Made by a program: the position numbers and the translations under genes
Part shown: one piece after another, positions 1-64,000 of the stretch
Layout: each line of letters opens with the position of its first letter
Numbering within the stretch: position 1 is the first letter of the stretch
Notes under the pieces: model-generated
Databases searched by the model: none
What the model saw: only the letters and a program-made list of their open reading frames with translations
Told to the model about the DNA's origin: nothing
Assembly (NCBI GenBank): GCA_964636505.1
Contig: CAZWRY010000002.1
Location: forward strand, 17,248 to 81,247
Reading direction: 5' to 3'
Length of the DNA: 64,000 bases
From: an uncultured Bdellovibrionales bacterium
GTDB taxonomy: Bacteria; Patescibacteriota; Minisyncoccia; Moranbacterales; UBA2206

Positions 1-404
1 GTTTTGGCCTTTCCGACCAAAAATATGGTTAGGTTTTTGGTAGATAAATTGGTCAAAGCTATGTCCGGACCTAAAATATCGCTTAATTTAAAGAGTAATC
101 TTGACCAATATGTTTGTTCTCTCTGAATATTCTCAATATCCGCTATTTCGGAGTTAATTTGTTTTATTTCAGAATCATATCTTTCCATTTCAGCGTATTT
201 TTCATCTAGGCTTTTTTTATTAAAATTTTCTACTGCTAAACTTAGATCAGTTTTCAAAACATAATTTATGTTTAAAAGAAGAATAAAAAAAACCAATAAA
301 ATTCCCAGCAGTTCTGCTCCCAATTTAAAAACCATTCTCATCTTTTTTGTTTCCCTGATGACTTTTTTTTGCTGTTCGGATATCAAATTTAACTTAATTT
401 TCAT
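1..404 (-). CDS. pilN: Type IV pilus assembly protein PilN. 3' part truncated by the window edge; start codon at 404..402 overlaps the pilM stop by 11 nt.
   Basis: Minus-strand translation MKIKLNLISEQQKKVIRETKKMRMVFKLGAELLGILLVFFILLLN... has the INLL start motif, a TM helix and a coiled coil, and lies immediately downstream of pilM. Not in the ORF track because it runs off the window. Confidence 0.55.
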   Translation of the reverse strand, partial: MKIKLNLISEQQKKVIRETKKMRMVFKLGAELLGILLVFFILLLNINYVLKTDLSLAVENFNKKSLDEKYAEMERYDSEIKQINSEIADIENIQREQTYWSRLLFKLSDILGPDIALTNLSTKNLTIFLVGKAK

Positions 405-1473
405 AATAAAATCCTCGGAGGGCAAGCCCTATTGCCGTTGAAAATTTAACGGAATCTTCCCTGTTGATTACTGGTAAATTATTGCCTAGATTTAAATTTA
501 CCCAGGGGTCTCCCATCTCAACTTCTTTTTTTAATCTTTTCGCCAAATATGGAATAATGCCTTTCAGGTTAGCCCCGACTCCAGAGAGAATCAGCCTGTC
601 TATGCTCCTTACTTTTTGCGATGAGCCGGAGTAAAAGTCGGCCGTGTTTTCAATTTCTTTGGCTAAATTTTCCAAAACCGATTTTACAGAATTGGAAATG
701 GGATTTGTTTTTAATGGATTTTCTATGCCATAATTTTCCTTTATCTTTTCCGTCTGCACTTCATTGATGTTCATCCCTTTGCATATGGCGTCACTTACCA
801 CGTCCGAAGAAAAAGGAATGCTAGATGTAAAACAAGGCACACCATTTTCCACAATGATAAAACTGGTCTTATTTTTACCCAAATCAACAATCAAATCGAG
901 GGATTCTTCCTCGTTTTGGTCTAAAACCAGGCTTCTTGCCGTAGCGATAGATTCCACTTCAAAAACATATGGATCCAAACCCGCTTTCACAAGAACCTCG
1001 GATAAAACATCCACAATTTCTTTTTGAACGGCTACCGTCAAAACTTTTTGTTTGTTCTTTCCTTCATAGCCGATAAACTGCCAATCAAAATAAACATCTT
1101 CAATGGCTAACGGGATATTGGCTTCCATTTCCCATTTTACCGCCTCATAAGCATCCTCCTCTTTTATTTTAGGAATATTAATAACCCTTAAAAAAACTTT
1201 TGATTCAGGCAAAGAGCAAATAACTTTTTTGGTGTTTATTTTTTTAGGCCTGGCTTTTTCTAATGCTTCTTTTATGGAAGAAACGACTGCCTCTTTGTCT
1301 GTTATTTTCCCGTTTTCAATGCTTCCGCTTTTCATTTTGACACAAGAAAAGCTCCTGATTTCATCTTCGGCATTATCTCTTTCTATTTGAAAAATTTTAA
1401 CATCAGAATCGCCGATGTCTATGCCAAAAAATGTTGGTTCAAAATTTATTATTTTTTTATTCAGAAAACTCAT
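394..1473 (-). CDS. pilM: Type IV pilus assembly protein PilM (actin-like ATPase).
   Basis: 359 aa; FGIDIG...VKI N-terminus and actin/FtsA-like fold motifs; lies in the pilus locus. Confidence 0.85.
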   Translation of the reverse strand: MSFLNKKIINFEPTFFGIDIGDSDVKIFQIERDNAEDEIRSFSCVKMKSGSIENGKITDKEAVVSSIKEALEKARPKKINTKKVICSLPESKVFLRVINIPKIKEEDAYEAVKWEMEANIPLAIEDVYFDWQFIGYEGKNKQKVLTVAVQKEIVDVLSEVLVKAGLDPYVFEVESIATARSLVLDQNEEESLDLIVDLGKNKTSFIIVENGVPCFTSSIPFSSDVVSDAICKGMNINEVQTEKIKENYGIENPLKTNPISNSVKSVLENLAKEIENTADFYSGSSQKVRSIDRLILSGVGANLKGIIPYLAKRLKKEVEMGDPWVNLNLGNNLPVINREDSVKFSTAIGLALRGFYYEN

Positions 1474-1500
1474 TTTTGTTTTTTATTTTTCTTTATTCTA

Positions 1501-2958
1501 TCATAACTCTTGCCACAGATCTAGCAAATATTGAGATCCGGTGGGAAAATATGGCGGAGGAAAATATAAAAGGTTATTATCAAAATTGATATTTCTGTTC
1601 TCATATCCTGTATTGCGCGGACAGCTGTCCAGCCAAGAAAAACCGTAGCGTTGATTGGAAGCAATGGCGCCCTCAATTGTTATTGTGTCTTTTTTGTCCT
1701 CACACCAAGTGTGTCCGCAATTACAACCATTGCCCGTGTAATACTCTCTGCCAATCCTACCGTTTTGCGCCAATAAAGCTCCGTCAATATGTAATACATT
1801 CAGACTGTCTCTGATTATTTCAATATCTTTCTCGGCCACAATTCCTAAAACATTAATGCCATCATGCAAATTGTTGTAATAAGTAACATTATTACCAATA
1901 AAAACATTCGGCTGATTACCGGCCCTCATGTCAGCTGCTACGATCGTCAACATTTTTCCGGAATTCGCCGTTCCCAAAATTCCCTCCAACCAAATATTGT
2001 CTTCCACAAAAATGACTCCGTTATCCGGAATAGGGTTATCCAGACTCCAAGTATCATGAACGGAAAAAATCGGATTGTTATTGGAAGCGGCATGATTGTT
2101 AACCTGCCTAATGTCATATTTGTCCCCCTTCAGAATAATCTTCCTGCCATCTCCGGAGCTGTCATAGTATGTTCCTGTTTTAATAGCTTCGGCTTTCATT
2201 AAACTTAAGTCAGCCGAAACGGAAGAAAAATCCTTATTTGAAATCGGATATTTTTTCCCGGATAAAAAAACTTTGCTGTTCATATCCGTATTATATTCTC
2301 CGCTCCAAGTCGTCCAGACACCCGGCTTGATGGCGCGAACATCCGAATCGTTATCGTAATACGAGCTCACTGCGCTAAAAACAGTATTGTGGGCCACACC
2401 GTCAAAATGCACTCCATTATTGGCAAAAATTTTTCCGTAAACATTAGTTCCTACGCCTAAGCGCGTATAATCATTCCCGAGTACCGCATATTCACTCCAC
2501 GATGGTTTTCTATATCTGACTTTTATGGTTCTAGCCGCTTCGGGATATTTATATGTCCAAGCGGTTGATTTTACCTCCACTACCGTAGAGCCTTTTGCAG
2601 GAGGCGTCACTTCAAGACGATATTTACCAATGATTCCTCCTTCTGGATCCCTATATTCCGCTTCGTATGGGCTGGCCACACCCAGAGGACTTCCGTTTTT
2701 CCAAAAATTATCAACTTGTTGCGCCGTTCGACCTTCAGTATTATGCGCTAAATACCAACGATAAAAATAAATTCCGGATTCGGAAATCCTAAAAGCTTCT
2801 TCGCGAAAATTGGTATAGGAGCTGAATTTGACCTGAGAAACAACAAATTGAATAACCGAAAGCATAATGATGGAAACAACTGACATAATAACCAACATGT
2901 ATGCCAAAACAGATCCTTTTGAATTATTGTTTTTTTTACCTCCGTGCCGATTATTCAT
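1501..2958 (-). CDS. PilX-like or minor-pilin-like pilus-associated protein with a large Cys-containing extracellular domain.
   Basis: 485 aa; N-terminal hydrophobic anchor KGSVLAYMLVIMSVVSIIMLSV resembles PilX_N; C-terminal CNCGHTWC cluster; sits between the pilins and pilM. Confidence 0.45.
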   Translation of the reverse strand: MNNRHGGKKNNNSKGSVLAYMLVIMSVVSIIMLSVIQFVVSQVKFSSYTNFREEAFRISESGIYFYRWYLAHNTEGRTAQQVDNFWKNGSPLGVASPYEAEYRDPEGGIIGKYRLEVTPPAKGSTVVEVKSTAWTYKYPEAARTIKVRYRKPSWSEYAVLGNDYTRLGVGTNVYGKIFANNGVHFDGVAHNTVFSAVSSYYDNDSDVRAIKPGVWTTWSGEYNTDMNSKVFLSGKKYPISNKDFSSVSADLSLMKAEAIKTGTYYDSSGDGRKIILKGDKYDIRQVNNHAASNNNPIFSVHDTWSLDNPIPDNGVIFVEDNIWLEGILGTANSGKMLTIVAADMRAGNQPNVFIGNNVTYYNNLHDGINVLGIVAEKDIEIIRDSLNVLHIDGALLAQNGRIGREYYTGNGCNCGHTWCEDKKDTITIEGAIASNQRYGFSWLDSCPRNTGYENRNINFDNNLLYFPPPYFPTGSQYLLDLWQEL

Positions 2959-3026
2959 ATCTTTTTAGAAATCATACTTTAAATAAATTTTATCCGGATT
3001 ATTTTTCTCTAAACTGCCGCAAGAAT

Positions 3027-3641
3027 TTATTGCATATAATCATTTATATTTCTTAGCTGGGCAAAAGACTCAAGATTGACATTATTGGGAGCTCTTACCG
3101 GGTCAATATTTATCATCAAATGAATTTTGATAAGTCTTACATCTATTACACTTACAGGTGTCGCCAGAGGATTATTTGCTGAATCGCCAGGATAATTTTT
3201 ATTAAAATAATAAAATACCGGATCGTCTATCGTATTAACGATGTTTTTTGCAATAACTCTGACACTTTCATCGTTTTCAGAATAAGTTGCCGGATTTCCG
3301 CTTGGATTGGCAATACCTTCCTTAAGTTCTTGATTTTCCAAAAAATAATGGACTTTTTCAATCACATTATCCCTGTCTATATCAAAAAAAACCACCAAAT
3401 CAAACTCGTCTCCGGACTTGATTGGAAATTCTCCGCTGTCAGACTGTTGAATTTTTCTGAGATTTCCGGTTATTTCATTCATCGCCCTGGAAACAATTAG
3501 GGTTGATTGTCCTTCTTCCATAATAAAAGACCTGGCTTGCCAGTTTTTCAAGAAAAGCAAAGTTACGCCTTCCATGCTTAAAACAAAAATAGCAATAGCA
3601 ACTAGCGTTTCTATAAGAGTTATGCCTTTTTTATTTTTCAC
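3027..3641 (-). CDS. Type IV pilin or pseudopilin with a prepilin-type N-terminal cleavage/methylation domain.
   Basis: 204 aa; MKNKKG|ITLIETLVAIAIFVL class III signal with Glu at +5. Confidence 0.7.
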   Translation of the reverse strand: MKNKKGITLIETLVAIAIFVLSMEGVTLLFLKNWQARSFIMEEGQSTLIVSRAMNEITGNLRKIQQSDSGEFPIKSGDEFDLVVFFDIDRDNVIEKVHYFLENQELKEGIANPSGNPATYSENDESVRVIAKNIVNTIDDPVFYYFNKNYPGDSANNPLATPVSVIDVRLIKIHLMINIDPVRAPNNVNLESFAQLRNINDYMQ

Positions 3642-3653
3642 TTTTTTGTTTTA

Positions 3654-5042
3654 TTATTCAGAAATTAATTTTACGGTTTCGCTAACCAAACCTTCTATTG
3701 AAATATCCGATTGATTGTCGTTGAATCCATCAGCGGCTACCTTTATTTGATATGTTCCTTTTGCAAGATATGGCAGTGTTGTCGGGAAAAAGGCCAATCC
3801 ATATTTGTCAGTAGTCAGAGTAACGTCATAACCGGCCGTTTCATTTTTTAAATTAACCGAGGCCCCTTCAATAGCAATACTTTCATCGCTGGCTCTGACT
3901 ACTTTAATCAGCAGCGAGTCGGCTGTTTTATCCGCAAAAATTGCCTTGACATCCATTGCTGTATTGGGTGCCAAATCAAACTGGACATTTAAATTCTGTC
4001 CGGGATCAACTTTTATGAATCGGTACTGGCTGGTTGAATCAGAAAAAACAAAAGTGTATGTTCCATAACTCATATTTTCCAGAATTTTTTCTCCCGTTTC
4101 CCCTGAATTGAGATTTTGGTTAAAAGTAAAAAGCTCAACTGAAGGAACATCCAATGTGTCTCCCTGTTTTCTGCCCCCAGAAAGATTAAATCCTATATTT
4201 TTAACTCTGTTACCCAAGGGATCTTCGGTGGTTAAATTTATACTGGAAATCTTGTCCGTTATGACTGCTTTCATATTTAATGTATCTGCAATAACTGAAG
4301 CGTGTATATCTACCGGATTAAAAGTACTTGTCGGATAGGGCGGATAGGTGTTTGCCGAATAATATCCGCTTTTTGAAACTTCCAATGAATAGTTGCGATC
4401 ACCGACTGGCATAGATGGAAGAGAAATATTACCCGTATCATCAGAAGAAACGGTCATATCCACTCCCTCAGATTGATTCTTGATACGGACTTGAGCTTGA
4501 GGTATGCCGTTGCCTGAATTATCTAAAATATTCAAGGCAAGCGTGCCGCCGCCCACGCTTTTTTCAACTCCGATAGGAGAAAAAATAGAAACAAGGAAAA
4601 CGGTTCGGCTTTTCATCGGATCGGTCCCCCAGGCAACTGTTATCTTTACTTCTTTATAATCATTTGGAATCGCATCATTGGGAACCAACCCTTGTTTTCC
4701 ATCATAAGCATCGTCTATGTATTTTATAAAGGTAGAAACATAATAAGTATTGGTATTTTGAATAACTGTTTCTTCGGCCAAAATATCTCCCCGCGGTACA
4801 CTCGTTGTGGTTCCGATGTCATCGTAGTCAAGATTTCTGATTATTTCCATTTTTTCATTCGCCAAAGCAGTCGCTTCTAATTTGAATTTTGATTCTCTGA
4901 TGTATTTGATTCCCAAAATAGCGGTTTGATAAAAACAAACCGCTATCAAGGAAAAAATAAGCAAAACAATCATTGCTTCCACCAATGTAAAACCGGCTGA
5001 AGCTTTTGTTTTTATTTTCCCTCCAAAAAAATGAACAAGCAT
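3654..5042 (-). CDS. Large type IV pilin-like protein (prepilin N-terminus plus Ig-like/carboxypeptidase-regulatory-like repeats).
   Basis: 462 aa; leader ...ASAG|FTLVEAMIVLLIF; repetitive beta-rich C-terminal region. Confidence 0.7.
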   Translation of the reverse strand: MLVHFFGGKIKTKASAGFTLVEAMIVLLIFSLIAVCFYQTAILGIKYIRESKFKLEATALANEKMEIIRNLDYDDIGTTTSVPRGDILAEETVIQNTNTYYVSTFIKYIDDAYDGKQGLVPNDAIPNDYKEVKITVAWGTDPMKSRTVFLVSIFSPIGVEKSVGGGTLALNILDNSGNGIPQAQVRIKNQSEGVDMTVSSDDTGNISLPSMPVGDRNYSLEVSKSGYYSANTYPPYPTSTFNPVDIHASVIADTLNMKAVITDKISSINLTTEDPLGNRVKNIGFNLSGGRKQGDTLDVPSVELFTFNQNLNSGETGEKILENMSYGTYTFVFSDSTSQYRFIKVDPGQNLNVQFDLAPNTAMDVKAIFADKTADSLLIKVVRASDESIAIEGASVNLKNETAGYDVTLTTDKYGLAFFPTTLPYLAKGTYQIKVAADGFNDNQSDISIEGLVSETVKLISE

Positions 5043-5079
5043 GTCTTTGTAGTTTATTTAAAGTTTTTTCTTTTGGATA

Positions 5080-6300
5080 TTATTTTATGCTTTCCATAAC
5101 GCTATACATCTGTTGTAGCACCGAAATAGCAAAAAATCCCACGGCTATTCCGATAATAATCATCAAAACCGGTTCAATGATAGAAGATATGTTTTTTGTT
5201 AATTGATCCACCTCTTGTTCATAAAAATCGGCTAACTTGGCCAGAACTTCTTCGGTTTTTCCCGTTTCTTCGCCAACTTCAATCATTTGTGGAACCAAGA
5301 CTGGAAATACCTTGGATTCCTCATAAATTATGCTGCTGAGATTTATTCCTTTTTGTACATTTTCCGAAGCTTTGATTAAAACTTTTTTATAACGGAAATT
5401 GCCCAAAGTTCTGGAAAGAATTTTTAATGCTTCAACTACCGGCACTCCGCTGCCCAGCAATGAACTGTAGATTCTGCAAAACCTGGCGCAATTAAGCTTT
5501 ATCACAATATTGCTTACTCCCGGAAAATTGATAGCCATAACTCCTAAAACTCTTTTGCCAACATTGGTTTTTAGAGACATAAAAACAGCCGTAAAAAAAG
5601 CCACAATTCCAATAATCATTATTCCCCAATGATTTTTAAACAAGTCACTCAAAAAAATTATAAATTTGGTGGAAGCCGGCAATTCAGAATCAAATTCTTC
5701 AAACATATCCACTAGCTGGGGAACAACAAAAACCATCATCAAAAAACCAATGACCACCATAACTACCAGAATAACGGCCGGATAAACCAAGGCACCCCTG
5801 GTTTTTCGTAAAATATCGTGGTCTTTTTCCATCTGTAAAGCCAAGATAGTCAAGACTTGTTCCAAATTTCCGCTTACTTCTCCGACTCTGATCATATTCA
5901 CAAATAAATCGCTGAAAACTCCCGGAAATTTAGCCATACCCTCTGAAAGTTGATTGCCGGCTTGAACGCTTTCTTGGATATTTTTTAGAATGGATTTAAA
6001 TTTCTTGTTTTTAGTTTGAACAGCCAAATTTCCCAAAGATTTAGATACCGATAAGCCTGAGGCCACCATCACACTCAAATTGCGGGTAAACATCAACTTC
6101 TCCTTAAGAGGAATGGTTGAAAAACGATCCCAAAAACCGATTCCATCGCTTTTTTCTTTCTTATCTTCCAATTTCTTGCAGAAGGTCAGGACATAATTTT
6201 CGGACCGCAAAATTCTAGCCAGATCTTTTTCGTCTTTAACCTCAATTTCTCCGCTTTTCGTTTCTCCGGAATAATTTTTGGCTTTGAAAAAAAATTTCAT
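5080..6300 (-). CDS. pilC: Type IV pilus inner-membrane platform protein PilC (GspF family).
   Basis: 406 aa; two T2SSF repeats and TM segments (GALVYPAVILVVMVVIGFLMMVFVVPQ). Confidence 0.85.
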   Translation of the reverse strand: MKFFFKAKNYSGETKSGEIEVKDEKDLARILRSENYVLTFCKKLEDKKEKSDGIGFWDRFSTIPLKEKLMFTRNLSVMVASGLSVSKSLGNLAVQTKNKKFKSILKNIQESVQAGNQLSEGMAKFPGVFSDLFVNMIRVGEVSGNLEQVLTILALQMEKDHDILRKTRGALVYPAVILVVMVVIGFLMMVFVVPQLVDMFEEFDSELPASTKFIIFLSDLFKNHWGIMIIGIVAFFTAVFMSLKTNVGKRVLGVMAINFPGVSNIVIKLNCARFCRIYSSLLGSGVPVVEALKILSRTLGNFRYKKVLIKASENVQKGINLSSIIYEESKVFPVLVPQMIEVGEETGKTEEVLAKLADFYEQEVDQLTKNISSIIEPVLMIIIGIAVGFFAISVLQQMYSVMESIK

Positions 6301-6327
6301 GAACGAATAATTTATAGTTTAAAAAGC

Positions 6328-8085
6328 TTACTCGGTTGTAACTCTAAGTATCTCCTCTATTGAAGTAAGGCCCATAGCCGCCTTAATAAATCCGTCTTCT
6401 ACCATGCTTAACATTCCGTCCTCCTGGCATTTTTTTTGCATTTCTTCTTCTGATGCCTTATGAGAAATCATTTTTTTCATTTCATCATTCACCTCCAAGA
6501 CTTCAAATATACCCAACCTACCCCTATAGCCTTCTTTATTGCACTGCTCGCATCCGGCCGAACGATAAAATTTTATACTTTTCCATTTATCCTTATCTCC
6601 GGAACTTTCTTTTATCTTCATAGCATCGCTATTTTTTATTATTTCAAATATCCTGTTCATATCATAATTTTTTTCCAGATTCTTAATATCGTCATTATCT
6701 AAAATGTATTCCTTGCGACAATTTGGGCAAAGTTTTCTGACTAATCGTTGGGCAATGATGGAATTTATAGTAGAAGCCAAAAGAAACGGTTCGGCTCCCA
6801 TATCAATGAGCCTGGGAACTGTTCCTATGGCGCTATTAGTGTGTAAAGTTGACAAAACAAGATGTCCGGTCATAGCAGAATGAATAGCCATTTCCATCGT
6901 TTCATTGTCTCTGATTTCACCGACCATTATCACATCCGGATCCTGACGCAAAAGCGAACGTAAACCGGCAGCAAAAGTCAGTCCGACCTTGGGATTAATT
7001 TGAGTCTGGTTGATCCTGACCATTCTATATTCAACCGGGTCTTCTACTGTGCTAATGTTTAGCTCTGGTGTATTTAAGATATCCATTATTGTGTATAAAG
7101 TAGTAGTTTTTCCTGATCCGGTCGGACCGGTCACTAAAATCATCCCGTTTGGTTTTTTGATATGGCGATGAACTGTTTCCAATCCCTTACCCGAAAACCC
7201 GACTTCTTCCAAAGTAAGCCCTTTGGAATTTTCATTCAAAAGACGCATTACGATTTTTTCTCCGTCAAAAATAGGCAAGATGCTTACACGAAAAGAAATT
7301 TTCAAGTCATCTTTTTCAATCTTGAACCTTCCGTCCTGCGGAACGCGATGCTCATCCAGTTTTAAATTAGAGAGAACTTTTATTCTGGCAATGATGCCTT
7401 GCATTACCTGCTTGGGCAAGGTCATCGCATCATGCAAAACTCCGTCAATACGATATCTTACTCTTACTTCTTTTTCGTCCGGTTCAATATGAATATCGCT
7501 GGCCTCTTGCAAAATAGCGTGTTTAATGAGCGTGTCTACTATCCTGATTATTGGTAAACCTTGGGCCACTTTTTCCAAGTCTTCTTCTTTACCTTCTTCC
7601 TTTTCGATGCCCTCTGAATCCTTGGTAATCATATCTCCAAATTCGGCCTTTAAGCTTTTTTCGTAATATTTTAGGACATTATCAATACTTTCCCCTGTCG
7701 TAAGACAAGCTACGACTTTCAATTCCGATTTTTTTTTAATGAAATCAATCGTTTGAATGTCTTCAGGGTTCAACATTGCCACTTTTAATTCTTTGCCTGT
7801 TTTGCTAAAAGCAATTATTTTGTATTTTTTGGCAATCGGTTCCGGAATCATTTGCAGGACTTCTTGAGGAATTATTTCCTTAGTTAAATCAACAAAAGGC
7901 ACGCCCAAAATATAGGCATAAAGTTTTCGTAAATTAATCTCGTCAATGAGACCCTCTTTAAGAAGAATTTCTCCTAATTTTATTTTTTCTTTTTCCGCTT
8001 TCTGATAGGCCTTTTCCAAATCCTCCGCTTTTATTATGTCGGAGTCGCTTATAAATTCCTTCAGTTGTTTGTTTTTTATTTGCAT
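6328..8085 (-). CDS. pilB: Type IV pilus assembly ATPase PilB (GspE family).
   Basis: 585 aa; N-terminal GspII domain, Walker A GPTGSGKTTTLY, C-terminal tetracysteine motif (CPNC...CEQC). Confidence 0.9.
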   Translation of the reverse strand: MQIKNKQLKEFISDSDIIKAEDLEKAYQKAEKEKIKLGEILLKEGLIDEINLRKLYAYILGVPFVDLTKEIIPQEVLQMIPEPIAKKYKIIAFSKTGKELKVAMLNPEDIQTIDFIKKKSELKVVACLTTGESIDNVLKYYEKSLKAEFGDMITKDSEGIEKEEGKEEDLEKVAQGLPIIRIVDTLIKHAILQEASDIHIEPDEKEVRVRYRIDGVLHDAMTLPKQVMQGIIARIKVLSNLKLDEHRVPQDGRFKIEKDDLKISFRVSILPIFDGEKIVMRLLNENSKGLTLEEVGFSGKGLETVHRHIKKPNGMILVTGPTGSGKTTTLYTIMDILNTPELNISTVEDPVEYRMVRINQTQINPKVGLTFAAGLRSLLRQDPDVIMVGEIRDNETMEMAIHSAMTGHLVLSTLHTNSAIGTVPRLIDMGAEPFLLASTINSIIAQRLVRKLCPNCRKEYILDNDDIKNLEKNYDMNRIFEIIKNSDAMKIKESSGDKDKWKSIKFYRSAGCEQCNKEGYRGRLGIFEVLEVNDEMKKMISHKASEEEMQKKCQEDGMLSMVEDGFIKAAMGLTSIEEILRVTTE

Positions 8086-8111
8086 TTTAAAATAAAAAAA
8101 TTATCTTTCAA

Positions 8112-8492
8112 TTATTTTTCTAGGCCCAAACTTTCTTTTATTTTTTTAACAATATCTTCCAAGGCATAGCTGGATTTAATCAAGTAAGTGGTCGCACCCA
8201 GTTCAAATGCTCGATTAACATCCTCGGCACTTTCCAGGTTAGTCAGCAAGATAACCGGTATTTTTTGAGTCTTCTTGTTTTTTTTGATTTCTTCCAAAAC
8301 CTCAAAGCCGTTTTTTTTAGGCAAAATTATGTCCAAAAGAATCAGATCCGGATTCTCTCTTCCTACTAAGGTTATCCCCTCTTCACCATTAAAAGCACTG
8401 ACTGTTTCAAATTTTTCTAAAGTTAAAAATTCCTTCAGGGATTCCTGAAGCGAAACTTCATCTTCAATAATTAATATTTTATATTTTTTCAT
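8112..8492 (-). CDS. Stand-alone CheY-like response regulator receiver protein.
   Basis: 126 aa; ILIIEDE...DLILLDIILP...K signature residues; no output domain. Confidence 0.8.
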   Translation of the reverse strand: MKKYKILIIEDEVSLQESLKEFLTLEKFETVSAFNGEEGITLVGRENPDLILLDIILPKKNGFEVLEEIKKNKKTQKIPVILLTNLESAEDVNRAFELGATTYLIKSSYALEDIVKKIKESLGLEK

Positions 8493-8539
8493 ATATTTTA
8501 AAAAAATAATTTTAAATTTGCATTTTTCAAAAATTACTT

Positions 8540-9481
8540 TCAGGCCGCCGGCAAAGAAATATAAAAAATTGATCCGATATCTTCTTTTGATTTAAACCAT
8601 GTTTTTCCGCCGGATTCTTCAATGATATTTTTCACAATGTATAAACCCAGCCCGGTGCCTTCGGCTCGGTAACGAGACACATTATAGCTCCGAAAAAATT
8701 TGCTAAAAACTTGTTTTTGCTGGCTCCCGGGTATTCCAATACCGTTATCTTTGATGCTAAGGATCCAAAAATTGTTATTTCTCTTGAGTAAGACTTCAAT
8801 TTTACCGTGTTTCCTGGAATATTTTATTGAGTTGCTGAGAAGGTTTTCCACGGCTAGTTTTATTTTTTCCGGATCGCCCACCACCCTCGCCTCCTTTTTG
8901 TTGTTTTTTACGCTAATTTTCATGGAAACTCCGCTATTTTTCAGTAACGGACCTAGGTCATTACCAACTTCTCTCACGATATCAGCTAAGTCAATCTTTT
9001 CTCTTTTTAAAGAAAGTCTTTTTTGGTCAATTCTAGCTACATCCAAAAGATCGCTCACGAGTCTGGACATCCGCTTTGTCAAAACTTCTATATTTTCTAT
9101 GCCTTGCAATTGTCTTTTATTTAAGCCATTTTTAAACTTTGAATTTAAAAGTTCTAACTCCCATTTAATTGCTGAGATTGGCGTCCGCAATTGATGAGAA
9201 GCCAAGGAAATAAATTCGCTTTTAGTTTTATTGAGCCTGTTTACCTGTTCAACTCCTTTAACAACCATGCCTCCAAAAAAGAAAATTGTTATCGTTACAA
9301 TAGTTTCTGATAAAATCAAGACCTCTGGATTATCATAATTTTTAGCAATAAAATAGGTGGCTGTCATCGCCATGGAGTTAACAACGCCTAAAACAATAAA
9401 CAAAAACGATGGAGTTTGCCAAACACTAACACCAAGATCGTTGGCTTGTTTTTTTAGATTTAAATCGTTTATTATTTTCAT
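8540..9481 (-). CDS. Membrane sensor histidine kinase.
   Basis: 313 aa; N-terminal TM helices, H-box SHQLRTPISAI, HATPase_c G-box GTGLGLYIVK. Confidence 0.8.
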   Translation of the reverse strand: MKIINDLNLKKQANDLGVSVWQTPSFLFIVLGVVNSMAMTATYFIAKNYDNPEVLILSETIVTITIFFFGGMVVKGVEQVNRLNKTKSEFISLASHQLRTPISAIKWELELLNSKFKNGLNKRQLQGIENIEVLTKRMSRLVSDLLDVARIDQKRLSLKREKIDLADIVREVGNDLGPLLKNSGVSMKISVKNNKKEARVVGDPEKIKLAVENLLSNSIKYSRKHGKIEVLLKRNNNFWILSIKDNGIGIPGSQQKQVFSKFFRSYNVSRYRAEGTGLGLYIVKNIIEESGGKTWFKSKEDIGSIFYISLPAA

Positions 9482-9585
9482 TTTTGTTTTAGCTCAAACT
9501 TCTTCTGCCTCATTTGCCAGAAGATAAGTTTTTAGCCGAATATTTTATTTTTTGCAAATAAATTATACCACAAAAAACAAATAAC

Positions 9586-9610
9586 AAAAAACGCCTATAG
9601 GGCGATTTTA
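9586..9610 (-). terminator. Rho-independent terminator candidate for the 9633..10589 gene.
   Basis: Near-palindrome CGCCTATAGGGCG followed on the minus strand by a TTTTTT run. Confidence 0.45.
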
Positions 9611-9632
9611 AGACTTACGTATGATTTAAAAT

Positions 9633-10589
9633 TTAACCCAACAGCGACAATTCGCTTAATTTTTTGCAAAATTTTTCATAGGTTTTTACCCCTTGGGGCT
9701 CAGGCAAAAAAACCATTTTTTTATCATTAGCAATAATCACACTCCCGGCCCGATGCGTTCTTGGATCTTTGGCAATTCTTTCCATCTGCCATTTTTTCAA
9801 TCTTTCTTCAATGAAATCGGCTTGAAAAATTTTTTCTCCTATTTTTCTGATTATTTTAGCCGGACAAAAATCTTCCACAAATTTTAAGTTAGATTCTTCA
9901 AAGATACCGTAATTGACTTTATATTTTTTCATCCAAATATTTTTTTCTCTGAATTTTTGGAATGTTTTTGATCCGAAAAGCGGGAGTAAAAAATAATATT
10001 CTGAAGCAGAAAAAAAATATTCCGGTTCGGAAAAATCATCTTTCAAATTGATCTCCAGATATTTTTTATTAAGGAAATGATTGAGACAGGCCCTGTCTTC
10101 TATTTTTGTTCCATATCTTCTTTTGCCCAAAAGATGCACTGTTAAAGTTACCAAAAGTCTGCCGGTAAATATTTTTCTGTTTTTAAGCACGATTAAAAAA
10201 TCCAGATCGCTCTTTTTTTCAGTATTTTTCATTGCCAATCTTCCGCTCACGGCCACCATCCTCACGAAAGGTACAAAACGCAATATTTTTGCTATTTTTA
10301 TGGCTATTTTAAGCTTTTTTTCAGCTATTTTATTTCTTTCCAATCTTTGTTTGACCAAATTTTCCCGACCCCGCAAAAAATAAAAACCTTCCGAAGTGCA
10401 GATAAATCTTCGCAGTTTATCGCCTTCAAGCTCTTTTATGACATTGGCTAAAGTCATTTTTTCTTCCCCTGTTTCAATTGGCTCCATCCGCGTTAAATAT
10501 TTCCAAATTTCAAAAGCCGTCATGGGATAATCCAGGGCATCATAATAGGCCAGGGTAGTAAGAACATACTTGCTTAAATTTGAAGACAT
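9633..10589 (-). CDS. Hypothetical protein with a Pol-beta-type nucleotidyltransferase motif.
   Basis: 318 aa; VAVSGRLAMKNTEKKSDLDFLIV matches the GS-x9-13-DxD nucleotidyltransferase signature; nothing else recognised. Confidence 0.4.
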   Translation of the reverse strand: MSSNLSKYVLTTLAYYDALDYPMTAFEIWKYLTRMEPIETGEEKMTLANVIKELEGDKLRRFICTSEGFYFLRGRENLVKQRLERNKIAEKKLKIAIKIAKILRFVPFVRMVAVSGRLAMKNTEKKSDLDFLIVLKNRKIFTGRLLVTLTVHLLGKRRYGTKIEDRACLNHFLNKKYLEINLKDDFSEPEYFFSASEYYFLLPLFGSKTFQKFREKNIWMKKYKVNYGIFEESNLKFVEDFCPAKIIRKIGEKIFQADFIEERLKKWQMERIAKDPRTHRAGSVIIANDKKMVFLPEPQGVKTYEKFCKKLSELSLLG

Positions 10590-10609
10590 AATTTAAAAAT
10601 TATAAAATT

Positions 10610-13459
10610 CTACAGGTATTTCCCCGTCCAGCTTTTTTTGATTTTTTTGAGCTTGTCCGGTGTACCAGCATAAACAACTTCCCCTCCCTGGTCTCCGCCA
10701 TCCGGTCCCAAATCAATGACCCAATCTGAATTCCTGATCACATCTATATTGTGCTCCACGACCACAACCGTATTGCCTTTATCCACTAGCGCGTCTAACA
10801 CGCCTAATAACATTTTAACATCTTCAAAATGAAGACCGATAGTTGGTTCATCCAAAATATAGAGGGTTTGGCCGGTTGATTTTCTGGCCAATTCCGTAGC
10901 CAGCTTTATTCTTTGCGCTTCTCCGCCGGATAAACTTGTGGCGCTTTGACCAAGCTTAAGGTAGCCCAAGCCCACATCCTCAAGAGTTTTTAATTTTTCA
11001 AAAATCAAAGGCGATTTCTTGAAAAATTTTAAAGCATAAGAAACACTCATGTCCAAAACTTCGGCGATATTGGCTCCTTGATATTCAATATCCAAGGTTT
11101 TACGATTATATCTTGTTCCTCCGCATGATTCACATTTAACATACATATCCGGTAGGAGATACATTTCAATTTTTTTTGTTCCTTCTCCTTGACAATTTTC
11201 GCATCGCCCGCCCTTCATGTTAAAACTAAAACGGCTGGCCGTATAGCCTCTTTTTTTAGCTTCCGGCGTTGCCGCGAAAAGATCGCGAATTAAAGAAAAA
11301 ACACCCGTATAAGTAGCCGCGTTTGACCTTGGTGTCCTTCCAATCGGAGTTTGATTAATGTTAATTACTTTATCAATGTTTTTTATGCCATCAATTTTTC
11401 TGTATTTTCCCGGCACATCCTTGGCTCTATAAAAATATTTGGCCAGATATTTAGCCAAGATATCTGAGACTAACGTTGATTTGCCCGATCCGGAAACACC
11501 CGTGATTGAAACAAATTTGCCCAAAGGAATTTCCACATCAATATTTCTCAGGTTATGCTCGCTGGCGCCGGTTATTTTTATGAATTTTTTATTGCCTTTG
11601 CGATATGTCTTTTTATTCACGACTTTTTTGCGGCCGATAATATAGTCGGCTGTAGCTGTTTTTGACTTGAGAAGCTTTTGAAAATCCCCCTGAAAGATAA
11701 CTTCTCCGCCTTCCTCTCCGGCACCGGGACCCATATCAATAATCCAGTCAGCTTTACGGATAATGTCCTCGTCGTGTTCCACAACTATCAAAGAGTTTCC
11801 GCCTTCTCGCAAAGATTGCATGGTCCCAATTAACTTTTCCGTATCCCGATTATGGAGTCCGATAGAAGGCTCGTCCAAAACATAGGTGATGCCGGTAAGT
11901 TCCGCTCCAATTTGAGTTGCCAAACGAATTCTTTGGGCTTCTCCGCCGGAAATCGATTCTGCCCGGCGAGAAAGAGAAAGATAGTCCAAGCCTACATTTA
12001 TCAGCGCTTCGGTTTTTATCAATATTTCTTTAATAATACCGTTGGCAATTTCTTTCTTGTCCGAACTGTCACAAGAAGCTTTGACTTCTTTTAGAAAAGC
12101 CTTTAGCTTTTCTAGATCCAAATTGACCACATCGTCAATTGATTTTTCACCGATCATAACCGCCAGATATTCCTTTTTTAGTCTTTTGCCTTCACAAGCC
12201 GGACAAACTTTTTCCAACATATATTTTTCCAGGTCGCTGCGGACATATTCAGAAGTTGACTCTTCATATTTTTTCTTAAGAATGGCAGCAACGCCTTCAA
12301 AAGGAACTTCAATCTGCTTAAGTCCGCCCATGTCGTTTTTCTGTTCCACTCTGATCTCTTTTTTGTCCGGTCCATAAAAAATAATTTCCAGAGCTTTAGG
12401 TGAAAGTTTTTTGACCGGAACATCAACAGAAAAAGAATATTCCTTAGCCAAAGCCCTCAAAATATTTAGATAATTGCTCTGTCCGCTCAGTCTTCCGTTA
12501 GATTTACTCCAAGGTAAAATGGCTCCTTCTGAAAGGGTCAGGTTTTTATTTGGGATTACTAAATCCAAATCAACTTCTTTGGTAATTCCAAGGCCGGCGC
12601 AATATCCGCAAGCTCCTTCCGGATTGTTAAAAGAAAAGTGTCTGGGAGTTATTTCATTTATCCTGGTTTGACAAGTATGACAAACAAAATCGCGATTAAA
12701 GACTGAATCTCCTTCTTCTTCGGAAAAAACAATAATAGATCCGCCGCCAACTTTCATGGCTGTTTCAATTGAATCCAAGAGCCTTTCTTCATCCTGGTTT
12801 TCACCCCTAATATTGATTCTATCTACCACCACTTCAATGGCCGAGTTAAACTTATCACTCACAATCAGCAAAGCCTCATTGGTTAACATTATCTTTCCAT
12901 CAAATCTGACTCTGGCGTAACCCAAATGACTGATGCTACGCAAAATTTCACGCGAACTTTTGCCTTCTTCTTTTACTTTAGCCATAATAACTACTTGCGA
13001 ATTTTTGGGAAATTTTAAAATTCTTTCTAAAATTTCCTGGTTGGTTTTCTTGGACATAAGTTCTCCGCAAACCGGACAATAAGGCATTCCGATTTTGGAA
13101 AAAAGAATCCTAAGATAATCATAAATTTCCGTAAGTGTTCCAACAGTTGAACGCGGGCTACGACTCAAACTTTTCTGATCAATGGAAATAGTCGGGCTAA
13201 GATTTTCAATTTTATCCATATCCGGCTTAGCCGCTACATCCAAGAATTGCCGGGCATAGGACGACATTCCCTCCAGATATCTGCGATTGCCTTCCGCATA
13301 AACTAAATCAAAGGCTAAAGATGATTTACCTGAACCTGAAAGCCCGGTTACCACCACCAATTGATTGCGAGGAATATCAATATCCACATTTTTCAGATTA
13401 TTGACTCTGGCCCCGCGAATAATTATCTTATCCCTTGAGGAAGAAACTTTTTTTGACAT
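10610..13459 (-). CDS. uvrA: Excinuclease ABC subunit A (UvrA), copy 1.
   Basis: 949 aa; two ABC modules (GLSGSGKSSLAF..., [11 protein letters not shown]), zinc-finger insertions, LSGGEAQRI signatures. Confidence 0.92.
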   Translation of the reverse strand: MSKKVSSSRDKIIIRGARVNNLKNVDIDIPRNQLVVVTGLSGSGKSSLAFDLVYAEGNRRYLEGMSSYARQFLDVAAKPDMDKIENLSPTISIDQKSLSRSPRSTVGTLTEIYDYLRILFSKIGMPYCPVCGELMSKKTNQEILERILKFPKNSQVVIMAKVKEEGKSSREILRSISHLGYARVRFDGKIMLTNEALLIVSDKFNSAIEVVVDRINIRGENQDEERLLDSIETAMKVGGGSIIVFSEEEGDSVFNRDFVCHTCQTRINEITPRHFSFNNPEGACGYCAGLGITKEVDLDLVIPNKNLTLSEGAILPWSKSNGRLSGQSNYLNILRALAKEYSFSVDVPVKKLSPKALEIIFYGPDKKEIRVEQKNDMGGLKQIEVPFEGVAAILKKKYEESTSEYVRSDLEKYMLEKVCPACEGKRLKKEYLAVMIGEKSIDDVVNLDLEKLKAFLKEVKASCDSSDKKEIANGIIKEILIKTEALINVGLDYLSLSRRAESISGGEAQRIRLATQIGAELTGITYVLDEPSIGLHNRDTEKLIGTMQSLREGGNSLIVVEHDEDIIRKADWIIDMGPGAGEEGGEVIFQGDFQKLLKSKTATADYIIGRKKVVNKKTYRKGNKKFIKITGASEHNLRNIDVEIPLGKFVSITGVSGSGKSTLVSDILAKYLAKYFYRAKDVPGKYRKIDGIKNIDKVININQTPIGRTPRSNAATYTGVFSLIRDLFAATPEAKKRGYTASRFSFNMKGGRCENCQGEGTKKIEMYLLPDMYVKCESCGGTRYNRKTLDIEYQGANIAEVLDMSVSYALKFFKKSPLIFEKLKTLEDVGLGYLKLGQSATSLSGGEAQRIKLATELARKSTGQTLYILDEPTIGLHFEDVKMLLGVLDALVDKGNTVVVVEHNIDVIRNSDWVIDLGPDGGDQGGEVVYAGTPDKLKKIKKSWTGKYL

Positions 13460-13566
13460 ATTAAAAGATTTATTTAATGGGAAATTATTCTAAAAATAAG
13501 TTCCTGTTTGCAATAACTAATAGTACAGCAATCCTTTTTGTTTGTAAACCCCTTATCAACAAAAGA

Positions 13567-13604
13567 AGCCCGGAAAGGATAACGATCCTTTCCGGGCTTT
13601 TTGG
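13567..13604 (-). terminator. Strong bidirectional rho-independent terminator downstream of uvrC.
   Basis: 13-bp perfect stem AGCCCGGAAAGGA / TCCTTTCCGGGCT with a 6-nt loop and T-runs on both strands. Confidence 0.75.
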
Positions 13605-13787
13605 TCTTTCCCAATCAGCCTCAACGGATTCCTCGGACTCCGTTGAGATTTTTTAAATAACCGCTCTTATCATCTTCCTAACCTCCCTCTTGGATTTGGA
13701 TTTGGTTTTTCCCCGTTTTTCCGGGCTCCGGCTCCATTAGCCTCCTTTCTTAGGATTTTTGGCAACTCTCTTTTTATCCTATTTTAC

Positions 13788-15086
13788 TTATTTTGTCAAG
13801 AATTCGCTTTTTCTCATCTTTCTGTGATATCCAATTGCAAAACGATGCGCTTCATCTATGATTCTACCTAATAACTCTCTATCGTCTGCTATTTTTTTAA
13901 AATCATTTGAAAATTCTGTAATTGGAAATTGCTTGCCCGCTGGGCACAGCCAGAGATCAGAAATTAGAAATTGGAAATTGGAAGTTTTTCGTGTAGGACC
14001 CTTGGCAACAGCAATAATCGGAACTTTTATTCCTAAGCTCCTTAATAATTTCTCTGCCATGTTTAAGTGTCCTTGCCCTCCATCCAAGAGAATCAAGTGA
14101 GGCATCGGCCAATCATTTTTAAATCTACGTAGCAGCACCTCTTGCATCATTCCGATATCATTAATGCCCTCAACGGTTCTGATTTTGAATTTTCGGTACT
14201 GAGATTTGTTTGGCTGGCCTCCCTCAAAAACCACCATGGAGCCGACTGCGTTTTTTCCGCTAATATTGGAAATGTCGTACGCTTCAATACGAATAGTTTT
14301 TAGTTTATGTTTTTTAGTTTTTAGATCAATTTCAAAATCTTTTGAAATCAAAGCCACATCACGAATATGATTTAGCGCAAAAACTTTATTTCTTATTTCC
14401 GCCGCCTTTTCAAATTCATGATTCTTGGCTGCTAACTGCATTTCTTTTTCCAGTGTTTTAACCAGATTTTTTTTCTTACCTTCCAAAATCATCTGGATAC
14501 CATGGATATTTTTTTGATAATCTTTGAGAGTAATTGCACCGGCGTGTGGTCCCGGACAAAGTCCCAACTGAAAATCCAAACAGCCTTTTTCGGTTTCCTG
14601 CTTATTGGAATGAAAGGGGAAAATACGGCGAATTATTTTGAGCGCTACCTCCATTTGTTTTTTAAAAGTATATGGACCAAAAGCAGTTCGTAGTTTATAG
14701 TTTTTGGTTTGTAGTTTTTTAAAATCAATTTCCGTTTTTCGTAAAATCAAAACTCGCGAAAATTCTTCTTTAGTAATAACGAAATAGGAAAATGATTTAT
14801 CATCTTTAAGTTCAATGTTATATTTCGGCTGATATTTTTTGATCAAATTGCTTTCCAAAATCAAAGCCTCCAGAACAGAATCAGTCTTTTGAAAGTCAAT
14901 ATCGGCAACTTTCGGCATCATAACTTCAATATGATTTCTGGTTTCCGCGCCCCGAAAGTACGAAGCCACCCGGCTTTTTAAATTAGTTGCTTTTCCAATA
15001 TATAAAATATTTTTGGCTTTATCTTTGAAAATATATACTCCGGGATCTGATGGCAATTTGGCAATTTTTATTTTCATCTTTGACAT
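13788..15086 (-). CDS. uvrC: Excinuclease ABC subunit C (UvrC), short form without the C-terminal HhH2 domain.
   Basis: 432 aa; N-terminal GIY-YIG (PGVYIFKDKAKNILYIGKATNLKSRV), UVR domain (EFEKAAEIRNK), RNase H-like endonuclease region (RIEAYDISNISG...LLDGGQGHL...HRFAIGYHRK). Contains in-frame heptamer-repeat insertions. Confidence 0.85.
   Translation of the reverse strand: MSKMKIKIAKLPSDPGVYIFKDKAKNILYIGKATNLKSRVASYFRGAETRNHIEVMMPKVADIDFQKTDSVLEALILESNLIKKYQPKYNIELKDDKSFSYFVITKEEFSRVLILRKTEIDFKKLQTKNYKLRTAFGPYTFKKQMEVALKIIRRIFPFHSNKQETEKGCLDFQLGLCPGPHAGAITLKDYQKNIHGIQMILEGKKKNLVKTLEKEMQLAAKNHEFEKAAEIRNKVFALNHIRDVALISKDFEIDLKTKKHKLKTIRIEAYDISNISGKNAVGSMVVFEGGQPNKSQYRKFKIRTVEGINDIGMMQEVLLRRFKNDWPMPHLILLDGGQGHLNMAEKLLRSLGIKVPIIAVAKGPTRKTSNFQFLISDLWLCPAGKQFPITEFSNDFKKIADDRELLGRIIDEAHRFAIGYHRKMRKSEFLTK
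13921..13985. repeat. Miniature heptamer-repeat element inside uvrC, in frame: ATTGGAAATTG, a GC-rich hairpin segment, then AGAAATT AGAAATT GGAAATT GGAAG.
   Basis: Shares the 11-mer ATTGGAAATTG and AGAAATT tandem units with the rpoB-rpoC spacer at 60730..60775, and a GGCAAG-containing GC-rich segment with the uvrB insertion at 21855..21880. Confidence 0.7.
14295..14324. repeat. AGTTTTT-type heptamer tandem array (4 units) inside uvrC.
   Basis: AGTTTTT AGTTTAT GTTTTTT AGTTTTT; a second array lies at 14685..14720. Confidence 0.6.
14685..14720. repeat. AGTTTWT heptamer tandem array (5 units) inside uvrC.
   Basis: AGTTCGT AGTTTAT AGTTTTT GGTTTGT AGTTTTT; encodes the Lys-rich KKLQTKNYKL segment. 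Confidence 0.6.
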
Positions 15087-15130
15087 TTCTTAAAAATAAT
15101 TATAGCTTAATTCTAGCACCTTAAAACAAT

Positions 15131-15526
15131 ATGCCAAAGAAAGGAGACAGTATGTGCATGATGTATCCGGTACCGTCAAAAAAATGCGTTTTTGGGCCTG
15201 ATTTTAAGGCTGTAATTGAACATTTGCTCATGCACTTTAAAGTACATGAGTTGTATTTTTGTCGACCTGGAAATGACTGCTTGATCGTCTATCCGAGAGA
15301 AAATGTTCCTTTTAAAGTTACTGAGCCCCTGGAATTCTTTTATGACTCCGAGCAAAAGAAAAGAGGAATAATCAGCCCGGGAACCTATTTCATAAAAGAA
15401 CATTCTGTTTTTCCGTCGGGCCATCAACTGGTCTTGCAAAAAAACAACGCGGATAACCGGCTTCTCCCTTGTTTTACCTGGAAAGATGGCCCGGGCATTG
15501 ATTGGAGAGGAATAACAGCACAATAA
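15131..15526 (+). CDS. Hypothetical protein (cassette gene 1); probable start at 15152 after a GGAG ribosome-binding site.
   Basis: 131-aa ORF on the opposite strand from the flanking uvr genes; AAAGGAGAC precedes the ATG at 15152 by 7 nt; locally GC-richer; no recognisable domain. Confidence 0.5.
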   Translation: MPKKGDSMCMMYPVPSKKCVFGPDFKAVIEHLLMHFKVHELYFCRPGNDCLIVYPRENVPFKVTEPLEFFYDSEQKKRGIISPGTYFIKEHSVFPSGHQLVLQKNNADNRLLPCFTWKDGPGIDWRGITAQ

Positions 15527-15545
15527 ATTCTTAAAGGAGAAAAAA

Positions 15546-15857
15546 ATGCAGATAATAGAAGAAGTATTGCTGGAAGATTTAAGAGCAGGCGATATTCTGC
15601 TTTATGAAGTCAAAAGCGACGGCAGTTTTATCCTTGAAGCCTTTAGGCAAAATTGCCTATCGGGAGAAACGTCAACTTATTTCAGAGTGTTTTTTGATGA
15701 TTACTTCATCAAAAAACTTTGGGAACACCACTGCTACAATCAACCGGGCAGTCACAACGCTTTTATTAAATCTCTGGCTGATTGGGTTGCCTTAAAAGGG
15801 GTGGTTATGACCGAACGTCAACTTTGGCCTAAGTATCCGCTCTGCAAGGTGTCCTAA
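15546..15857 (+). CDS. Hypothetical protein (cassette gene 2).
   Basis: 103 aa; AAAGGAGAAAAAA then ATG; 19-nt gap after gene 1; followed by a terminator. Confidence 0.5.
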   Translation: MQIIEEVLLEDLRAGDILLYEVKSDGSFILEAFRQNCLSGETSTYFRVFFDDYFIKKLWEHHCYNQPGSHNAFIKSLADWVALKGVVMTERQLWPKYPLCKVS

Positions 15858-15864
15858 CCGACGA

Positions 15865-15903
15865 AAAGCGCAGCTTCTTATCAAGAGTTGCGCTTTTTAT
15901 TTT
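15865..15903 (+). terminator. Rho-independent terminator of the two-gene cassette.
   Basis: Stem AAAGCGCA / TGCGCTTT, 16-nt loop, then a TTTATTTT run. Confidence 0.55.
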
Positions 15904-15938
15904 CCCAAAAAAATTCAGAAAAATGTTTAACTCTGTTT

Positions 15939-18824
15939 TTATTTTTTCAAAACATCCCCGAGATATTTAGCAGTGTAACTTTCCTTTTGATATTTGATAA
16001 TTTCTTCCGGCGTTCCGCTTACAATGACTCGCCCGCCTTGCTCTCCGCCTTCCGGTCCCAAATCAATAATCCAGTCAGCTGTTTTGATAATGTCCATATT
16101 GTGCTCAATAACCACCACGGTATTGCCGGCATCAACTAATTTATTAAGTACGCCTAAAAGTTTTTTAATGTCATCAAAATGAAGACCCGTCGTCGGCTCA
16201 TCTAAAATATACAGCGTGTTTCCGGTTGAACGGCGCGCCAGTTCTGTGGCTAATTTTATCCTTTGCGCTTCTCCGCCGGAAAGAGTTGTGGCTGATTGGC
16301 CCAAATGAATATAGTCCAGTCCGACTTCTTCCAAAATTTTAAGCTTGTCATGAATTTCTGGAAAATTTTCAAAGAAAATTTTGCCTTCTGAAACCGTCAT
16401 TTCCAAAACATCGGCAATATTTTTACCTTTATATTTTACTTTCAGAGTTTCACTGTTGTATCTTTTGCCTTTGCAGACATCGCAAGGCAAATAAACGTCT
16501 GGCATAAACTGCATTTCAATTTTCAAAAATCCTTCGCCTTGGCAATTTTCACATCTTCCCCCATTTACATTAAAGGAGAATCTCCCTGGCAAATATCCCT
16601 TGGCTTTAGCATCTTTAGTTTTGGCAAAAAGTTCTCTGATCGGAGAAAAAAGCCCTGTGTAAGTGGCAGGATTAGAACGCGGAGTGCGACCGATTGGAGA
16701 TTGATCAATCATAATTACTTTATTGACATGTTGCGACCCAATTATTTCCGAATGTTTCCCTGGACGATCCAATGATCGCATTATCTTTGAAGCTAAAGAT
16801 TTATACAAAACATCTTCTACTAGAGTTGATTTTCCTGATCCGGAAACTCCAGTCACAACAGTCAAAACTTTGAGTGGAAATTCCACGGTAATATTTTTTA
16901 GATTATTTTCTCTAGCTCCACGCACCACAATCATTTTTTTATTTTTAATCGGACGACGAAAACTGGGGACTTCAATTTTTTCTTCACCACTAAGATATCT
17001 GGCCGTTAAAGATTTTTTGCTTTTCATCACTTCTTGAGGAGAACCTTCGGCCACAATTTCTCCGCCCGCTTTACCTGCGCCTGGACCAATATCAACTAAA
17101 TAATCCGCAGCTCTAATCGTTTCCTCATCATGTTCAACCACAATCAAAGTATTTCCGATATCACGTAAATCCAAAAGTGTTTTTAATAATTTTTTATTAT
17201 CCCGCGCATGCAGACCGACTGATGGCTCATCCAAAATATATAAAACTCCGACTAATTGCGATCCGATTTGAGAAGCCAAACGAATTCTTTGCGTCTCTCC
17301 TCCAGCCAAAGTGGCCGCTGATCTTCCCAGCGTTAAGTATCCAAGGCCAACATTATCCAAAAATCCCAAACGCGCTTCAATTTCTTTCAAAATTCTGCCC
17401 GCAATCAAATCTTCTTTTTTGCTGAGTTTTAATTTTTTGAAAAAATCCAAAGCTTCACTCACACCGACGGTAGAAACTTCGTAGATATTCTTCCCGCTAA
17501 CGGTCACCAGCAAAGCTTCCTTCTTGTATCTTGAGCCATGGCAAACCGAACAAGGATTTTGCGACATATATTTTTCAATGTCTTTTCTCACTCCATCTGA
17601 ATCAGTTTTTGCGTAGCGATCTTCCAAATATCCGGTTATGCCCCGCCAATTCAAATTATATTTCCAAACCGAACCGGTTTTACTGCGCAAAGTTACCGGA
17701 ACTTCTTCGGCTTCTTCTGCCGAAATCGGACAATAAGCATTTTCTTCGCCATAGAGCAAAATATTCAAATTTTCTTGGGATAAATCTCTGATACGAACAT
17801 TATCTTTGATATGAAAATGATTGGTCACCGCTCGTAGAATCGTGCCTTGCCAATTATTTTTTTTGTAGCTCCAAGGCATTATTCCGCCCTCGGCAATCGT
17901 TTTGTTTTTATCAGGAATCACCAAATTAATACCCATTTCTTTTTTAGTTCCCAATCCCTCACAAACCGGACAAGCCCCATAAAGAGAGTTAAAAGAAAAA
18001 AGTCTCGGTTCCATTTCCGGAAAATTTATTTCGTCATGAACCGGACAAGATAATTTTTGATTAAAAATAAGTTCCGCTTCTTTTTGCTTCCTATCTCTTG
18101 TTCCTTGTTTCTTTATTTTCACCAGCCCATCCGACAACTTCAAGGCCTTTTCAGTATCTTCAAAAATACGAGGAATATTTTCATCACTAATAGCCATCGT
18201 ATCCACTACAACATCAATTGTGTGTTTTTTGTATCTATCTAAAGTTATTTTTTCTTTAGGATTAAGCTCAACTTTTTTGCCATTAACATAGGCTTTGGAA
18301 TAACCGCGGCGATACATATCCAAAAGAAGGGCTGAGTATTCACCTTTGCGTCCGCGTACAATCGGACTCAGAATTTCAATTTCTTTTTTATCGCCGACAC
18401 TTAAAATACGATCCACAATTTCATCCGTGGAAAGCTTGGTTATTTCTCGTCCACAAATCGGACAATGAGGAATACCAATTTTGGCATAAAGCAAACGCAA
18501 ATAATCATGAATCTCTGTCACCGTTCCGACAGTTGACCTCGGATTATGCGAAGCTGATTTTTGATCAATAGAAATTGCCGGCGAAAGACCCTCAATGTAG
18601 TCCACATTTGGTTTGTCCATTTGCCCCAAAAATTGCCGAGCGTAACTGGACAAACTTTCCAAATATCGTCTCTGGCCTTCGGCAAAAATAGTATCAAAAG
18701 CTAGCGTTGATTTTCCGCTACCGGAAATCCCCGTAAATACAACAAATTTATTGCGCGGCAAATTCAGATTTATATTCTTAAGGTTATGCTCTCTCGCCCC
18801 GCGAATGATGATTTCGTCTTTCAT
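15939..18824 (-). CDS. uvrA: Excinuclease ABC subunit A paralogue (UvrA, copy 2), full length.
   Basis: 961 aa; same architecture as copy 1 ([23 protein letters not shown], zinc fingers) but clearly diverged in sequence. Confidence 0.9.
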
Positions 18825-18891
18825 ATTTTATTACCTTAAGGCAAATTACATTATATTATTTTAAGGAACTTTAATCAAGCCCATAAAAATC

Positions 18892-18932
18892 AAAAAGGCA
18901 TTGACTGATATTGCATGTCAATGCCTTTTTTT
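18892..18932 (-). terminator. Bidirectional rho-independent terminator after the 18945..19919 gene.
   Basis: Perfect 9-bp stem GGCATTGAC / GTCAATGCC flanked by A- and T-runs. Confidence 0.7.
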
Positions 18933-18944
18933 GCGTTTGCGAAA

Positions 18945-19919
18945 TTATTCCATCAGGACTAGGATCTTCCCCCTGATTTCAGCCTTTTTGGCCTCCATAA
19001 CGGAGAGGAATTTTTGGGCCGCCGCTAGCTCATCCTCCAGCCTCCGAACATTTTCGGCCAGGTTTTTTGTCTCGGTCTGAAACTCTACATATTCAGCCGA
19101 AAGAACTTCCAATTCCGTCTTGGCCGGTTCTTTTTGCTCGGAATTAAGACTGGGTATCTCCGCTTTTTTCTGTTCCTGATCCGAATGTCCAGCTTGTATA
19201 TCTTTTTGTAAGCCAAGAAGTTTTTGTCCCTTCTCAGCCAAAGAGAAATAAACTTTTATACGAGAAGTGGACGCCACTTTCTCAATATATCTCTCCTTTT
19301 CCAAAAATTTCACAGCCTGGGTTTCTGAACACTTGATACCCAGAGAAACAATAGTCTTCTTCAGCTGGCTCTGAAGAATCCTGCCGAACTCCGCCATCTG
19401 GACCTCCAGGAGAATAACCTTTATAGTTTCTTCGTCCAGAACATCGGCCACTATCCTCCGCGTAAAAAGCAGAGGGGCTTCTGTTAGGGCTGGAATTCCA
19501 GATGCAACTCTGCCCGCATTGTTTGCTCTCATCTTTTCTTGTCCCCTTTCTCCTTTTTTTATTTTATTTTTCTTTTCGTTCCGAAGATTAAATTCAACTT
19601 CGGCCTTTTTTAACAGATTAAAGAAGCTTTGTTCTTTTTCCGTATAGCCTTCCGGACGGAAAAAGAAGCAGTTAAACCGAGTCCCATTATCTCCCGGCTT
19701 CACTGCCACAACAACTGACCCTCTCTTGGGGTCTATTCTTTTAACTTCCAGCGGGCAGCAATGGGCAGAGCCTTTGATTTGCTCACCCAGATGAATATTT
19801 AATTCATAATCTTTTCTGTCAAACTGGACCAGTTCGAGGAACTCCTCAAGCAATTTCAACATTCCTTTCGGAATGTCTGTTGAGTGGGGTCCCTTCTTTA
19901 TACAAACTCTTTTTACCAT
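18945..19919 (-). CDS. Hypothetical protein: Cys-containing N-terminal domain, central winged-helix-like segment, C-terminal coiled coil. GC-richer than its neighbours.
   Basis: 324 aa; segment AEFGRILQSQLKKTIVSLGIKCSETQAVKFLEKERYIEKV...YFSLAEKG resembles a MarR/ArsR-type wHTH; heptad-rich tail; about 47% GC against about 35% in flanking genes. Confidence 0.5.
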   Translation of the reverse strand: MVKRVCIKKGPHSTDIPKGMLKLLEEFLELVQFDRKDYELNIHLGEQIKGSAHCCPLEVKRIDPKRGSVVVAVKPGDNGTRFNCFFFRPEGYTEKEQSFFNLLKKAEVEFNLRNEKKNKIKKGERGQEKMRANNAGRVASGIPALTEAPLLFTRRIVADVLDEETIKVILLEVQMAEFGRILQSQLKKTIVSLGIKCSETQAVKFLEKERYIEKVASTSRIKVYFSLAEKGQKLLGLQKDIQAGHSDQEQKKAEIPSLNSEQKEPAKTELEVLSAEYVEFQTETKNLAENVRRLEDELAAAQKFLSVMEAKKAEIRGKILVLME

Positions 19920-20058
19920 CCCTCGCTTCCTCCTTTCTCCTTTGAGTATTTTGTTGTTCAGGTACAGCTTGAAAATTTAGCATAAATTGGCTAAAAAGTC
20001 AAGAAAAAAGCCCTGAGCATTTCTGTCTAGGGCTCTAAAAAGTCTTTATTTAAAGGTT

Positions 20059-21015
20059 TTATTGGCAACTGCCACCTTGTGTTGTGGTGGTTGCCGAACT
20101 TAAAACCTTGGCACATTCGGCTGGAGCTTTGTTGAAAGCACTGCAAATGGCTTTTTTGTAGCCTTCTGAATCGCCATAGGAATATACGACATTTGATAAA
20201 ACCTCGTTAATTAAAAATGTTGGCGAGCCATTGGCTCCCGCCGCATTTGAAACTTTTTCGTTTTCTTTCATAAGAGTAACGCCTTGAGAGGATACACAAC
20301 TATTAACCGCAGCTACACTCAGGCCAGCATTTTTAATTCCGGCCTCCCAACAAGATCCATCGCTACTACAATTTTTGTTTATATAAGACACAAATGTAAA
20401 CCATTTATCTTTGCCATAGGTTTTTAAAACACAAGCTTCTCTTTCATTTTGAGCCACTTCCTTATCGCCATGCAAAGATCGAATGGCATCACCTTCAGAA
20501 TTTACAATATAGTGAAAATTGAAATTAACTTTATTCTTTAATAAATCATAAACGGGCTTTAATGTGTCTTCGGCTTTATTGCCAAAAGGACAAAAACTCA
20601 TTGTATATAGGTCAACTGTCGGCTTGTCATTTTTCGGAATTTCCATATTGGCTTTCTGCGCTGCCGCTTGTTGCTGGTTTTTCATCTCCTGAATTTTTTT
20701 CTTAATTTCATCAATATTAATTGCTTCCGGAAAAAATAATTTTCCGTCTTTGGTTGCATAGGATTCAACTTCTTGTTGCCCGTCATTCAAACTGATAGCT
20801 ATTTTATATATTCCGTTTTCCGAAACAACCTTTTTAATTTCGGCTTTCATTCCAGCTTGCAACAAGTTTTCATTGATAAAAGACTCCATGTTAACTTTGA
20901 CTTCTTCAGGACTCATCTGTAAAGAACTTCCTTTGATGGTAAGTAACGGACGACTGCAACCGGTAACAACGATCGCAGCCAGAGCTACAAATATCAATAT
21001 GCCTGTTTTTTTCAT
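20059..21015 (-). CDS. Lipoprotein of unknown function.
   Basis: 318 aa; signal peptide with lipobox VVTGC|S. Confidence 0.6.
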   Translation of the reverse strand: MKKTGILIFVALAAIVVTGCSRPLLTIKGSSLQMSPEEVKVNMESFINENLLQAGMKAEIKKVVSENGIYKIAISLNDGQQEVESYATKDGKLFFPEAINIDEIKKKIQEMKNQQQAAAQKANMEIPKNDKPTVDLYTMSFCPFGNKAEDTLKPVYDLLKNKVNFNFHYIVNSEGDAIRSLHGDKEVAQNEREACVLKTYGKDKWFTFVSYINKNCSSDGSCWEAGIKNAGLSVAAVNSCVSSQGVTLMKENEKVSNAAGANGSPTFLINEVLSNVVYSYGDSEGYKKAICSAFNKAPAECAKVLSSATTTTQGGSCQ

Positions 21016-21090
21016 GTTTTTTGCTATAATTTATTAATTAAGATTTGGCTTTTTCTATTTTAGGCTAAATAGAAAATTAAGGCAAACACA

Positions 21091-23142
21091 TCATTTTACC
21101 TTCAATTTTCGTAACTCGGAGATTTCATCGCGAATAATAGCCGCACTTTCAAACTGAAGACTGCGAGCCGCTTCTTTCATATCCTTTTCTCTTTGCTTAA
21201 TATACCCCGCAATGTTTTCCAGGCTTTCCAAATTGACAAATTCTTTGGAAATTTCCGGTTTGATTTCATGATCCACAATAGATTGAATTTTTTTCTGAAT
21301 AGTCTGAGGAGTAATGTGATGCTTTTTATTATACTCAGCTTGAATTTTTCTTCGGCGATTGGTTTCATCAATCGCTCGCTTCATTGAACCGGTAATTTGA
21401 TCGGCATACAAAATAACCCGCCCGGAAACATTTCTGGCCGCACGTCCGATTGTTTGAATAAGTGAAGTTTCACTGCGCAAAAATCCTTCCTTATCCGCAT
21501 CCAAAACCGCTACTAATTTAACTTCCGGCAAATCCAGTCCTTCACGCAATAAGTTTACTCCAACCAGAACATCAATTTCCCCCCGACGCAATTTTTCCAA
21601 AATTCTGACCCGATCCAAGGTTTCCACATTAGAATGCAAATATTCCGCTTTGATTTTATTTTCCTTTAAGAAATCGGATAAATCTTCGGCCATTTTTTTG
21701 GTAAGCGTCGTAATTAAAACTCGACCATTATCCTCCACTACTTTTCCAATTTCAATTAAAACATCTTTGACTTGTCCTTGGGTTGATTTTATCGCGAGCT
21801 CAGGATCAATGAGACCTGTTGGACGAATAACTTGCTCCACAATACCGTATTTTGCATCTTGCCTACCGGCGAGACAGATATTTTTTAATTTGTTTTTAAT
21901 TTGCGATTTGGAATTTATTTGGAATTTAGAATTTAGAATTTGTGATTTGATATATTCATACGGCCCAGGTGTCGCTGAAGTAAAAATTACCTGGTTTGTT
22001 TTTTCTTCAAATTCAGAAAATCTGAGCGGACGATTTTCATAGGCACTGGGCAAACGAAAACCATTATCAATCAAAGCGGTCTTGCGAGCCCGATCACCAT
22101 TAAACATGGCATTCAGCTGCGGCACGGTCACATGCGATTCATCAATGACCAAAAGATAGTCTTTATTAAAGTAATCCATCAATGTATATGGCGGTTCGCC
22201 TTTTTTTCTTTCAGTCAAATACAAAGAATAATTTTCAATACCATTGCAATAGCCGACTTCGCGCATCATTTCAATGTCCTGCTTGGTTCTTCTTTTCAAT
22301 CTTTCCGCTTCCAATAATTTATTTTCTTTTTTCAAATAAGCGACTCTGCCTCGCATCTCTATCTCTATCCTTTTTAATGCTTCTTCCATCAAGCCTTCAG
22401 GAACCACAAAATGTTTGGCTGGATAAATCAAAGTTTGTTTCAAGGTTCCCAGCTCTTCACCGGTCAAAAAATCATATTCCACAATTTTCTTTACCCTGCC
22501 CTTTTCAGCATTAATTCTGGTCACAATTTCGCGATCTGTCGGCATAATTTCCAATGTTTCACCGGTAAGTCTGAATTTGCCGCGGCTAAGCAATTCGCTT
22601 CTTTGAAACTGCATATCAATCAACTCTTTTATTTTTTCTTCTCGTTTGAATTCTTCGCCCACTTTTACTTCAAAACTGATATCCCGATAAAAATCCGGCG
22701 AACCCAAACCATAGATACAAGAAACAGAAGCCACAATAATCACATCACTCCGTGAAAGCAAGGCGGAAGTTGAAGCATGGCGCAAACGATCAATTTCATC
22801 ATTAATCTGCGCCTCTTTTTCAATATATGTGTCCGAAGAAGCGATGTAGGCTTCCGGCTGATAATAGTCATAGTAAGAAACAAAATATTCCACCGCATTC
22901 TTGGGAAAAAACACGCGAAATTCTTGCGCCAATTGGGCTGCCAAAGTTTTGTTGGGCGCAATCACCAAGGTTGGTTTTTGTACTTTTTCAATGACATTGG
23001 CAATTGTGAAAGTTTTACCCGATCCCGTCACACCCAAAAGCGTCTGGAATTTTTGTCCCTTTTTGAGTCCTTCCGTCAGCTTTTTAATCGCCTCTGGCTG
23101 ACTTCCGGCCGGTTTAAATTTTTTATTCAGAATAAATTTCAT
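21091..23142 (-). CDS. uvrB: Excinuclease ABC subunit B (UvrB) carrying an in-frame insertion of about 28 aa.
   Basis: 683 aa; helicase motifs (GVTGSGKT, DESH), beta-hairpin region, C-terminal UVR domain (FESAAIIRDEI). The insertion YIKSQILNSKFQINSKSQIKNKLKNICLAGRQDAKYG lies between ...SATPGPYE and IVEQVIRPTGL. Confidence 0.92.
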   Translation of the reverse strand: MKFILNKKFKPAGSQPEAIKKLTEGLKKGQKFQTLLGVTGSGKTFTIANVIEKVQKPTLVIAPNKTLAAQLAQEFRVFFPKNAVEYFVSYYDYYQPEAYIASSDTYIEKEAQINDEIDRLRHASTSALLSRSDVIIVASVSCIYGLGSPDFYRDISFEVKVGEEFKREEKIKELIDMQFQRSELLSRGKFRLTGETLEIMPTDREIVTRINAEKGRVKKIVEYDFLTGEELGTLKQTLIYPAKHFVVPEGLMEEALKRIEIEMRGRVAYLKKENKLLEAERLKRRTKQDIEMMREVGYCNGIENYSLYLTERKKGEPPYTLMDYFNKDYLLVIDESHVTVPQLNAMFNGDRARKTALIDNGFRLPSAYENRPLRFSEFEEKTNQVIFTSATPGPYEYIKSQILNSKFQINSKSQIKNKLKNICLAGRQDAKYGIVEQVIRPTGLIDPELAIKSTQGQVKDVLIEIGKVVEDNGRVLITTLTKKMAEDLSDFLKENKIKAEYLHSNVETLDRVRILEKLRRGEIDVLVGVNLLREGLDLPEVKLVAVLDADKEGFLRSETSLIQTIGRAARNVSGRVILYADQITGSMKRAIDETNRRRKIQAEYNKKHHITPQTIQKKIQSIVDHEIKPEISKEFVNLESLENIAGYIKQREKDMKEAARSLQFESAAIIRDEISELRKLKVK
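21845..21952. repeat. Miniature heptamer-repeat element inside uvrB, in frame: a GC-rich segment plus a GGAATTT / AGAATTT tandem array.
   Basis: GATTTGGAATTTATTTGGAATTTAGAATTTAGAATTTGTGATTTG plus GCCTACCGGCGAGACAG; the encoded ICLAGRQ parallels LCPAGKQ encoded by the uvrC element. Confidence 0.65.
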
Positions 23143-23333
23143 TGCTATATTTTATTTAGAACAGAACTTACACGTTTGACAATAAAAATCTGTCTCGGAG
23201 GCGTGAATTTGAAATTGATTGTTTCATGCCGTAGCACAGATTTTTAGGGGCAAACATGTGAGTTCTTTGGAATTTGATTTTATTAAAAATAAAATTCATA
23301 TTTTATTTGATAACCAATAATACTCCAAAGAAA

Positions 23334-23363
23334 CAAAAAAATCCAGGTTCACTGGATTTTTTG
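23334..23363 (-). terminator. Rho-independent terminator downstream of the mannose-1-P guanylyltransferase gene (bidirectional).
   Basis: Stem ATCCAG / CTGGAT, loop GTTCA, flanked by A7 and T6 runs. Confidence 0.6.
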
Positions 23364-23366
23364 TTT

Positions 23367-24407
23367 CTACAAATATTTTTCCAAACCCTTTTCTCTCATA
23401 TCTTTTACCAGATCTGAGATTTGGACTACTTTGTCTTTTGGAACCACTACAATCGCATCTTTGGTGTTGACCACTACCATGCCCTCCAGGCCAACAGTCG
23501 CCACGATTTTTTCATTTTCCAAATTATAGACCAAGGAATCTTTAGTTTTAAAATCAACCACATTGCCCATGACCACATTATCCTCTATCTTTTTAGCCAG
23601 CGCTTCTTTCAGAGCATAGAGTGTCCCCGGATCGCTCCAGCCCATATCCGTCTTTAAAATCACCGCGCTGGAAAGATCCACTTTTTCAATAATAGCATTA
23701 TCAAAAGATATTTTGGGCGCTTCTTCATAATTTCCTTGCGTAACTTTCCCGTAAACTTCCGGCGCCAATTTTTGATAACATTCTGTCAGAAATGAAACAG
23801 AGGTTATAAAATATCCCGGATTCCAAAAATATTCTCCCGAGGAAAAAATTTCATTGCAAACTTCTTGCTCCGGCTTGTATTTCCAACCCAAAAAAGAATA
23901 GAATTCTCTGCCCCCGATTTCTCCCGCTTTCTTTCCCAATTTCATCCAGCCCAAATTATTATTGGCAAATCTTGGTTTTTCAGCAATAAAAATAAATCTG
24001 TTTGGATTTTGCTCAATTAGTTTTTCTCCCGATTGAAGTGCCTTTTGAAATTCTTCCACTTTGTCCATTAAATGGTCCGCCCAAACAATAGCCATAGCTC
24101 CGAAATATCCCAATCCAGAAAGTTTATTGAGAGCAAAACAAACAGCTGGCCCAACATCGCGCCTGGCTGGTTCCAAAAAAATATTTTCTGCCGGCAACTC
24201 TGGCAATTGAGACTTGATATTTTCGGCATATTTTTCATTTGTCTGCACATAAATATTTTCAGCGCCAAAAACAGGCGCCACCCTTTCAAAAGCTAATTGG
24301 ATAGTAGACTTTCCATTAAAAATTTTATCAAATTGTTTTGGCGAATTTTCTCGGCTTATCGGCCAAAGCCTGGTCCCCGCCCCGCCAGCAAAAATTATAA
24401 TCTTCAT
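23367..24407 (-). CDS. Mannose-1-phosphate guanylyltransferase (GDP-mannose pyrophosphorylase).
   Basis: 346 aa; N-terminal IIFAGGAGTRLWPISR nucleotidyl-transferase signature. Confidence 0.8.
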   Translation of the reverse strand: MKIIIFAGGAGTRLWPISRENSPKQFDKIFNGKSTIQLAFERVAPVFGAENIYVQTNEKYAENIKSQLPELPAENIFLEPARRDVGPAVCFALNKLSGLGYFGAMAIVWADHLMDKVEEFQKALQSGEKLIEQNPNRFIFIAEKPRFANNNLGWMKLGKKAGEIGGREFYSFLGWKYKPEQEVCNEIFSSGEYFWNPGYFITSVSFLTECYQKLAPEVYGKVTQGNYEEAPKISFDNAIIEKVDLSSAVILKTDMGWSDPGTLYALKEALAKKIEDNVVMGNVVDFKTKDSLVYNLENEKIVATVGLEGMVVVNTKDAIVVVPKDKVVQISDLVKDMREKGLEKYL

Positions 24408-24743
24408 AGACTTTATGACTTTAGACTTGTTATCTTATGTTATAATTAAAACATAATGAACAAGAAATTAAAAGCCGAAAAACGCGAAGCCAAAAAGAAG
24501 CCTAAAATGAAAATTTCCGGCCGGAGTGTTTTTGGTTTAAAAGCAATTATCATCAAAAAGGCTAGAAAAACATCCCGACAGTAAGTTTAGTCGTATATAA
24601 TTTTAGAGGCTTATTGCAAAAAGTATAAATAGAGTTTTATTCATATCAATTCGGCTCTAAAATTATATGCAACTAAGCTTGCCTCTTGCTAATTGGAGTC
24701 AATTGACTAAATAACCTAGATATGCTAAGCTGGGATAAGTTAT

Positions 24744-25103
24744 ATGAGCATAATAATCCGAATTTTGGCTAATTCACTGGCTATTTTGATAGCCGCAAGA
24801 CTTATTCCAGGGTTCGTTTTCTCGGGTGATATTTTGAATTTACTTATCGCCGGAGCAGTTATCGGGCTCATAAATTCCATTGTAAAACCAGTCTTACAGA
24901 TTCTTTCTTTTCCGATCATTCTCCTGACCCTAGGACTTTTTAACCTGTTAATTAACATTTTTCTTCTGTTTCTGGCAGCCAGATTTTTGCCGGATCTCCA
25001 TATTCAAACTTTCTGGGCCGCTTTCTGGGGAGTTATCATTATCAGTTTCACTAACTACCTCATTTCATATTTGAGTAAACCAAGGAAAACTGATGAGACT
25101 TAA
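24744..25103 (+). CDS. DUF360 / phage-holin-4-like small membrane protein.
   Basis: 119 aa; four predicted TM helices; MSIIIRILANSLAILIAARLIPG N-terminus typical of the family. Confidence 0.55.
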   Translation: MSIIIRILANSLAILIAARLIPGFVFSGDILNLLIAGAVIGLINSIVKPVLQILSFPIILLTLGLFNLLINIFLLFLAARFLPDLHIQTFWAAFWGVIIISFTNYLISYLSKPRKTDET

Positions 25104-25123
25104 CCTATTAAACTAACGCTAAA

Positions 25124-25360
25124 ATGCTGCGAATTTTAAATATAATAGAAATAATTGTGGCCATTGTTCTGACCATTTCCATTCTCTTGCAAAACAGAGG
25201 TGCCGGACTAAGCGGAACATTCGGAGGAGATTTTGGTGGATATTATAGTAAAAGAGGGTTTGAGAAATTTCTGGTTTCTTTTTCTATTCTTCTTTCCATT
25301 TCCTTTATTCTTTTGGCTATAGCCAACTTTATTCTTTCAAGCAAAATCACTAATCAGTAA
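25124..25360 (+). CDS. secG: Preprotein translocase subunit SecG.
   Basis: 78 aa; two TM helices flanking LLQNRGAGLSGTFGGDFGG...KRGFEKFL. Confidence 0.7.
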   Translation: MLRILNIIEIIVAIVLTISILLQNRGAGLSGTFGGDFGGYYSKRGFEKFLVSFSILLSISFILLAIANFILSSKITNQ

Positions 25361-25468
25361 TTCAAGTATATTAGTAACGACACTTTTCAAAAATGGCCAA
25401 TTATAAATAAGTGGCCAAAAATACACAATATTCTAGATCTCAAAGAAAAGATTATCTTTTATTTTCTT

Positions 25469-27076
25469 TTGGTTATTCTTTTAATCTCTTTAGTGACTTG
25501 GGGAATTATTACTTACTACAACAAAACCAAAGCTATCCCAAAATACGGAGGAGAATATATCGAAGGCATTGTCGGACAACCTCAACACATTAATCCGGTT
25601 TTGTCTCTTTCTAATAATACCGACGATGATTTGTCTCAATTGATTTATAGCAGCTTAATGAAATATGACAGCACCGGCAATCTGACTAATGATGTGACCG
25701 ACAGTTATGATCTTTCCGATGACAAAACATTGTACACTTTTCGTTTGAAAAACAATGTTTTGTGGCATGATGGAGAAAAACTCACGGCCGAAGACATTGC
25801 TTTTACTCTAAGTTTAATCGTAGATCCTTCCTATAAAAGTCCTCTGCGTTACAATTGGCAAAGCGTAGAAACTAATATCGTAGACGAAAATACCATAACT
25901 TTCAAAATCAAAAGTCCACACGCCGGATTCTTGAATAATCTTACCTTTGGAATCTTGCCCAAGCACATTTGGGAAACAGTGGAAGCGGAAAAATTTCCTC
26001 TGACCAGCTTGAATCTTGAGCCAATCGGTTCAGGACCATACAAATATGGTTCCATCCAAAAAGACTCCAAAGGCAATATCATTTCCTATAAACTTTCTGT
26101 TAATCCAAATTATTACTTGGGCAAGCCCTATGTTTCTAAGATAACCTTTAATTTCTATGCCGACGATGATTCGGCTATTGTCGCCTACAACAAGAAAGAA
26201 ATTATGGGCATCAGCAGCCTGCCGACCGATAAAATTTCAGCTATCAAAAATGCCCGCAGCACGAATGTGCATAAGTCAAATCTGCCTCGATATTTTGCTA
26301 TTTTCTTTAATCAGGGCAAAAATGTTCCTTTGGGAAGTTCTGAAGTCCGGGAAGCTTTAAATTTAGCCACTGACAGACAAGAAATTTTGAATAAAGTTTT
26401 ATCAGGAAACGGTTATCCGATCTACACACCTATAACCAAAGGTATGTTAGGTTACGACGAAAATATCGGTAAAAAAGATTTCAATTTAGACAGGGCTAAT
26501 CAAATTTTAGATGAAGCCGAATGGAAGCGCGGTGATGATAGCATAAGATCAAAAAATAATACTGTTTTAGAAATAAATCTGGTTACCGCCAATTGGCTGG
26601 AACTTTCCGGAACAGCCGATATAATTAAAGCACAATGGGAAAAAATCGGCGCCAAAGTAAATGTAAGCGTGCTTTCAATTTCTGACATCCAGCAAAACCA
26701 TATCCGCACACGCGAATATGATGCTTTGCTTTTTGGACAATTCTTGGGAGGCGACTCTGATCCATATTTCTTCTGGCATTCATCTCAAGTTAAAGATCCG
26801 GGCTTGAATCTATCTTTGTTTGGAAAAGACGAAACGGATAAATTAATTGAACAAGGCAGAACTGAATTTGATAGGGAAAAAAGAGCTTCCATTTACCGTG
26901 ATTTTCAAGAAAAATTAATCGCTGTGAGTCCTGCCATATTTCTGTATAGTCCTTACTACATCTATCCAGTACGCGCTTCAGTCAAAGGCATTGATAATCA
27001 AAACTTAGTTTCACCTTCTTATCGTTTTTCTTTGATTAACAATTGGTTTATCAAGACCAAAAGAATTGGTAAATAA
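25469..27076 (+). CDS. ABC transporter substrate-binding protein, family 5 (peptide/nickel type). Apparent TTG start.
   Basis: 535 aa; N-terminal anchor; SBP_bac_5-like sequence (EGIVGQPQHINP..., LWHDGEKLTAEDIAFT...). Confidence 0.75.
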   Translation: MVILLISLVTWGIITYYNKTKAIPKYGGEYIEGIVGQPQHINPVLSLSNNTDDDLSQLIYSSLMKYDSTGNLTNDVTDSYDLSDDKTLYTFRLKNNVLWHDGEKLTAEDIAFTLSLIVDPSYKSPLRYNWQSVETNIVDENTITFKIKSPHAGFLNNLTFGILPKHIWETVEAEKFPLTSLNLEPIGSGPYKYGSIQKDSKGNIISYKLSVNPNYYLGKPYVSKITFNFYADDDSAIVAYNKKEIMGISSLPTDKISAIKNARSTNVHKSNLPRYFAIFFNQGKNVPLGSSEVREALNLATDRQEILNKVLSGNGYPIYTPITKGMLGYDENIGKKDFNLDRANQILDEAEWKRGDDSIRSKNNTVLEINLVTANWLELSGTADIIKAQWEKIGAKVNVSVLSISDIQQNHIRTREYDALLFGQFLGGDSDPYFFWHSSQVKDPGLNLSLFGKDETDKLIEQGRTEFDREKRASIYRDFQEKLIAVSPAIFLYSPYYIYPVRASVKGIDNQNLVSPSYRFSLINNWFIKTKRIGK

Positions 27077-27151
27077 TAGTCTTCTTTTTAAAAAAATTAT
27101 CTTTTCCCCTTGCTTGCTGCCCATCAGGTAAGCCGCGAGGCCAATAAAATT

Positions 27152-28165
27152 ATGGAAAAAACACATAACCAAATAGACAAAGAAAATCTGCGCCAAGTTA
27201 TTATTGACTTTCCCAAGCAGTTTGCAGAAGGTTTTGAATTAGCCCAAAATATCAAAATTAAAGGTAATTTTTCTTCTGTGATTGTTTCTGGCATGGGCGG
27301 CTCCGCTTTGCCCACCGAAACAGTAAAGCTCTATTTGGATGAAAATGCATCATACAAGAAAGATTTTAATCTTTTAGCCAACCGGACATATTCTTTGCCT
27401 AAAAACCATGACAAAAATTGTTTGTGCATTATTTCTTCTTTTTCCGGCAATACCGAAGAAACTTTGTCTTCTTTAAATGAAGCTATTAAGAAAAAGCTTC
27501 CTGTTGTCGGAATTGCCCACGGCGGAAAATTGATTGAAATCTGCAAAAAAAATAATATCCCCTGCATTGAACTGCCCTTCGTATCGCAGCCGCGCTATGC
27601 CACAGGATATTTCTTTGCCACCTTTCTTAAGGTATTGTCTAACTCAGGTCTGATCAGATTGGATGAGAAAAAAATAATCCAAGAAGCCCAGATTCTTGGA
27701 AAAGAAATTTTGAAAATTGAAAATAAAGGCAAAAGTCTGGCGCAAAAATTAGTCGGAAAAACCCCCCTTATTTATGCTGCCGATAAACTTAGAGCTGTGG
27801 CCATGATTTGGAAAATAAAAATAAATGAAAACGCCAAAACTCCGGCCTTCTATAATGTTTATCCGGAACTCAGCCACAATGAAATGGTCGGCTTTACTTT
27901 GCCACAAGGAAAATTTCATGTTCTGACTCTGATGGATAAAAATGAACATCCGCAAATCATAAAAAGAATGAAAATAACCGCCAAACTCTACAAACAAAAA
28001 GACATTGATACCTCTTTGATTGATATTGATAATTCAAGTGTTTTCAACTTAATTTTTAAGTCTCTCCTTTTAGGCGATTGGATTTCCTACTATCTGGCCT
28101 TGGAATACAAGCAAGACCCGACACCGGTAAAAATGGTTGAGGACTTGAAAGCCATGTTGGCTTAA
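27152..28165 (+). CDS. Bifunctional phosphoglucose/phosphomannose isomerase (SIS domain family). The ORF track starts at 27110; an ATG at 27152 is more likely.
   Basis: SIS motif VIVSGMGGSALPTE; archaeal-type PGI/PMI architecture. Confidence 0.7.
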   Translation: MEKTHNQIDKENLRQVIIDFPKQFAEGFELAQNIKIKGNFSSVIVSGMGGSALPTETVKLYLDENASYKKDFNLLANRTYSLPKNHDKNCLCIISSFSGNTEETLSSLNEAIKKKLPVVGIAHGGKLIEICKKNNIPCIELPFVSQPRYATGYFFATFLKVLSNSGLIRLDEKKIIQEAQILGKEILKIENKGKSLAQKLVGKTPLIYAADKLRAVAMIWKIKINENAKTPAFYNVYPELSHNEMVGFTLPQGKFHVLTLMDKNEHPQIIKRMKITAKLYKQKDIDTSLIDIDNSSVFNLIFKSLLLGDWISYYLALEYKQDPTPVKMVEDLKAMLA

Positions 28166-28230
28166 AAAACTTTATAAATATTAACTAACTAATTAACCTT
28201 AACATTCTTTGTTAAGTAACTTTTAATCTT

Positions 28231-29952
28231 ATGATAAAAAGAACAGAAAACTTGTCTGCCTCTGGCGGACAGCGTTCTTATTCTCGAAATAATTTGAGAA
28301 TAATTCCTCTCGGAGGCCTTGAGGAAGTGGGACGCAATATGACCGTATTTGAATACGGACAAGACATAATAATCGTTGACATGGGCCTTCAATTTCCTGA
28401 TGAAGATATGCCGGGAATAGATTACATCATTCCCGATATCAGTTATCTCAAGGGAAAAGAAAAAAATATCCGCGGGATAATTATTACCCACGGACATTAC
28501 GACCACATTGGGGCTATTCCTCATATTATGGAAAGGATTGGCAATCCGCCAATCTACATGACGGAACTTACCCGTGGTATCGTTCTTAAAAGACAAGAAG
28601 ATTTCAAGGACAAAACTCCTTTGAACATTCATACTGTCAAAAAAATAGACCGCTTAAGATTGGGCGTGTTTAATATTGAATTTTTTCATGTTAACCACAC
28701 CATCCCCGATGCAGTCGGCTTGGCTATCAATACGCCGGTTGGAACCGTTATTCATACGGGGGATTTCAAATTTGACCACTCTCCGATTTCGGATGCTCCG
28801 GCCGATATCGCTAAAATAGCCAGACTTGGCAGCGAAAACATCCTGGCTTTAATGTCGGACTCAACTGACTCACAAACTCCGGGATATTCACTTTCTGAAT
28901 CGCGTATTGCCAAAACTTTGGATGAGATATTTGAACGCACGGATGGTCGCCTCATTATTGCTACTTTTTCTGCGCTCATCAGCCGTATTCAATCGGTGGT
29001 TTCGGCGGCGGAAAAACATGGTCGCAAATTAGCCGTAGATGGATATTCCATGCGCACTAATGTTGAAATAGCCAGGACCCTAGGACATCTGCAAAGCAAA
29101 AAAGGCACCCTAATTCCAATTAATAAAGTTAATGAATATCCGGATAACAAAGTTGCCATTATTTGTACTGGCGCGCAAGGTGAAGCTAATGCAGTTTTGA
29201 TGCGCATTATCAATGATGAGCACCGCTTTGTAAAAGTTCACAAAAATGACACTTTCGTGCTTTCTTCCTCAGTTATTCCGGGCAATGAGAGAACCGTGCA
29301 AGCCATTATGGACAGCATCTATCGTAAAGATGCCAAAGTCATCAATTACAAAATGATGGATGTCCATGCCGGAGGACATGCCAGACAAGAAGACCTTAAA
29401 ATGATGATTAATTTGATTCGTCCCAAATATTTGATTCCGATTCATGGAAATTATTTTATGCTCAAGCTTCACGGCGAGCTGGGAGTTTCTGTAGGAATGG
29501 ATCCTAAAAATATTTTGATTGGTGAAAACGGTCGGGTTATGGAATTTGACTATCGCGGTAACGGAAAAGTTATGACTGAAAAAGTTCCGACTAACCATAT
29601 TATGGTTGACGGATTGGGCGTAGGCGACATTGGTCAGGTTGTTTTGCGCGATCGCCAATTGTTAGCTAAAGACGGAATGTTTGTTATTACGACTATCGTT
29701 GACGGCAAAACTAAGCAAATCGTCGGCAAACCGCAAGTTACTTCCCGAGGCTTTATTTTCGTCAAAGAAAATTTTGATCTGGTTAATGCCACCAAGAAAA
29801 AAGTGGAAGAAATTATTGCACAGAAAACTTCGCCCAATGAACCAGCTAACTGGGAATATGTCAAAAACAATATCCGCGAAACAGTCGGCTCATTCCTCTT
29901 CACAAAAACCCAAAGAAGACCAATGGTACTGCCGGTGATTATTGAAGTCTAA
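28231..29952 (+). CDS. rnj: Ribonuclease J (metallo-beta-lactamase / beta-CASP).
   Basis: 573 aa; IIPLGGLEEVGRNMTVFEY..., HxHxDH motif ITHGHYDHIGAIP, beta-CASP and C-terminal domains. Confidence 0.88.
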   Translation: MIKRTENLSASGGQRSYSRNNLRIIPLGGLEEVGRNMTVFEYGQDIIIVDMGLQFPDEDMPGIDYIIPDISYLKGKEKNIRGIIITHGHYDHIGAIPHIMERIGNPPIYMTELTRGIVLKRQEDFKDKTPLNIHTVKKIDRLRLGVFNIEFFHVNHTIPDAVGLAINTPVGTVIHTGDFKFDHSPISDAPADIAKIARLGSENILALMSDSTDSQTPGYSLSESRIAKTLDEIFERTDGRLIIATFSALISRIQSVVSAAEKHGRKLAVDGYSMRTNVEIARTLGHLQSKKGTLIPINKVNEYPDNKVAIICTGAQGEANAVLMRIINDEHRFVKVHKNDTFVLSSSVIPGNERTVQAIMDSIYRKDAKVINYKMMDVHAGGHARQEDLKMMINLIRPKYLIPIHGNYFMLKLHGELGVSVGMDPKNILIGENGRVMEFDYRGNGKVMTEKVPTNHIMVDGLGVGDIGQVVLRDRQLLAKDGMFVITTIVDGKTKQIVGKPQVTSRGFIFVKENFDLVNATKKKVEEIIAQKTSPNEPANWEYVKNNIRETVGSFLFTKTQRRPMVLPVIIEV

Positions 29953-29967
29953 AAAAACTTCATTACA

Positions 29968-29996
29968 AAAAGCCCCGCAATTGTGGGGCTTTTAAG
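29968..29996 (+). terminator. Rho-independent terminator of rnj.
   Basis: Stem GCCCCGC / GTGGGGC with AATT loop, followed by TTT. Confidence 0.6.
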
Positions 29997-29997
29997 T

Positions 29998-30026
29998 TTG
30001 CAAAATGCGTTTATTTTGAGTATTAT
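29998..30026 (+). promoter_or_regulatory. Sigma-70-like promoter candidate for trpS (TTGCAA-17-TATTAT).
   Basis: -35 at 29998..30003 and -10 at 30021..30026 with a 17-nt spacer; ATG at 30059. Confidence 0.45.
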
Positions 30027-30029
30027 TAT

Positions 30030-30065
30030 CTTATAAACCTTATGGGCCTTATAACTCTATGAACT
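30030..30065 (+). repeat. Four tandem 9-mers (CTTATAAAC CTTATGGGC CTTATAACT CTATGAACT) running into the trpS start codon.
   Basis: Direct reading of the sequence; the trpS ATG (30059) lies in the last unit. Confidence 0.6.
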
Positions 30066-31048
30066 CGCAAAAGCGCATTTTTTCCGGCGTTCAGCCGAGT
30101 GGAAATCTGCATATTGGCAATTATCTGGGTGCCATCAAAAACTGGGTCAAGCTTCAAGATGAATTTGAGTCTATTTTTTGCATTGTTGATTTGCATGCCA
30201 TTACAGTCCCCCAAAAACCGGAAGAACTCAGAAAACGAGTCTTGGAAGTTGCCAAAATATATTTAGCTTCCGGTATTGACCCCGAAAAATCCAGCATCTT
30301 TATTCAATCGCACATCAAAGAACATGCAGAATTAGCCTGGGTTTTAAATTCTATTGCCAAGATGCCAGAATTGGACAAGATGACTCAATTTAAAGACAAA
30401 ACGCAAAAGGGCGGACGTGAAAGTGCCGGAGTTGGACTATATGACTATCCGGTTCTGATGGCCGCTGATATTCTCTTGTATGACACAGAAAAGGTTCCCG
30501 TCGGAGAAGATCAAGTTCAGCATGTGGAACTGACTCGAACATTAGGCAAAAGATTCAATAGTCGTTTTGGTGAAACGTTTGTTATTCCGGAACCCTACAT
30601 CACTAAAGAGGGTATGAGAATAATGGGACTTGATGACCCAGCCAAAAAAATGTCTAAATCAGCTGCTTCAGAATATAATTATATTGCTCTAACCGATGAA
30701 CCGGACGTGATTCGCAAGAAAATCAAAAAGGCCGTGACTGATTCTGGTAGTGAAATAAAATACGAAGATTCAAAGCCGGCCCTCAAAAATTTGATTAATA
30801 TCTATTCCGGATTTTCCGGCAAATCCACCAAAGAAATTGAAGCCATGTATGTCGGCAAAGGGTATGGAGATTTCAAGGCCGACTTAGCTGAAGTTATTAT
30901 TTCTAAGCTACAGCCAATTCAAGAAAAAATGAAGGCTTTATCCGATGAGGAAGTTTTGCAAATTTTGAAAGAAGGCGCTGAAAAAGTTCAAAAAATCGCC
31001 GAAAATAAAATGAAAGAAGTGAAAGAAAAAATCGGATTCATCCTATAA
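30059..31048 (+). CDS. trpS: Tryptophan--tRNA ligase.
   Basis: 329 aa; HIGH-type motif PSGNLHIGNY and KMSKS motif. Confidence 0.92.
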   Translation: MNSQKRIFSGVQPSGNLHIGNYLGAIKNWVKLQDEFESIFCIVDLHAITVPQKPEELRKRVLEVAKIYLASGIDPEKSSIFIQSHIKEHAELAWVLNSIAKMPELDKMTQFKDKTQKGGRESAGVGLYDYPVLMAADILLYDTEKVPVGEDQVQHVELTRTLGKRFNSRFGETFVIPEPYITKEGMRIMGLDDPAKKMSKSAASEYNYIALTDEPDVIRKKIKKAVTDSGSEIKYEDSKPALKNLINIYSGFSGKSTKEIEAMYVGKGYGDFKADLAEVIISKLQPIQEKMKALSDEEVLQILKEGAEKVQKIAENKMKEVKEKIGFIL

Positions 31049-31057
31049 ATTGAAACA

Positions 31058-31090
31058 TTAAAAAAAACCGCCAGAAGGCGGTTTTTTTGT
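31058..31090. terminator. Bidirectional terminator shared by convergent trpS and PMM/PGM.
   Basis: AAAAAAAA CCGCC AGAA GGCGG TTTTTTT. Confidence 0.75.
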
Positions 31091-32455
31091 TTATCCCCTT
31101 ATGAGCCCCAATAGTTCATCTCTCTTTTTTTCCATAAGTTCTTTGCTTTTAGCTTCTACGTTCAGACGAATAACAGGCTCCGTGTTTGAACCACGAAGGT
31201 TAAATCGCCAATCAGCATATTCAATGGAAACTCCATCTATTTCATCAACACTCTCAGCTTCTGGAGCATATTTTTCTTTGGCCGCGGCTATTTTTGATTT
31301 TACATCCTGAACCTCACTGTTTATTTCTCCGCTCACAAAATATTTTTTCCAAAACATTTCAGTCATAATTTCTGAAAGTGTTTTATCTTCCGTTGAAAGA
31401 AATTCCAGCATCATCACAAAAGGAATGAGTCCATTATCACAATAAAAATAATCTTTGAAATAATAATGGGCACTCATCTCGCCTCCAAAGACAACATTAT
31501 CTTTTCTCATTCTTTCTTTAATAAAAGCATGCCCGGACTTATTGATAATATCCTGGCCTCCATTTTCCGAAGCCACATCTCGAATGGCCCAAATAAGTCT
31601 TGGGTCATGTAAAATAGTGGCTCCTGGATTTCTTTGTAAAAATATCTTACCCAATAAGGCCGTAATAAAATAGCCCTCGATAAATTCGCCTTTCTCTGTA
31701 AAAAAGAAGCAGCGGTCGGCATCCGCATCCCAAGCCACTCCAAAGTCAGTCCCATTTTCCACAACTAGCTTGGAAATTTCTTCCCTGTTTTCTGGAATGA
31801 GCGGATCTGGACGACCCTTGGGAAAATTGCCATCTGATTCCCAATTCAATTTCACGATATCAATATCCACTCCTTCCAACAGTTTATCGATAGCTCTGCC
31901 ACCAACTCCAAAATTTGGATTAGCTACAACTTTAAATTTTTTGAATTTGGAAAAGTCAGCAAAAGTTTTTATTTTGGCGATGTAATCAGCCATAATATCT
32001 TTTTTCTCAACTAGCTTCAAATTTTCTTCAGTTAATTCAAAATCCGTGATTTCTGTCTCATCTTTCAAAACCATGTCCCGAATTTCAAAAAGTCCAGTGT
32101 CCGACGAAATGGGTCGCGATTCTTCTCGCACAAACTTCAAACCATTATATTCCTTGGGATTATGTGAAGCCGTAAGAGAAAATCCTCCAGCATAACCATA
32201 ATTAGCCACAGAAAAATAGAGCATATCGGTGGAAACTTCTCCTACATCAATGACTTTTATTTTTTGATCGGTCACCGCTTTGATGGCCGCTTTTTTGAGT
32301 GATGGCGAAGAAAGGCGTACATCGGATCCAATCACAACTTCACTGGGTTTCACAAATTCACAATACGCCTTAGCAATTTTATAAACATCCTGTTCGTTTA
32401 TTTCAGAAGGATAAATTCCTCTCACATCATAGGCTTTGAATATGGACTCTTTCAT
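31091..32455 (-). CDS. Phosphomannomutase/phosphoglucomutase (alpha-D-phosphohexomutase family).
   Basis: 454 aa; active-site TASHNP, Mg-binding DADADR, AYDVRG N-terminal motif. Confidence 0.85.
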   Translation of the reverse strand: MKESIFKAYDVRGIYPSEINEQDVYKIAKAYCEFVKPSEVVIGSDVRLSSPSLKKAAIKAVTDQKIKVIDVGEVSTDMLYFSVANYGYAGGFSLTASHNPKEYNGLKFVREESRPISSDTGLFEIRDMVLKDETEITDFELTEENLKLVEKKDIMADYIAKIKTFADFSKFKKFKVVANPNFGVGGRAIDKLLEGVDIDIVKLNWESDGNFPKGRPDPLIPENREEISKLVVENGTDFGVAWDADADRCFFFTEKGEFIEGYFITALLGKIFLQRNPGATILHDPRLIWAIRDVASENGGQDIINKSGHAFIKERMRKDNVVFGGEMSAHYYFKDYFYCDNGLIPFVMMLEFLSTEDKTLSEIMTEMFWKKYFVSGEINSEVQDVKSKIAAAKEKYAPEAESVDEIDGVSIEYADWRFNLRGSNTEPVIRLNVEAKSKELMEKKRDELLGLIRG

Positions 32456-32661
32456 ATGGATTTAAACGTATTACTTAAAAATTTAACGCACTGTTATTTT
32501 AGCATTGACAACCCAAAGCAGACAAGGGAGAATAACCATCATTCTCATTTATCTGTTTTATTATAAAAAAAGACACAAGACAAACGTTATTATTCATTTC
32601 TCAAGCGAAAGCAAAAATCGTTAAATAGGTATACTTCCAACAAAGTCAAATTATAATAATA

Positions 32662-32694
32662 CAAAAAAAGCCGTCAACTCATAGTTAGCGGCTT
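32662..32694 (-). terminator. Terminator candidate for the 32733..33002 gene.
   Basis: Imperfect 10-bp stem GCCGTCAACT / AGTTAGCGGC with minus-strand T-run. Confidence 0.4.
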
Positions 32695-32732
32695 TTCTAA
32701 TTCGCGATGGATGATGATGTAGAAGTCTGGAA

Positions 32733-33002
32733 TTATTCATCTTCTTCCGATAGGTCGAAATAGATTATCTTACTCAAATCGCCAGTGGCTATATCCTCTT
32801 CCCTCTTCTTACGCTTTCTCTCCTCAAGAATGTCGGTAAAGCGGTATTTTACCCATGATTGCCATCTATTATGACAGATGGGACAATCCTGATACGGTTC
32901 AATTACCTTTCCACAACGGCAACAACGCAGAACGCCACCCTTGCTGTTTTTACGTACTGTCTCTATACACTCCTGAACATCTGCTTCGCTGAGCTGTTTC
33001 AT
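32733..33002 (-). CDS. Small zinc-ribbon protein, hypothetical.
   Basis: 89 aa; CCRCGK...CPIC pattern. Confidence 0.4.
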   Translation of the reverse strand: MKQLSEADVQECIETVRKNSKGGVLRCCRCGKVIEPYQDCPICHNRWQSWVKYRFTDILEERKRKKREEDIATGDLSKIIYFDLSEEDE

Positions 33003-33259
33003 AGAATTTCTCCTTCTCGTTGAGATATTTTGACAATATGGTTAAATAAAACAAAAATAAAATCAAATTTTTTAATTTTATCGCCTCTCTCTTTCTACAT
33101 CTAAAGAACGACCTGCAATGGTAGCATGAATAGAGTGATTTGTCAAATAAAAAATAATTTTTGCCTAATTTAAGCCATTAAAATAGTATGAAATGGAATA
33201 ATTAGCGCAAGAAACACTTTTCTTAGGTACTCACACAACCTAAAACCACAAATTCCTTT

Positions 33260-34024
33260 CTACTCGATTATCATTTGCTCCCCAACAAAATATTTACCGT
33301 TCCAATCGTCAATAATTTTATTAAAACCTTGTTCCAAAAACAGTTTTTTTATTTCCTTATAAATCTTTTTTTGCGTTTCCAAATCTCCTGTTTCCAAGAT
33401 ATGCCTATAATCGGCGATAAATTCTTTTGGCTTCCATGGCAAAAAATTGAGTGGATAGTTTTCTAATTCCCATTCAAAATATTTATTGTATGGTTTTATT
33501 CTTTCTTCAAGGGCATAAAGAGCAGTCATCAACGGCGGTAATGATTCGACAGCATCTAAGTATGCAGCCAAATTATTGCCATCTCTATAATATTTGGCGG
33601 AACGATAAACTTGGTTAATATAGTTATCGAGAGCATCTTCTATTACTGTTTTTTGTACTTCTTTCGGCAATTTACCTTTCTCATCCATCATTTTTTGTAT
33701 ATTTCCGGTTTTATCAATGATAGCTTTGTTGTGGGCAAAATTATATCTTTCCCATTCTCTGTCACTGCCCCAATCAGCATATTTGGAAAACTGGCTCAAT
33801 GTGTGTACCCAGATTTCAAAATCGCTTGAGTTGTAACTTAAAATTTTTTCCTTCAGATTTTCAGAAGCATCATCTGACACAACAACATACACATCCATAT
33901 CAGAATCTTTGGTTATAAATTTTTCGCTTTTCCCCATTGAACCACCCAAAAAAAGTCCTAGCACATCAGGATCTTTTTTACACTCATTCAAAACTTCTGT
34001 ATATTTTTTTTGTTGATTATCCAT
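33260..34024 (-). CDS. Nucleotidyltransferase-domain protein with ANT(6)/aminoglycoside-NTase-like architecture; substrate unknown.
   Basis: 254 aa; GLFLGGSMGKSEKFITKDSDMDVYVV (GS...DxD) followed by a helical C-terminal domain. Confidence 0.5.
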   Translation of the reverse strand: MDNQQKKYTEVLNECKKDPDVLGLFLGGSMGKSEKFITKDSDMDVYVVVSDDASENLKEKILSYNSSDFEIWVHTLSQFSKYADWGSDREWERYNFAHNKAIIDKTGNIQKMMDEKGKLPKEVQKTVIEDALDNYINQVYRSAKYYRDGNNLAAYLDAVESLPPLMTALYALEERIKPYNKYFEWELENYPLNFLPWKPKEFIADYRHILETGDLETQKKIYKEIKKLFLEQGFNKIIDDWNGKYFVGEQMIIE

Positions 34025-34383
34025 AACTATTAAATATTTATATTAAACAATTTTTTAATCTATATCTTAAGCATATTTGATTATTATTAAAATGTAAACT
34101 AAAGTATAAAAAGAGTTAACCCTAAATGTTTTTATATATGAAAATTGGCATAATGCAAACTCAATCAGACATTATTTAAGCGATAGTTCTGAAAAATGCA
34201 TCCCCTTTGACTTCATAATAAAGTTGCCACCGCCCCAATACGAACGTGTAATAGTGGCTCGTGATACGCAAGGAAGAATTGTTCGGTCAATTCCAATTCA
34301 ATGAAATAAAAAAGGAGTATACTCATATTCCAGATTTAAGTCCGCAAATATAAACTACTCCTCTAGTGCTACTCACTATATTT

Positions 34384-34782
34384 TTATTCAGTCGTTTTCC
34401 CTTCAAATTCCGCTTCATTGGCTTCCGCTTCTTCCTTGGTAAGCCTGACAATCCCGTCTTTGTGATGAGCAGGAGAATAAATGGTGTAAAGTTTCAATTC
34501 TTCAGTTTCAGAAACGTTAATGACATTATGCTGAGCACCAGATGGAACAATTATAGCTGTGCCATCCTTGACATCATATTCATTGCTATCGATTATCACT
34601 TTTCCATCTCCCTGTTCGAATCTGAAAAACTGGTCGTTTTCTTCGTGAACCTCCATTCCAATTTCCTCTTTTGGTTTTAGGCTCATAAGAACCAACTGGC
34701 TGTGCTTGCCAGTATAGAGCACTTTGCGAAAATTTCCGTTTTCCAAAGTGTCTTTTTCGATTTCTCCAAAAAATCCTTTCAT
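34384..34782 (-). CDS. Cupin-domain protein.
   Basis: 132 aa; cupin motifs G(x)5HxH-like (MEVHEEND...) and IIVPSGAQHNVIN. Confidence 0.55.
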   Translation of the reverse strand: MKGFFGEIEKDTLENGNFRKVLYTGKHSQLVLMSLKPKEEIGMEVHEENDQFFRFEQGDGKVIIDSNEYDVKDGTAIIVPSGAQHNVINVSETEELKLYTIYSPAHHKDGIVRLTKEEAEANEAEFEGKTTE

Positions 34783-34815
34783 ATTGTTTTTGTTAATGAT
34801 TAAATTCCTATTGTA

Positions 34816-35550
34816 TTATTGAGCTGTCCAACCTCCATCCACATAAAGAATTGAACCTGTGACATATTTTGATTCATCGGAAGCTAAATATACGGCTGCA
34901 TAAGCGATATCATTCGGTTCTCCCATATGTCCTAGTGGCGTAGCGGAACAAATACCTTTATTAGCATCTTCATTATCTTGCATCCCTTTGGTCATTTGCG
35001 TCTTGATAAATCCTGGAGCAATAGCATTCACTCTGATTCCGTCAGATGCTAATTCTAAAGCAGAAGTGCGAGTTAGCTGGTTTACTCCGCCTTTAGAAGC
35101 ACAATAGGCTCCAGCGGTTTTAAATCCGACTTGTCCCAAAATGGAAGTAGTATTGATGATGGAACCTTTAATACCTTTTTCTTTCATATAGCTACTAGCT
35201 TCCCTGATTCCATAAAAAACCCCGCTTAAATTGATAGCAATTACTTTATCCCATATCTCATCAGACATAGTGGCTATTTCTCCCACAAGTCCCACGCCAG
35301 CATTGTTTACTATAATGTCTAATTGCCCAAATTTTTCTACAGCACTATCTATCAAATTTTTCACTTCTTCTTTTTTTGAAGTATCCGCTTTGACAAAAAT
35401 TGCATTTTCTCCTAAATCGTTTTCATTTGAATATGGATTAACATCCGAGAAAACCACTTTTGCTCCTTCTTTGAGATACATTTCGGCAATTGCCTTGCCG
35501 AGTCCCGATGAAGCTCCTGTTACGATTGCCACTTTGTTTTCCAGTCGCAT
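34816..35550 (-). CDS. SDR-family NAD(P)-dependent oxidoreductase (glucose-1-dehydrogenase / 3-oxoacyl-ACP-reductase-like).
   Basis: 244 aa; TGASSGLGKA Rossmann motif, NNAG, catalytic YCASK. Confidence 0.85.
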   Translation of the reverse strand: MRLENKVAIVTGASSGLGKAIAEMYLKEGAKVVFSDVNPYSNENDLGENAIFVKADTSKKEEVKNLIDSAVEKFGQLDIIVNNAGVGLVGEIATMSDEIWDKVIAINLSGVFYGIREASSYMKEKGIKGSIINTTSILGQVGFKTAGAYCASKGGVNQLTRTSALELASDGIRVNAIAPGFIKTQMTKGMQDNEDANKGICSATPLGHMGEPNDIAYAAVYLASDESKYVTGSILYVDGGWTAQ

Positions 35551-35599
35551 AGTTTTTGTTTTTATTTGAATTTTTGATTAAAAATACAAATAAAAAAAT

Positions 35600-36112
35600 T
35601 TAATTATTATTCATTGCTAAATCAAGTTTTTTATAAAATTTTGAATGAATTATAATCGGCAATAAAAATCGATATGTGAAAAATGATACTATGAAAGCAA
35701 TAATAATACTGCCTGCGATATCAATCGAATGATGGATTCCTGCCATCACTCTGGCTATGCCAACTAATATAGAGAGCCCGAAAAGCAATATCCCAGCTTT
35801 TCGATTAAAGCAAAAAATAACAGCGGCTATCGCACTGCCAAGTAACATATGATTTGAAGGAAATCCATTGTTTGCTTCGTGAAAAATAAGAGGGAGTGAA
35901 TTATCCAATACAAATGGACGTGGATTATAGTAAAAAATAGCCGATATTTTCGCTATCAAATAAATAAGAGGGAAAGAAACAAGACCGAAGATTGTTATTT
36001 GTTTTTGATGGTTTCTCGATTGTTTCAGAAAATAAAACAAGACAATAATCACTATTAAAATAAGTAAATATTCTGCATTAAAAATTATCAGATTATTTAA
36101 CAGATTTTTCAT
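35600..36112 (-). CDS. PAP2-family membrane phosphatase.
   Basis: 170 aa; PSNH and ARVMAGIHHSIDIAGS motifs (PSGH / SRx5Hx3D). Confidence 0.65.
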   Translation of the reverse strand: MKNLLNNLIIFNAEYLLILIVIIVLFYFLKQSRNHQKQITIFGLVSFPLIYLIAKISAIFYYNPRPFVLDNSLPLIFHEANNGFPSNHMLLGSAIAAVIFCFNRKAGILLFGLSILVGIARVMAGIHHSIDIAGSIIIAFIVSFFTYRFLLPIIIHSKFYKKLDLAMNNN

Positions 36113-36123
36113 ATGTTTTTATT

Positions 36124-36399
36124 TTATTCTTCAATTCTTAACGCTTTTCCTTTAACAATCGCTTCGGCGATTTTAATTCTGGCAGAAGACAAAATCCGCT
36201 GAAAAGTGCTTTGAGAAGTGTTCATTTTTTTTGAAGCCTCAATTTGCTCCAGCCCGTCAAAATCCTTAAGTTTTACCGCTTCCATTTCTTCTTTAGTTAG
36301 AATAACCTCGTCCAATTCATACATCGGTATTCCCTGGGGTTTGAAATAATGAGCCTTGGGTTTGAAGCGTAATCGCTTGCATAGTTTTGGTCTTGTCAT
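36124..36399 (-). CDS. DUF134 / UPF0251 predicted DNA-binding protein.
   Basis: 91 aa; typical family length and C-terminal HTH-like QSTFQRILSSARIKIAEAIV. Confidence 0.65.
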   Translation of the reverse strand: MTRPKLCKRLRFKPKAHYFKPQGIPMYELDEVILTKEEMEAVKLKDFDGLEQIEASKKMNTSQSTFQRILSSARIKIAEAIVKGKALRIEE

Positions 36400-36400
36400 A

Positions 36401-37453
36401 TTATTTTCTTTCTAAATTAACATTACACTCGGGACATTTTAGACTTGAGCAAGGCACTCCTCTTTCGTGTGGCACGCTATAACCGCATTTCGGACATACA
36501 CATTGTCCATCCGGTCCCTTTCCAACCGCCTCTTCTATTTTTTCCTTAAATCTTCCTCTTCTTTGCCAGCCAAAACTTCTACCGAAGCTAGGTTTGTAGA
36601 AACTGCTTTCAATTTCGTGGCTGGATATTTGAATGACCACATATTGCAGACTCTCGATTCCGTTTATAAGTTTATCCCTTAAGTTATTGGAAATTTTCGT
36701 TGCTTCTTCTACTTTTAAATCGCTGGGAAGATTGATTTCTAAATTAGCTGTAATAGTCGAGCCCTTCTTTTGGGTTTTCAATGAAATAAGTTCAATGTTC
36801 TCATTTTTAGCGATTTCTTTTATTATATTTTCTGTTTCTTCTCCGGCAGAAACATCTAACAATGAACCTGCCGCATCTTTTCCCACAATAAACGCTTCCT
36901 TTATTATATATACCCCCATCAGCATCGCCAAAACAGAATCGGCATAAATCCAATAAGGCGTTAGAAATAATCCGCCTAATATGGCAAGGGAGGTGTAAAC
37001 ATCAATTCTGGAATGGACTCCGTCTGAAAGCAGACTAATTGAGTTTTCTTTTTTGCCGTAGTAAGTTTTGAGCCTTGCCATTGCTTCGTTCACAATGCTG
37101 GAAAAAATCATTATTCCAAAAGCCAAATATCCAACTTCGACTTCTTGCGGAGAAAATATATTTTTGAAAGCATTATAAATAATTCCGATGCCAGTTGCCA
37201 AAATAATTATTGTAATAATAACTCCGCCCAAAACTTCAAACTTGTAATGTCCGTAGGGATGTTCTTTGTCGGCTGGTTTTTTTGCTATTTTTATCCCAAT
37301 ATAGCTTATGATTGAAGAAAAAATATCCACTAAAGAATCAATACCTGCCGTCAAAATAGCCGATGAATTGGAAAAAAATCCAACGGCAATTTTACCTCCA
37401 GCCAAAGTCGCATTTGCGATTATTGATAATATAGCAATTTTTTCTTTCATCAA
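36401..37453 (-). CDS. Cation diffusion facilitator (CDF) metal-efflux transporter fused to a C-terminal Cys4 zinc ribbon.
   Basis: 350 aa; six TM helices, HPYGHYKFE motif, cytoplasmic domain, tail CVCPKCG...CPEC. Confidence 0.8.
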   Translation of the reverse strand: MMKEKIAILSIIANATLAGGKIAVGFFSNSSAILTAGIDSLVDIFSSIISYIGIKIAKKPADKEHPYGHYKFEVLGGVIITIIILATGIGIIYNAFKNIFSPQEVEVGYLAFGIMIFSSIVNEAMARLKTYYGKKENSISLLSDGVHSRIDVYTSLAILGGLFLTPYWIYADSVLAMLMGVYIIKEAFIVGKDAAGSLLDVSAGEETENIIKEIAKNENIELISLKTQKKGSTITANLEINLPSDLKVEEATKISNNLRDKLINGIESLQYVVIQISSHEIESSFYKPSFGRSFGWQRRGRFKEKIEEAVGKGPDGQCVCPKCGYSVPHERGVPCSSLKCPECNVNLERK

Positions 37454-37468
37454 TTTATATTACACTTT

Positions 37469-38674
37469 TTATCCAAACATCAGCCACTGTGGTTTGAATA
37501 TCAAAAGTATTCCGATAATAAGCATAATCATTCCACCAATTAGTTGCGAGTATTTTGAATACTTGGTAGAAATTCCTGTCATTTCCAGAGTAATCATCGC
37601 TACAAAGAAAATAAACAAATCATCCAGCATAAAGAAAAAAATGTATAGCAAAATGTAAAGATAGTATTGTAATTTGGAAAGTTCGTTGAGTGCCAAGACT
37701 TGAGTGTATACCGCAGGAAGTCCCGCTGAACAAATGAGTTCCACTAAATTTACCAAAAAAGCCAATGCGATAATTCCTCCCAGTGCTAGCCAAAAACTAT
37801 TTTTACCGACTGTCGCTTTCAATTTTTGGAAAACTTTCTGTCGACTTTCGTCATTAGCGACTTTGCATCCGCTTTCTTTGTTGAATAAAAATTCTTTCAA
37901 ACTGTATCCTCCGCCAAATAACGCTAAAATTCCAATCAATATCCGCACCCAAATCACAAAGCCGAGAAATAAAATAAGATTAAGCCAGGCAGACATAAAC
38001 AAAAAATAGACGGAAGCGGAGGCGATAATAAAAGCTGTTCCCAAAATCCACATCCTTTTTCGGTCTTTCATCCCCAAAAGCAGACTAATAAGAAATAGGA
38101 GGGTCCACATCGCACAAGGGTTGAAACCGTCCAGAAAACCCATAATTATCGTGAGAATCGGCAGAGAAAATTTGTAAGCGTCAATTTTTCCAATAAGCGG
38201 AAGATTGATAATTTTCTCTTTTTCATTATTTTCAGATTCGGTGTTTTGTTTTGAATCTTTTTTATTTTCATCTTTAGAATTCATTATACTCGCTATCTTG
38301 TCAGGACAGCCACTATTGTTGCATTTTTCTATCTGGCTTTTGATTTCTTCCGAAGTTATGCTTTCAGCATATCCGACAAAATTTTTGTCACTGATAACCG
38401 AAAACGGAACGCCTGAAACATCTACATTCAATGATTTACCAATTTTTTGCAAAAGCAATGCGTTTTCCTTGTTGTGATATATTTCAAAACTCCTTATTTC
38501 CAAATTCGGATAAACTTTTTGCATTTCCTGCAAGAATTGCATCTCCTTGGCACAATGCGGGCAGCCATCACCGTAAAAGAAATATGCCTTTATTGATTCT
38601 GAAGCGTTAACCGAAATTACTGGTAGAGTCAGAAATGAAATTGAAAAAAATAATAGTAAAAAAAACTTCTTCAT
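37469..38674 (-). CDS. Thioredoxin-domain protein fused to a CcdA/DsbD-type thiol-disulfide transmembrane transporter.
   Basis: 401 aa; signal peptide, GCPHC thioredoxin motif, then multi-TM region with FNPCAMW (DsbD_2-like). Confidence 0.7.
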   Translation of the reverse strand: MKKFFLLLFFSISFLTLPVISVNASESIKAYFFYGDGCPHCAKEMQFLQEMQKVYPNLEIRSFEIYHNKENALLLQKIGKSLNVDVSGVPFSVISDKNFVGYAESITSEEIKSQIEKCNNSGCPDKIASIMNSKDENKKDSKQNTESENNEKEKIINLPLIGKIDAYKFSLPILTIIMGFLDGFNPCAMWTLLFLISLLLGMKDRKRMWILGTAFIIASASVYFLFMSAWLNLILFLGFVIWVRILIGILALFGGGYSLKEFLFNKESGCKVANDESRQKVFQKLKATVGKNSFWLALGGIIALAFLVNLVELICSAGLPAVYTQVLALNELSKLQYYLYILLYIFFFMLDDLFIFFVAMITLEMTGISTKYSKYSQLIGGMIMLIIGILLIFKPQWLMFG

Positions 38675-38677
38675 ACG

Positions 38678-38947
38678 CTATTTGTTTTGGTTTTGATTGA
38701 TAATTTCAACCAGCTTGTCCTTATCAATTTCTCCGTTTAAACGCAAAAATTCTTTTTCTTCTTTGTCTAAAAAAACAAAAGTGGGAAGCGTTTTGTCAAT
38801 TTTATGTTTCTTCACCATTTCTTTGTCATTGTCAAAATCATAATACTCGGTTTTAAGCCAGGGATTTTCCTCTTCAATTTTTTTCCATCTGGGCTTCATA
38901 ACTAGACACCCAGAGCACCAAACAGCCCCGAATTTTAATACTTTCAT
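38678..38947 (-). CDS. Small thioredoxin-like protein.
   Basis: 89 aa; WCSGC CxxC motif. Confidence 0.6.
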   Translation of the reverse strand: MKVLKFGAVWCSGCLVMKPRWKKIEEENPWLKTEYYDFDNDKEMVKKHKIDKTLPTFVFLDKEEKEFLRLNGEIDKDKLVEIINQNQNK

Positions 38948-39831
38948 AAATTTTGTTTTAAATTATTGTTCATTTCTATATTGCTAATTATTTCCTGAAA
39001 CAAACTTTTGTATTCTGGGTTCATCTCTAAAATCGGCTTCATCTCAATAGTTGCATCAACAAAATCTTTTCGGTATGGAATTTTGCCTAATATCGGAATA
39101 TCACTCTCTTTGGCAAATTTTTCTATTTCCAAACAAAAATTATTTGCTAAATCGTATTTATTGATAACAATTCCGTGCTTGATTTGGAAATGACGAGCCA
39201 GATACAAAACTCTTTTTAAATCGTGTAGAGCTGAGGGCGTTGGTTCGGTTACGGCCACAATATAATCAGTGCCGACCAACGAAGCTATAACCGGGCAACC
39301 GACTCCAGCTGAAGAATCTATAAGAAGCATTTCAATTTTTAATTGCTGGCTAATTTTGTCCGCATACTTTCTGACTTCCGCTACAATCTCTCCTGAAGCC
39401 AGTTCTCCCAGTTTAAGCTCGCCCGAAACAATATTTACTTGATAATTTTTTCCTGTGTATATTTCTCCGATTTCCTTTTTATCTTCCGAGATAGCTCCTG
39501 TTGGACAAGCTACTTTGCAAGCCTTGCATCCGATGCAAATATCTTGCACGAAAGCGGGATATTTATCTTTGACAAAAACAATGGCGTTTTGCTTGCAAAC
39601 TTCGGCACATTTTCCGCATTTCTTGCATTTAGAAAAATTCCACTTGGGAATGGCCTGATAAACAGTTTCAGATTTTTTTCTTTGAACAGAAAGCAAAAGA
39701 TGGTCATTGGGACATTCCACATCGGCATCAACTAAAAGTGTTTTATATTTTCTGGCAAATTCAATCGCCAAGGAAGTGGCAACCATCGATTTTCCCGTTC
39801 CGCCTTTCCCCCCAGTAACCGCTATCTTCAT
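38944..39831 (-). CDS. MinD/Mrp-like P-loop ATPase with an inserted 2x[4Fe-4S] ferredoxin domain.
   Basis: 295 aa; GGKGGTGKS deviant Walker A; two CxxCxxCxxxCP motifs (CKKCGKCAEVC, CIGCKACKVACP). Confidence 0.8.
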   Translation of the reverse strand: MKIAVTGGKGGTGKSMVATSLAIEFARKYKTLLVDADVECPNDHLLLSVQRKKSETVYQAIPKWNFSKCKKCGKCAEVCKQNAIVFVKDKYPAFVQDICIGCKACKVACPTGAISEDKKEIGEIYTGKNYQVNIVSGELKLGELASGEIVAEVRKYADKISQQLKIEMLLIDSSAGVGCPVIASLVGTDYIVAVTEPTPSALHDLKRVLYLARHFQIKHGIVINKYDLANNFCLEIEKFAKESDIPILGKIPYRKDFVDATIEMKPILEMNPEYKSLFQEIISNIEMNNNLKQNL

Positions 39832-40187
39832 AGTTTATGCTCTTCGCAAACATCTTCCAAAGATGCTTTCTGAAGTTTATTATTTTTCCACATCTCAAAA
39901 ATTTCTTTTACTGTTTCCGCTGATTGAACATATACTTCAATATTAAACTCTCGGCATAAATTCAAAGCCCGTGGACCCAATCCTCTGCAAAGCAAGACAT
40001 TCGCACTATGTTTTTTCATAAGTTCTGGCGGAAGCCCAATTCCTCCCATATGTTCGCTGGTATTATCTATTATTTCAAGAACTTGCCCATTTTCATCAAG
40101 AAACGTATAAGTATTGCACCTGCCGAAATGTTCGGCTATTTTGTCGTCTAAACCTTTTTTACCGTCTGTTGGAATGACAATTTTCAT
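39828..40187 (-). CDS. NifX/NifB-C-terminal-like dinitrogenase FeMo-cofactor-binding-domain protein.
   Basis: 119 aa; MKIVIPTDGK...FGRC...; small alpha/beta fold of this family. Confidence 0.7.
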   Translation of the reverse strand: MKIVIPTDGKKGLDDKIAEHFGRCNTYTFLDENGQVLEIIDNTSEHMGGIGLPPELMKKHSANVLLCRGLGPRALNLCREFNIEVYVQSAETVKEIFEMWKNNKLQKASLEDVCEEHKL

Positions 40188-40194
40188 ATTGGTT

Positions 40195-40527
40195 TTAATT
40201 GCTTAATTTTTTATCAATAAATTTCTGGATAACATCTTTTACTGCTCCATCCCCATTATATACTTCAATATTGAATTGCTTCAAAACATCCATTGCTCTG
40301 GGCCCTATGGTTCTGGCGATTACAACATTAACATTATTTTCTGCTAAAAGCTTGGCAGCCGACATTCCTGCCCCGCTAGCTTGATTTTCGTTATCGTTCT
40401 TTATGGCATCCGCTTTTGTTATCTTGCCGTTTTCAATATCTGCAATGACAAAATATGGGCATCTGCCAAATAACTCGGCAACACTATCGGACAATTCTTT
40501 GCCTTCCGAACTAATAGCTATTTTCAT
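40195..40527 (-). CDS. NifX/NifB-C-terminal-like FeMo-cofactor-binding-domain protein (second copy).
   Basis: 110 aa; MKIAISSEGK...FGRCPYFVI family signature. Confidence 0.7.
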   Translation of the reverse strand: MKIAISSEGKELSDSVAELFGRCPYFVIADIENGKITKADAIKNDNENQASGAGMSAAKLLAENNVNVVIARTIGPRAMDVLKQFNIEVYNGDGAVKDVIQKFIDKKLSN

Positions 40528-40547
40528 AACATTGAAATCTTAAAAAA

Positions 40548-40820
40548 TTATTTTTGATTTTTAATCTCTTCCAAACGGGATTTGACCGCTTTTAATTCTT
40601 CTTCCAGAACTTCCGCTTCTTTAGCAAGAATTTCAGCTTCTTCTTTTTTGTCTACGATTGGAGCAGGATAGTATCCCCAAAATCTTCTCCAGCCCAATCC
40701 GCGACCACCGCCTCGTCTTCGTCCATAATCCATACCGCCACCACAAGGACCCATTCCTCTTCCTGACATCGGTCCCATTCCCATCGGGCCTGTTCCATTT
40801 TGTCTTGGCATATTTATCAC
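40548..40820 (-). CDS. DUF5320-family small protein (Gly/Met-rich N-terminus plus coiled coil).
   Basis: 90 aa; MPRQNGTGPMGMGPMSGRGMGPCGGG typical of DUF5320, which is found next to NifX-like and MinD-Fd genes in anaerobes. Confidence 0.6.
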   Translation of the reverse strand: MINMPRQNGTGPMGMGPMSGRGMGPCGGGMDYGRRRGGGRGLGWRRFWGYYPAPIVDKKEEAEILAKEAEVLEEELKAVKSRLEEIKNQK

Positions 40821-40929
40821 CTCACTTTCTATTTTAGTTTTTTAGTTGAGTATATACTATGAATATATACCCATAATATATTACTGTCAAACACGCAGAC
40901 TATTTCAAAATTTTTTATCCGGGCATCCC

Positions 40930-40958
40930 TTGATTTTTTCAGCTTTTTAGCGTAAAAT
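40930..40958 (+). promoter_or_regulatory. Sigma-70-like promoter candidate (TTGATT-17-TAAAAT) for the 757-aa gene.
   Basis: -35 at 40930..40935, -10 at 40953..40958, ATG at 40983. Confidence 0.4.
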
Positions 40959-40982
40959 AAGGAAAATTATAATTACAATTAT

Positions 40983-43256
40983 ATGCCTCTTGATTTCGAT
41001 ATACCCGCCTCAAAAGCTAGAAAATTCGGTCTGATTGAAGAACTTCCAAAAATAAAGGATACAGAGAGGGTTTTAATTGAGGTTAATTCAATAAAAGAGA
41101 CAGCTAGTTCCGTTGACATTGATTGCAGGGTTTCGGTCAGAGGGAAACAAAGTGAGAATAAGATAAAATATTCAATAAACGATATTACGCCAGAAAAAGC
41201 CACCTTCGCAGGATGGGCTTTTATTTTGTCTTATACAGAACGAGGTGGATTCTATTCTGGCGAAAAAATTTCCGAGAAAGAAGAAAAATCTCTAAAGGAT
41301 AGTGCTAAAGCATTTCTCGAAATAGCAACAAAAGAGGATTCTTCAAAATCAAAAAAAATATCTTGTTTGCCTTATTATTTAATAGCAAAACATCACTTAT
41401 ATGATTATAAGGATAGGGCGAAAACAAACCTTCATAAATCGTTAGACTGTCCCGATGTATTTCCAGATGCATACGATGCTTTAATAAATCTAGAAAGCTA
41501 TTCCGTAAAGAAATTGCTTATTGCCCAAGAAGGATTAAAAAAATTCCCAAGTGAAGAAAAACTTATAACTGAAATAGTAGATTACTATGTTGAACATAAC
41601 GAAAATAAAAAAGCAACCGATTTAATTCTAAGCAAAAAAGAAGTCATTCCACCGGACAAATGGATAAATTATAAAAGTCTAAGATTGTTGCTGGTTTTTT
41701 GCTTAATCAAACTTAAAAAATTCGATGAAGCAAGAAAAGAAACAAAAATACCAATATGCGAAACTGACTTTGAAGAAGATGCAAATCTTTTTCTAAAAGG
41801 ATTCATTGAATATGAAGCTGGTGATTATCAAAAGGCAACCGACTTTTTTCTTGATACAATAAAAATTTCCACTTATAACTCTAGCGAAGTAAGAGCAAGT
41901 TATTATTTCCTATTGGGATGCTATTATAATCTGGGACAGACAAGCCAACTGGAAGAACTAGCCAAGGAATTTGAATTAGCCAGTGATTACTTTTACGTAG
42001 AAGCTCTTAGGGGGTTTCACTATGTGGAGAATGTTAGAAAAATTCTCAAAGATATAATCAAATCTGAAGTTGATGAACTCGTAAAAGCTAAACTTTCTGG
42101 ATTATTGGCTTTCTCTTATTTTCAGGAAATTGAAACTAATCAGCAAAGCATTAAAAACAGAGCTTTCTGGGGCGGAGATTTAACAAAAAAGGAGAAGGAG
42201 AGAATAAAGAAAAACCTTTCACTTTTAGAGGATACCTTGAGATACTATCCGCGTGTTTCATTTTTTAATGCCTTGTATGCAAATTTATGTAATTATATTG
42301 GATATTATGATAAAGCTGTTAAATTTGACTTGAAGGCAATTGACGGCAAGGAAAATGAAAATATGGATGCATACAGCTATACGGAACTTACTGAATGTTC
42401 TAAGGAATTTATTGATAATTATGCAGAAATAATCAAGGAAAATGTTAGAGATATTGATAAATATATCGAAGAAAGACTTAGTTCAGACATAAACTCTTTA
42501 TACGAAATAAAAAAATACAATGTAATATCAGAGATATATTTCTATCTTAAAAATCAGAACAAGCTTGATACAATATGGGGAGCAGAAACTGAAAGCTTTA
42601 ATGGCTTCCTATTCCGTCTTGCATATAGCCTGAATGAAAAGGGACATATAAAAGACGCTTCGGTGGCATACAAAAAACATATTGAATTTTACGATGAAGA
42701 TTCGAGTGTTCTGAATAACTTGGCACTAATAAGAGAAAAAGAAGGCAAACTGGAAGAAGCAAAAAGCTTAATAACCAAGGCTAAAAATATTTCTGAAGAA
42801 AATGATGAGGTGGTTGATAGAAATTATGCCCGATTGACTTCGAGTTCAAAAAAAATACAATCAACTTCAGAAATTATTGAAAAAGCAGAAGAAATAAAAT
42901 CAACATTCACACCCCAAGCATTGATTGAAAAAGGCATAGGATATTTCCAATTTCGCAAACAGCGACCAAAAATAAAAATTGGCCAATCTGATAGTCGGCA
43001 TTTCAGATTGTTGCAATTTTTATCCAGTCCTCTTGGCTCTTCCAGAACCATCGACAGCGTTTTTGACGCCATTAAATTGCCGAAAGATAAAAATGACCAG
43101 ATGCTGAACGGCTATAACACCTATCAATCAATCGGCAGAAAAATAGACCTAATAGAGTATGCTAAGAAAGAACTTCAAAAAAATAAGGAGCTTCAGGGCA
43201 GACTCAAGTTTGAATTAGACCGCAATCAAAAAACATATAGGCTTCGGCTTGTTTAG
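40983..43256 (+). CDS. Large TPR-like / alpha-helical repeat protein of unknown function.
   Basis: 757 aa; several TPR-like helix pairs (for example AYKKHIEFYDEDSSVLNNLALIREKEGKLEEAKSLI); no catalytic motif recognised; starts the putative integrative island. Confidence 0.6.
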   Translation: MPLDFDIPASKARKFGLIEELPKIKDTERVLIEVNSIKETASSVDIDCRVSVRGKQSENKIKYSINDITPEKATFAGWAFILSYTERGGFYSGEKISEKEEKSLKDSAKAFLEIATKEDSSKSKKISCLPYYLIAKHHLYDYKDRAKTNLHKSLDCPDVFPDAYDALINLESYSVKKLLIAQEGLKKFPSEEKLITEIVDYYVEHNENKKATDLILSKKEVIPPDKWINYKSLRLLLVFCLIKLKKFDEARKETKIPICETDFEEDANLFLKGFIEYEAGDYQKATDFFLDTIKISTYNSSEVRASYYFLLGCYYNLGQTSQLEELAKEFELASDYFYVEALRGFHYVENVRKILKDIIKSEVDELVKAKLSGLLAFSYFQEIETNQQSIKNRAFWGGDLTKKEKERIKKNLSLLEDTLRYYPRVSFFNALYANLCNYIGYYDKAVKFDLKAIDGKENENMDAYSYTELTECSKEFIDNYAEIIKENVRDIDKYIEERLSSDINSLYEIKKYNVISEIYFYLKNQNKLDTIWGAETESFNGFLFRLAYSLNEKGHIKDASVAYKKHIEFYDEDSSVLNNLALIREKEGKLEEAKSLITKAKNISEENDEVVDRNYARLTSSSKKIQSTSEIIEKAEEIKSTFTPQALIEKGIGYFQFRKQRPKIKIGQSDSRHFRLLQFLSSPLGSSRTIDSVFDAIKLPKDKNDQMLNGYNTYQSIGRKIDLIEYAKKELQKNKELQGRLKFELDRNQKTYRLRLV

Positions 43257-43302
43257 AGTATTTCAGAGTAAAACATAGAAAATTAAAAGGCATCAGTTTA
43301 GA

Positions 43303-43330
43303 GGGCTTTATTGGAAAGCCTTTTTTATTT
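43303..43330 (+). terminator. Rho-independent terminator of the 757-aa gene.
   Basis: GGCTTT ATTGG AAAGCC followed by TTTTTTATTT. Confidence 0.6.
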
Positions 43331-43437
43331 GGATAAAATAGCCGCATTTTCTATACAAAACCCTCTTTAACCCTCTCACTCATTTTTCACTGAGAGGGTT
43401 ATTCATACTGGACATATAACCATTAACAAAAAATTAT

Positions 43438-43731
43438 ATGCCCAGAAAATTATCCAAAAGTAACTCGGAGAAATTGGGTCGGATTTCATCCGATAACTAT
43501 CAAGATTTTTTAACTACTTATGACTTAGGCTGTTCAGCCGCACTGGTGAGCAGTGGCTTTGAGCTTGTCTCGCTGGATAAATCCAATCCGAAAAAAGTCC
43601 AGTTTATTTTCAAAAGAGAAATCGGCATTGAAAAAGTTGTTGACCAATACTGGGCAGACCGTCTGGATGTGAAGGCTAGGACGTTTTTCGACAACGTGAA
43701 AATGCTCAAAAATCGCATCTGGAGCGAATAA
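43438..43731 (+). CDS. DUF5659-like small protein.
   Basis: 97 aa; core TTYDLGCSAALVSSGFELVSLDKSNPKKVQFIFKRE resembles the DUF5659 family recalled from memory. Confidence 0.45.
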   Translation: MPRKLSKSNSEKLGRISSDNYQDFLTTYDLGCSAALVSSGFELVSLDKSNPKKVQFIFKREIGIEKVVDQYWADRLDVKARTFFDNVKMLKNRIWSE

Positions 43732-43745
43732 TTAACTTTGCCCAG

Positions 43746-44087
43746 ATGAAAACAAATACCCGAAAAATTTGTAGCCACAGAAGCTATACGATAGACGAAC
43801 TATCGAAAATTCTGGGCAAATGTGAAAAGACTTTTTCCCGTTGGATTGAAGAAGGCTTGAAAACAATCCCTGGATGCAAGAAGCCAATTCTGATAAGTGG
43901 CCGAGAAGTTAAAGAATTTATGAAGAATAGAAGATTAAAAAGAAAAATCCCGCTCAACCGCAACCAGTTTTTATGTATGACTTGTAAGGCCGCAAGATAT
44001 GCCAAAAGAGGTTCAATTAAGGTTGTCGGCGACAAAAAAACTGCTCTCTGTCGTGTCTGCAACGGCAAAATGAGCCGAATAATTTAG
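43746..44087 (+). CDS. Small HTH-like plus zinc-ribbon protein, hypothetical.
   Basis: 113 aa; C-terminal CMTCK...CRVCNG Cys4. Confidence 0.45.
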   Translation: MKTNTRKICSHRSYTIDELSKILGKCEKTFSRWIEEGLKTIPGCKKPILISGREVKEFMKNRRLKRKIPLNRNQFLCMTCKAARYAKRGSIKVVGDKKTALCRVCNGKMSRII

Positions 44088-44112
44088 CCCTACCAAAACG
44101 ACTATATGATAT

Positions 44113-45279
44113 TTGCAATCCTCGCTTAAATGTCTATTTTCACTGCTAATTATTATTTTCAACATTATGACAAAAATACTCTACCAAAATGAGCAAAGAA
44201 AACGGGAATTTCTCGAGCATTTGAAAGGTGCGGAAGGTTTCTCTGAAAGCTCCATCAATACCTTTGCTGAAGCCGTAGACCAATGGCAGATTTTCACCGA
44301 AAACGATGACTTTGCTAATTTCAACAAGTCAAAGGCTCTATCTTTTCGAGACTGGCTGAAAACTAGAAAATCCAACACTGAAAACGGCACAATTTCACTG
44401 GTAACACAATATAACTATCTTCGCCGAGTAAAAAGATTTTTCACTTGGCTAGCGGGGCAACCAGTTTATAAAAACAAAATTTTAAAGAATGACGTGGAAT
44501 TTTTACGCCTTTCTAAGGGAGATGCCCGCATAGCTCGCCAAGGCACGACCAAGCAAATGCCCACTTTTGAAGAAGCAAGGGCAATAATTGAAAGCATAGC
44601 GATAAAAAACGAAATAGATATGCGAGACCGAGCATTTATCTCCTTTATTCTTACTACTGGTATTCGCATTCACGCCGCCGCAACCTTGCGAATGAAAAGT
44701 TTTGACGCGAAAAACAGACTGATAGACCAAAATCCGGCAGACGGTATAAAAACCAAAAATTCAAAACGGATACTAACCACTTTCTTTCCTATAGGCTGGG
44801 ATGAACCGGAAAAATATTTTTTGGAATGGTTTGATTATTTAAAATCAAAAGGTTTCCGGCCAGATGACCCGATTTTTCCAGCTACACTAAATAATTTGAT
44901 TTCTGGAAGACAAGCTTACAGCCAAAATTCAATCGGCAGAAATTTTTGGAGCGGCACGAGCGGTGCAAGAAAAATTTTTGAGAAAAGATGTAAAAATGCT
45001 GACCTGCCATATTTTCATCCACATTCTTTCCGCCATTTGGTAGTTAACATTTTGAGTAAAACCCGTCTCACAGAAGAAGAGAAACGGGCCATAAGTCTTA
45101 ACCTTGGGCACGCCAATGTCGGCACGACTTTTGGTTCATATGGCTATGGAAGTATGACTGAAGATGACGCAGTCAAAATAGTGCAGAAATTGAAAGCAAC
45201 CAATCAAGACGGGAGCAATTTAGTCCTTTCAGATGATGAAAGAGCTGTTTTTGAGCGAGTTATAAATAGAATTTTATAA
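44113..45279 (+). CDS. Tyrosine-type site-specific recombinase/integrase. The true start is probably the ATG at 44167 (MTKILYQNEQ...).
   Basis: 388 aa; N-terminal SAM-like core-binding domain; catalytic R...HSFRH...LGHANVGTTFGSYGY (R-H-R-Y). Confidence 0.8.
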   Translation: MQSSLKCLFSLLIIIFNIMTKILYQNEQRKREFLEHLKGAEGFSESSINTFAEAVDQWQIFTENDDFANFNKSKALSFRDWLKTRKSNTENGTISLVTQYNYLRRVKRFFTWLAGQPVYKNKILKNDVEFLRLSKGDARIARQGTTKQMPTFEEARAIIESIAIKNEIDMRDRAFISFILTTGIRIHAAATLRMKSFDAKNRLIDQNPADGIKTKNSKRILTTFFPIGWDEPEKYFLEWFDYLKSKGFRPDDPIFPATLNNLISGRQAYSQNSIGRNFWSGTSGARKIFEKRCKNADLPYFHPHSFRHLVVNILSKTRLTEEEKRAISLNLGHANVGTTFGSYGYGSMTEDDAVKIVQKLKATNQDGSNLVLSDDERAVFERVINRIL

Positions 45280-45297
45280 ATAATACACGAGAAGAGA

Positions 45298-45528
45298 ATG
45301 GCTATCAAAGCTCGGATACAATTTCAGAGGATTTATAAAAATCCCGAAAAAACAATTTCTTTCAGAGAGGCTTTTATGTGCTCGGAAATTTCAACAAAAA
45401 AGATACATCAGCCCTCAGTGGATTATCAGCTCGCCGAAAATGAAGACGGGTTGTTTGAGAAAGCCTTTGACATTTTGTTTGAAGAAACATTGAGGCAAAA
45501 TAATGATTTGACAACTAATGACAATTAA
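45298..45528 (+). CDS. Hypothetical small protein.
   Basis: 76-aa ORF between the two recombinase genes; no motif. Confidence 0.3.
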   Translation: MAIKARIQFQRIYKNPEKTISFREAFMCSEISTKKIHQPSVDYQLAENEDGLFEKAFDILFEETLRQNNDLTTNDN

Positions 45529-45543
45529 GTATATAATAAAATT

Positions 45544-45723
45544 ATGGAATTTCTCACACTTGAACAAGTGGCTAAATACTTTGGAGTTCATCCTCGCACC
45601 GTTATGCGTTGGCTTAAGCAAGGCAGTCTCAAAGGTTATAAGTTGGGCAAAGGCAAAACGGCTCTTTTACGCATCCCCAAATCAGAAGTAAGTAAATTTT
45701 TAGAAAAACATAAAATCAAATGA
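45544..45723 (+). CDS. Excisionase / MerR-like HTH DNA-binding small protein; its stop overlaps the recombinase start (ATGA).
   Basis: 59 aa, below the ORF-track cutoff: MEFLTLEQVAKYFGVHPRTVMRWLKQGSLKGYKLGKGKTALLRIPKSEVSKFLEKHKIK; helix-turn-helix_17-like. Confidence 0.55.
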   Translation: MEFLTLEQVAKYFGVHPRTVMRWLKQGSLKGYKLGKGKTALLRIPKSEVSKFLEKHKIK

Positions 45724-47360
45724 ACTCGTTGAATGATGACAAATCAATAAAGCTTATAGCCACTTACGCTCGTGTTTCTGAAAATCCTGATGATGAAGAA
45801 GGGACTATAAAAAATCAGTCAATGACTTTTAATGAATTGGCTGAAAAGAATAATTGGCAGATAATCCAAGAATATAAAGATGATGATTGGAGTGGCGACA
45901 TTTTGGAACGACCCGCACTTGATAAACTTCGGCTTGATGCAAAAAACAAAAACAGAGTTTGGGAAGCAGTCCTTATTTATGACCCAGACCGTTTGGCTCG
46001 CCGATACTCTTATCAAGAACTGGTGATGGATGAATTGCGGGAAGCAGGCATTGAGGTGATTTTTGTAACCGTTCCCGCTCCCCGAAATACTGAAGAAAAA
46101 ATAATGTATGGCTTCAAGGGCTTGTTTGCCGAGTATGAACGAGCAAAAATTGCCGAGAGATTTCGTTTAGGCAAACTTCGCAAAGCCAGAAACGGACATA
46201 TTTTGACAACACAACCTTTATACGGCTATAACTATATTCCAAAACAAGGTGATAGGCACGGCTATTATGAAATCAATCCGATAGAAGCAAGAGTTGTTAA
46301 AATGGTATTTTCTTGGATTGCTAATGACGGAATGACTTTGAGGGGCGTGGTAAAAAAATTGCACGAGTTGGGCATCAGACCACGCAAAAGCAAAAGGGAT
46401 GTTTGGAACACGGGCACATTGAGCACAATGCTTCGGCATAGAGGATATATTGGTGAGGCACACTGGGGCAGTTCGTATGCAGTTGTTCCTGAAAGGCCGC
46501 TCAAAAATGAAAAATATAAAAAAGTAAAAAAGACCAGCCGCAGGATTAGACCAAGAGAAGAATGGATAACAATTCCTGTTCCAGCAATTATTGAGACAGA
46601 ATTATTTGAAAAAGCGAACACTCAATTGCAAGCAAATTTTGCATTATGCAAACGTAACAAAAGAAATGAATATCTCTTGGCTGGTAAAATTGAATGCGTC
46701 TGTGGCAGAAAAAGAACTGGCGAAGGATATTACAATAAGCCAAATCTTTATTATCGTTGCAGTGATAGAGTGCTAAATTTTCCCTTACCATCAAAATGCA
46801 AGGAAAGAGGCATCAATGCCAGAGTAGCTGATGAGCTTGTTTGGAAAAAAATTGCAAGACTAATGAGTTCTCCAGAATTGCTGGCAGAGCAAGTCAATCG
46901 CTGGTTCAAAAACAAGCAAAGTAAAACGGGAACGGTATTGATTGATATTGAAGCTCTAAAAAAAGAAGTTGAAAAACTGGGCAAACAAGTTGAACGATAT
47001 AATAAAGGCTATGGAGTGGGAGCGTTCACTCTGGATGAGCTCAAGGAATACACTGACCCTCTACGAGAGCAAATTAGCCAGCTTCAAGCCCAAATTTCAA
47101 AAGCTACAAGTGAAAGCAATCAAACTCATCTGAAAGCACCAAATGAGCAAGAAATGGAAGCATTTGCCGAAAAAGCGAGAAAGACCCTTCAAAACTTGAG
47201 TTTTACTCTCAAACGTGCGATAATTTTAAATACTGTTGAAAAAGTAATTGCTTCAAAAGAACATTTACGGGTAAACGGTTATTTACCCCTAAATGTCTCA
47301 TTGTGTTATGAAGATAGGAATTGTAGGACTGCCGAATGTGGGCAAAAGCACTCTGTTTAA
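45720..47360 (+). CDS. Large serine recombinase (resolvase, recombinase and zinc-ribbon domains).
   Basis: 546 aa; catalytic YARVSE serine, DxxRLAR motif, recombinase domain, Cys-rich zinc ribbon (CVCGRK...CSDR), coiled coil; 3' end overlaps ychF by 50 nt. Confidence 0.88.
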   Translation: MNSLNDDKSIKLIATYARVSENPDDEEGTIKNQSMTFNELAEKNNWQIIQEYKDDDWSGDILERPALDKLRLDAKNKNRVWEAVLIYDPDRLARRYSYQELVMDELREAGIEVIFVTVPAPRNTEEKIMYGFKGLFAEYERAKIAERFRLGKLRKARNGHILTTQPLYGYNYIPKQGDRHGYYEINPIEARVVKMVFSWIANDGMTLRGVVKKLHELGIRPRKSKRDVWNTGTLSTMLRHRGYIGEAHWGSSYAVVPERPLKNEKYKKVKKTSRRIRPREEWITIPVPAIIETELFEKANTQLQANFALCKRNKRNEYLLAGKIECVCGRKRTGEGYYNKPNLYYRCSDRVLNFPLPSKCKERGINARVADELVWKKIARLMSSPELLAEQVNRWFKNKQSKTGTVLIDIEALKKEVEKLGKQVERYNKGYGVGAFTLDELKEYTDPLREQISQLQAQISKATSESNQTHLKAPNEQEMEAFAEKARKTLQNLSFTLKRAIILNTVEKVIASKEHLRVNGYLPLNVSLCYEDRNCRTAECGQKHSV

Positions 47361-48354
47361 GGCTTTAACGCGGGTAACCGTAGACATCAACAATTACCCC
47401 TTTTGCACCATTGAGCCCAATGTGGGCATTGTTAAGGTACCCGATGAACGCCTTCAAAAATTGGCTAAAATGTCGCATTCAAAAAAAATAATCCCGGCCG
47501 TGGTGGAATTTGTGGATATTGCCGGCATTGTTAAAGGCGCTTCCGTCGGCGAAGGTCTGGGTAATAAATTCCTGTCTCATATTCGCGAAGTAGATGCCAT
47601 TGCCGAAGTTGTGAGAGTTTTTAAAAATTCCAATATTACTCATGTGCACAACAAGATTGATCCGGAAAATGATATTGAAATTATCAATTCAGAATTAATG
47701 CTGGCCGACCTGGAAACCATTGGCAAAGTAAAAATCAGATTGGAAAAGGATAAGCGCGGGAATAAGAAAGGCGCTACCGAGCAATTGGAAGTTTTGGAAA
47801 AAATTCAGAAAAATTTGGAAAATGGACATTTGGCCAATGAAACAGTTTTGGATATGCAAGAAGAAAATACCCAAATCATTGTCCGCGAACTTTCACTTTT
47901 GACCATGAAACCGTTCTTGTATGTCTACAACATAGCTGATGTTAATCAAAAGTTATCAGATAGCTTGGAAAAAAGAAGCCATGTGAAATTGGATATAAAA
48001 ATAGAAGAAGAGCTTTTGGAAATGTCTCCCGAAGAAGCCACAGAAATGGAAATCAAATCATCAATTGATGGCTTGATAGTTAAGGCTTACGAAATTCTTG
48101 GGCTCATCACCTTCCTCACAACCGGCGAAGATGAAACTCGCGCCTGGACTATCCGCAAAAATTCAACTGCGCCGATAGCCGGCGCTGCTATTCATAATGA
48201 CTTCAAAGACCGTTTCATTCGAGCTGATATCATCCAATGGAACAAGCTCCTGGAAGCCAGCTCTTGGTCCAAAGCCAGAGAGATGGGAATGCTTAGGACC
48301 GAAGGCAAAGACTACATTGTCCAAGATGGAGACGTAATAGAATTTAAGATATAA
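47311..48354 (+). CDS. ychF: Ribosome-binding ATPase YchF (Obg-family GTPase).
   Basis: [18 protein letters not shown]1 motif, TGS domain at the C-terminus. The ORF track's upstream extension (47293) belongs to the overlap with the recombinase. Confidence 0.85.
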
Positions 48355-48517
48355 CTTGACCATTTCCAGACCAGATGCTAAACTAAAAACAATCTAGAAA
48401 GACCAGGATTTTCCCGCCCGGAGTATTCAGGGATAGGAAAATATTCATCCGCAAGAAATGGCTTTCTTTGAGGATTTTTTAATACTTTAAGATATAAATA
48501 TAAAGCACGAAAATATT

Positions 48518-48564
48518 GAAATGTTTTGTTTCATGTTTCATGTTCTATGTTTTATGAGTGTATG
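48518..48564 (+). repeat. NNNNATG heptamer ladder (CATGTT units) ending at the rpsF start codon.
   Basis: ATG triplets at 48521, 48533, 48540, 48547, 48554 and 48562 (spacing 12,7,7,7,8); the last is the S6 start. Confidence 0.65.
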
Positions 48565-49053
48565 AAATACGAACTGTTTTATCTAGTCGGTGTTTCGAAA
48601 GAAGCCGAACTGCCAAAAATAAAAGAAGATCTCAGAAATATCGTTTTGGAAGAAGGTGGTGTTTTTGAAGAGAAAGAAACCGAAGAAAAAAGAAAACTTT
48701 CCTATGCAATCAAACATGAAACCCATGGCATCTATATCGCCCAAAGATTTGAACTTGCTGAAAATGAAAAGATTCAAACTATCATCCGAAAAGTTAACCT
48801 TCATCCTAATGTTCTAAGATTTTTAATCAGCAAAACTAAAGATTTACCAGGGTTGAGAACCAAAGAAGAAAGAATCAAAGGATTTCCTGTTCAACCAGTC
48901 AAAGAAAAACCTGCAAAAAAATCCCCAGAAAAGTCAGTGAAAAAAATTGAAAAAACTGAAGTCCAAAAAGAAAAGACCGAGAAAGAAACCGCTAGTGAAA
49001 AAATTGACAATGAAGATATTGACAAAAAATTAGAAGAAATTTTAAATATTTAA
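48563..49053 (+). CDS. rpsF: 30S ribosomal protein S6 with a Lys/Glu-rich C-terminal extension.
   Basis: MKYELFYLVGVSKEAELPKIKEDL...; S6 fold followed by a KE-rich tail; classic rpsF-ssb-rpsR order. Confidence 0.8.
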
Positions 49054-49054
49054 T

Positions 49055-49190
49055 TTGTCCCTCACCATTTTTCAGCTGCTTACAAATAAAAAATAAATAA
49101 TTTTTGGAAATATAAATAATTATTTAATAACAACTTAATTATTAATAAAACCCTCGCCCTAGGCGAAAGCCGAAAAATGGTGAGGGACAA
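49055..49190. repeat. 19-bp perfect inverted repeat (TTGTCCCTCACCATTTTTC ... GAAAAATGGTGAGGGACAA) enclosing a 98-nt AT-rich loop between rpsF and ssb.
   Basis: Left arm 49055..49073, right arm 49172..49190; the right arm contains the ssb GAGGGA Shine-Dalgarno, 11 nt before the ATG at 49199. Confidence 0.8.
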
Positions 49191-49198
49191 GAAATATT

Positions 49199-49672
49199 AT
49201 GAATGTCAATAAAGTTCTTCTCGTGGGCCGGCTTACTCGCGATCCTGAAATAAGGACAACTGCCGGAGGCCAAAATGTCGCTTCACTTAGTTTGGCCACT
49301 AATCGTTTTTGGAAAGATAAAAATGGACAAAGACAAGACAAGACCACTTTTCATAATGTTATCCTTTGGGGAAGATTAGCTGAAATTGCAGGGCAATATT
49401 TGACTAAAGGGCAAGAAGCTTATATTGAAGGCCGCATAGAAACACGCAAATATACTGCCAAAGACGGAAGTGACCGCTATATTACGGAAATAATCGCTGA
49501 AAATATGCAGCTTGGATCGAAACCCCAGGGAGGAAACGGCGCCTATAATGCTTCAACTTCTAGGCCTGCCCAAAACACTCCGAGTGGACAAGGCTCAGCA
49601 CCCGAGGAAATCCCGACCATCAACCTGGATGAAGAGCAAGAAGAAGTAAAAATTTCAGATGTACCCTTTTAA
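49199..49672 (+). CDS. ssb: Single-stranded DNA-binding protein.
   Basis: 157 aa; OB-fold (LVGRLTRDPEIR...), Gly/Gln-rich linker, acidic C-terminal DVPF tip. Confidence 0.88.
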   Translation: MNVNKVLLVGRLTRDPEIRTTAGGQNVASLSLATNRFWKDKNGQRQDKTTFHNVILWGRLAEIAGQYLTKGQEAYIEGRIETRKYTAKDGSDRYITEIIAENMQLGSKPQGGNGAYNASTSRPAQNTPSGQGSAPEEIPTINLDEEQEEVKISDVPF

Positions 49673-49749
49673 GTAAAGATAATCACTAAATAGCACGAAT
49701 TCTATAGCTAATCATCATGATTTAGAAAAGATTCGTTATTTCAATTATT

Positions 49750-49956
49750 ATGGAAAAGAAACTTTGTTTTTTTTGTGAAAATAAACTGGATAAAATTGAT
49801 TTCAAAGATGCCTACCTTCTGCGAAGGTTTATGAATTCTCAAGGCAAAATTTATCCCCCCAAACGCCACGGCACTTGTTCCAAGCATCAAAGAACTCTTG
49901 CCAACGCCATCAAAAAAGCCCGCTTTATGGCCTTGGTTCCGTTTGTAGTTAAATAA
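49750..49956 (+). CDS. rpsR: 30S ribosomal protein S18.
   Basis: 68 aa; CFFCENK...IDFKD...LRRF...GKI motifs. Confidence 0.85.
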   Translation: MEKKLCFFCENKLDKIDFKDAYLLRRFMNSQGKIYPPKRHGTCSKHQRTLANAIKKARFMALVPFVVK

Positions 49957-49993
49957 CTTCACATAATGTGGGACATAGACTAAAAACTTGATT

Positions 49994-50038
49994 TATTTTC
50001 ATGTTATATGTTCCATGTTTTATGTTTCATGAATTATG
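49994..50038 (+). repeat. Perfect 7-nt NNNNATG ladder of six units ending at the efp start codon.
   Basis: ATG at 50001, 50008, 50015, 50022, 50029 and 50036, each exactly 7 nt apart; the last is the efp start. Confidence 0.7.
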
Positions 50039-50593
50039 TTAGGTATAAGTGAAATAAAAACAGGAAAAAACATCATTTTAAATAAAGAACCCTTCGCGGT
50101 TCTTTACCACGAACATTCTAAAACAGGCCGTGCTGGATCCGTTCTCAGAACCAGACTTCGCAACCTCTTAACAGGTGCTGTCTTGGAAAAAACATTTCAA
50201 GGCGCCGAACAAGTTACCGAAGCTGATATTACAAAATCCAAAGCTCAATTTCTCTATAAAGAAAAAGAGGTCTATTCTTTTATGGATACGGAAAACTACG
50301 ACCAATTTTCTCTTTCGTCTGAAACTTTGGGCGATGCCGTAAATTATTTAATTGAAGGCACGGAGGTCTCAGTTTTGAATTTCAATGGCAACCCGATCAA
50401 CATTGAATTGCCGGTTAAGATAAGCTTGGAAGTTATGGAAGCTCCACCCGGAATAAAAGGCAACACTGTTTCTACTGGCGGAAAAGTTGTAACTCTGCAA
50501 ACCGGACTCAAGATTTCTGCACCTCTTTTCATTAACCAAGGCGATGTCATCATCGTAAACACAGAGCGAGGAGAATATGTCGGGCGAGCCTGA
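50036..50593 (+). CDS. efp: Elongation factor P.
   Basis: 185 aa; KOW-like N-domain and two OB domains; GKG region; ...RGEYVGRA C-terminus. Confidence 0.85.
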   Translation: MLGISEIKTGKNIILNKEPFAVLYHEHSKTGRAGSVLRTRLRNLLTGAVLEKTFQGAEQVTEADITKSKAQFLYKEKEVYSFMDTENYDQFSLSSETLGDAVNYLIEGTEVSVLNFNGNPINIELPVKISLEVMEAPPGIKGNTVSTGGKVVTLQTGLKISAPLFINQGDVIIVNTERGEYVGRA

Positions 50594-50894
50594 ATCATAG
50601 AACATGCGCAACATAAAACATGCCTGCCCGCTAACGCGGGACGCAACCATGGAAACATACAACGGACTTGTTTAATTTTCTGCAATATTTTTCATCTCTT
50701 ATTTAAAGAAAAAGCCGAGCTTTGAAAAATTTTTCTCTTAAATATAAACAAAAAAACTCTGAACCAATCAGAGTTTTATTTTTATTTTCTATTTTTAAAA
50801 TATCCTTAAGCTTATTTCAATAATCTTTTTTTATTATTGTAAATATTTTTACCTCTATTATTGTTTCAAAAAAGCTTTTTGATATTTTGTTCTT

Positions 50895-51059
50895 TTATAA
50901 TATTCCGGCAGTGCTAATGAAGGTGAACACCATCACTGGGACCATGGCAACCAGAATGGCGAAGTTTCTTTCTTCTTCTCTTTTTATTTGTTTCGCCCGC
51001 TTTCGACACTCGGGACAATCTGACCCGCACCCTTCTTCTTTTTTGATATCTTCTTCCAT
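50895..51059 (-). other. Cryptic 54-codon ORF (CxxxCxxC N-terminus plus C-terminal TM helix) inside a GC-rich structured island; could equally be a small ncRNA.
   Basis: Minus-strand ATG...TAA translates to MEEDIKKEEGCGSDCPECRKRAKQIKREEERNFAILVAMVPVMVFTFISTAGIL. It has no clear SD and uses GC-rich codons atypical for the genome. Confidence 0.25.
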
Positions 51060-51154
51060 GTTGTTTTTTGTTTCCGCATGAGGCGCCTTCCTGCCGGTAT
51101 GCAGGGATTCGCCTTGGTTGGAAAAAATTACTAATTAAGCCTGGATTTAACACT

Positions 51155-51192
51155 AAAAAATAAAAAAGCGGGAATTCACCCGCTCCTTTTTT
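51155..51192 (-). terminator. Rho-independent terminator of recA (bidirectional).
   Basis: AGCGGG AATTCA CCCGCT flanked by A-run and T-run. Confidence 0.7.
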
Positions 51193-51249
51193 AGCTTCTT
51201 CTGCACTACATTATAATTATACACCTAAGCGCCTTAAAAGTCAATGTTT

Positions 51250-52254
51250 TTAATCCTGCGCGTCTTCTTTTTCTTTCATCTTTTCATAAATTTTTTTGGA
51301 AATTTCTTTCATCAGCTTCCCATCACTTTTGATGGCTGCCTTGGCTGCCTCGCGTCCTACGCCCAATTTTGTTTCTCCAAAAGAATACGAGTTACCCTTT
51401 TTATCAATTGCTTCAAGTTTGACTCCGGTATCCAAAATATCTCCGGAAGCGGAAACTCCTTCATTATACATGATATCAAATTCGGCTGTCTTGAAAGGCG
51501 GCGCTACTTTATTTTTTACAATCTTGACTTTCACTCTGTTGCCAACGATATCTTCGCCTTTTTTTATTTGCGCCGATCGCCTGACTTCAATGCGCACGGA
51601 AGAATAAAATTTAAGAGCGTTTCCGCCGGTAGTCGTTTCCGGATTTCCAAAAACAATTCCAATTTTCATTCTGATCTGATTGATAAAAATAACCGTGCAA
51701 TTTGATTTAGCCACAATAGCCGTGAGTTTCCTAAGAGCTTGAGACATTAGCCTGGCCTGCCTGCCCATATGCTGGTCTCCCATCTCACCCTCAATTTCTG
51801 CTTTGGGCACCAGAGCCGCTACAGAATCAACGACAATAACACTCACGGCTCCGGAATTAACTAAAGTTTCCACAATATCCAAAGCTTGCTCTCCGTTATC
51901 CGGCTGGGAAATAAGCAAATCTTTAATATTAACACCTATTCTTTTGGCATATTCAGGATCAAGAGCATGTTCAGCATCAATAAAAGCAGCTACACCTCCG
52001 GCTTTTTGCGCATTGGCAATAATATGTAAAGTTAAAGTTGTCTTTCCGGATGATTCAGGCCCATAAACTTCAATTATCCTGCCACGTGGAATGCCGCCAA
52101 TTCCTAGAGCGATATCCAAAGAAATTGAACCGCTCGGAATAGATTCAACATCAACTTTTTTAACATTACCAAGTGTCATAATAACCCCTTCACCGAATTT
52201 GTCTTTTATTTGTTCCACAACTGTACTGATAGCCTTGTTTTGTTCTTCTTTCAT
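51250..52254 (-). CDS. recA: Recombinase RecA.
   Basis: 334 aa; Walker [11 protein letters not shown]1/L2 loops, typical RecA sequence. Confidence 0.95.
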
Positions 52255-52288
52255 AGAAAATTAAATTATTAAATAGTTATGCTGCTGG

Positions 52289-53311
52289 TCAATATTTCAT
52301 ATCTTTCGTAAAAGTAACACCTTTTATGGCCGAGGGTTTATCTCCCAATGCTCCTACATCTTTTCCATTAAATTTCACAAAAGTACTGCTGGCTTTTCCT
52401 GAATCAATCACTATTTTTTCCTTGGCTGTAAACGATTGGACTCCGCCAGAAAGTACTGTACCGCTAAAAATCAAATTTCCGTCAGACTCCACACTTATTT
52501 GTACCGGACCGGAATCAATTCTGATTTCCAAATTAACGCCTTCTGAATATAGATTATTGTTCCCGGAATAATTTTCACTTTGCGCGGTATTTTCCGTAGG
52601 CTGATTTTCTTGAAAAACAGCTTGCACGGTAATGATTTCTTCCGTTTCTTTTTCAAAGCGATTTACGGCTTTTATATTTATGATGTTTGATCCGGATTGT
52701 AAAATTAAATTTTCCCTGAAATTCCCTTCGTCACCCACTAAAACCGGCTGTCCGTTGACCGAGAGTTTAGCATCTCTGTCTGTAATGCCTTCTACCAGAA
52801 CTGAGCTGCCCTGAATAACAGTATTTTGCTCGGGACCCAAAACAACCAATCTAGGTACGCTCGCAAAAGATCCAATTTCTTTATAAAGATAAGTGAAGCC
52901 GGCCAAAACTAAAATTGTAACCAAAGTTCCGGCGATAATTTTGGGAGTAAAAACAAAAGATTGGATTTTGAGTGGTTTCAATAATCGGAAACTATTTTTG
53001 CCTTCTTCCTTTTTATCGGCAGACATCCTTAGGTTCTTTTTTATCTCTTTTTCTTTTTCAAATAACTTTATCATGACGTTTTCATCAATTCCCAAAAATT
53101 CAGCATAGCTTTTTAAAAATCCTTTCGCATAAACATCCACGGGCAATTTTTCATAAGCCCCCTCTTCAATAAATTCCAAATATTTAACTTGGATATTGGT
53201 ATTGCGGGAAACATCAGCCAAACTCATTCTCCTGTCGCTTCTGATTTTTTTAAGCTTTTCTCCTAAAGTAAGTGTCCCGATACTTTTTTTAGTAAAACCG
53301 TTCATAGACAA
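52289..53311 (-). CDS. rodZ: RodZ-like cytoskeleton protein (XRE-type HTH, TM helix, C-terminal DUF4115-like domain).
   Basis: 340 aa; N-terminal HTH (LGEKLKKIRSDRRMSLADVSRNTNI), TM at about 115-140, beta-rich periplasmic domain. Confidence 0.6.
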   Translation of the reverse strand: MSMNGFTKKSIGTLTLGEKLKKIRSDRRMSLADVSRNTNIQVKYLEFIEEGAYEKLPVDVYAKGFLKSYAEFLGIDENVMIKLFEKEKEIKKNLRMSADKKEEGKNSFRLLKPLKIQSFVFTPKIIAGTLVTILVLAGFTYLYKEIGSFASVPRLVVLGPEQNTVIQGSSVLVEGITDRDAKLSVNGQPVLVGDEGNFRENLILQSGSNIINIKAVNRFEKETEEIITVQAVFQENQPTENTAQSENYSGNNNLYSEGVNLEIRIDSGPVQISVESDGNLIFSGTVLSGGVQSFTAKEKIVIDSGKASSTFVKFNGKDVGALGDKPSAIKGVTFTKDMKY

Positions 53312-53382
53312 TTAAACTTTTCAATCCTTATGAAATCTATAGAATTTATAAACTTTACGAACTTTATAAGCTTTTAGCTTCT

Positions 53383-55731
53383 CTACATTTGCCATTTGTC
53401 CCTTTTTTCTTGATCTAATGTCGGATTAACATAATCCGGATTTTCTCCGGAAAGATAAACTTCTCTAGGTTTAGCTCCGTCGGCCGGTCCTATGATTCCC
53501 TTGTTTTCCATGATATCCAAAAGCCGAGCTGCTCTGGCATAACCGACACGCAGTCTTCTTTGCAAGAGTGAGGCTGAAGCTTTTTTGGCTTGAGTCACCA
53601 CTTCCTTAGCTTGTTCCAGCAGCTCGTCTTCATCATCTTCGCCGCCAGAATTAAAATCCAAAAGTCCCTGGGAAGCCGGAGTAGAACTCTTTGGCACATC
53701 TTCTTCCGTGCCCGTATCCAAATCATTGGGAACATCTTCTGCATCAACTTTTTGGTTACGAATGAATTTAACTACTCTTTTCACCTCCGTTTCACTCACA
53801 AAAACGCCTTGAATCCTTTTCGGTTTTGGAGAAGAAGCCGAGAGATAGAGCATGTCGCCATTACCTAAAAGCTTTTCCGCTCCACCCATATCAATAATTG
53901 TTCTGGAGTCTATTTGAGTAGCCACTTGAAAAGCAATTCTGGTTGTAATGTTGGCTTTAATAAGTCCGGTTAAAACTTCCACTGACGGCCTTTGAGTGGA
54001 AACAATCAAATGAATCCCAACCGCCCGTGCCATTTGCGCTAAACGGACGATTGAGCCCTCCACAATCTTACCGTGACTGCCCATGAGATCTGCCACTTCA
54101 TCAATGACAATAACAACAAACGGTAAACTTTCCAGATCCTCTTCAGCAATTTCTCCGGTTTCCGGATTTTGATATTTTCTCTTTTCTCCTTTTTTAATTT
54201 TATCATTGTATGATTTAATATCTCGGGATGAAATTTCCTGAAGCAAACGATACCTTCTTTCCATTTCGCCAACCGCCCACTTGAGAGCATTTAAAACTTT
54301 ATTATTGTCCACAATTACATCACTCAAAAGATGGGGGATTTTATTATACAAAGAAAGTTCAACTCTTTTTGGATCAATCATTAAAAATTTCAAATTCTTT
54401 GGTGAATTTTGATAGAGCAATGTTGTAATAATGGAGTTTATGGCCACTGATTTTCCCGTTCCGGTTGAACCGGCAATCATAAGGTGTGGCATTTTTTCCA
54501 AATTTCCCAAAATGAAATTTCCGCTCACATCTTTACCCAAAGCCAATGTCAAATCTGATTCACGCTGAGCAAAGTCTTTGCTCCCCACAACATCTCGCAG
54601 GCATACCATTTCCGGAACCTTGTTGGGTGCCTCAATGCCTATCATGGATTTCCCCGGAATTGGCGCTTCGATTCTGATCGGATGCACTGCCATAGCCAAG
54701 GCCAGATCATTTTGCAAAGCTAAAATTCTGGATATCTTGACTCCTACTGCCGGACGAAAACTGTATTGGGTAACTGCCGGACCCACTTTGATTTCTCCTA
54801 TTTCCACATCTATTCCAAAATTTTTCAAAGTCTTTTGAATGATCTCGGCATTCTTCCGGGTATCTCCGCCTACAGCTCCACCGGAACTTTTTTCCAAAAT
54901 ATCCACCGGCGGCAAAATCCAATTATCATCCTTGGATTTTTTTCCGGATGGATTTTTTCGGATTGAAAAAGTGTTTTTTATTGAATCGGAAAATGATTTT
55001 CGGGAAAAATTGCTGCCCTCTTTATCATTTTCAAATTTATCCGGACCCTCCACAAATTCTATTTTCCCGATATTGCCTTCGTCTTCTTTTGTTTTTTTAT
55101 CTTCTTTGGCTGGAATTATTTTTTCTACCATTTCCGGTTCTTTTGTTTCAGCAGCTTCAGTCGTTTCTTCCTCTGTTTTTTCTTTTTTTCCAAGAGATCT
55201 TAGTTTATTAATAAAATTAATAATAGAAAAATTGAAAGCCACGATAAAACCGCAAAGAATGAGAGCCAAAATAATCACAAAACCTCCAGCTTGTCCCAAA
55301 TATTTGACCGCCAAGCTGGCCAGTCCAAAACCAACATAGCCTCCGCCTGATCCGGCCTTGGCAATCTCAGCCATTTTTCCTGCCGGAAAAAACCAATGAA
55401 AAAAACCTGAGAGTCCGGCTAACACAACTGCCAGCCCCAACAATTTAGAAACATAAAAAGATGTTTCTTTTCTGAGTAATAAAATTATTCCAGCTAATAA
55501 TAAAAAAATAGGCAAAACCATTTTGACCCAACCAATGGCTAGCCCAAAGACATTACTTAGGCGCTCACCAACAACTCCAGCCTTACCCACAAAACCCAAG
55601 ATTAAAACCAAGGCCAGAGCAAACAAAAAAACCGCTGCCACGCCCCTTTTGGCATCGGAGGCAATATTAGGCCTTTTTCCTTCGAATTCAAGATCTTCTT
55701 CGTTTTTGTTATTTTTCTTTTTTCTCCCCAT
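53383..55731 (-). CDS. ftsK: DNA translocase FtsK/SpoIIIE.
   Basis: 782 aa; N-terminal TM helices, linker, motor domain with Walker A GSTGTGKSV, C-terminal gamma wHTH domain. Confidence 0.9.
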   Translation of the reverse strand: MGRKKKNNKNEEDLEFEGKRPNIASDAKRGVAAVFLFALALVLILGFVGKAGVVGERLSNVFGLAIGWVKMVLPIFLLLAGIILLLRKETSFYVSKLLGLAVVLAGLSGFFHWFFPAGKMAEIAKAGSGGGYVGFGLASLAVKYLGQAGGFVIILALILCGFIVAFNFSIINFINKLRSLGKKEKTEEETTEAAETKEPEMVEKIIPAKEDKKTKEDEGNIGKIEFVEGPDKFENDKEGSNFSRKSFSDSIKNTFSIRKNPSGKKSKDDNWILPPVDILEKSSGGAVGGDTRKNAEIIQKTLKNFGIDVEIGEIKVGPAVTQYSFRPAVGVKISRILALQNDLALAMAVHPIRIEAPIPGKSMIGIEAPNKVPEMVCLRDVVGSKDFAQRESDLTLALGKDVSGNFILGNLEKMPHLMIAGSTGTGKSVAINSIITTLLYQNSPKNLKFLMIDPKRVELSLYNKIPHLLSDVIVDNNKVLNALKWAVGEMERRYRLLQEISSRDIKSYNDKIKKGEKRKYQNPETGEIAEEDLESLPFVVIVIDEVADLMGSHGKIVEGSIVRLAQMARAVGIHLIVSTQRPSVEVLTGLIKANITTRIAFQVATQIDSRTIIDMGGAEKLLGNGDMLYLSASSPKPKRIQGVFVSETEVKRVVKFIRNQKVDAEDVPNDLDTGTEEDVPKSSTPASQGLLDFNSGGEDDEDELLEQAKEVVTQAKKASASLLQRRLRVGYARAARLLDIMENKGIIGPADGAKPREVYLSGENPDYVNPTLDQEKRDKWQM

Positions 55732-55871
55732 AATACAATTATTTTAGCACAAAAAAAGCAAAACAAGAAATCTTAAATAAAAAACATATTTGCTGATGAT
55801 ATTATATCACTACTCTTCTTTTCTGCCTAGCCCTACTTGTGGATAAGTTATCAAAAGGGCAACCATGCACA

Positions 55872-55900
55872 TTGACAGAATGAAGTCTCTGTCGTATTAT
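55872..55900 (+). promoter_or_regulatory. Near-consensus sigma-70 promoter (TTGACA-17-TATTAT) for the LysM/L,D-transpeptidase gene.
   Basis: -35 at 55872..55877, -10 at 55895..55900; followed by the palindrome ATTGCAGCAAAATGCAAT at 55906..55923, then a GGAGGGAG RBS and the ATG at 55956. Confidence 0.55.
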
Positions 55901-55955
55901 TGTTCATTGCAGCAAAATGCAATATTTCTCAACAAAATCATATAGGAGGGAGAAA

Positions 55956-56573
55956 ATGATAAACGTTCTTTTTATTGTGTTGTTTGCTTGGATTGTTTTT
56001 TCATCGGAAACTTCTTTTGCCCAAGCCATTCCCGAAGGTTTTATCGAGTATAAAATCAAGAAGGGTGATGTCTTGGAGAAAATTGCTCCACGCGAACACT
56101 GGAATTTGATTCAGAAGGTCAATCGAATCGATGAACGCCATTTGATTATCGGCAAAAAAATCCTGCTCCCTGTTGATTTAAAAAGAGCCAGCGATTTTCT
56201 GCCGATTCCAAAGTTTATTGAGCAAAAAAGATTGAACCAGCGTTGTCTCTATGTTTTCCTCGACACTCAATATTTTGGCGCCTATGAAGATGGAAAGCTC
56301 GTTTTCTGGGGGCCGATATCTTCCGGGAAAAAAGACACATCCACTCCAGCGGGAAAGTTTAGCGTCATGTGGAAATCAAAATTTTATCGTTCCAGAAAGT
56401 TTGATGCTGACATGCCATTTGCGGTGAATATATCTCATGTCGGATACTTTCTCCATGAACAGTCATTGCCGGGAAGACCAGCCTCACACGGATGCATTCG
56501 ACTGCTACGTGAGGATGCCAAAAAGATTTATGCCTGGATTAAAAAGAATGATCCGGTCATAATCATTCCTTAA
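55956..56573 (+). CDS. LysM-domain L,D-transpeptidase (YkuD family).
   Basis: Signal peptide MINVLFIVLFAWIVFSSETSFA, LysM (YKIKKGDVLEKIA), catalytic HGCIRL motif. The ORF track starts at 55917; the start at 55956 has a strong RBS. Confidence 0.78.
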   Translation: MINVLFIVLFAWIVFSSETSFAQAIPEGFIEYKIKKGDVLEKIAPREHWNLIQKVNRIDERHLIIGKKILLPVDLKRASDFLPIPKFIEQKRLNQRCLYVFLDTQYFGAYEDGKLVFWGPISSGKKDTSTPAGKFSVMWKSKFYRSRKFDADMPFAVNISHVGYFLHEQSLPGRPASHGCIRLLREDAKKIYAWIKKNDPVIIIP

Positions 56574-56589
56574 GAAATTTTGTCTCACA

Positions 56590-56622
56590 AAAAAGGTCTT
56601 GAAGTTTCAAGACCTTTTAAAT
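56590..56622 (+). terminator. Rho-independent terminator of the L,D-transpeptidase gene.
   Basis: AGGTCTTGAAGTTTCAAGACCT perfect inverted repeat followed by a T-rich tail. Confidence 0.7.
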
Positions 56623-56737
56623 TATTTTGGGCAGTTATATTTTGGTATATATTTTTGCTTTATTAACTTATTTTATAGACAATTTAGTACTTTCATTTAT
56701 ACATTTTTTGCTAACTTTCTAATAAGCTCTGTGCTTT

Positions 56738-56986
56738 TTAAAAAATATCTGGATAATTCAAATGCGCTATATCTATTCTTTTTTTTGTAATAATTGTTAT
56801 TGGATTATCCTTATCATTTTTATAATCCTTTGCTAATTTAGCTATTTTTGAAATCCAATCATCTTTTTCCCTTTTTCCACAAAAATTTTTAATTACTTTA
56901 TAAAGAGATAGAAAATTCCAATTAAGACTTTTATTGCTTTCTCCAAATAGACTTATTAGCCTTTGTATTTTTTTATTAAAATCCAC
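56738..56986 (-). CDS. Hypothetical small protein.
   Basis: 82-aa ORF in a very AT-rich region; no motif; weak support. Confidence 0.3.
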   Translation of the reverse strand: MDFNKKIQRLISLFGESNKSLNWNFLSLYKVIKNFCGKREKDDWISKIAKLAKDYKNDKDNPITIITKKRIDIAHLNYPDIF

Positions 56987-57004
56987 ACTTAATTATACCA
57001 CCAA

Positions 57005-57043
57005 AGAAACAAAAAACACTCCGTTCTAAAAGCGGAGTGTTTT
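57005..57043 (-). terminator. Rho-independent terminator of rpoC.
   Basis: Stem AAACACTCCG / CGGAGTGTTT, 9-nt loop, minus-strand T-run. Confidence 0.75.
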
Positions 57044-57064
57044 AAATTGGAAGCGAGATATTCC

Positions 57065-60000
57065 TTAGTCTTTCTTGCGATAACCGGTCCCAGCTGGGAT
57101 AAGTTTACCAATGATGACATTCTCCTTGAGACCTCGAAGCTTGTCTTCTTTGCCAACCACTGCGGCATTGATGAGAACTCTGGCGGTTTCTTGGAAAGAT
57201 GCAGCTGAGAGGAAGCTTTCAGTTGAAAGAGCTACTTTGGTAATACCCATGAGCAGTCTTTCGCCTTTAGCCAACTCTTTGCCCTCGGCTTTCATTTGAG
57301 CATTAACTTCGTCAAATTCATCTTTTTCAACAATTTCACCTGAAACCAAAGTTGAGTTGCCTGAATCACTAATGAGCACACGGCTCAGCATCTGACGCAC
57401 GATAACTTCAATGTGCTTATCATTGATGCCTTCTCCCTGGGAAGCATAAATTTCCTGAATTTCACGGACAATATATCTGTGAACTTCTTCCCATCCCATT
57501 GTCTTGTATAAATTCTTGAGCTCAATATTACCTTCAACCAATTTGGAACCCTTGCCAACCAAATCACCTTCGGCTACTTTCAAAGTGCTGCCGGCTGAAA
57601 CTTGATATTCTTCAATCTTCTTAGTTTTGTCTTGCGATTCAATTTTGACAGTAATTACTTTTTCGCCATGAATAATTTCCGTTACTTTCCCATCCACTTG
57701 AGCGATAGCTGCTTCTCCTTTTGGGGGCCTGGCTTCAAAAAGTTCTTCTACACGCGGCAAACCTTGGGTGATGTCAGATCCGGCAATACCTCCAATATGG
57801 AAAGTACGCATGGTTAGCTGTGTTCCCGGTTCGCCAATAGCCTGAGCAGCTACAATTCCAACTGCCTGTCCAACTTGAACCAGCTGCCCGCGTCCCAAAT
57901 CAACTCCGTAACATTTCTGGCAAACACCGCGAGAAGTTTTGCAAGTCACGACTGATCTGATTTTTACTTTAGGAATATTCAATTTCTCAATTCTGTTGCC
58001 TTGCTCCTTGTTGATCAAAGCGCCTTTTTCCACAATGATTTCGCCGGAATGCGGATCAGTTACATTTTCCAGAACTACTCGGCCAATAACACGTGCGGCA
58101 AAACTTTGTCCGATTCTATCCGAATCTTCCTTATACAAATATATTCCAGTCTTGTCTTTGCAATCTTCCTCTTGAATAATAACATCCTGAGAAACATCCA
58201 CGAGCCTTCGGGTTAAATATCCGGCGGTCGCAGTTCTGAGGGCAGTATCGGCCATACCTTTTCTGGCTCCGTGAGTAGAAATGAAATATTCAAGTACATT
58301 CAAACCTTCTTTGTAGCAGCTCTTGATTGGCAGTTCAATGGTTTCCCCGGTTGGTCCAGCCATGAGTCCTTTCATACCAGACATCTGTACCACCACCGAT
58401 TCGGAACCTCTGGCTTTGGAATAAACCATAGAATAAACTGGGCCTTCCTTGTCCATCGATCCGCGCACCAATTCAGTGATAGTATTTTTAGTGTTGTTCC
58501 AAATTTCAATCACTCGGACTTTTCTTTCCTCTTCAGTCAAAAGTCCCATGTTATATTGTTGTTTGACCACTTCCACTTTTTCTTCCGCTTCAGCCATCAG
58601 TCTTTGCTTTTCAGCCGGAACAGTCAAATCTTCCATGCCCCAGCTTATACCTGATTTGGTCACAAATTCAAATCCAAGGCTCTTGATATCATCAATAAAT
58701 CTGACTGCTTCATCATGTCCGGATGTTTCCATTACTTTGGCTACTAAGGCTTTGAGTTCCTTTTTGGTCATTTCTTCATTTAAAAATCTCATGGATTCCG
58801 GCAAAATTTCATTGAGTCTGATTCGGCCAATAGTCGTTTCAATTATCTGACCGTTGTACATGACTTTTATTTTTGCTTGGATATCAATCACTCCCAATTC
58901 ATAGGCCATTACCGCTTCATTGAAAGATCCAAAAACTCGGCCCTCGCCTTTAGCTCCAGCCAAAGTGTGGGTAATATAATAACAGCCCAAGACCATATCC
59001 AAAGTCGGAGTGGTAATTGGATCGCCACTGGCCGGCTTCAAAAGATTTTTAGAACTGAGCATTAAGTTTTCGCTTTCCCATCTGGCTTTATCTGTCAAAG
59101 GAACATGTGCTGCCATCTGGTCTCCATCAAAGTCAGCATTGAAAGCGCTACATACCATTGGATGAACCTGGATAGCTTTGCCTTCAATTAAAACTGGCCT
59201 GAAAGCTTGGATACTCAAACGATGCAAGGTCGGAGCACGGTTCAACATTACATAGTGATGCGAAATGATTTCATCCAAAATTTCATATGATTCTTCGCTT
59301 TCAGCTTCTACCATTTTGCCGGCGCTGCGCACATTGTAGGCAGCTTCTCTTTCAATTAATTTATTAATAATGAACGGTTTAAAAAGTTCCAAAGCCATTT
59401 TCTTTGGGATACCGCATTGATAAATTTTGAGTTTTGGTCCAACCACAATAACGCTTCTTCCGGAATAATCCACGCGCTTACCCAAAAGGTTTTGTCTGAA
59501 ACGTCCTTGCTTTCCTTTCAGTGTGTCCGCCAAAGATCTGAGGGCTCTCTTTTGACCAGTAGAAGCAGCAACGCTTACTTGTCCGCGTCTGGCATTGTTA
59601 TCAAACAAAGCATCTACAGCTTCCTGAAGCATTCTTTTTTCATTACGGGTGATAACTTCCGGCGCACCGATTTCAATTAATTTTTTAAGACGATTATTTC
59701 TGTTAATAATTCGACGATAAAGATCGTTCAAATCGGAAGTCGCAAAGCGTCCTCCGTCCAAGGCTACCATCGGGCGAAGATCTGGCGGGATAACCGGAAT
59801 AACTGTCGGCAACATCCATTCTAATTTTAAGCCTGCTTTCAAAAAGCCTTGGAACAACTTAATTCTCTTTAATATTTTTTTCTTATCGGCAATTTCTTCG
59901 TCATTCAATTCATTTTTAAGTTTTTTTATTTCCTCTTCAACTTTGATGCTTTCTAAAACTCTTCTGACTGCTTCAGCTCCGATGCCGGCTGAAAAAACTT

Positions 60001-60640
60001 GCCCGTAGCGGGAAGACAAATTGAAATATTCAAGTTCAGAAATAATTTTCAGCTTAGCCAGACTCTTAAGTTCATCCTTGGCTGTTTTGTAAATATTTTT
60101 CAGTTCTTCTGTTTTCTGGTTTTTTTCTGCCTCTTCCAGCTTATTGATTTCTTTGATTTTGCCCTTGTATTCCTGATCCAACTGATTCAAAGCTTTGCTT
60201 CTTTCTTCTTCGTCTACATTCAAAATCATGTAGCTGGAAAAATAGATAATCTTTTCCAACTCTTGTGGACTCATGCCAAGCGCCATTCCGATTTTTGAAG
60301 GAACACCACGCAAAAACCAAATATGTGAAACCGGCACAGCCAACTGGATGTGTCCCATTCTTTCGCGTCGTACGCTGGAGCGAGTTACTTCCACTCCGCA
60401 CTTATCGCAGACAATACCCTTATATCTGATTCTTTTGTATTTTCCGCAATAACATTCCCAGTCCTTGGAAGGCCCAAATATTTTTTCACAGAAAAGGCCG
60501 TCCTTTTCATAGCGTTGCGTTCTGTAGTTAATGGTTTCCGGACGAGTTACCTCTCCGTTAGACCAACCCAAAACTTCATCGGGACTGGCGAGTTTTATTT
60601 TGACACTGTTAAAATCACTTACTTTAGTTATAGAGTCCAT
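57065..60640 (-). CDS. rpoC: DNA-directed RNA polymerase subunit beta'.
   Basis: 1191 aa; zinc-binding CYCGKYK...CDKCGVEV, NADFDGD catalytic motif, trigger loop and bridge helix regions. Confidence 0.97.
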   Translation of the reverse strand: MDSITKVSDFNSVKIKLASPDEVLGWSNGEVTRPETINYRTQRYEKDGLFCEKIFGPSKDWECYCGKYKRIRYKGIVCDKCGVEVTRSSVRRERMGHIQLAVPVSHIWFLRGVPSKIGMALGMSPQELEKIIYFSSYMILNVDEEERSKALNQLDQEYKGKIKEINKLEEAEKNQKTEELKNIYKTAKDELKSLAKLKIISELEYFNLSSRYGQVFSAGIGAEAVRRVLESIKVEEEIKKLKNELNDEEIADKKKILKRIKLFQGFLKAGLKLEWMLPTVIPVIPPDLRPMVALDGGRFATSDLNDLYRRIINRNNRLKKLIEIGAPEVITRNEKRMLQEAVDALFDNNARRGQVSVAASTGQKRALRSLADTLKGKQGRFRQNLLGKRVDYSGRSVIVVGPKLKIYQCGIPKKMALELFKPFIINKLIEREAAYNVRSAGKMVEAESEESYEILDEIISHHYVMLNRAPTLHRLSIQAFRPVLIEGKAIQVHPMVCSAFNADFDGDQMAAHVPLTDKARWESENLMLSSKNLLKPASGDPITTPTLDMVLGCYYITHTLAGAKGEGRVFGSFNEAVMAYELGVIDIQAKIKVMYNGQIIETTIGRIRLNEILPESMRFLNEEMTKKELKALVAKVMETSGHDEAVRFIDDIKSLGFEFVTKSGISWGMEDLTVPAEKQRLMAEAEEKVEVVKQQYNMGLLTEEERKVRVIEIWNNTKNTITELVRGSMDKEGPVYSMVYSKARGSESVVVQMSGMKGLMAGPTGETIELPIKSCYKEGLNVLEYFISTHGARKGMADTALRTATAGYLTRRLVDVSQDVIIQEEDCKDKTGIYLYKEDSDRIGQSFAARVIGRVVLENVTDPHSGEIIVEKGALINKEQGNRIEKLNIPKVKIRSVVTCKTSRGVCQKCYGVDLGRGQLVQVGQAVGIVAAQAIGEPGTQLTMRTFHIGGIAGSDITQGLPRVEELFEARPPKGEAAIAQVDGKVTEIIHGEKVITVKIESQDKTKKIEEYQVSAGSTLKVAEGDLVGKGSKLVEGNIELKNLYKTMGWEEVHRYIVREIQEIYASQGEGINDKHIEVIVRQMLSRVLISDSGNSTLVSGEIVEKDEFDEVNAQMKAEGKELAKGERLLMGITKVALSTESFLSAASFQETARVLINAAVVGKEDKLRGLKENVIIGKLIPAGTGYRKKD

Positions 60641-60780
60641 ATTATAAATAAATTTTCAAATCTCAATTTTCAATTTTCAATCAATGATCAATTTTCAATT
60701 TTTTAATTTCAAAAATTTAGTCATTGAATCATTGGAAATTGTTTAGAAATTAGAAATTAGAAATTAGAAATTTGTTAATC
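60641..60780. repeat. AT-rich heptamer tandem arrays (TCAATTT x about 5, then ATTGGAAATTG plus AGAAATT x4) filling the rpoB-rpoC spacer.
   Basis: Direct reading; shares the 11-mer ATTGGAAATTG and AGAAATT units with the uvrC-internal element. Confidence 0.75.
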
Positions 60781-60794
60781 AAAAAATTCATTGC

Positions 60795-63700
60795 TTATAC
60801 CTGTGTGTCAGTATCACCTTTCTCTTCTTTCATGTCTTCATCTTCTTCTTTCTTGGCACCAATAAGTTCAATGCTGAGTGATAAGCCTTTGAGCTCATTT
60901 ACCAAAACATTGAAAGATGTCGGGATATTTGGACTCTTTATCATTTCACCCTTAATAATAGATTCATAAGCTTTCGATCTGCCCATTACATCATCTGATT
61001 TTATGGTAAGCATTTCTTGCAATGTATACGCTGCTCCATAACCTTCAAGCGCCCAAACTTCCATTTCTCCAAATCGCTGTCCTCCAAACTGAGCTTTTCC
61101 TCCTAGAGGTTGCTGCGTAATCAAGGAATACGGACCAATGGAGCGCATATGAATTTTATCATCCACCAAATGATGCAGCTTCATCACATACATAACGCCC
61201 ACGGTGGATTTATTGTCAAAATATTCACCGGTCTTTCCATTAACTAATCTTATTTTTCCATCTTCCGGCAAACCGGCTTTAGTTAGTTCTTCTTTAATTT
61301 GTTTTTCCGAAACTCCGTCCAAAGCTGGAGAAGCCGCTTTATATCCAAGCCTAGAAGCTGCCCAACCTAAATGAGTTTCCAAAATTTGACCAATGTTCAT
61401 ACGACTGGCCACACCCAAAGGATTAAGCACCATATCTACCGGAGTTCCATCCGGAAGATAGGGCATATCTTCAGCCGGAGCAATTCTGGAAATAACACCT
61501 TTGTTTCCATGGCGTCCGGCCAATTTATCTCCTACAGAAATTTTCTTGAGTTGGGCAACGGAAACTTGAATCTGCTGGATAACTCCAGTAGTAAGCTTGT
61601 CTCCTTGTTCGCGTGAAAATATTTTAATATCCACAACCTTTCCGTATTCTCCGTGCGGTAAATAAAGCGAACTGTCTTTAACATCTCTGGATTTCTCCCC
61701 AAAGATGGCACGCAGCAATCTTTCCTCACTGGTCAGATCGCCTTCGCCTTTGGGAGAAATTTTTCCAACCAAAATATCGCCAGATTTTACTTCCGCTCCA
61801 ATTCTGATAATCCCGGTTTCATCCAAATTCTTAAGCCTTTCTTCTCCAATATTTGGAATATCTCGGGTCACTACCTCCGGCCCAAGTTTTGTATCGCGAA
61901 CATCAATAGAAAAATCTTCAATGTGAATTGAACTGTATCTATCGTCTTGCAAAAGTTTTTCAGAAATTACGATAGCATCTTCGTAGTTGAAACCTTCCCA
62001 AGGAATAAAAGCTACCAAGATGTTTTGTCCGAGCGCCAATTCTCCATGATCAGTTGAAGCACCATCTGCCAAAAGTTTTCCCTTTTTCACTAAATCACCT
62101 TTTTTGACCCTTGGAATTTGGTTCATACAAGTGAAGGCATTGGATTTAACAAAATTTTGCAACAAATATTCTCGGCGCAAGTAAGGTTTTTTAGAGCCAA
62201 CCTTGGCTTCTTCTTTAACTACGATGTGAGAACTGTCTACTTCCACAACTTCACCAGCCTCTTTGGCATTAACAACTTGTCCTGAATCAGAAGCTGATTT
62301 GTCCTCGATTCCGGTTCCAACAATTGGCGCTTCCGGCTTTACACAAGAAACAGCTTGTCGCTGCATGTTTGAACCCATGAGTGCACGGTTGGCATCGTCA
62401 TGTTCCAAAAATGGAATCAAGGCGGTTGCCACCGAAATCATTTGCTTGCAAGAAACATCGATATAATCAATTTTTTCCGCTTCAATTTCAGCCGCATTAC
62501 CTCTTACTCTGGCTTCAACAATTTTATCCATTACATTTCCAAACTCATCCAATCTTATTCCGGCATGAGCGATATTTTTTCTGTCTTCTTGGGTTGCATT
62601 CACATATTCAATCTCATCGCTCATCCAAGGTTTGATTTTTACAGTCTTTATTTTTTTATTGCCAGCTAAAGCTTTGGCTATTTTTTCATCTATAAAAGTT
62701 TCCGCTTTAATGCCGTCAATATCTTCACTTAAAAATTTGTGCAGTATTTTTTCTTCGATGTTTTCAACTTCTTGATAAACCTTGAAGTAAGGAGTTTCCA
62801 AAAATCCATATTTATTTATCTTAGCGTAGGTTGCCAAATGTCCAACCAAACCAATGTTTGGACCTTCTGGAGTTTCTACTGGACAAATTCTTCCATAGTG
62901 CGAATGATGCACATCACGGACTTCAAACCCAGCTCTTTCGCGGGTTAGCCCTCCGGGGCCCATGGCCGAAAGCCTTCGTTTGTGTTCCAGCTCGGCCAAT
63001 GGATTAACCTGATCCATGAATTGAGAAAGCTGAGAACTGGAAAAAAATTCTTTAATAGCCGCTGCAATTGGACGAGAGTTAATGAGTTGTCCCGGAACCA
63101 CTGTATTAATTTCACAAGTACTCATTCTGTCTTTGATGTTTCTGACCATTCTGGCAAAACCGACGCGTAATTTATTTTGTACTAATTCTCCAATCGCTCT
63201 CACTCTTCTGTTGCCCAAGTGATCAATATCGTCCGCTACCGCAGTTTTGTCATTATTCAATCGGATAATTTCTTTGATGATAGCCACCAAATCTTCTCTG
63301 CGCAGAACACGATAATCTTCCGTGTTTGGAAAATCAAATTCCAATCTTTGGTTGAGTCTATACCTGCCGACTTCTCCAAAGTCATATCTTTCAAAATTAA
63401 AAAACATTGAATCAATCATTTGTTTGGCATTATCTTCGGTTGCCAAATCTCCTGGACGAATTCTTTTGTAAACTTCTTTATATCCTTCGCCTTGATTTTT
63501 GGTAATATCCTTTTCAATAGTTTTTTGGATATATTTTGTTTCACCATTATCAGTATCTTTGAAAAGATCCAATAAATCTTTATCACTAGAATATCCAAAA
63601 GCCCGGAGCAAGGCTGTTACCGGTACTTTTCTTTTTCGGTCAATTTTTACCGAAAGGACGCCTTCAAAGTCCGTATCAATTTCCAGCCAGGCTCCACGGT

Positions 63701-64000
63701 TAGGAATAATTTTGGCCCCAAAAAGTCTCTTGCCTTTTTGATATTCCATCGTAAAGAAAACTCCCGGGCTTCTGATAAGCTGGCTAACTACGACTCTTTC
63801 CACTCCGTTAATCAAAAAAGTTCCGCGATCAGTCATAATAGGAAAATCCCCCAGGTAGATTTCCTGTTCTTTTATTTCGCCTGTGCTCTTGATGACTAAT
63901 TTTACTTTGCAACGAAGCGGGGCTTCATAGGAGATGTTTTTATTCTTAGCGGTTATTTCATCATATTTCGGATCATCCAAATAGTAATCTTCAAAGTAGA
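60795..64000 (-). CDS. rpoB: DNA-directed RNA polymerase subunit beta, 5'-truncated by the window edge (about 70 N-terminal residues missing).
   Basis: Reading frame stays open to the window end (...EDYYLDDPKYDE...); the ORF-track start M at 63980 is a TTG codon, not the true start. Conserved rpoB blocks throughout (GDK..GRHGNKGV, NADFDGD-partner regions). Confidence 0.95.
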   Translation of the reverse strand, partial: YFEDYYLDDPKYDEITAKNKNISYEAPLRCKVKLVIKSTGEIKEQEIYLGDFPIMTDRGTFLINGVERVVVSQLIRSPGVFFTMEYQKGKRLFGAKIIPNRGAWLEIDTDFEGVLSVKIDRKRKVPVTALLRAFGYSSDKDLLDLFKDTDNGETKYIQKTIEKDITKNQGEGYKEVYKRIRPGDLATEDNAKQMIDSMFFNFERYDFGEVGRYRLNQRLEFDFPNTEDYRVLRREDLVAIIKEIIRLNNDKTAVADDIDHLGNRRVRAIGELVQNKLRVGFARMVRNIKDRMSTCEINTVVPGQLINSRPIAAAIKEFFSSSQLSQFMDQVNPLAELEHKRRLSAMGPGGLTRERAGFEVRDVHHSHYGRICPVETPEGPNIGLVGHLATYAKINKYGFLETPYFKVYQEVENIEEKILHKFLSEDIDGIKAETFIDEKIAKALAGNKKIKTVKIKPWMSDEIEYVNATQEDRKNIAHAGIRLDEFGNVMDKIVEARVRGNAAEIEAEKIDYIDVSCKQMISVATALIPFLEHDDANRALMGSNMQRQAVSCVKPEAPIVGTGIEDKSASDSGQVVNAKEAGEVVEVDSSHIVVKEEAKVGSKKPYLRREYLLQNFVKSNAFTCMNQIPRVKKGDLVKKGKLLADGASTDHGELALGQNILVAFIPWEGFNYEDAIVISEKLLQDDRYSSIHIEDFSIDVRDTKLGPEVVTRDIPNIGEERLKNLDETGIIRIGAEVKSGDILVGKISPKGEGDLTSEERLLRAIFGEKSRDVKDSSLYLPHGEYGKVVDIKIFSREQGDKLTTGVIQQIQVSVAQLKKISVGDKLAGRHGNKGVISRIAPAEDMPYLPDGTPVDMVLNPLGVASRMNIGQILETHLGWAASRLGYKAASPALDGVSEKQIKEELTKAGLPEDGKIRLVNGKTGEYFDNKSTVGVMYVMKLHHLVDDKIHMRSIGPYSLITQQPLGGKAQFGGQRFGEMEVWALEGYGAAYTLQEMLTIKSDDVMGRSKAYESIIKGEMIKSPNIPTSFNVLVNELKGLSLSIELIGAKKEEDEDMKEEKGDTDTQV

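Follow-up and report, generated by a model that had tools for sequence, protein, structure and literature searches.

Two strongly diverged, full-length UvrA proteins encoded beside a single uvrB and a short uvrC in a Moranbacteria lineage

Canonical class-I UvrA, represented by the proteins of E. coli, G. stearothermophilus (PDB 2R6F), M. tuberculosis (3ZQJ) and the "Ct" UvrA (9GXK), has a domain set of two ABC modules, a UvrB-binding domain, an insertion domain and three zinc modules. Recent cryo-EM work described an ATP-modulated dimer interface and a base-probing hairpin tip in UvrA (PMC12796330). Second UvrAs have been reported in several forms. The class-II proteins, such as D. radiodurans UvrA2 (2VF7), DrrC and Ecm16 (7SH1), are paralogues found beside a canonical UvrA, presumably with specialised roles, and the class-II and known non-NER UvrAs are without the UvrB-binding domain (PMC3167621). 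In Porphyromonas gingivalis (PG1036; uvrA-PG1037-pcrA operon), two UvrAs are 42% identical and the second full-length one lies in a non-NER operon (PMC3747172); one is the presumed NER enzyme and the other is linked to other genes with an unclear role. Tandem-fused double UvrAs (NF001885, about 1800 aa), also recovered here from Chloroflexota and Heimdallarchaeota, likewise bring two different UvrA modules into one organism. The literature search gave no paper dealing with the number of uvrA copies in Patescibacteria.

The window, a stretch of 64,000 nucleotides, comes from the Moranbacteria (Patescibacteria/CPR), and the best matches of both its UvrAs were named Moranbacteria or Parcubacteria. 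Four uvr genes were delimited from the open reading frames together with Pfam and NCBIfam scans, and the features of the locus were as follows.

9633-10589, minus strand: predicted nucleotidyltransferase, 318 aa (motif and sub-threshold Pfam Polbeta match)
10610-13459, minus strand: uvrA-1 ("A1 type"), 949 aa (NF001503, 1320 bits)
13520-13548, minus strand: promoter-like site TTTACA-17-TACTAT for uvrA-1 (consensus scan)
13566-13599, minus strand: intrinsic-terminator-like hairpin 3' of uvrC, 15 pairs and then a T run (terminator scan)
13788-15086, minus strand: uvrC, short form, 432 aa (Pfam and TIGR00194)
15131-15526 and 15546-15857, plus strand: two small ORFs of 131 and 103 aa, between uvrC and uvrA-2
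15939-18824, minus strand: uvrA-2 ("A2 type"), 961 aa (NF001503, 1457 bits)
18850-18878, minus strand: promoter-like site TTGATT-17-TATAAT immediately upstream of uvrA-2 (consensus scan, 10/12 matches)
about 18890-18932: terminator-like hairpin 3' of the 324-aa ORF (read from the sequence)
18945-19919, minus strand: ORF of 324 aa with a coiled-coil C-terminus, between uvrA-2 and uvrB
20059-21015, minus strand: probable thioredoxin-like lipoprotein, 318 aa, between uvrA-2 and uvrB
21091-23142, minus strand: uvrB, 683 aa (NF003673)

The sequence-only reading had described a cluster lying wholly on the minus strand. This held for the four uvr genes, whose ends were the same in both analyses, but the two-ORF insert proved to be on the plus strand. 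Its gene list was also incomplete, in that two further minus-strand genes (18945-19919 and 20059-21015) separate uvrA-2 from uvrB. The two uvrA genes are separate ORFs, and the 2.5 kb between them contains uvrC and other ORFs.

The cluster is predicted not to form one operon, because terminator hairpins and promoter-like sites precede both uvrA-1 and uvrA-2. The hairpin at 13566-13599 was kept in a related locus (L005) with substitutions on both arms, and both hexamer regions of the promoter-like site at 13520-13548 were conserved there as well. Each uvrA would thus be expressed separately from its own predicted terminator and promoter context. Matches to an SOS-type box (GAAC-N4-GTTC) were fewer than expected by chance and none was located at the uvr promoters. 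The Rfam scan of 9000-25500 gave no match.

Both UvrAs were found to be of full class-I architecture. Full-length comparison of the two gave 49% identity, which agrees with the marked divergence proposed earlier, and each aligned end to end with the G. stearothermophilus structure and shares the full canonical domain set. Both exceeded the cut-off of the UvrA equivalog NF001503 (1147 bits), and TIGR00630 scored 1260 bits for A1 and 1390 bits for A2 (cut-off 730). The Walker A, Walker B, signature and H-loop motifs of both ABC modules were intact in the two window proteins and throughout their clades; the first signature of A2 is often LAGGE, a variant also seen in canonical UvrAs. All ligand pairs of the three zinc modules were present, with module 1 arranged as CxxC...CxxH in A2 compared with CxxH...CxxC in the Bst and E. 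coli proteins. PF17755 (insertion, DNA-binding domain) matched both proteins, as did PF17760 (UvrB-binding domain; E 4e-21 and 7e-28). The presence of the latter domain in A1 and A2 sets them apart from the class-II UvrAs, whose structures aligned to them only from about residue 273 onward. The Pfam and NCBIfam matches and the motif tables therefore bore out the view of two full-length UvrAs with both ABC modules and with zinc and UvrB-binding insertions, neither being the truncated class-II type.

Residues K37, K646, R216, E222, R712 and R730 (E. coli numbering), whose functional roles have been described (PMC3025350), were kept in both clades. R216 and E222, the only mapped UvrB-contact residues scored (from PMC3025350), were retained at 98% among A1-clade members and at 100% among those of the A2 clade. 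Compared with the nearest species, dN/dS was 0.033 for A1 and 0.042 for A2, which indicated strong purifying selection on both genes, and no other gene of the cluster was as conserved as A1. The check for inactivation or decay therefore gave intact Walker motifs, zinc modules and mapped UvrB contacts along with these low ratios. Genomes of CPR/Patescibacteria are highly reduced, and the maintenance of a second repair gene of 2.9 kb under such selection throughout an entire order argues for a real, non-redundant function of A1.

The departures of A1 from canonical UvrA were then located. In the alignment, 406 columns did not vary among 18 canonical UvrAs, and of these 54 were replaced in the A1 clade and 31 in the A2 clade. 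Based on the interface and hairpin-tip residue list of a C. thermophilum-numbered UvrA (PMC12796330), the A1 clade carried S58G (81%), G80N (100%), A84T/P (93%), V510I (93%) and F755L (98%), while A2 retained all 19 residues defined from structures (dimer, DNA insertion and hairpin tip). In the window A1 these changes correspond to G64, N86, T90 and I524 at the dimer interface and Leu768 at the zinc-finger hairpin tip; Y55, F66, L81, P83 and L507 were also kept. The database matches showed the same pattern, with N at position 80 in 120/120 and L at 755 in 117/120 A1-type proteins, and with G at 80 and F at 755 in 120/120 A2-type proteins. Position 508, the contact partner of G80, was M, S or T in A1. 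These results suggested that in A1 the dimer interface of ATP-binding domain I is remodelled and the zinc-finger hairpin tip altered (Phe to Leu), and by their residues A2 is assigned to the canonical type and A1 to a separate lineage. With each clade having fixed a set of changes of its own at residues that are invariant elsewhere, the separate roles suggested earlier for the two copies are plausible; nothing was found that pointed specifically to the drug or intercalator resistance offered as an example.

The cluster encodes a single UvrB, of 683 aa, which scored 967 bits with NF003673 (cut-off 743). Alignment to solved UvrB structures revealed that its domain-2 motifs are altered and that it has an insertion of roughly 30 residues (about residues 401-432). 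The UvrB-binding domains of the two UvrAs were unusually divergent, being only 25% identical to each other and 30-35% identical to canonical ones, compared with 54% among the canonical set. Different otherwise-invariant residues of this domain were lost (Bst numbering), namely K159, G160, E161 and H198 in A1, and R178 and R206 in A2. Twelve invariant columns were replaced in both clades, compared with about 4 expected by chance, and 7 of the 12 fall in the UvrB-binding domain. These shared replacements, together with the altered domain 2 of UvrB, would fit an adaptation of both copies to the same UvrB. The 12 replacements are conservative, and convergence could account for them. Given the low identity and the different residues lost, one copy could also bind UvrB poorly or have a different partner.

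The A1-type gene was detected in 64 GTDB species representatives, mostly named Moranbacteria or Parcubacteria. In the 38 A1 loci with enough flank (at least 9 kb upstream), A2 was found within 10 kb in 24 and uvrC in that flank in 28, and uvrC lay directly upstream of A1 in 25 of 52 loci. The synteny comparison called for earlier was carried out in related genomes, and the usual order was uvrA-2, uvrC, uvrA-1 and predicted nucleotidyltransferase; it recurred even in L086, a locus whose A1 is only 51% identical to that of the window. In dozens of independent assemblies, drawn from different studies, A1 and A2 lay together on one contig, which ruled out an assembly artefact. A duplicated, intact uvrA had been regarded as unusual in a small genome; the pair is a conserved trait of the lineage and no peculiarity of this genome. 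A recent duplication was not supported either. The distance between A1 and A2 was similar to the distance of either from UvrAs of other phyla, and in neighbour-joining trees with UvrAs of other phyla the A1-type and A2-type clans had 98-100% bootstrap (100% for the A2 clade as its own group) and a sister relationship between them received only 12-23%.

The predicted nucleotidyltransferase gene begins 20 bp past uvrA-1, with which it is probably co-transcribed, and it comes after A1 in 39 of 53 loci. Its product has a winged-helix-like N-terminus and a Pol-beta-type G-S...D-x-D motif, and some homologues were named "predicted nucleotidyltransferase" by JGI. The Pfam Polbeta match (E 0.008) was below threshold, and the AlphaFold model was mediocre (pLDDT 63) with no significant PDB fold match. 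As the structure model was weak, the assignment is drawn only from the sub-threshold Pfam match and the motif.

Second full-length UvrAs are already known from Porphyromonas, and the present pair extends this theme. The two cases agree in having two uvrA genes of roughly 40-50% identity in one genome, one copy with an unclear role, but they differ in lineage and neighbours (here uvrC upstream and the predicted nucleotidyltransferase downstream), and they are likened by description rather than by sequence. On balance we lean towards two functional sensors with separate roles that both feed the single UvrB. The Moranbacteria lineage would stably carry two anciently diverged, functional class-I UvrAs with one uvrB and one short uvrC. 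A2 would be the ordinary housekeeping damage sensor, and A1 a specialised second sensor that keeps ATP hydrolysis, the zinc modules, DNA binding and the UvrB/Mfd-contact residues. A1 would pair with itself and not with A2, would probe DNA somewhat differently, resulting in a different lesion range or stringency, and would load the same UvrB for incision by the short UvrC. An obligate asymmetric heterodimer of A1 and A2, the unfused counterpart of the tandem-fused double UvrAs, appears unlikely, although the interface changes of A1 would fit it equally well. Most genomes carry the two genes close together, the fixed A1 changes coincide exactly with the subunit interface and with the hairpin tips, which meet each other in the dimer (contacts described in PMC12796330), complementary invariant residues were lost from the two UvrB-binding domains, and the widespread fused proteins, which dominated the search for A1 representatives (four were of single length), are a precedent for two different UvrA modules cooperating. 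However, A1 has changes at both partners of the G80-M508 contact, together with V510I and with A2 unchanged, which looks like a co-evolving self-contact, and both UvrAs retain the Y55-Y55 and F66-F66 self-contacts. Compared with the fused proteins, the window has two genes with their own predicted promoters and terminators and no translational coupling; its UvrAs scored 666 and 697 bits with NF001885, far below the cut-off of 3054, and 14 of the 38 loci had no A2 inside 10 kb. If a heterodimer did form, it would have one Leu-tipped and one Phe-tipped hairpin, its UvrB-binding domains would be unlike each other, and the discrimination of strands or lesions would be inherent in the sensor, working with a minimal UvrC lacking (HhH)2.

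A role of A1 outside NER, either class-II-like in clearing DNA-bound drugs or adducts or as a partner of the downstream nucleotidyltransferase, and in both cases without UvrB, is improbable in our judgement. The tight linkage to that gene, the greater number of invariant residues replaced than in A2, the divergent UvrB-binding domain and the non-NER operon of the second P. gingivalis UvrA (PMC3747172) are in its favour. Known non-NER UvrAs, however, have lost the UvrB-binding domain (PMC3167621), which A1 keeps entire with R216 and E222 nearly always in place; A1 also passes the UvrA equivalog cut-off, and uvrC is its immediate upstream neighbour in nearly half of the loci. That the second UvrA is a redundant or decaying duplicate, or an assembly or binning artefact, is scarcely credible. 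Only the bare fact of duplication speaks for it, and it was refuted by the purifying selection on both genes (strongest conservation being that of A1), the intact catalytic and zinc motifs, and the occurrence of both genes on one contig in many independent assemblies.

A1 is a natural variant at the very interface and tip residues identified by cryo-EM, and a test case for how these elements set lesion specificity. The pair is likewise a test case for how paralogous UvrA dimers are insulated from each other or brought to pair. The locus further offers a test case for bacterial excision repair using a UvrC without the (HhH)2 domain. The 432-aa UvrC (TIGR00194, 344 bits; cut-off 285) contained the GIY-YIG, UVR and RNase-H-like nuclease domains by Pfam, and in alignment to solved C-terminal halves it ended about 5 residues past the nuclease domain, with the (HhH)2 domain absent. 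All 38 complete UvrCs from related loci, of 411-495 aa, were likewise without it.

The remaining genes of the cluster were also compared among relatives. The 131-aa and 103-aa plus-strand ORFs, both annotated as genes in the source record, had no family match and no homologue in related loci, and different small genes occupied the spot between uvrA-2 and uvrC in other genomes; by this comparison they are assigned as strain-specific inserts at a variable spot. The 324-aa ORF, also annotated as a gene, had no family match and no homologue in any of 84 related loci, and is assigned as strain-specific on the same kind of evidence. The two 318-aa products (9633-10589 and 20059-21015) were considered as paralogues and this was rejected, the proteins being mutually unrelated. 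The one encoded at 20059-21015 had a weak Pfam GILT match (E 5e-8) and a lipoprotein-type N-terminus in translation, and we think that it is without connection to repair. The position of its gene between uvrB and uvrA-2 was kept in many relatives, as determined by tblastn and comparison of related loci.

The region of the uvr cluster held eleven ORFs, and Pfam and NCBIfam scans identified the four uvr genes unambiguously. Their coordinates, lengths and strands agreed with the sequence-only reading, which had proposed a nucleotide excision repair (NER) cluster with two uvrA paralogues. Its layout was revised: the "two-gene insert" was found on the plus strand, and two further genes were located between uvrA-2 and uvrB.

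9633-10589, minus: 318-aa ORF, starting 20 bp past uvrA-1
10610-13459, minus: uvrA-1, 949 aa (Pfam and NCBIfam)
13788-15086, minus: uvrC, 432 aa (Pfam and NCBIfam)
15131-15526 and 15546-15857, plus: two small ORFs (131 and 103 aa), no family match
15939-18824, minus: uvrA-2, 961 aa (Pfam and NCBIfam)
18945-19919, minus: 324-aa ORF, no family match
20059-21015, minus: probable thioredoxin-like lipoprotein ORF
21091-23142, minus: uvrB, 683 aa (Pfam and NCBIfam)

The two uvrA genes encode intact, selected and anciently diverged UvrAs of class-I architecture. Both exceeded the cut-off of the NCBI UvrA equivalog (1147 bits), with 1320 bits for uvrA-1 and 1457 bits for uvrA-2; they were 49% identical over the whole length, and the UvrA of G. 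stearothermophilus (Bst) aligned end to end with each. The alignment comprised the two window proteins, 62 relatives of uvrA-1 (A1 clade), 27 relatives of uvrA-2 (A2 clade), 18 UvrAs of other phyla, and those of E. coli, Bst and 'Ct' (PDB 9GXK). In both clades, Walker A, Walker B, signature and H-loop of both ATPase sites and all three zinc modules were intact, and K37 and K646 of the ATPase sites, R216 and E222 of the UvrB/Mfd contact, and R712 and R730 of DNA binding were kept (E. coli numbering, roles from PMC3025350). The Walker motifs and UvrB-contact residues, whose loss had been proposed as the mark of a decayed duplicate, were therefore retained in both copies. Compared with the nearest species representative (L005), dN/dS was 0.033 for uvrA-1 and 0.042 for uvrA-2, and higher for uvrB (0.077) and uvrC (0.136), all values being rough since dS was near saturation. 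Decay or artefact as the origin of the second copy was excluded.

Both window proteins showed every feature of class-I UvrA that can be tested in sequence, except that A1 carried replacements at the canonical dimer interface. Class-II UvrAs are without the UvrB-binding domain, which was found in both copies, so that neither belongs to class II, as the sequence-only reading had held. Neither is a fused double UvrA (NF001885), as they are separate ORFs scoring 666 and 697 bits against a cut-off of 3054 bits. Porphyromonas gingivalis likewise has a pair of full-length uvrA genes, which are 42% identical (PMC3747172); a literature search found no paper on uvrA copy number in Patescibacteria.

In a 2025 cryo-EM study of UvrA, the intersubunit contacts of ATP-binding domain I included R54-L507, S58-I85, Y55-Y55, Y55-A84, Y55-P83, F66-F66, G80-M508, L81-L507 and P83-V510, the residues Y62, Q65 and F66 were inserted into DNA, and F755, beside a possible flipped-out base, formed the tip of the zinc-finger hairpin, the tips stacking across the dimer (PMC12796330). 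This numbering was confirmed by a match of 16/16 named residues. A2 is a canonical UvrA, in whose clade all these interface, DNA-insertion and hairpin-tip residues were kept. A1 forms a lineage of its own, whose subunit interface and hairpin tip have been remodelled: in its clade, S58G (81%), G80N (100%), A84T/P (93%), V510I (93%) and F755L (98%) occurred at positions 100% invariant in 21 canonical proteins. Among database matches, A1-type proteins carried N at 80 in 120/120 and L at 755 in 117/120, and A2-type proteins G at 80 and F at 755 in 120/120.

Comparison of identity by domain revealed that the UvrB-binding domain was the most diverged: A1 and A2 from a single genome shared 25% identity there, and against canonical proteins it reached 30% for A1 and 35% for A2, compared with 54% among canonical proteins. 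Invariant residues of this domain were missing in A1 (K159, G160 and E161 lost, K197-H198 deleted) and in A2 (R178 and R206 lost; Bst numbering). Throughout the protein, 54 of the 406 columns invariant in the canonical set had changed in the A1 clade, compared with 31 in the A2 clade. Both clades replaced 12 of them, against about 4 expected by chance, and 7/12 lay within the UvrB-binding domain and 8/12 were changed to the same residue. The UvrB of the window contained an insertion of about 30 residues, at about 401-432, between halves that aligned to solved structures, and its domain-2 motifs were altered (FRVRGD to FRLTGE, VEFFGDEI to INAEKGRV). We read these sequence changes as a probable adaptation of both paralogues to the same unusual UvrB; because the shared replacements are conservative, convergence is possible too.

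The top database matches of both copies were named Candidatus Moranbacteria, Moraniibacteriota or Parcubacteria, and each copy had its own large set, with orthologue identities of 65-89% (A1) and 74-86% (A2) among the matches listed. When one genome per GTDB species was scanned, an A1-type gene was found in 64 loci. In the 38 loci with at least 9 kb of upstream flank, an A2-type gene was present in 24, uvrC in 28 and uvrB in 17; uvrC was the immediate upstream neighbour of A1 in 25/52 loci, and the 318-aa ORF followed A1 in 39/53. Gene order matched in detail on two independently assembled contigs. The far more distant locus L086 (GCA_041583775.1), whose A1-type protein was 51% identical to that of the window, showed the same order of A2-type UvrA, small gene, 417-aa UvrC, A1-type UvrA and a homologue of the 318-aa ORF (32% identity); its A2-type UvrA carried 5/6 A2 signature residues and its A1-type UvrA 11/17 A1 residues. 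Since the arrangement recurs in the 64-locus scan, on independent contigs and in L086, the uvrA pair is old and lineage-wide, and the duplication is neither the oddity of this genome that had been supposed nor an assembly artefact.

Across the set, A1 and A2 shared 45-50% identity, and UvrAs of other phyla (KSB1, Zixibacteria, Latescibacterota, Edwardsbacteria and others) were 53-56% identical to A2 and 50-53% to A1. Neighbour-joining trees (amino-acid and Dayhoff-6 recoded, 100-200 bootstraps), built from a set without UvrAs of other Patescibacteria orders, recovered an A2-type clan with 100% bootstrap and an A1-type clan, including the database protein P0374, with 98-100%, and sisterhood of A1 and A2 with only 12-23%. 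When the 50%-identity representatives were searched exhaustively, none of the single-length proteins was more than 51% identical to A1; the nearest representatives (P0241-P0389) were mostly double-length tandem UvrA fusions of 1600-2300 aa, the named ones from Chloroflexota and Heimdallarchaeota. The weak sisterhood and the lack of a close single-length protein thus gave no sign that the duplication was recent and pointed to no donor of A1.

For the roles of the two proteins, we lean towards a reading in which the interface changes of A1 would prevent mixing with A2 and so give two different homodimeric sensors in one cell, the Leu-tipped A1 would probe DNA differently, and both would hand over to the sole UvrB. 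One point in favour of A1 pairing with itself is that the G80-M508 contact and the adjacent V510 have all been altered in A1, whereas A2 keeps the canonical residues. The chief alternative, which we consider rather unlikely, is that A1 and A2 form an obligate heterodimer, corresponding in unfused form to the double-length UvrAs; these proved to be common in the protein universe. Action of A1 outside excision repair appears less likely still, as known non-NER UvrAs have lost the UvrB-binding domain (PMC3167621), which A1 keeps, and A1 adjoins uvrC.

The 432-aa UvrC ended about 5 residues past the RNase-H-like nuclease domain, and the C-terminal (HhH)2 DNA-binding domain was missing. In E. coli UvrC, this domain is needed for 5' incision on many substrates. 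Because the complete UvrCs of related loci all (38/38) measured 411-495 aa, the short form is a lineage trait. The window UvrC shared only 62% identity with its L005 counterpart (8258-9619), compared with 93% for UvrA-1, 86% for UvrA-2 and 86% for UvrB, and its best match (72%) was in the related locus L061, although the UvrA-1 of L061 was only 64% identical. This disagreement suggests that uvrC was exchanged between Moranbacteria lineages. The 318-aa ORF combined a winged-helix-like N-terminus with a Pol-beta-type nucleotidyltransferase motif (…GRLAMKNTEKKSDLDF…; Pfam Polbeta, E 0.008), and all named homologues among the 591 found were from Moranbacteria or Parcubacteria. Its AlphaFold model was weak (pLDDT 63) and matched no known fold significantly.

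The uvr genes are clustered but do not make up an operon. A 15-pair terminator-like hairpin lay 3' of uvrC and persisted in L005, where both of its arms had changed. uvrA-1 was preceded by a promoter-like TTTACA-17-TACTAT site, which was conserved, and a hairpin and a TTGATT-17-TATAAT site were present upstream of uvrA-2. uvrA-1 and the 318-aa ORF are probably co-transcribed. A search for an SOS-type box found none. At 328 bp in the window and 381 bp in L005, the uvrC/uvrA-1 spacer (13460-13787, minus) was unusually long, other relatives having about 65-125 bp. It folded better than shuffled controls (z = -3.6), carried a further hairpin (about 13625-13665) 5' of the terminator, and was conserved with L005 in its first 60 bp. 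Like the rest of the cluster region, it had no Rfam match; it may be a small RNA or leader.

A single, differently diverged UvrA (P0387; 10001-12838 of the related locus L088) was found at the equivalent chromosomal spot, beside SecG, a holin-like gene, a solute-binding protein and RNase J. It kept G80 and F755, its DNA-insertion and interface residues were heavily changed (Y62D, Q65K, F66M), and its sequence suggests a third type of divergent UvrA within the group.

None of the three ORFs at 15131-15857 (plus) and 18945-19919 (minus) had a homologue in the 84 related loci. Where uvrA-2 meets uvrC, other genomes carried small genes of other kinds, such as a PaaX-like gene in the related locus L003, and variable inserts seem to have a hot spot there. 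The remaining window was ordinary chromosome (rpoB, rpoC, ftsK, type IV pilus genes, RNase J). No tRNAs were found. At 42000-50000, a plus-strand gene block with reversed GC and AT skew contained a large serine recombinase (45720-47360, plus; Resolvase, Recombinase and zinc-ribbon domains), and this block may be an integrated mobile element.

What the first reader, a model, noticed from the sequence alone, without database searches (positions are those of the whole stretch)
13921..13985. Miniature heptamer-repeat element inserted in frame inside uvrC
A 65-nt module (ATTGGAAATTG, a GC-rich mini-hairpin GCCCGCTGGGC, then AGAAATT/GGAAATT x4) sits inside the UvrC coding frame without interrupting it. 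It encodes TSNFQFLISDLWLCPAGKQFPIT, which falls in a loop that is variable relative to E. coli UvrC (between the AKG and HxxAIGxHRK blocks). The same 11-mer and heptamer units recur in the rpoB-rpoC spacer. A related element with a cognate GC-rich segment (encoding ICLAGRQ against LCPAGKQ here) is inserted in frame in uvrB. This resembles the in-frame-tolerated Rickettsia palindromic elements, a behaviour not described for a Patescibacteria-like genome.
Basis: partly seen in the sequence, partly recalled or inferred. Interest (0 to 1): 0.7.

Follow-up and report, generated by a model that had tools for sequence, protein, structure and literature searches.

The report
Translated heptamer-repeat element inside uvrC
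A loop of the DNA-repair gene uvrC in this tiny-genome (Patescibacteria) bacterium is built from one arm of an AT-rich repeat element made of 7-base units, later split by a small GC-rich hairpin. Relatives of that element sit between genes in other Patescibacteria, which recalls the selfish "palindromic elements" translated inside Rickettsia proteins.

Summary
Window 13921-13986 holds ATTGGAAATTG, a 24-nt GC-rich piece (13935-13958) and four RGAAATT units, all in frame in uvrC.

The module is not a 65-nt unit that recently inserted.
- The AT-rich heptamer part sits at the same UvrC loop in most of 120 Moranbacteria orthologs (56-70% identity), and it keeps its 7-base periodicity at the DNA level.
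- Only the 24-nt GC piece (DLWLCPAG) is specific to this lineage.

With that piece removed, the module matches (E = 5.5e-4) a profile built from five ~110-130-nt intergenic quasi-palindromes whose arms are heptamer arrays. One of the five is the window's rpoB-rpoC spacer. Four of the five fold far better than shuffles.

Period-7 arrays are the dominant tandem repeat in 2 Mb of Patescibacteria DNA: 98 arrays, against 20 or fewer for every other period except 14 (57). uvrC is their hot spot, at 11 times the density of other coding DNA.

The GC piece shares TGCYTGCCCGCT with a hairpin inside another heptamer array at 50621.

The "cognate" uvrB core is not statistically similar, although uvrB does carry a real 31-aa insert.

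Best reading: an old, translated half-copy of a dispersed heptamer-armed palindromic element with a nested mini-hairpin. It behaves like an RPE but is not one. Mobility is inferred, not shown.

The parts
13788..15086 (-). uvrC, 432 aa (GIY-YIG, UVR and RNase H-like domains; no C-terminal HhH domain). This is the host gene.
   Evidence: ORF; Pfam; PDB UvrC matches.
13921..13934 (-). Arm 'leader' ATTGGAAATTGCTT. The family consensus is TTGGRAATT(G/T)TTT, placed directly before the array.
   Evidence: The same leader precedes (RGAAATT)n in the window spacer (60731-60744), L006, L007, L086 and L036.
13935..13958 (-). Lineage-specific 24-nt GC-rich quasi-palindromic insert. It encodes DLWLCPAG and contains the hairpin GCCCGCTGGGC (13935-13945). 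Together with 13930-13934 it forms the motif TGCTTGCCCGCT.
   Evidence: Absent from orthologs that read ...FLIS|KQFPI.... A clean 15-nt counterpart is present in L086 and absent in L007. Motif recurrence. pLDDT below 50 at residues 377-387.
13959..13986 (-). Heptamer array AGAAATT AGAAATT GGAAATT GGAAGTT. On the coding strand it reads ..TCCAATTTCCAATTTCTAATTTCT and encodes SNFQFLIS.
   Evidence: TRF; period scan; the orthologous arrays keep their periodicity in L006, L007, L036, L086-L093.
14294..14324 (-). Second, degenerate period-7 array in uvrC (TAGTTTT x4.4; encodes DLKTKKHKLKT just before RIEAYD). This is hypervariable linker 'site 2'.
   Evidence: pLDDT below 50 at residues 250-262; other genomes carry different heptamer units at the same site.
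14691..14719 (-). Third, degenerate period-7/14 array in uvrC (encodes KLQTKNYKLRT before FGPYT). This is hypervariable linker 'site 1'.
   Evidence: The site ranges from 23 to 63 aa among 120 orthologs.
21850..21942 (-). In-frame insert of about 31 aa in uvrB (QILNSKFQINSKSQIKNKLKNICLAGRQDAK). It consists of RGAATTT heptamers, the leader TTGGAATTTATTT and the GC piece CTTGCCTACCGGCGAGACAG (21858-21877).
   Evidence: Boundaries are uncertain by a few codons. It is not a significant profile match.
60641..60794 (.). rpoB-rpoC spacer filled by a degenerate full-length copy of the heptamer-armed quasi-palindrome. Left arm (AATTTTC)n at 60651-60683; right arm ATTGGAAATTGTTT(AGAAATT)4 at 60731-60772.
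   Evidence: nhmmer E = 3.6e-17, but the copy was a seed of the profile. The fold is not better than shuffles (z = -0.28).
50596..50662 (+). Intergenic array of a second heptamer family (AACATRR, i.e. ATGTTTY on the other strand), split by the GC hairpin TGCCTGCCCGCTAACGCGGGAC (50621-50642), 28 nt downstream of efp.
   Evidence: efp identified.
49997..50040 (+). ATGTTTY heptamer array directly upstream of efp. A sister array at 48527-48556 lies upstream of rpsF.

Best explanation
**What it is.** The 65-nt module is a composite of two layers of repetitive DNA that are translated as part of UvrC.

**Layer 1: one arm of a dispersed element.**
- It is about 45-50 nt: a leader followed by (RGAAATT)n, read from the opposite strand as (AATTTCY)n.
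- It belongs to a dispersed, AT-rich quasi-palindromic element family of Patescibacteria. The two arms of a full element are inverted arrays of a heptanucleotide repeat.
- Full copies (about 110-130 nt) fill short spacers between co-directional genes. The window's rpoB-rpoC spacer is one.
- Single arms sit in frame in permissive linkers of housekeeping proteins, above all in three linkers of UvrC.
- The copy in this UvrC loop is old. It is shared by most Moranbacteria, and part of it now supplies a beta-strand (FLIS) of the RNase H-like domain.
- Its 7-base periodicity is kept or regenerated at the DNA level while the peptide drifts.

**Layer 2: a nested GC-rich mini-hairpin.**
- It is a 24-nt insert between leader and array.
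- It belongs to a loose class of 15-40-nt GC hairpins, several of which begin TGCYTGCCCGC. These repeatedly land inside heptamer arrays.
- In coding DNA only inserts that are multiples of three and free of stops survive.

**How it works.** Neither layer is likely to serve UvrC. Both are tolerated because they fall in a disordered surface loop.

**Shown:** the anatomy, orthology at the site, DNA-level periodicity, family membership by profile, palindromic folding of the intergenic copies, presence or absence at orthologous sites, and the uvrC hot spot.

**Inferred:** that copies spread by transposition-like movement or gene conversion, and that replication slippage maintains the arrays.
For: **The AT part is orthologous**
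- Of 120 UvrC orthologs, most carry NFQF[LP]IS-x-QFPI-type peptides between AKG and DEAHRF; a minority has a 46-aa form without it.
- The DNA of L006, L007, L036, L086, L087, L090, L091 and L093 shows near-perfect heptamers there (AATTTCC, AATTTCT, CAATTTT, AAATTCC). The encoded peptide changes with the unit.

**Same DNA, different reading frames**
- CGGGCARGCAATTTCC is read as GQAIS in L086 and as GKQFP in the window.

**The family is real**
- (RGAAATT)n arrays share a non-array leader, and intergenic copies occur as inverted pairs.
- Five intergenic copies from five genomes align.
- Four of them fold as long DNA hairpins with z = -3.5 to -6.6 and 0 of 200 shuffles as good.
- An nhmmer profile of the five hits uvrC copies in L007 (2.3e-5), L006 site 3 (3.9e-4), L006 site 1 (6.3e-4) and L087 (5e-4).
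- A reversed-database control gives 1 hit at E <= 10, against 39 in the forward search.
- The window's uvrC module scores E = 5.5e-4 once the 24 nt are removed, and 1.2 with them.
- The non-array signature AATAAAAT-NCC-RAAT recurs in uvrC site 1 (L006), in uvrC site 3 (L007, L086) and in intergenic copies (L094, L106).
- The window spacer and L006 uvrC share a 26-mer.

**Gain and loss**
- The orthologous uvrA to next-gene spacer is 151 nt with the element in L036, 74 nt without it in L087 and 20 nt without it in the window.
- L086 differs from L007 by a clean 15-nt hairpin insert at a heptamer boundary. The arrays at the two other uvrC linkers are replaced wholesale, while the flanks are about 88% identical.

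**Genome-wide pattern**
- In 2.0 Mb of non-redundant loci there are 98 period-7 arrays and 57 of period 14, against 20 or fewer for any other period and about 1 in shuffles.
- Arrays in one locus share an identical unit 8.2% of the time; arrays in different loci do so 1.0% of the time.
- Arrays per 10 kb: uvrC 1.83, non-coding 1.30, other coding 0.17; p = 1.7e-17 for uvrC.

**The GC hairpin class**
- TGCYTGCCCGCT occurs twice in the window, both times inside heptamer arrays, against 0.22 expected.
- The related TGCYTGCCCG(C) motif occurs in L036 and L086 uvrC and in L094 and L153 hairpins.

**The loop is permissive**
- pLDDT is below 50 at residues 377-387.
Against: - No transposase, terminal inverted repeats or target-site duplications were found, so mobility is not demonstrated.
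- The profile signal rests largely on the arrays themselves, which are low-complexity AT-rich DNA. The non-array leader is short.
- Only 64 kb of this genome was available: one full copy, one half copy and one doubtful relative. The copy number per genome is unknown.
- The window's own full copy no longer folds (z = -0.28).
- The uvrB module does not match the profile.
- The GC inserts have no other significant copies in 2.3 Mb apart from the short shared motif. That motif was defined after seeing the first cases.
- The count of arrays in uvrC is inflated by shared ancestry of the three linker sites.
Confidence: 0.55

Rival explanations
1. Purely local simple-sequence repeat. The heptamers arose and are maintained in place by replication slippage, which is known to favour 7-nt units in many bacteria. 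The resemblance to the rpoB-rpoC spacer, to uvrB and to other genomes would then be convergence of AT-rich, stop-free heptamers. There would be no element family and no movement.
For: - Heptameric SSRs are over-represented in many bacterial genomes. A polymerase-slippage explanation has been proposed (Mrazek 2007, as cited in PMC4692102).
- Period 7 dominates in all Patescibacteria clades sampled, with many different units.
- Arrays at the same uvrC linker carry unrelated units in close relatives.
- An SSR copy-number change (the hexamer TTGGAT) is the only indel among strains of this genome.
- There are no TIRs or TSDs.
Against: - Units are shared within a locus eight times more often than between loci.
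- The non-array leader and the AATAAAAT-NCC-RAAT signature are conserved at non-homologous sites and in different genomes.
- The inverted-pair architecture is conserved and folds significantly.
- Profile hits stand against a clean reversed-database control.
- An orthologous spacer shows presence and absence of the element.
Confidence: 0.22
2. A unitary 65-nt miniature mobile element (11-mer, GC hairpin and four heptamers) inserted as one piece into uvrC in this lineage, and a cognate copy inserted into uvrB.
For: - The module is compact and in frame, and parts of it recur in the spacer and in uvrB.
- uvrB does have a lineage-specific 31-aa insert.
Against: - Orthologs at 56-70% identity already have the AT-rich part at this site. 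Only 24 nt is new.
- No second copy of the 65-mer exists in the window or in 2.3 Mb of relatives.
- The GC cores of uvrC and uvrB are not significantly similar.
- The module does not fold.
Confidence: 0.05
3. A functional cis-element. The heptamer tracts in uvrC would be contingency (phase-variation) switches that turn nucleotide excision repair on and off by unit gain or loss. Alternatively they would be binding sites or uptake signals for a DNA- or RNA-binding factor.
For: - uvrC is enriched 11-fold over other coding DNA and even exceeds non-coding DNA.
- Periodicity persists at the DNA level across deep divergence.
- Heptamer tracts are phase-variation devices in Haemophilus (papers listed).
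Against: - The units are imperfect and only 3-4 copies long.
- None of 150 uvrC loci is frameshifted.
- Five strain-level assemblies have identical tracts.
- Units differ between genomes and between sites, so a single binding factor is unlikely.
- No over-represented uptake-like k-mer exists in the window.
- No Rfam family, promoter or terminator signal was found.
Confidence: 0.08
4. Protein-level adaptation. The segment is a selected UvrC loop or linker peptide, and the DNA repeat is a by-product of codon bias for an N/F/Q/I/S-rich peptide.
For: - The peptide NFQF[LP]IS is widespread among orthologs.
- Part of it is modelled as a beta-strand (372-376). Canonical UvrC proteins have a loop of 40 aa or more here.
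Against: - When the unit changes, the peptide changes (KFQISNSKSIQNSKFKIQNF in L091; NFQFSIF in L090) while the period-7 DNA structure stays.
- Homologous DNA is read in different frames in L086 and in the window.
- The same DNA occurs in a non-coding spacer.
- Loop length ranges widely, from 41 to 65 aa.
Confidence: 0.05

Closest known systems
Rickettsia palindromic elements (RPEs; Ogata et al. 2000, summarised in PMC10969869)
   Same: - Short non-autonomous repeats occur both in intergenic DNA and in frame within unrelated housekeeping genes.
- They are translated as extra peptide segments at structurally permissive positions.
- The full copies are palindromic.
- The hosts have reduced genomes.
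   Different: - RPEs are about 150 bp, belong to defined sequence families with a conserved encoded peptide, and insert as whole palindromes. Here the coding copies are single arms of about 50 nt.
- Here the arms are tandem heptamers, so the encoded peptide depends on frame and unit.
- The sequences are unrelated and the phylum is different.
- Many copies per genome have not been shown here.
Heptanucleotide SSRs: cyanobacterial STRR repeats (Mazel et al. 1990), GGGAATC/GGGGAYT repeats of Xanthomonas and Nostoc (PMC4692102), and the general excess of heptameric SSRs in bacteria (Mrazek et al. 2007)
   Same: - Tandem 7-nt units are the dominant SSR class.
- Unit families are genome-specific and occur at many loci.
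- Most copies are intergenic, and some form inverted pairs that can make hairpins.
- Length and sequence turn over quickly between relatives.
   Different: - Those repeats are G-rich, under-represented in coding regions and not reported as translated parts of conserved proteins.
- Here the units are AT-rich and uvrC is a hot spot.
- Here the arrays carry a conserved leader and centre, which makes them look like an element rather than a bare SSR.
Small dispersed repeats (SDRs) of Nostoc (Elhai et al. 2008, Genome Res 18:1484; reference confirmed, content recalled from memory)
   Same: - Very small (about 20-30 nt) hairpin-forming inserts can be the only difference between otherwise matching sequences.
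- They are often nested inside other repeats.
   Different: - SDR families have many near-identical copies per genome.
- The GC inserts here share only a 10-12-nt motif (TGCYTGCCCGC) and are otherwise unique in the data held.
REP/REPIN elements and yeast mitochondrial GC clusters / byp elements
   Same: - These are GC-rich short palindromes in an AT-rich background.
- GC clusters can sit inside coding sequence (from memory).
   Different: - REPs are extragenic and are mobilised by RAYT transposases. No such gene was looked for beyond 10 ORFs.
- byp elements are bypassed by the ribosome, whereas the insert here is simply translated.

Membership tests
Rickettsia palindromic element (RPE) | Length of about 100-150 bp, inserted as a whole unit | tested here: not met
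   The uvrC copy is about 50 nt of arm plus a 24-nt nested insert. Full copies of 110-130 nt are seen only between genes.
Rickettsia palindromic element (RPE) | Palindromic sequence able to fold into a long hairpin | tested here: not met
   The uvrC module folds no better than shuffles (z = 0.16 and 0.70). The feature is met only by intergenic relatives (z = -3.5 to -6.6).
Rickettsia palindromic element (RPE) | In-frame insertion in protein-coding genes without disrupting them | tested here: met
   uvrC and uvrB ORFs are intact with all domains. The insert lies in a low-confidence loop.
Rickettsia palindromic element (RPE) | Sequence similarity to an RPE family and occurrence in Rickettsia | not tested
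   No RPE sequences were available to compare. The host is a Moranbacteria-like Patescibacterium and the heptamer-array arms have no counterpart in descriptions of RPEs (PMC10969869).
MITE | Terminal inverted repeats and target-site duplication | tested here: not met
   No TSD flanks the 24-nt insert or the 15-nt insert of L086; the number of heptamer units is unchanged between L007 and L086. The arms of the full copies are inverted arrays rather than discrete TIRs.
Heptanucleotide SSR (STRR-like) | Tandem 7-nt units present at several loci with genome-specific units | tested here: met
Heptanucleotide SSR (STRR-like) | Predominantly intergenic and avoided in coding DNA | tested here: inconclusive
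   Non-coding DNA has 1.30 arrays per 10 kb against 0.17 in ordinary coding DNA, but uvrC has 1.83.
Phase-variation (contingency) SSR locus | Unit-number polymorphism giving frameshifted on/off alleles | tested here: not met
   None of 150 uvrC loci is frameshifted. Five assemblies of this strain are identical. Minor alleles within populations could not be tested.
REP/REPIN | Many near-identical GC-rich palindromes per genome, extragenic, with an associated RAYT transposase | tested here: not met
   The GC inserts are unique apart from a 10-12-nt motif, and this one is intragenic. The 10 ORFs scanned include a serine recombinase and a tyrosine integrase but no Y1 transposase. The rest of the window was not scanned.

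The most novel reading that the evidence does not exclude
Patescibacteria harbour a previously undescribed family of AT-rich palindromic elements whose arms are heptanucleotide arrays, with nested TGCYTGCCCGC-type GC mini-hairpins. These elements move or convert between intergenic spacers and the linkers of housekeeping proteins, with UvrC as a long-standing hot spot. There they are translated in whichever frame they land and have even been built into a beta-strand. This would be a second, independent case, after Rickettsia RPEs, of selfish repeats creating protein segments, here in a phylum with minimal genomes.
Probability: 0.4. Interest if true: 0.7.

Novelty: new variant of a known kind. 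Interest (0 to 1): 0.58.

Why it matters
If this reading holds, it shows that ultra-small Patescibacteria genomes still carry and tolerate selfish or self-renewing repeat DNA inside essential repair genes. It also shows that such DNA is a recurrent source of new loop and linker sequence in conserved proteins.

Practical consequences:
- These repeats explain much of the puzzling length variation of Patescibacteria UvrC (403-487 aa among close orthologs).
- They warn annotators that these segments are repeat-derived.
- They provide a tractable system: three linkers of one gene, hundreds of genomes. With it one could ask how period-7 arrays are generated and homogenised. The excess of heptameric repeats in bacteria was noted in 2007, and a 2015 paper (PMC4692102) still found no detailed study of it.

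Tried and rejected
- **RNA or DNA structure of the module.** It folds no better than shuffles, so a structured RNA was rejected. Rfam finds nothing in the window.
- **Homology of the uvrC and uvrB GC cores.** The local alignment is not significant. The pattern CTTGCC..ACAG was post hoc and only weakly unexpected.
- **DNA-uptake-sequence idea.** No strongly over-represented 7-, 8- or 10-mer was found in the window.
- **Phase-variation idea.** No frameshifted uvrC occurs among 150 loci and there is no tract variation among strains.
- **A multi-copy GC hairpin family in the window.** The 18 GC-rich patches found are unrelated, and blastn of seven GC inserts against 2.3 Mb found no further copies.
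- **Promoter or terminator function in the rpoB-rpoC spacer.** The scan gave nothing above chance.
- **IMG/VR scan for (GAAATTR)4.** Hits came from contigs of 19-68% GC and are mostly unrelated tandem repeats. This did not help with copy number.
- **Literature.** Searches for repeats of this kind in Patescibacteria/CPR found nothing relevant. Mrazek 2007 and Elhai 2008 are not held in the library.
- **Technical failures.** One script timed out, one produced no output because of blastn options, and one fold call exceeded the length limit.
Full report
**1. The observation**

The window is 37.6% G+C. The best UvrC relatives are from Candidatus Moranbacteria / Patescibacteria.

uvrC is the 432-aa ORF 13788-15086 on the minus strand. 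It has GIY-YIG, UVR and RNase H-like domains.

On the plus strand the module reads:
- ATTGGAAATTG at 13921-13931
- CTT
- GCCCGCTGGGCACAGCCAGAGATC at 13935-13958
- AGAAATT AGAAATT GGAAATT GGAAGTT at 13959-13986

It is translated without interruption as TSNFQFLISDLWLCPAGKQFPIT. Five independent assemblies encode exactly this protein.

The repeat is far from chance:
- The heptamer 22-mer has 5 matches against 0.03 expected.
- A scan for self-similarity at periods 4-13 finds arrays only at period 7. There are four: uvrC, uvrB (21914-21950) and two in the rpoB-rpoC spacer.

Two things are weaker than stated:
- The hairpin has only 4-5 bp, and the module folds no better than shuffles.
- The "cognate" GC segment of uvrB is not significantly similar to that of uvrC.

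**2. The AT-rich part is old at this site; only 24 nt is new**

I aligned 120 UvrC orthologs of 56-70% identity.
- Most carry NFQF[LP]IS-x-QFPI(T/S)KFSN or close variants between the AKG and DEAHRF blocks (the 52-aa form).
- A minority has a 46-aa form.
- The query equals the 52-aa form plus eight residues, DLWLCPAG.

The peptide NFQFPIS is simply (AATTTCC)3 translated. Ortholog DNA shows that this is a property of the DNA, not of codon choice:
- L007 has TCAATTTCCAATTTCCAATTTCCAAT.
- L006 has TCTAATTTCAAATTTCTAATTTCTAAACAATTTCC.
- L090 uses CAATTTT and L091 uses AAATTCC/AAATCTC. In both the peptide differs, but the period-7 structure is intact.

Homologous DNA is even read in different frames. 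...CGGGCAGGCAATTTCCAAT gives G-Q-A-I-S-N in L086, and ...CGGGCAAGCAATTTCCAAT gives (A)G-K-Q-F-P-I in the window.

That test is not triggered. However, the idea of a recently inserted 65-nt unit fails.

**3. The heptamer arm belongs to a dispersed palindromic family**

I oriented all (RGAAATT)n arrays in 2 Mb of related loci. They share a leader..GTCATTGA..TTGGRAATT(G/T)TTT. The intergenic ones come as inverted pairs 80-100 nt apart.

Five such spacers align:
- window rpoB-rpoC
- L036, downstream of uvrA
- L094
- L106, downstream of a tRNA-synthetase-like gene
- L097, between two other genes

The consensus is (CTAATTT)n-AATAAAAT-NCC-AAATGTCT...centre...GTCATT..TTGGGAATTT-TT-(AGAAATT)n.

Four of the five fold as long DNA hairpins, with z = -3.5 to -6.6 and 0 of 200 shuffles as good. 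The window's own copy is degenerate (z = -0.28).

An nhmmer profile of the five finds uvrC copies:

| Target | E-value |
|---|---|
| L007 uvrC | 2.3e-5 |
| L006 uvrC site 3 | 3.9e-4 |
| L006 uvrC site 1 | 6.3e-4 |
| L087 uvrC | 5e-4 |

A reversed-sequence control gives one hit at E <= 10, against 39 in the forward search.

The window's uvrC module scores only E = 1.2 as it stands. It scores 5.5e-4 once the 24-nt GC piece is removed in silico.

Outside the arrays, three shared stretches argue for common descent rather than convergence of bare microsatellites:
- The signature AATAAAAT-NCC-RAAT recurs in uvrC site 1 (L006), in uvrC site 3 (L007, L086) and in intergenic copies (L094, L106).
- The window spacer and L006 uvrC share AATTTCTAATTTCTAAACAATTTCCA, 26 of 26.
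- The uvrB insert shares the 13-mer TTGGAATTTATTT with the L036 leader. Its unit is RGAATTT, however, and it is not a significant profile hit. I treat it as a probable but unproven relative.

**4. Gain, loss and turnover**

The orthologous spacer between uvrA and the next gene differs between genomes. The flanking proteins are 56-64% identical.

| Genome | Spacer length | Element |
|---|---|---|
| L036 | 151 nt | present |
| L087 | 74 nt | absent |
| window | 20 nt | absent |

L007 and L086 have uvrC flanks that are about 88% identical.
- At the AKG..DEAHRF loop they differ only by a clean 15-nt hairpin, CCTGGCCGGGCAGGC, inserted at a heptamer boundary.
- At the other two uvrC linkers the arrays are replaced wholesale: AAATACC against GGAAATT/ATACGAA, and AAATACC plus CATGGAA against GTCATCA.
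- L007 also carries REP-like palindromes in frame.

Arrays within one locus share an identical unit 8.2% of the time. Arrays in different loci do so 1.0% of the time.

These data fit copying or conversion between sites plus rapid local turnover. They do not identify the mechanism. No TIRs or TSDs were seen.

**5. The wider phenomenon**

In 150 non-redundant Patescibacteria loci (2.0 Mb), period-7 arrays number 98 and period-14 arrays 57. Every other period gives 20 or fewer, and shuffled sequence gives about 1.

Density per 10 kb:

| Region | Arrays per 10 kb |
|---|---|
| uvrC | 1.83 |
| non-coding | 1.30 |
| uvrA | 0.35 |
| uvrB | 0.28 |
| other coding | 0.17 |

The uvrC excess over other coding DNA has p = 1.7e-17. 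The uvrC events are not independent, because three linker sites are inherited.

Those three sites are:
- after the GIY-YIG domain (before FGPYT)
- before RIEAYD
- the AKG..DEAHRF loop

They range over 23-63, 27-65 and 41-65 aa among orthologs. They are filled with heptamer-encoded and hairpin-encoded peptides.

The window's uvrC has degenerate arrays at the first two sites as well (14691-14719 and 14294-14324).

An AlphaFold model gives pLDDT below 50 for residues 250-262 and 377-387. It places FLISD (372-376) in a beta-strand. So the GC insert sits in a floppy loop, while part of the heptamer-encoded peptide does structural duty.

Other hosts of in-frame arrays include PolA, DnaX, ArgRS, a P-type ATPase and a sugar isomerase.

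**6. The GC piece**

The 24-nt insert is unique as a whole. Its start, TGCTTGCCCGCT, recurs exactly (with Y at position 4) at 50621. That site is 28 nt downstream of efp and lies inside an array of a different heptamer family, ATGTTTY. There are 2 matches against 0.22 expected.

The related motif TGCYTGCCCG(C) occurs beside heptamer arrays at the same uvrC loop in L036 and L086, and in hairpins of L094 and L153.

Other close pairs of genomes show in-frame GC-hairpin indels of 12, 18, 33 and 39 nt.

I read this as a loose class of tiny GC hairpins that repeatedly land in AT-rich arrays. The class is defined post hoc and needs whole genomes for confirmation.

**7. What it is not**

- No Rfam family matches.
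- The spacer has no promoter or terminator signal above chance.
- The window has no uptake-sequence-like k-mer excess.
- None of 150 uvrC loci is frameshifted, and the strains do not vary at the tracts.

A regulatory, uptake or phase-variation role is therefore unsupported, though minor alleles could not be examined.

**8. Comparison with what is known**

- **Heptameric SSRs.** They are known to be over-represented in many bacteria and were tentatively ascribed to polymerase slippage. They are best described as STRR repeats in cyanobacteria and as GGGAATC repeats in Xanthomonas. Those are G-rich and avoid coding DNA (PMC4692102).
- **RPEs.** In-frame translated palindromic repeats are the hallmark of Rickettsia RPEs: about 150 bp, ten families, many copies inside ORFs (PMC10969869).
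- **The present case.** It combines the two. The palindrome's arms are heptamer arrays, the coding copies are single arms, the reading frame is free, and a second layer of mini-hairpins is nested inside.
- **Membership.** It fails the RPE tests for size, whole-palindrome insertion and folding. It also fails the MITE, REP and contingency-locus tests.
- **Literature.** Searches found no description of such repeats in Patescibacteria.

**9. Verdict**

The best explanation (confidence about 0.55) is an ancient, translated half-copy of a dispersed heptamer-armed palindromic element with a nested, lineage-specific 24-nt GC hairpin, tolerated in a disordered UvrC loop.

The main rival (about 0.22) is purely local slippage with convergent sequence.

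Novelty: a new variant of known kinds. Interest: moderate to fairly high (0.58).

Noticed in passing
window 13788-15086; loci L006-L165: Patescibacteria UvrC is short (about 403-487 aa) and lacks the C-terminal (HhH)2 domain of E. coli and Bacillus UvrC. Several sources name it only 'GIY-YIG nuclease family protein'.
   Followed up: no
window 10610-13459 and 15939-18824: Two uvrA paralogs (949 and 961 aa) flank uvrC. They are about 66% identical at the DNA level over some stretches.
   Followed up: no
window 13690-13709: The hexamer SSR (TTGGAT)n in the uvrA-uvrC spacer is the only indel among strain-level assemblies of this genome. L002 and L004 have one more unit than the window.
   Followed up: partly
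window 48527-48556, 49997-50040, 50596-50662: A second heptamer family (ATGTTTY) lies upstream of rpsF, upstream of efp and, inverted, downstream of efp. The last copy is split by the hairpin TGCCTGCCCGCTAACGCGGGAC.
   Followed up: partly
window 44113-45279 and 45720-47360: A tyrosine integrase and a large serine recombinase lie side by side, which may mark an integrated element. They sit next to ychF, rpsF, ssb, efp and recA.
   Followed up: no
L036 5400-5500 (uvrB loop): A run of about 100 N sits exactly at the UvrB SATP..RPTG loop, where other genomes carry repeat inserts. It may be a scaffold gap caused by the repeat or a masked stretch.
   Followed up: no
L007 10270-10350 and 10480-10590 (uvrC): REP-like GC palindromes are translated in frame: GTCATCCCGAACTCGTTTCAGGATC...GATGCTGAAACAAGTTCAGCATGAC, and GTCATCCCGCACTTGATGCGGG...GGATTCCCGCCTACGCGGGAATGAC. 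Both are absent from the close relative L086.
   Followed up: partly
L166 3520-3760 and L185 (IMG/VR contigs, 55% G+C): A 78-nt tandem unit is itself a heptamer-armed hairpin (GGACATTGGAAATTGGAAACTGGAAATTCGGG...CCCAATTTCTAATTTCTAATTTCT). It occurs in putative viral contigs of much higher G+C than the Patescibacteria.
   Followed up: no
L054 vs L057 (about 89% identical Paceibacteria-like loci): In-frame GC-hairpin indels of 12, 18, 33 and 39 nt, for example CCCCGAAGGGAAGAATACTTCCTACGGGGCAGG, distinguish close relatives. Small hairpin insertions therefore seem general in these genomes.
   Followed up: partly
window 4540-4559: A strong GC hairpin followed by a T-run (AAGCGTGCCGCCGCCCACGCTTTTTTTC) lies on the plus strand inside a minus-strand ORF (3654-5042). 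It looks like a terminator on the antisense strand.
   Followed up: no

What the first reader, a model, noticed from the sequence alone, without database searches (positions are those of the whole stretch)
18945..19919. GC-shifted gene for a Cys-rich / winged-helix / coiled-coil protein embedded in the NER cluster
About 47% GC against about 35% around it, flanked by a perfect bidirectional terminator. The domain layout (N-terminal Cys-containing domain, central MarR/ArsR-like wHTH, long heptad C-terminus) suggests a DNA-binding regulator or SMC-like accessory protein. Its position between uvrA2 and uvrB makes it a candidate DNA-damage regulator in a lineage that commonly lacks LexA. It could also be foreign cargo.
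Basis: inference. Interest (0 to 1): 0.5.

Follow-up and report, generated by a model that had tools for sequence, protein, structure and literature searches.

The report
Uncharacterised winged-helix DNA-binding protein family
The gene is real and encodes a member of a small, unnamed protein family (probably from the tiny-celled Patescibacteria) with a conserved domain that nothing matched, a winged-helix DNA-binding domain and a coiled-coil tail; its relatives often sit beside DNA-repair genes, so a role in controlling repair is plausible but unproven.

Summary
The ORF at 18945..19919 (-), 324 aa, is a real, vertically inherited gene, not foreign cargo. It has its own promoter, a strong ribosome-binding site and a conserved terminator.

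The GC shift is real but smaller than reported: 43.6% against 37.6% for the window. Its GC3 of 0.455 is the highest of 39 window ORFs.

An AlphaFold model built on 41 homologues (pLDDT 85.7) shows three parts:
- A beta-alpha-beta4 N-terminal domain with nothing matched, carrying the family's most conserved motifs (G10-x-H12, P17, KPGDNGTR).
- A 55-residue heptad coiled coil at the C-terminus.

It is not Cys-rich. Pfam, NCBIfam, PHROGs, PADLOC and PDB sequence searches find nothing. An exhaustive search finds 39 cluster representatives, one of them from Candidatus Moranbacteria.

In 4 of 9 distinct genomic contexts an immediate neighbour is a DNA-repair or replication gene (UvrA, a RecB/Cas4-like nuclease, an AlkD-like enzyme, PolA-Fpg). 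One homologue is fused to a sigma-70 factor.

No conserved operator was found. The best reading is a dimeric winged-helix regulator or DNA-binding factor linked to genome maintenance. A specific role as a DNA-damage regulator remains a hypothesis.

The parts
18945..19919 (-). Coding sequence of the 324-aa protein (stop codon 18945-18947)
   Evidence: ORF list. It is 100% identical to database protein P0001, which is seen on several independent metagenome contigs. Full-length homologues share 33-54% identity (alignment A2).
19635..19919 (-). N-terminal domain, residues 1-95: b1(5-9) a1(20-31) b2(40-49) b3(57-63) b4(68-73) b5(80-87). It carries the family-defining motifs G10-x-H12, P17, G50-S and K74-P-G-D-N-G-T-R81.
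   Evidence: AF2 model md9df786cf4fd, block pLDDT 79-97. No Pfam or PDB sequence match.
19524..19634 (-). Long basic helix, residues 96-132 (pI 10), with no clean heptad register
   Evidence: AF2; composition and heptad test
19452..19523 (-). Low-confidence, poorly conserved linker, residues 133-156
   Evidence: pLDDT 49-54 over residues 131-150, below 50 for 146-152. This stretch is length-variable in alignment A3.
19206..19451 (-). Winged helix-turn-helix domain, residues 157-238: H163-175, b180-182, H183-192, recognition helix H199-208, wing b212-217/b223-227, H229-234
19116..19205 (-). Second low-confidence linker, residues 239-268
   Evidence: pLDDT about 48; variable in length and sequence
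18948..19115 (-). C-terminal coiled-coil helix, residues 269-324 (about 8 heptads)
   Evidence: A single helix 269-323 with pLDDT 91-98. 13 of 16 a/d positions are hydrophobic in one register (LLYFTLVLLALMKIIL). Many coiled-coil chains are hit by the profile.
19974..20002 (-). Promoter-like site: TTGACT, 17 nt, TAAATT with TG extension
   Evidence: Promoter scan. Most of the homologous loci examined show a TTGAC(T/A), about 17 nt, TAnAAT-like element at a similar position by eye.
19929..19936 (-). Shine-Dalgarno AAAGGAGG, 9 nt before the ATG
   Evidence: Read directly from the sequence. GGAGG is present before the start codon in all homologous loci examined.
18892..18930 (-). Intrinsic terminator hairpin of the gene (14-nt perfect arms including A/T runs)
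   Evidence: It is conserved in the orthologous loci L018 and L003 with a compensatory T-A to C-G change in the stem (GGCATTGA/TCAATGCC against GGCATCGA/TCGATGCC).
20004..20036 (-). Weaker hairpin plus T-run that ends the upstream lipoprotein gene, isolating the target as its own transcription unit
   Evidence: Sequence; fold -13.5 kcal/mol, z -2.0

Best explanation
The gene encodes a member of an unnamed, narrowly distributed family of DNA-binding proteins. The one named member is from Candidatus Moranbacteria, and the window itself looks like a Patescibacteria genome (inferred).

Shown:
- The protein has three modules joined by flexible linkers: a conserved N-terminal alpha/beta domain with no sequence match in Pfam or the PDB, a canonical MarR/PadR-like winged helix, and a C-terminal heptad coiled coil.
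- It is transcribed alone, from its own sigma-70-type promoter to its own conserved terminator.
- It is inherited vertically.

Inferred mechanism:
- The coiled coil makes a parallel dimer, or a higher oligomer.
- That oligomer presents two winged helices to DNA, as the C-terminal helices do in PadR and Phr.
- The N-terminal domain carries the family-specific function. Its three conserved Gly/His/Ser/Lys/Asp/Asn/Arg loops should lie at one end of the sheet, given the beta-alpha-beta crossover followed by a meander. That site would bind a ligand or a partner.
- Neighbours are recurrently DNA repair or replication enzymes, often divergently transcribed, and one homologue is fused to sigma-70. I therefore take it to be a transcription regulator acting on genome-maintenance genes, possibly through contact with the RNA polymerase holoenzyme.

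Which genes it controls, and what signal it senses, are not shown.
For: - Gene reality and inheritance: ORF with promoter, RBS and terminator. The terminator shows a compensatory change in the orthologous loci. Synteny uvrB - Trx-like lipoprotein - X - uvrA is kept in P0002/L018/L003 and, with two extra genes between the lipoprotein-position gene (no Pfam hit) and X, in P0003. Against L018, UvrB is 76% identical, X 50% and the lipoprotein 31%.
- Profile search of PDB sequences: weak hits to the ArsR-family chain 2p4w over profile positions 200-315, plus several MarR chains.
- Coiled coil: 81% hydrophobic a/d positions in one register.
- Family: 39 representatives at E<=1e-3, almost all 300-340 aa with the same layout. 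The N-domain is the best conserved part.
- Context: UvrA; a PD-(D/E)XK RecB/Cas4-like nuclease, divergent; an AlkD-like DNA_alkylation gene, divergent; PolA-Fpg, divergent; PolA-Fpg-HolA within five genes and HU adjacent; DnaX two genes away.
- Fusion: sigma-70 (regions 2 and 4) fused in frame to the family on three contigs.
Against: - No operator could be identified. No palindrome is shared upstream of the gene in 11 loci beyond what shuffles give. No motif is shared by the uvr promoters of the window.
- Several contexts have no repair gene: L7/L12, HU/S16, an ABC transporter. Patescibacterial genomes are rich in information-processing genes, so the enrichment is post hoc. It is roughly 1 in 100 if 5-6% of genes are replication or repair genes, and that share is my assumption, not a measurement.
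- In the window the gene is insulated from uvrA2 and from the lipoprotein gene by terminators, so it is not co-transcribed with the uvr genes.
- The winged-helix fold also occurs in non-regulatory proteins (ScpB, MukF, RecQ RQC), which appear at similar Z.
- The arrangement of the three modules relative to each other is not predicted (pTM 0.47).
Confidence: 0.5

Rival explanations
1. It is the DNA-damage-response regulator of the nucleotide-excision-repair cluster, repressing or activating uvrA2, uvrB and uvrC and responding to damage, in place of or beside LexA.
For: - It sits immediately upstream of uvrA in the window and in the two or three closest lineages.
- More distant homologues sit beside other repair genes.
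- No canonical LexA box (GAAC-N4-GTTC or CTGT-N8-ACAG) occurs anywhere in the 64-kb window.
Against: - The uvrA adjacency is lost already at 44% identity (P0009: HU - X - S16) and at 35% identity.
- The uvr promoters share no operator.
- The uvrA2 5'-UTR palindrome TTGCCTTAAGGTAA is unique in the window and absent from the orthologous locus.
- There is no self-cleavage (S24 peptidase) or other known damage-sensing module.
- A DNA-damage-inducible network has been described for Patescibacteria and is cited among LexA/SOS studies (title).
Confidence: 0.2
2. It is a nucleoid-associated or chromosome-organising protein. The winged helix binds DNA with little specificity and the coiled coil bridges or oligomerises. 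This includes the reader's 'SMC accessory' idea.
For: - Strong promoter and RBS in every locus.
- Overall basic protein (pI 9.0).
- Adjacent to HU in two contexts, and near ribosomal-protein, rpo and replication genes.
- No conserved operator was found.
Against: - The ScpB, MukF and JetA hits are no better than dozens of MarR/PadR regulators, so they reflect the generic fold.
- ScpB has two tandem winged helices and no coiled coil. No Pfam ScpB or kleisin match.
- No smc or scpA gene is seen next to any family member.
- The most conserved part is the N-terminal domain, not the DNA-binding surface.
Confidence: 0.2
3. It is foreign cargo: a recently acquired mobile, phage or plasmid gene inserted into the uvr cluster, which would explain the GC shift.
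For: - Highest GC3 of 39 window ORFs (z 2.6).
- Its own promoter and terminators on both sides.
- An integrase and a serine recombinase exist elsewhere in the window, at 44-47 kb.
Against: - The same gene order occurs in lineages whose UvrB is only 76% identical, and the terminator is orthologous.
- No relative in INPHARED phages, PLSDB plasmids or IMG/VR, nor in PHROGs or PADLOC.
- GC3 lies at the top of a continuous distribution; YchF is 0.438.
- The recombinases are 25 kb away.
- Orthologues in other genomes are not GC-shifted.
Confidence: 0.03
4. It is a general RNA-polymerase or sigma-associated factor, not a gene-specific regulator. The N-domain docks on the holoenzyme and the winged helix contacts promoter DNA.
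For: - An in-frame sigma-70 (r2 + r4) fusion to a full-length family member on three contigs.
- Housekeeping-type neighbours: the L10/L12 region, S16, S20. rpoB and rpoC lie in the same window.
Against: - Only one fusion lineage is known, and its three contigs come from three consecutively numbered sequencing runs.
- No similarity to CarD, RbpA, delta or other known RNA-polymerase-binding modules.
- The family has only 39 clusters at 50% identity, which is few for a general factor.
Confidence: 0.07

Closest known systems
MarR-family transcription regulators (e.g. E. coli MarR on operator DNA 5h3r; Sco3205 3zpl)
   Different: - Sequence identity is only 12-19% and there is no Pfam MarR hit.
- MarR proteins dimerise through N- and C-terminal helices packed directly on the winged helix.
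- Here the winged helix is flanked by two disordered linkers, and dimerisation is presumably through a distal 55-residue coiled coil.
- MarR has no counterpart of the 95-residue N-terminal domain.
PadR family (B. subtilis PadR 5x11), and from memory the archaeal heat-shock regulator Phr (which I believe is the ArsR-family chain 2p4w) and TrmB
   Same: - A winged helix followed by a long C-terminal helix that makes a coiled-coil dimer. This is the same working principle proposed here.
- PadR is among the top Foldseek hits.
- 2p4w (deposited as 'Transcriptional regulatory protein arsR family') is hit weakly by the family profile over the winged helix plus coiled coil (E 0.011, positions 200-315).
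- A TrmB-like gene follows the family member in L019.
   Different: - No significant sequence-family match.
- In those proteins the helix follows the wing directly, whereas here a 30-residue disordered linker intervenes.
- None has the N-terminal beta-alpha-beta4 domain.
- TrmB's effector domain is C-terminal and sugar-binding.
- The architecture of Phr and TrmB is from my own knowledge, not a tool result.
Damage-response regulators: LexA, and the LexA-independent PafBC, DriD and DdrO/IrrE (from memory)
   Same: The similarity is functional only. Each is a helix-turn-helix type DNA-binding module combined with a sensing module, controlling repair genes.
   Different: - No S24 peptidase domain (LexA), no WYL domain (PafBC, DriD) and no XRE-HTH/COG2856 pair (DdrO/IrrE) was detected.
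- No homology to any of them.
ScpB, MukE/F and JetA (SMC-associated winged-helix proteins)
   Different: - These are generic fold matches, no better than the regulators.
- The domain count and order differ.
- No SMC or kleisin gene is nearby in any context.
- No Pfam match.

Membership tests
MarR family (Pfam PF01047/PF12802) | Significant match to a MarR-family sequence profile | tested here: not met
   No Pfam hit at E<=1 for the protein. No MarR family among the hits of 41 family members. No NCBIfam hit.
MarR family (Pfam PF01047/PF12802) | Winged helix-turn-helix fold | tested here: met
MarR family (Pfam PF01047/PF12802) | Dimer interface formed by N- and C-terminal helices packed against the winged helix (compact protein of about 140-160 aa) | tested here: not met
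   The winged helix is bounded by low-confidence linkers (133-156 and 239-268). The long helices are distal (96-132 and 269-323).
PadR family (PF03551) | Match to the PadR profile; winged helix immediately followed by a dimerising C-terminal helix | tested here: not met
   No Pfam hit. The fold is similar (5x11), but the coiled coil is separated from the wing by a 30-residue linker.
LexA (SOS repressor) | C-terminal S24 peptidase domain with Ser-Lys dyad and Ala-Gly cleavage site | tested here: not met
   No Peptidase_S24 or LexA_DNA_bind hit in Pfam or NCBIfam. The C-terminus is a coiled coil.
LexA (SOS repressor) | Palindromic operator shared by its own promoter and the repair-gene promoters | tested here: inconclusive
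   No shared palindrome above shuffled controls in 11 upstream regions. None among the uvr promoters. The set is small and divergent, so the power is low.
ScpB / SMC accessory | Two tandem winged helices; co-occurrence with scpA and smc | tested here: not met
   One winged helix only. No ScpB Pfam hit. No scpA or smc gene next to any of the 9 contexts.
AbrB/SymE/MazE swapped-hairpin domain (considered for the N-domain after one member hit SymE_toxin at E 0.002) | Profile-level similarity to AbrB-type domains | tested here: not met
   hhalign of the 38-sequence N-domain alignment against a small AbrB/SpoVT/MazE/SymE alignment gives probability 3.6%. Only 1 of 38 members hits SymE_toxin.
The unnamed family itself (39 cluster representatives) | N-domain motifs G-x-H, P17 and [KQ]PG[DG]N-x-[TS]; central winged helix; C-terminal coiled coil; length 300-340 aa | tested here: met
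   The window protein has all of these and is the query that defines the set.

The most novel reading that the evidence does not exclude
The family is a Patescibacteria-specific genome-maintenance regulator. Its N-terminal domain, which none of my searches could place, senses a nucleotide or DNA-damage-derived signal through three conserved Gly/His/Ser/Lys/Asp/Asn/Arg loops. It then switches repair and replication genes (uvrA, recB-like nuclease, alkD-like, polA-fpg) by working directly with the sigma factor. That would be a damage-response circuit unrelated to LexA, PafBC, DriD or DdrO.
Probability: 0.15. Interest if true: 0.7.

Novelty: new variant of a known kind. Interest (0 to 1): 0.42.

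Why it matters
Very little is known about transcription regulation in Patescibacteria, whose reduced genomes encode few recognisable regulators. This family is uncharacterised: it has no Pfam, NCBIfam, PHROG or PADLOC model and no solved structure. It has a confidently predicted DNA-binding module and recurs beside repair and replication genes, and one member is fused to a sigma factor. That makes it a concrete, testable candidate for a lineage-specific regulator of genome maintenance. Its N-terminal domain may also be a new ligand- or partner-binding fold. If it turns out to be a generic winged-helix regulator or nucleoid protein, the result is a useful annotation for about 40 'hypothetical protein' clusters, but not a surprise.

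Tried and rejected
- **Sequence libraries.** Pfam, PHROGs, NCBIfam, PADLOC and PDB sequence searches with the single protein found nothing.
- **Word-indexed homologue search.** It found only 8 relatives. A third search with the N-domain alignment unexpectedly returned nothing. The exhaustive phmmer run was what revealed the family.
- **First structure model.** AF2 with 5 sequences was too poor to use (pLDDT 56.8). The 41-sequence model replaced it.
- **AbrB/SymE link for the N-domain.** Rejected: hhalign probability 3.6%.
- **Operator hunting.** There are no LexA boxes of either classical type in the window. The uvrA2 5'-UTR palindrome is not repeated. K-mers shared among the uvr upstream regions are A/T-rich promoter-like strings. 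No palindrome is shared upstream of 11 family genes above shuffles. The DNA conserved between L001 and L009 looks, by my reading of the sequence, like the start of the divergent nuclease gene and a -35/-10-like pair for it.
- **GC shift as a family trait or expression signal.** Rejected. Orthologues are not shifted, and S6, RpoB and EF-P do not share the bias. The modest shift remains unexplained.
- **Scans of reference collections.** The window's clade is absent from the GTDB representative genomes. One distant member was found in a MAG labelled Bdellovibrionales; I did not verify that label. The metagenome scan added one syntenic locus.
- **Organism name.** The exact-sequence look-ups returned no source names for ten window proteins.
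Full report

The minus-strand ORF at 18945..19919 (ATG to stop, 324 aa) exists exactly as described. It lies in a run of same-strand genes:
- uvrB, 21091-23142.
- A lipoprotein with a GILT/thioredoxin-like domain, 20059-21015 (Pfam GILT, 5e-8).
- The target.
- uvrA2, 15939-18824.
- Two small orphan ORFs on the opposite strand.
- uvrC, 13788-15086.
- uvrA1, 10610-13459.

Both UvrA copies exceed NCBIfam's UvrA equivalog cut-off.

The GC shift is real but smaller than stated.
- The ORF is 43.6% GC against 37.6% for the window and 37.6-39.3% for its neighbours. That puts it at the 99th percentile of 975-bp windows.
- Only one 300-bp sub-window reaches 46%.
- The shift lies in synonymous sites. GC3 is 0.455, the highest of 39 ORFs (mean 0.346, sd 0.042), against 0.34 expected from its amino-acid composition.
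- It sits at the top of a continuous distribution. YchF has 0.438.

The 'perfect bidirectional terminator' is a 14-nt perfect inverted repeat at 18892-18930.
- It folds at -20.1 kcal/mol (z -4.8) on the gene strand.
- It lies only on the 3' side. A weaker hairpin at about 20004-20036 ends the upstream lipoprotein gene.
- A TTGACT-17-TAAATT promoter with a TG extension and an AAAGGAGG ribosome-binding site 9 nt before the ATG complete a monocistronic unit.

The protein is not Cys-rich. It has five Cys and no CxxC motif, and none is conserved across the family.

**2. What is it?**

No curated library recognises it: Pfam, PHROGs, NCBIfam, PADLOC and PDB sequences all returned nothing.

The word-indexed homologue search found only eight relatives. 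An exhaustive phmmer run over 1.84 billion cluster representatives found 39 at E<=1e-3, twelve of them at E<=1e-10. Nearly all are 300-340 aa and align end to end.
- One member, P0024 (HMN19526.1), is annotated as coming from Candidatus Moranbacteria.
- One distant member lies in a MAG labelled Bdellovibrionales. I did not verify that label.
- The window's gene content suggests Patescibacteria, but this is my inference. It has type IV pilus genes, RNase J and low GC, and no Rfam family matched anywhere in the 64 kb. Source names were not available.

With the 41-sequence alignment AlphaFold2 gives a confident model (mean pLDDT 85.7).
- Residues 1-95 form b1-a1-b2-b3-b4-b5.
- Residues 96-132 form a long basic helix.
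- Residues 133-156 are a linker, largely at low confidence.
- Residues 157-238 form a textbook winged helix: H163-175, b180-182, H183-192, H199-208, b212-217, b223-227.
- Residues 239-268 are low-confidence.
- Residues 269-323 form one long helix.

The fold searches agree on the central domain.
- Foldseek agrees, with PadR, FabT and MarR on DNA at probability about 1.
- A profile search of PDB sequences gives weak but coherent MarR/ArsR hits. One is the ArsR-family chain 2p4w, matched across the winged helix plus coiled coil.

The C-terminal helix has hydrophobic residues at 13 of 16 a/d positions in one unbroken register, so it is a genuine coiled coil.

The N-terminal domain is the best conserved part of the family. 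G10, H12 and P17 are nearly invariant. The b4-b5 hairpin carries [KQ]PG[DG]N-x-[TS]-R, which is KPGDNGTR in this protein. It has no sequence match in the PDB or Pfam.
- One member's weak SymE_toxin hit prompted an AbrB-fold test, which failed (hhalign probability 3.6%).
- I could not search the N-domain's fold on its own. Every structural hit list is filled by the winged helix, and the AFDB library was unavailable.
- By topology, the three conserved loops (10-12, 50-53, 74-81) should lie at the same end of the sheet. This follows from a beta-alpha-beta crossover followed by an antiparallel meander, and it is what a binding site would look like. This is inference, not a measured distance.

**3. 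Foreign or native?**

The gene is native.
- The order uvrB - Trx-like lipoprotein - X - uvrA recurs in P0002 (loci L003 and L018) and, with two extra genes, in P0003.
- Against L018, UvrB is 76% identical, X 50% and the lipoprotein 31%.
- The terminator hairpin is orthologous and shows a compensatory T-A to C-G change.
- Phage, plasmid and IMG/VR collections hold no relative.
- Orthologues in other genomes are not GC-shifted, so the shift in this genome is an unexplained local peculiarity.

**4. Genomic context across the family**

I obtained nine distinct contexts.
1. Window, P0002 and P0003: X sits directly upstream of uvrA.
2. P0004, P0005 and P0007: a PD-(D/E)XK RecB/Cas4-like nuclease is divergent from X, which is followed by Rrf2-IscS-NifU.
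3. P0009: HU - X - S16.
4. P0008: L7/L12 - X.
5. P0011: sigma-70 (regions 2 and 4) fused in frame to a full-length X, followed by an ABC transporter. It is seen on three contigs.
6. P0013: PolA-Fpg-DUF3048-HolA, S20, X, HU, RNase Y.
7. P0014: an AlkD-like DNA_alkylation repair gene divergent from X.
8. L019: DUF3048-Fpg-PolA divergent from X, followed by a TrmB-like gene.
9. P0024 (Moranbacteria): S16-L10-L12, then two unannotated genes, then a HATPase_c_3 protein divergent from X, with DnaX two genes away.

An immediate neighbour is a repair or replication enzyme in four of the nine contexts. In two more, such genes lie within five genes. Four contexts show the divergent arrangement typical of a local regulator and its target.

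If 5-6% of genes fall in this class, four of nine has a probability of about 0.01. That share is my assumption, and the test is post hoc with soft categories. It is suggestive, not proof.

**5. Does it regulate the uvr genes?**

I could not show it.
- The window contains no classical LexA box.
- The uvr upstream regions share only A/T-rich promoter-like strings.
- The palindrome TTGCCTTAAGGTAA in the uvrA2 leader is unique in the window and absent from the orthologous locus.
- No palindrome is shared by the upstream regions of 11 family genes beyond shuffled controls.
- With so few and such divergent loci, the power of these tests is low.

The premise that the lineage lacks LexA is doubtful. 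[quoted passage not shown] 9 of PMC8565304. I could not read it.

**6. Most likely mechanism**

Shown: a three-module protein with a confident winged helix and coiled coil, encoded by a stand-alone, vertically inherited gene.

Inferred:
- The coiled coil dimerises the protein and presents two winged helices to DNA, as in PadR and Phr.
- The conserved N-domain binds a signal or a partner.
- The sigma-70 fusion suggests work at promoters together with the RNA polymerase holoenzyme.
- The recurrent repair and replication neighbours suggest genome-maintenance targets.

My confidence estimates:

| Claim | Confidence |
|---|---|
| Dimeric winged-helix DNA-binding protein | about 0.8 |
| Transcription regulator tied to genome maintenance | about 0.5 |
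| Nucleoid or chromosome-organisation protein | about 0.2 |
| General RNA-polymerase-associated factor | about 0.07 |
| Foreign cargo | about 0.03 |

**7. Comparison with known families and verdict**

- It works like MarR, PadR, Phr or TrmB-type regulators but is not a member of any of them. It has no profile match, a different dimerisation layout and an extra N-terminal domain (see the membership tests).
- It lacks every defining feature of LexA, and no WYL or XRE-type module was detected.
- It is best filed as a new variant of a known kind: a new winged-helix family with an unassigned N-terminal domain.
- Interest is moderate. The fold result alone is ordinary. The combination of lineage restriction, the unassigned conserved domain, the repair-gene neighbourhoods and the sigma fusion makes a testable hypothesis for regulation in a group where almost none is known.

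Noticed in passing
window 10610-13459 and 15939-18824 (both -): Two full-length UvrA paralogues lie in one cluster (uvrB ... uvrA2 ... uvrC, uvrA1). Both score above NCBIfam's UvrA equivalog cut-off (1320 and 1457 bits against 1147). Why a small genome keeps two class-I-like UvrA genes side by side is unexplained.
   Followed up: partly
window 15131-15526 (+) and 15546-15857 (+): Two orphan ORFs (131 and 103 aa, GC about 41%) lie on the opposite strand between uvrA2 and uvrC. They have no hit in Pfam, PHROGs, NCBIfam or PADLOC. The contig carrying P0003 has a 103-aa and a 191-aa gene in the same place and the same relative orientation, so the pair may be conserved.
   Followed up: partly
window 13460-13787: A 328-nt non-coding gap between uvrC and uvrA1 has a purine-rich stretch (AAATCCAAATCCAAGAGGGAGG) and two GC-rich hairpins (e.g. 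CCGGAAAGGATCGTTATCCTTTCCGG). No Rfam family matches it. It may hold terminators or a small RNA.
   Followed up: no
L012 223-2007 (P0011); also L013, L014: An in-frame fusion joins a sigma-70 factor (regions 2 and 4) to a full-length member of the family. It is seen on three contigs from three sequencing runs.
   Followed up: partly
window 20059-21015 (-): A lipoprotein with a GILT/thioredoxin-like domain sits between uvrB and the target. The same position is occupied in L018 and L003 by a homologue at only 31% identity. It is an odd conserved passenger in a repair cluster.
   Followed up: partly
window 44113-45279 (+) and 45720-47360 (+): A tyrosine integrase and a large serine recombinase lie side by side, downstream of a low-GC (33%) 757-aa TPR protein at 40983-43256. 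This may be a remnant of a mobile element. The recombinase ORF overlaps the start of ychF (47293) by 68 nt.
   Followed up: no
window 18892-18930 against L018 about 4915-4955: The terminator after the target gene is conserved between lineages, with a compensatory stem change (T-A to C-G). Intergenic conservation of this kind is unusual at 50% protein identity.
   Followed up: yes
window 18945-19919: This ORF has the highest GC3 in the window (0.455). Amino-acid composition does not explain it, orthologues do not share it, and other presumably highly expressed genes do not show it. The cause is unknown.
   Followed up: partly
window 1-64000: No Rfam family reaches its gathering score anywhere in the 64 kb, so no tRNA, rRNA or riboswitch was detected.
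   Followed up: no
L001 4952-6091, L009 8764-9888: A PD-(D/E)XK (PDDEXK_1 + DUF7376) nuclease with weak Cas4 and AddA/AddB nuclease-domain similarity is conserved divergently from the family gene in one sub-clade, followed by a DUF2062 gene.
   Followed up: partly
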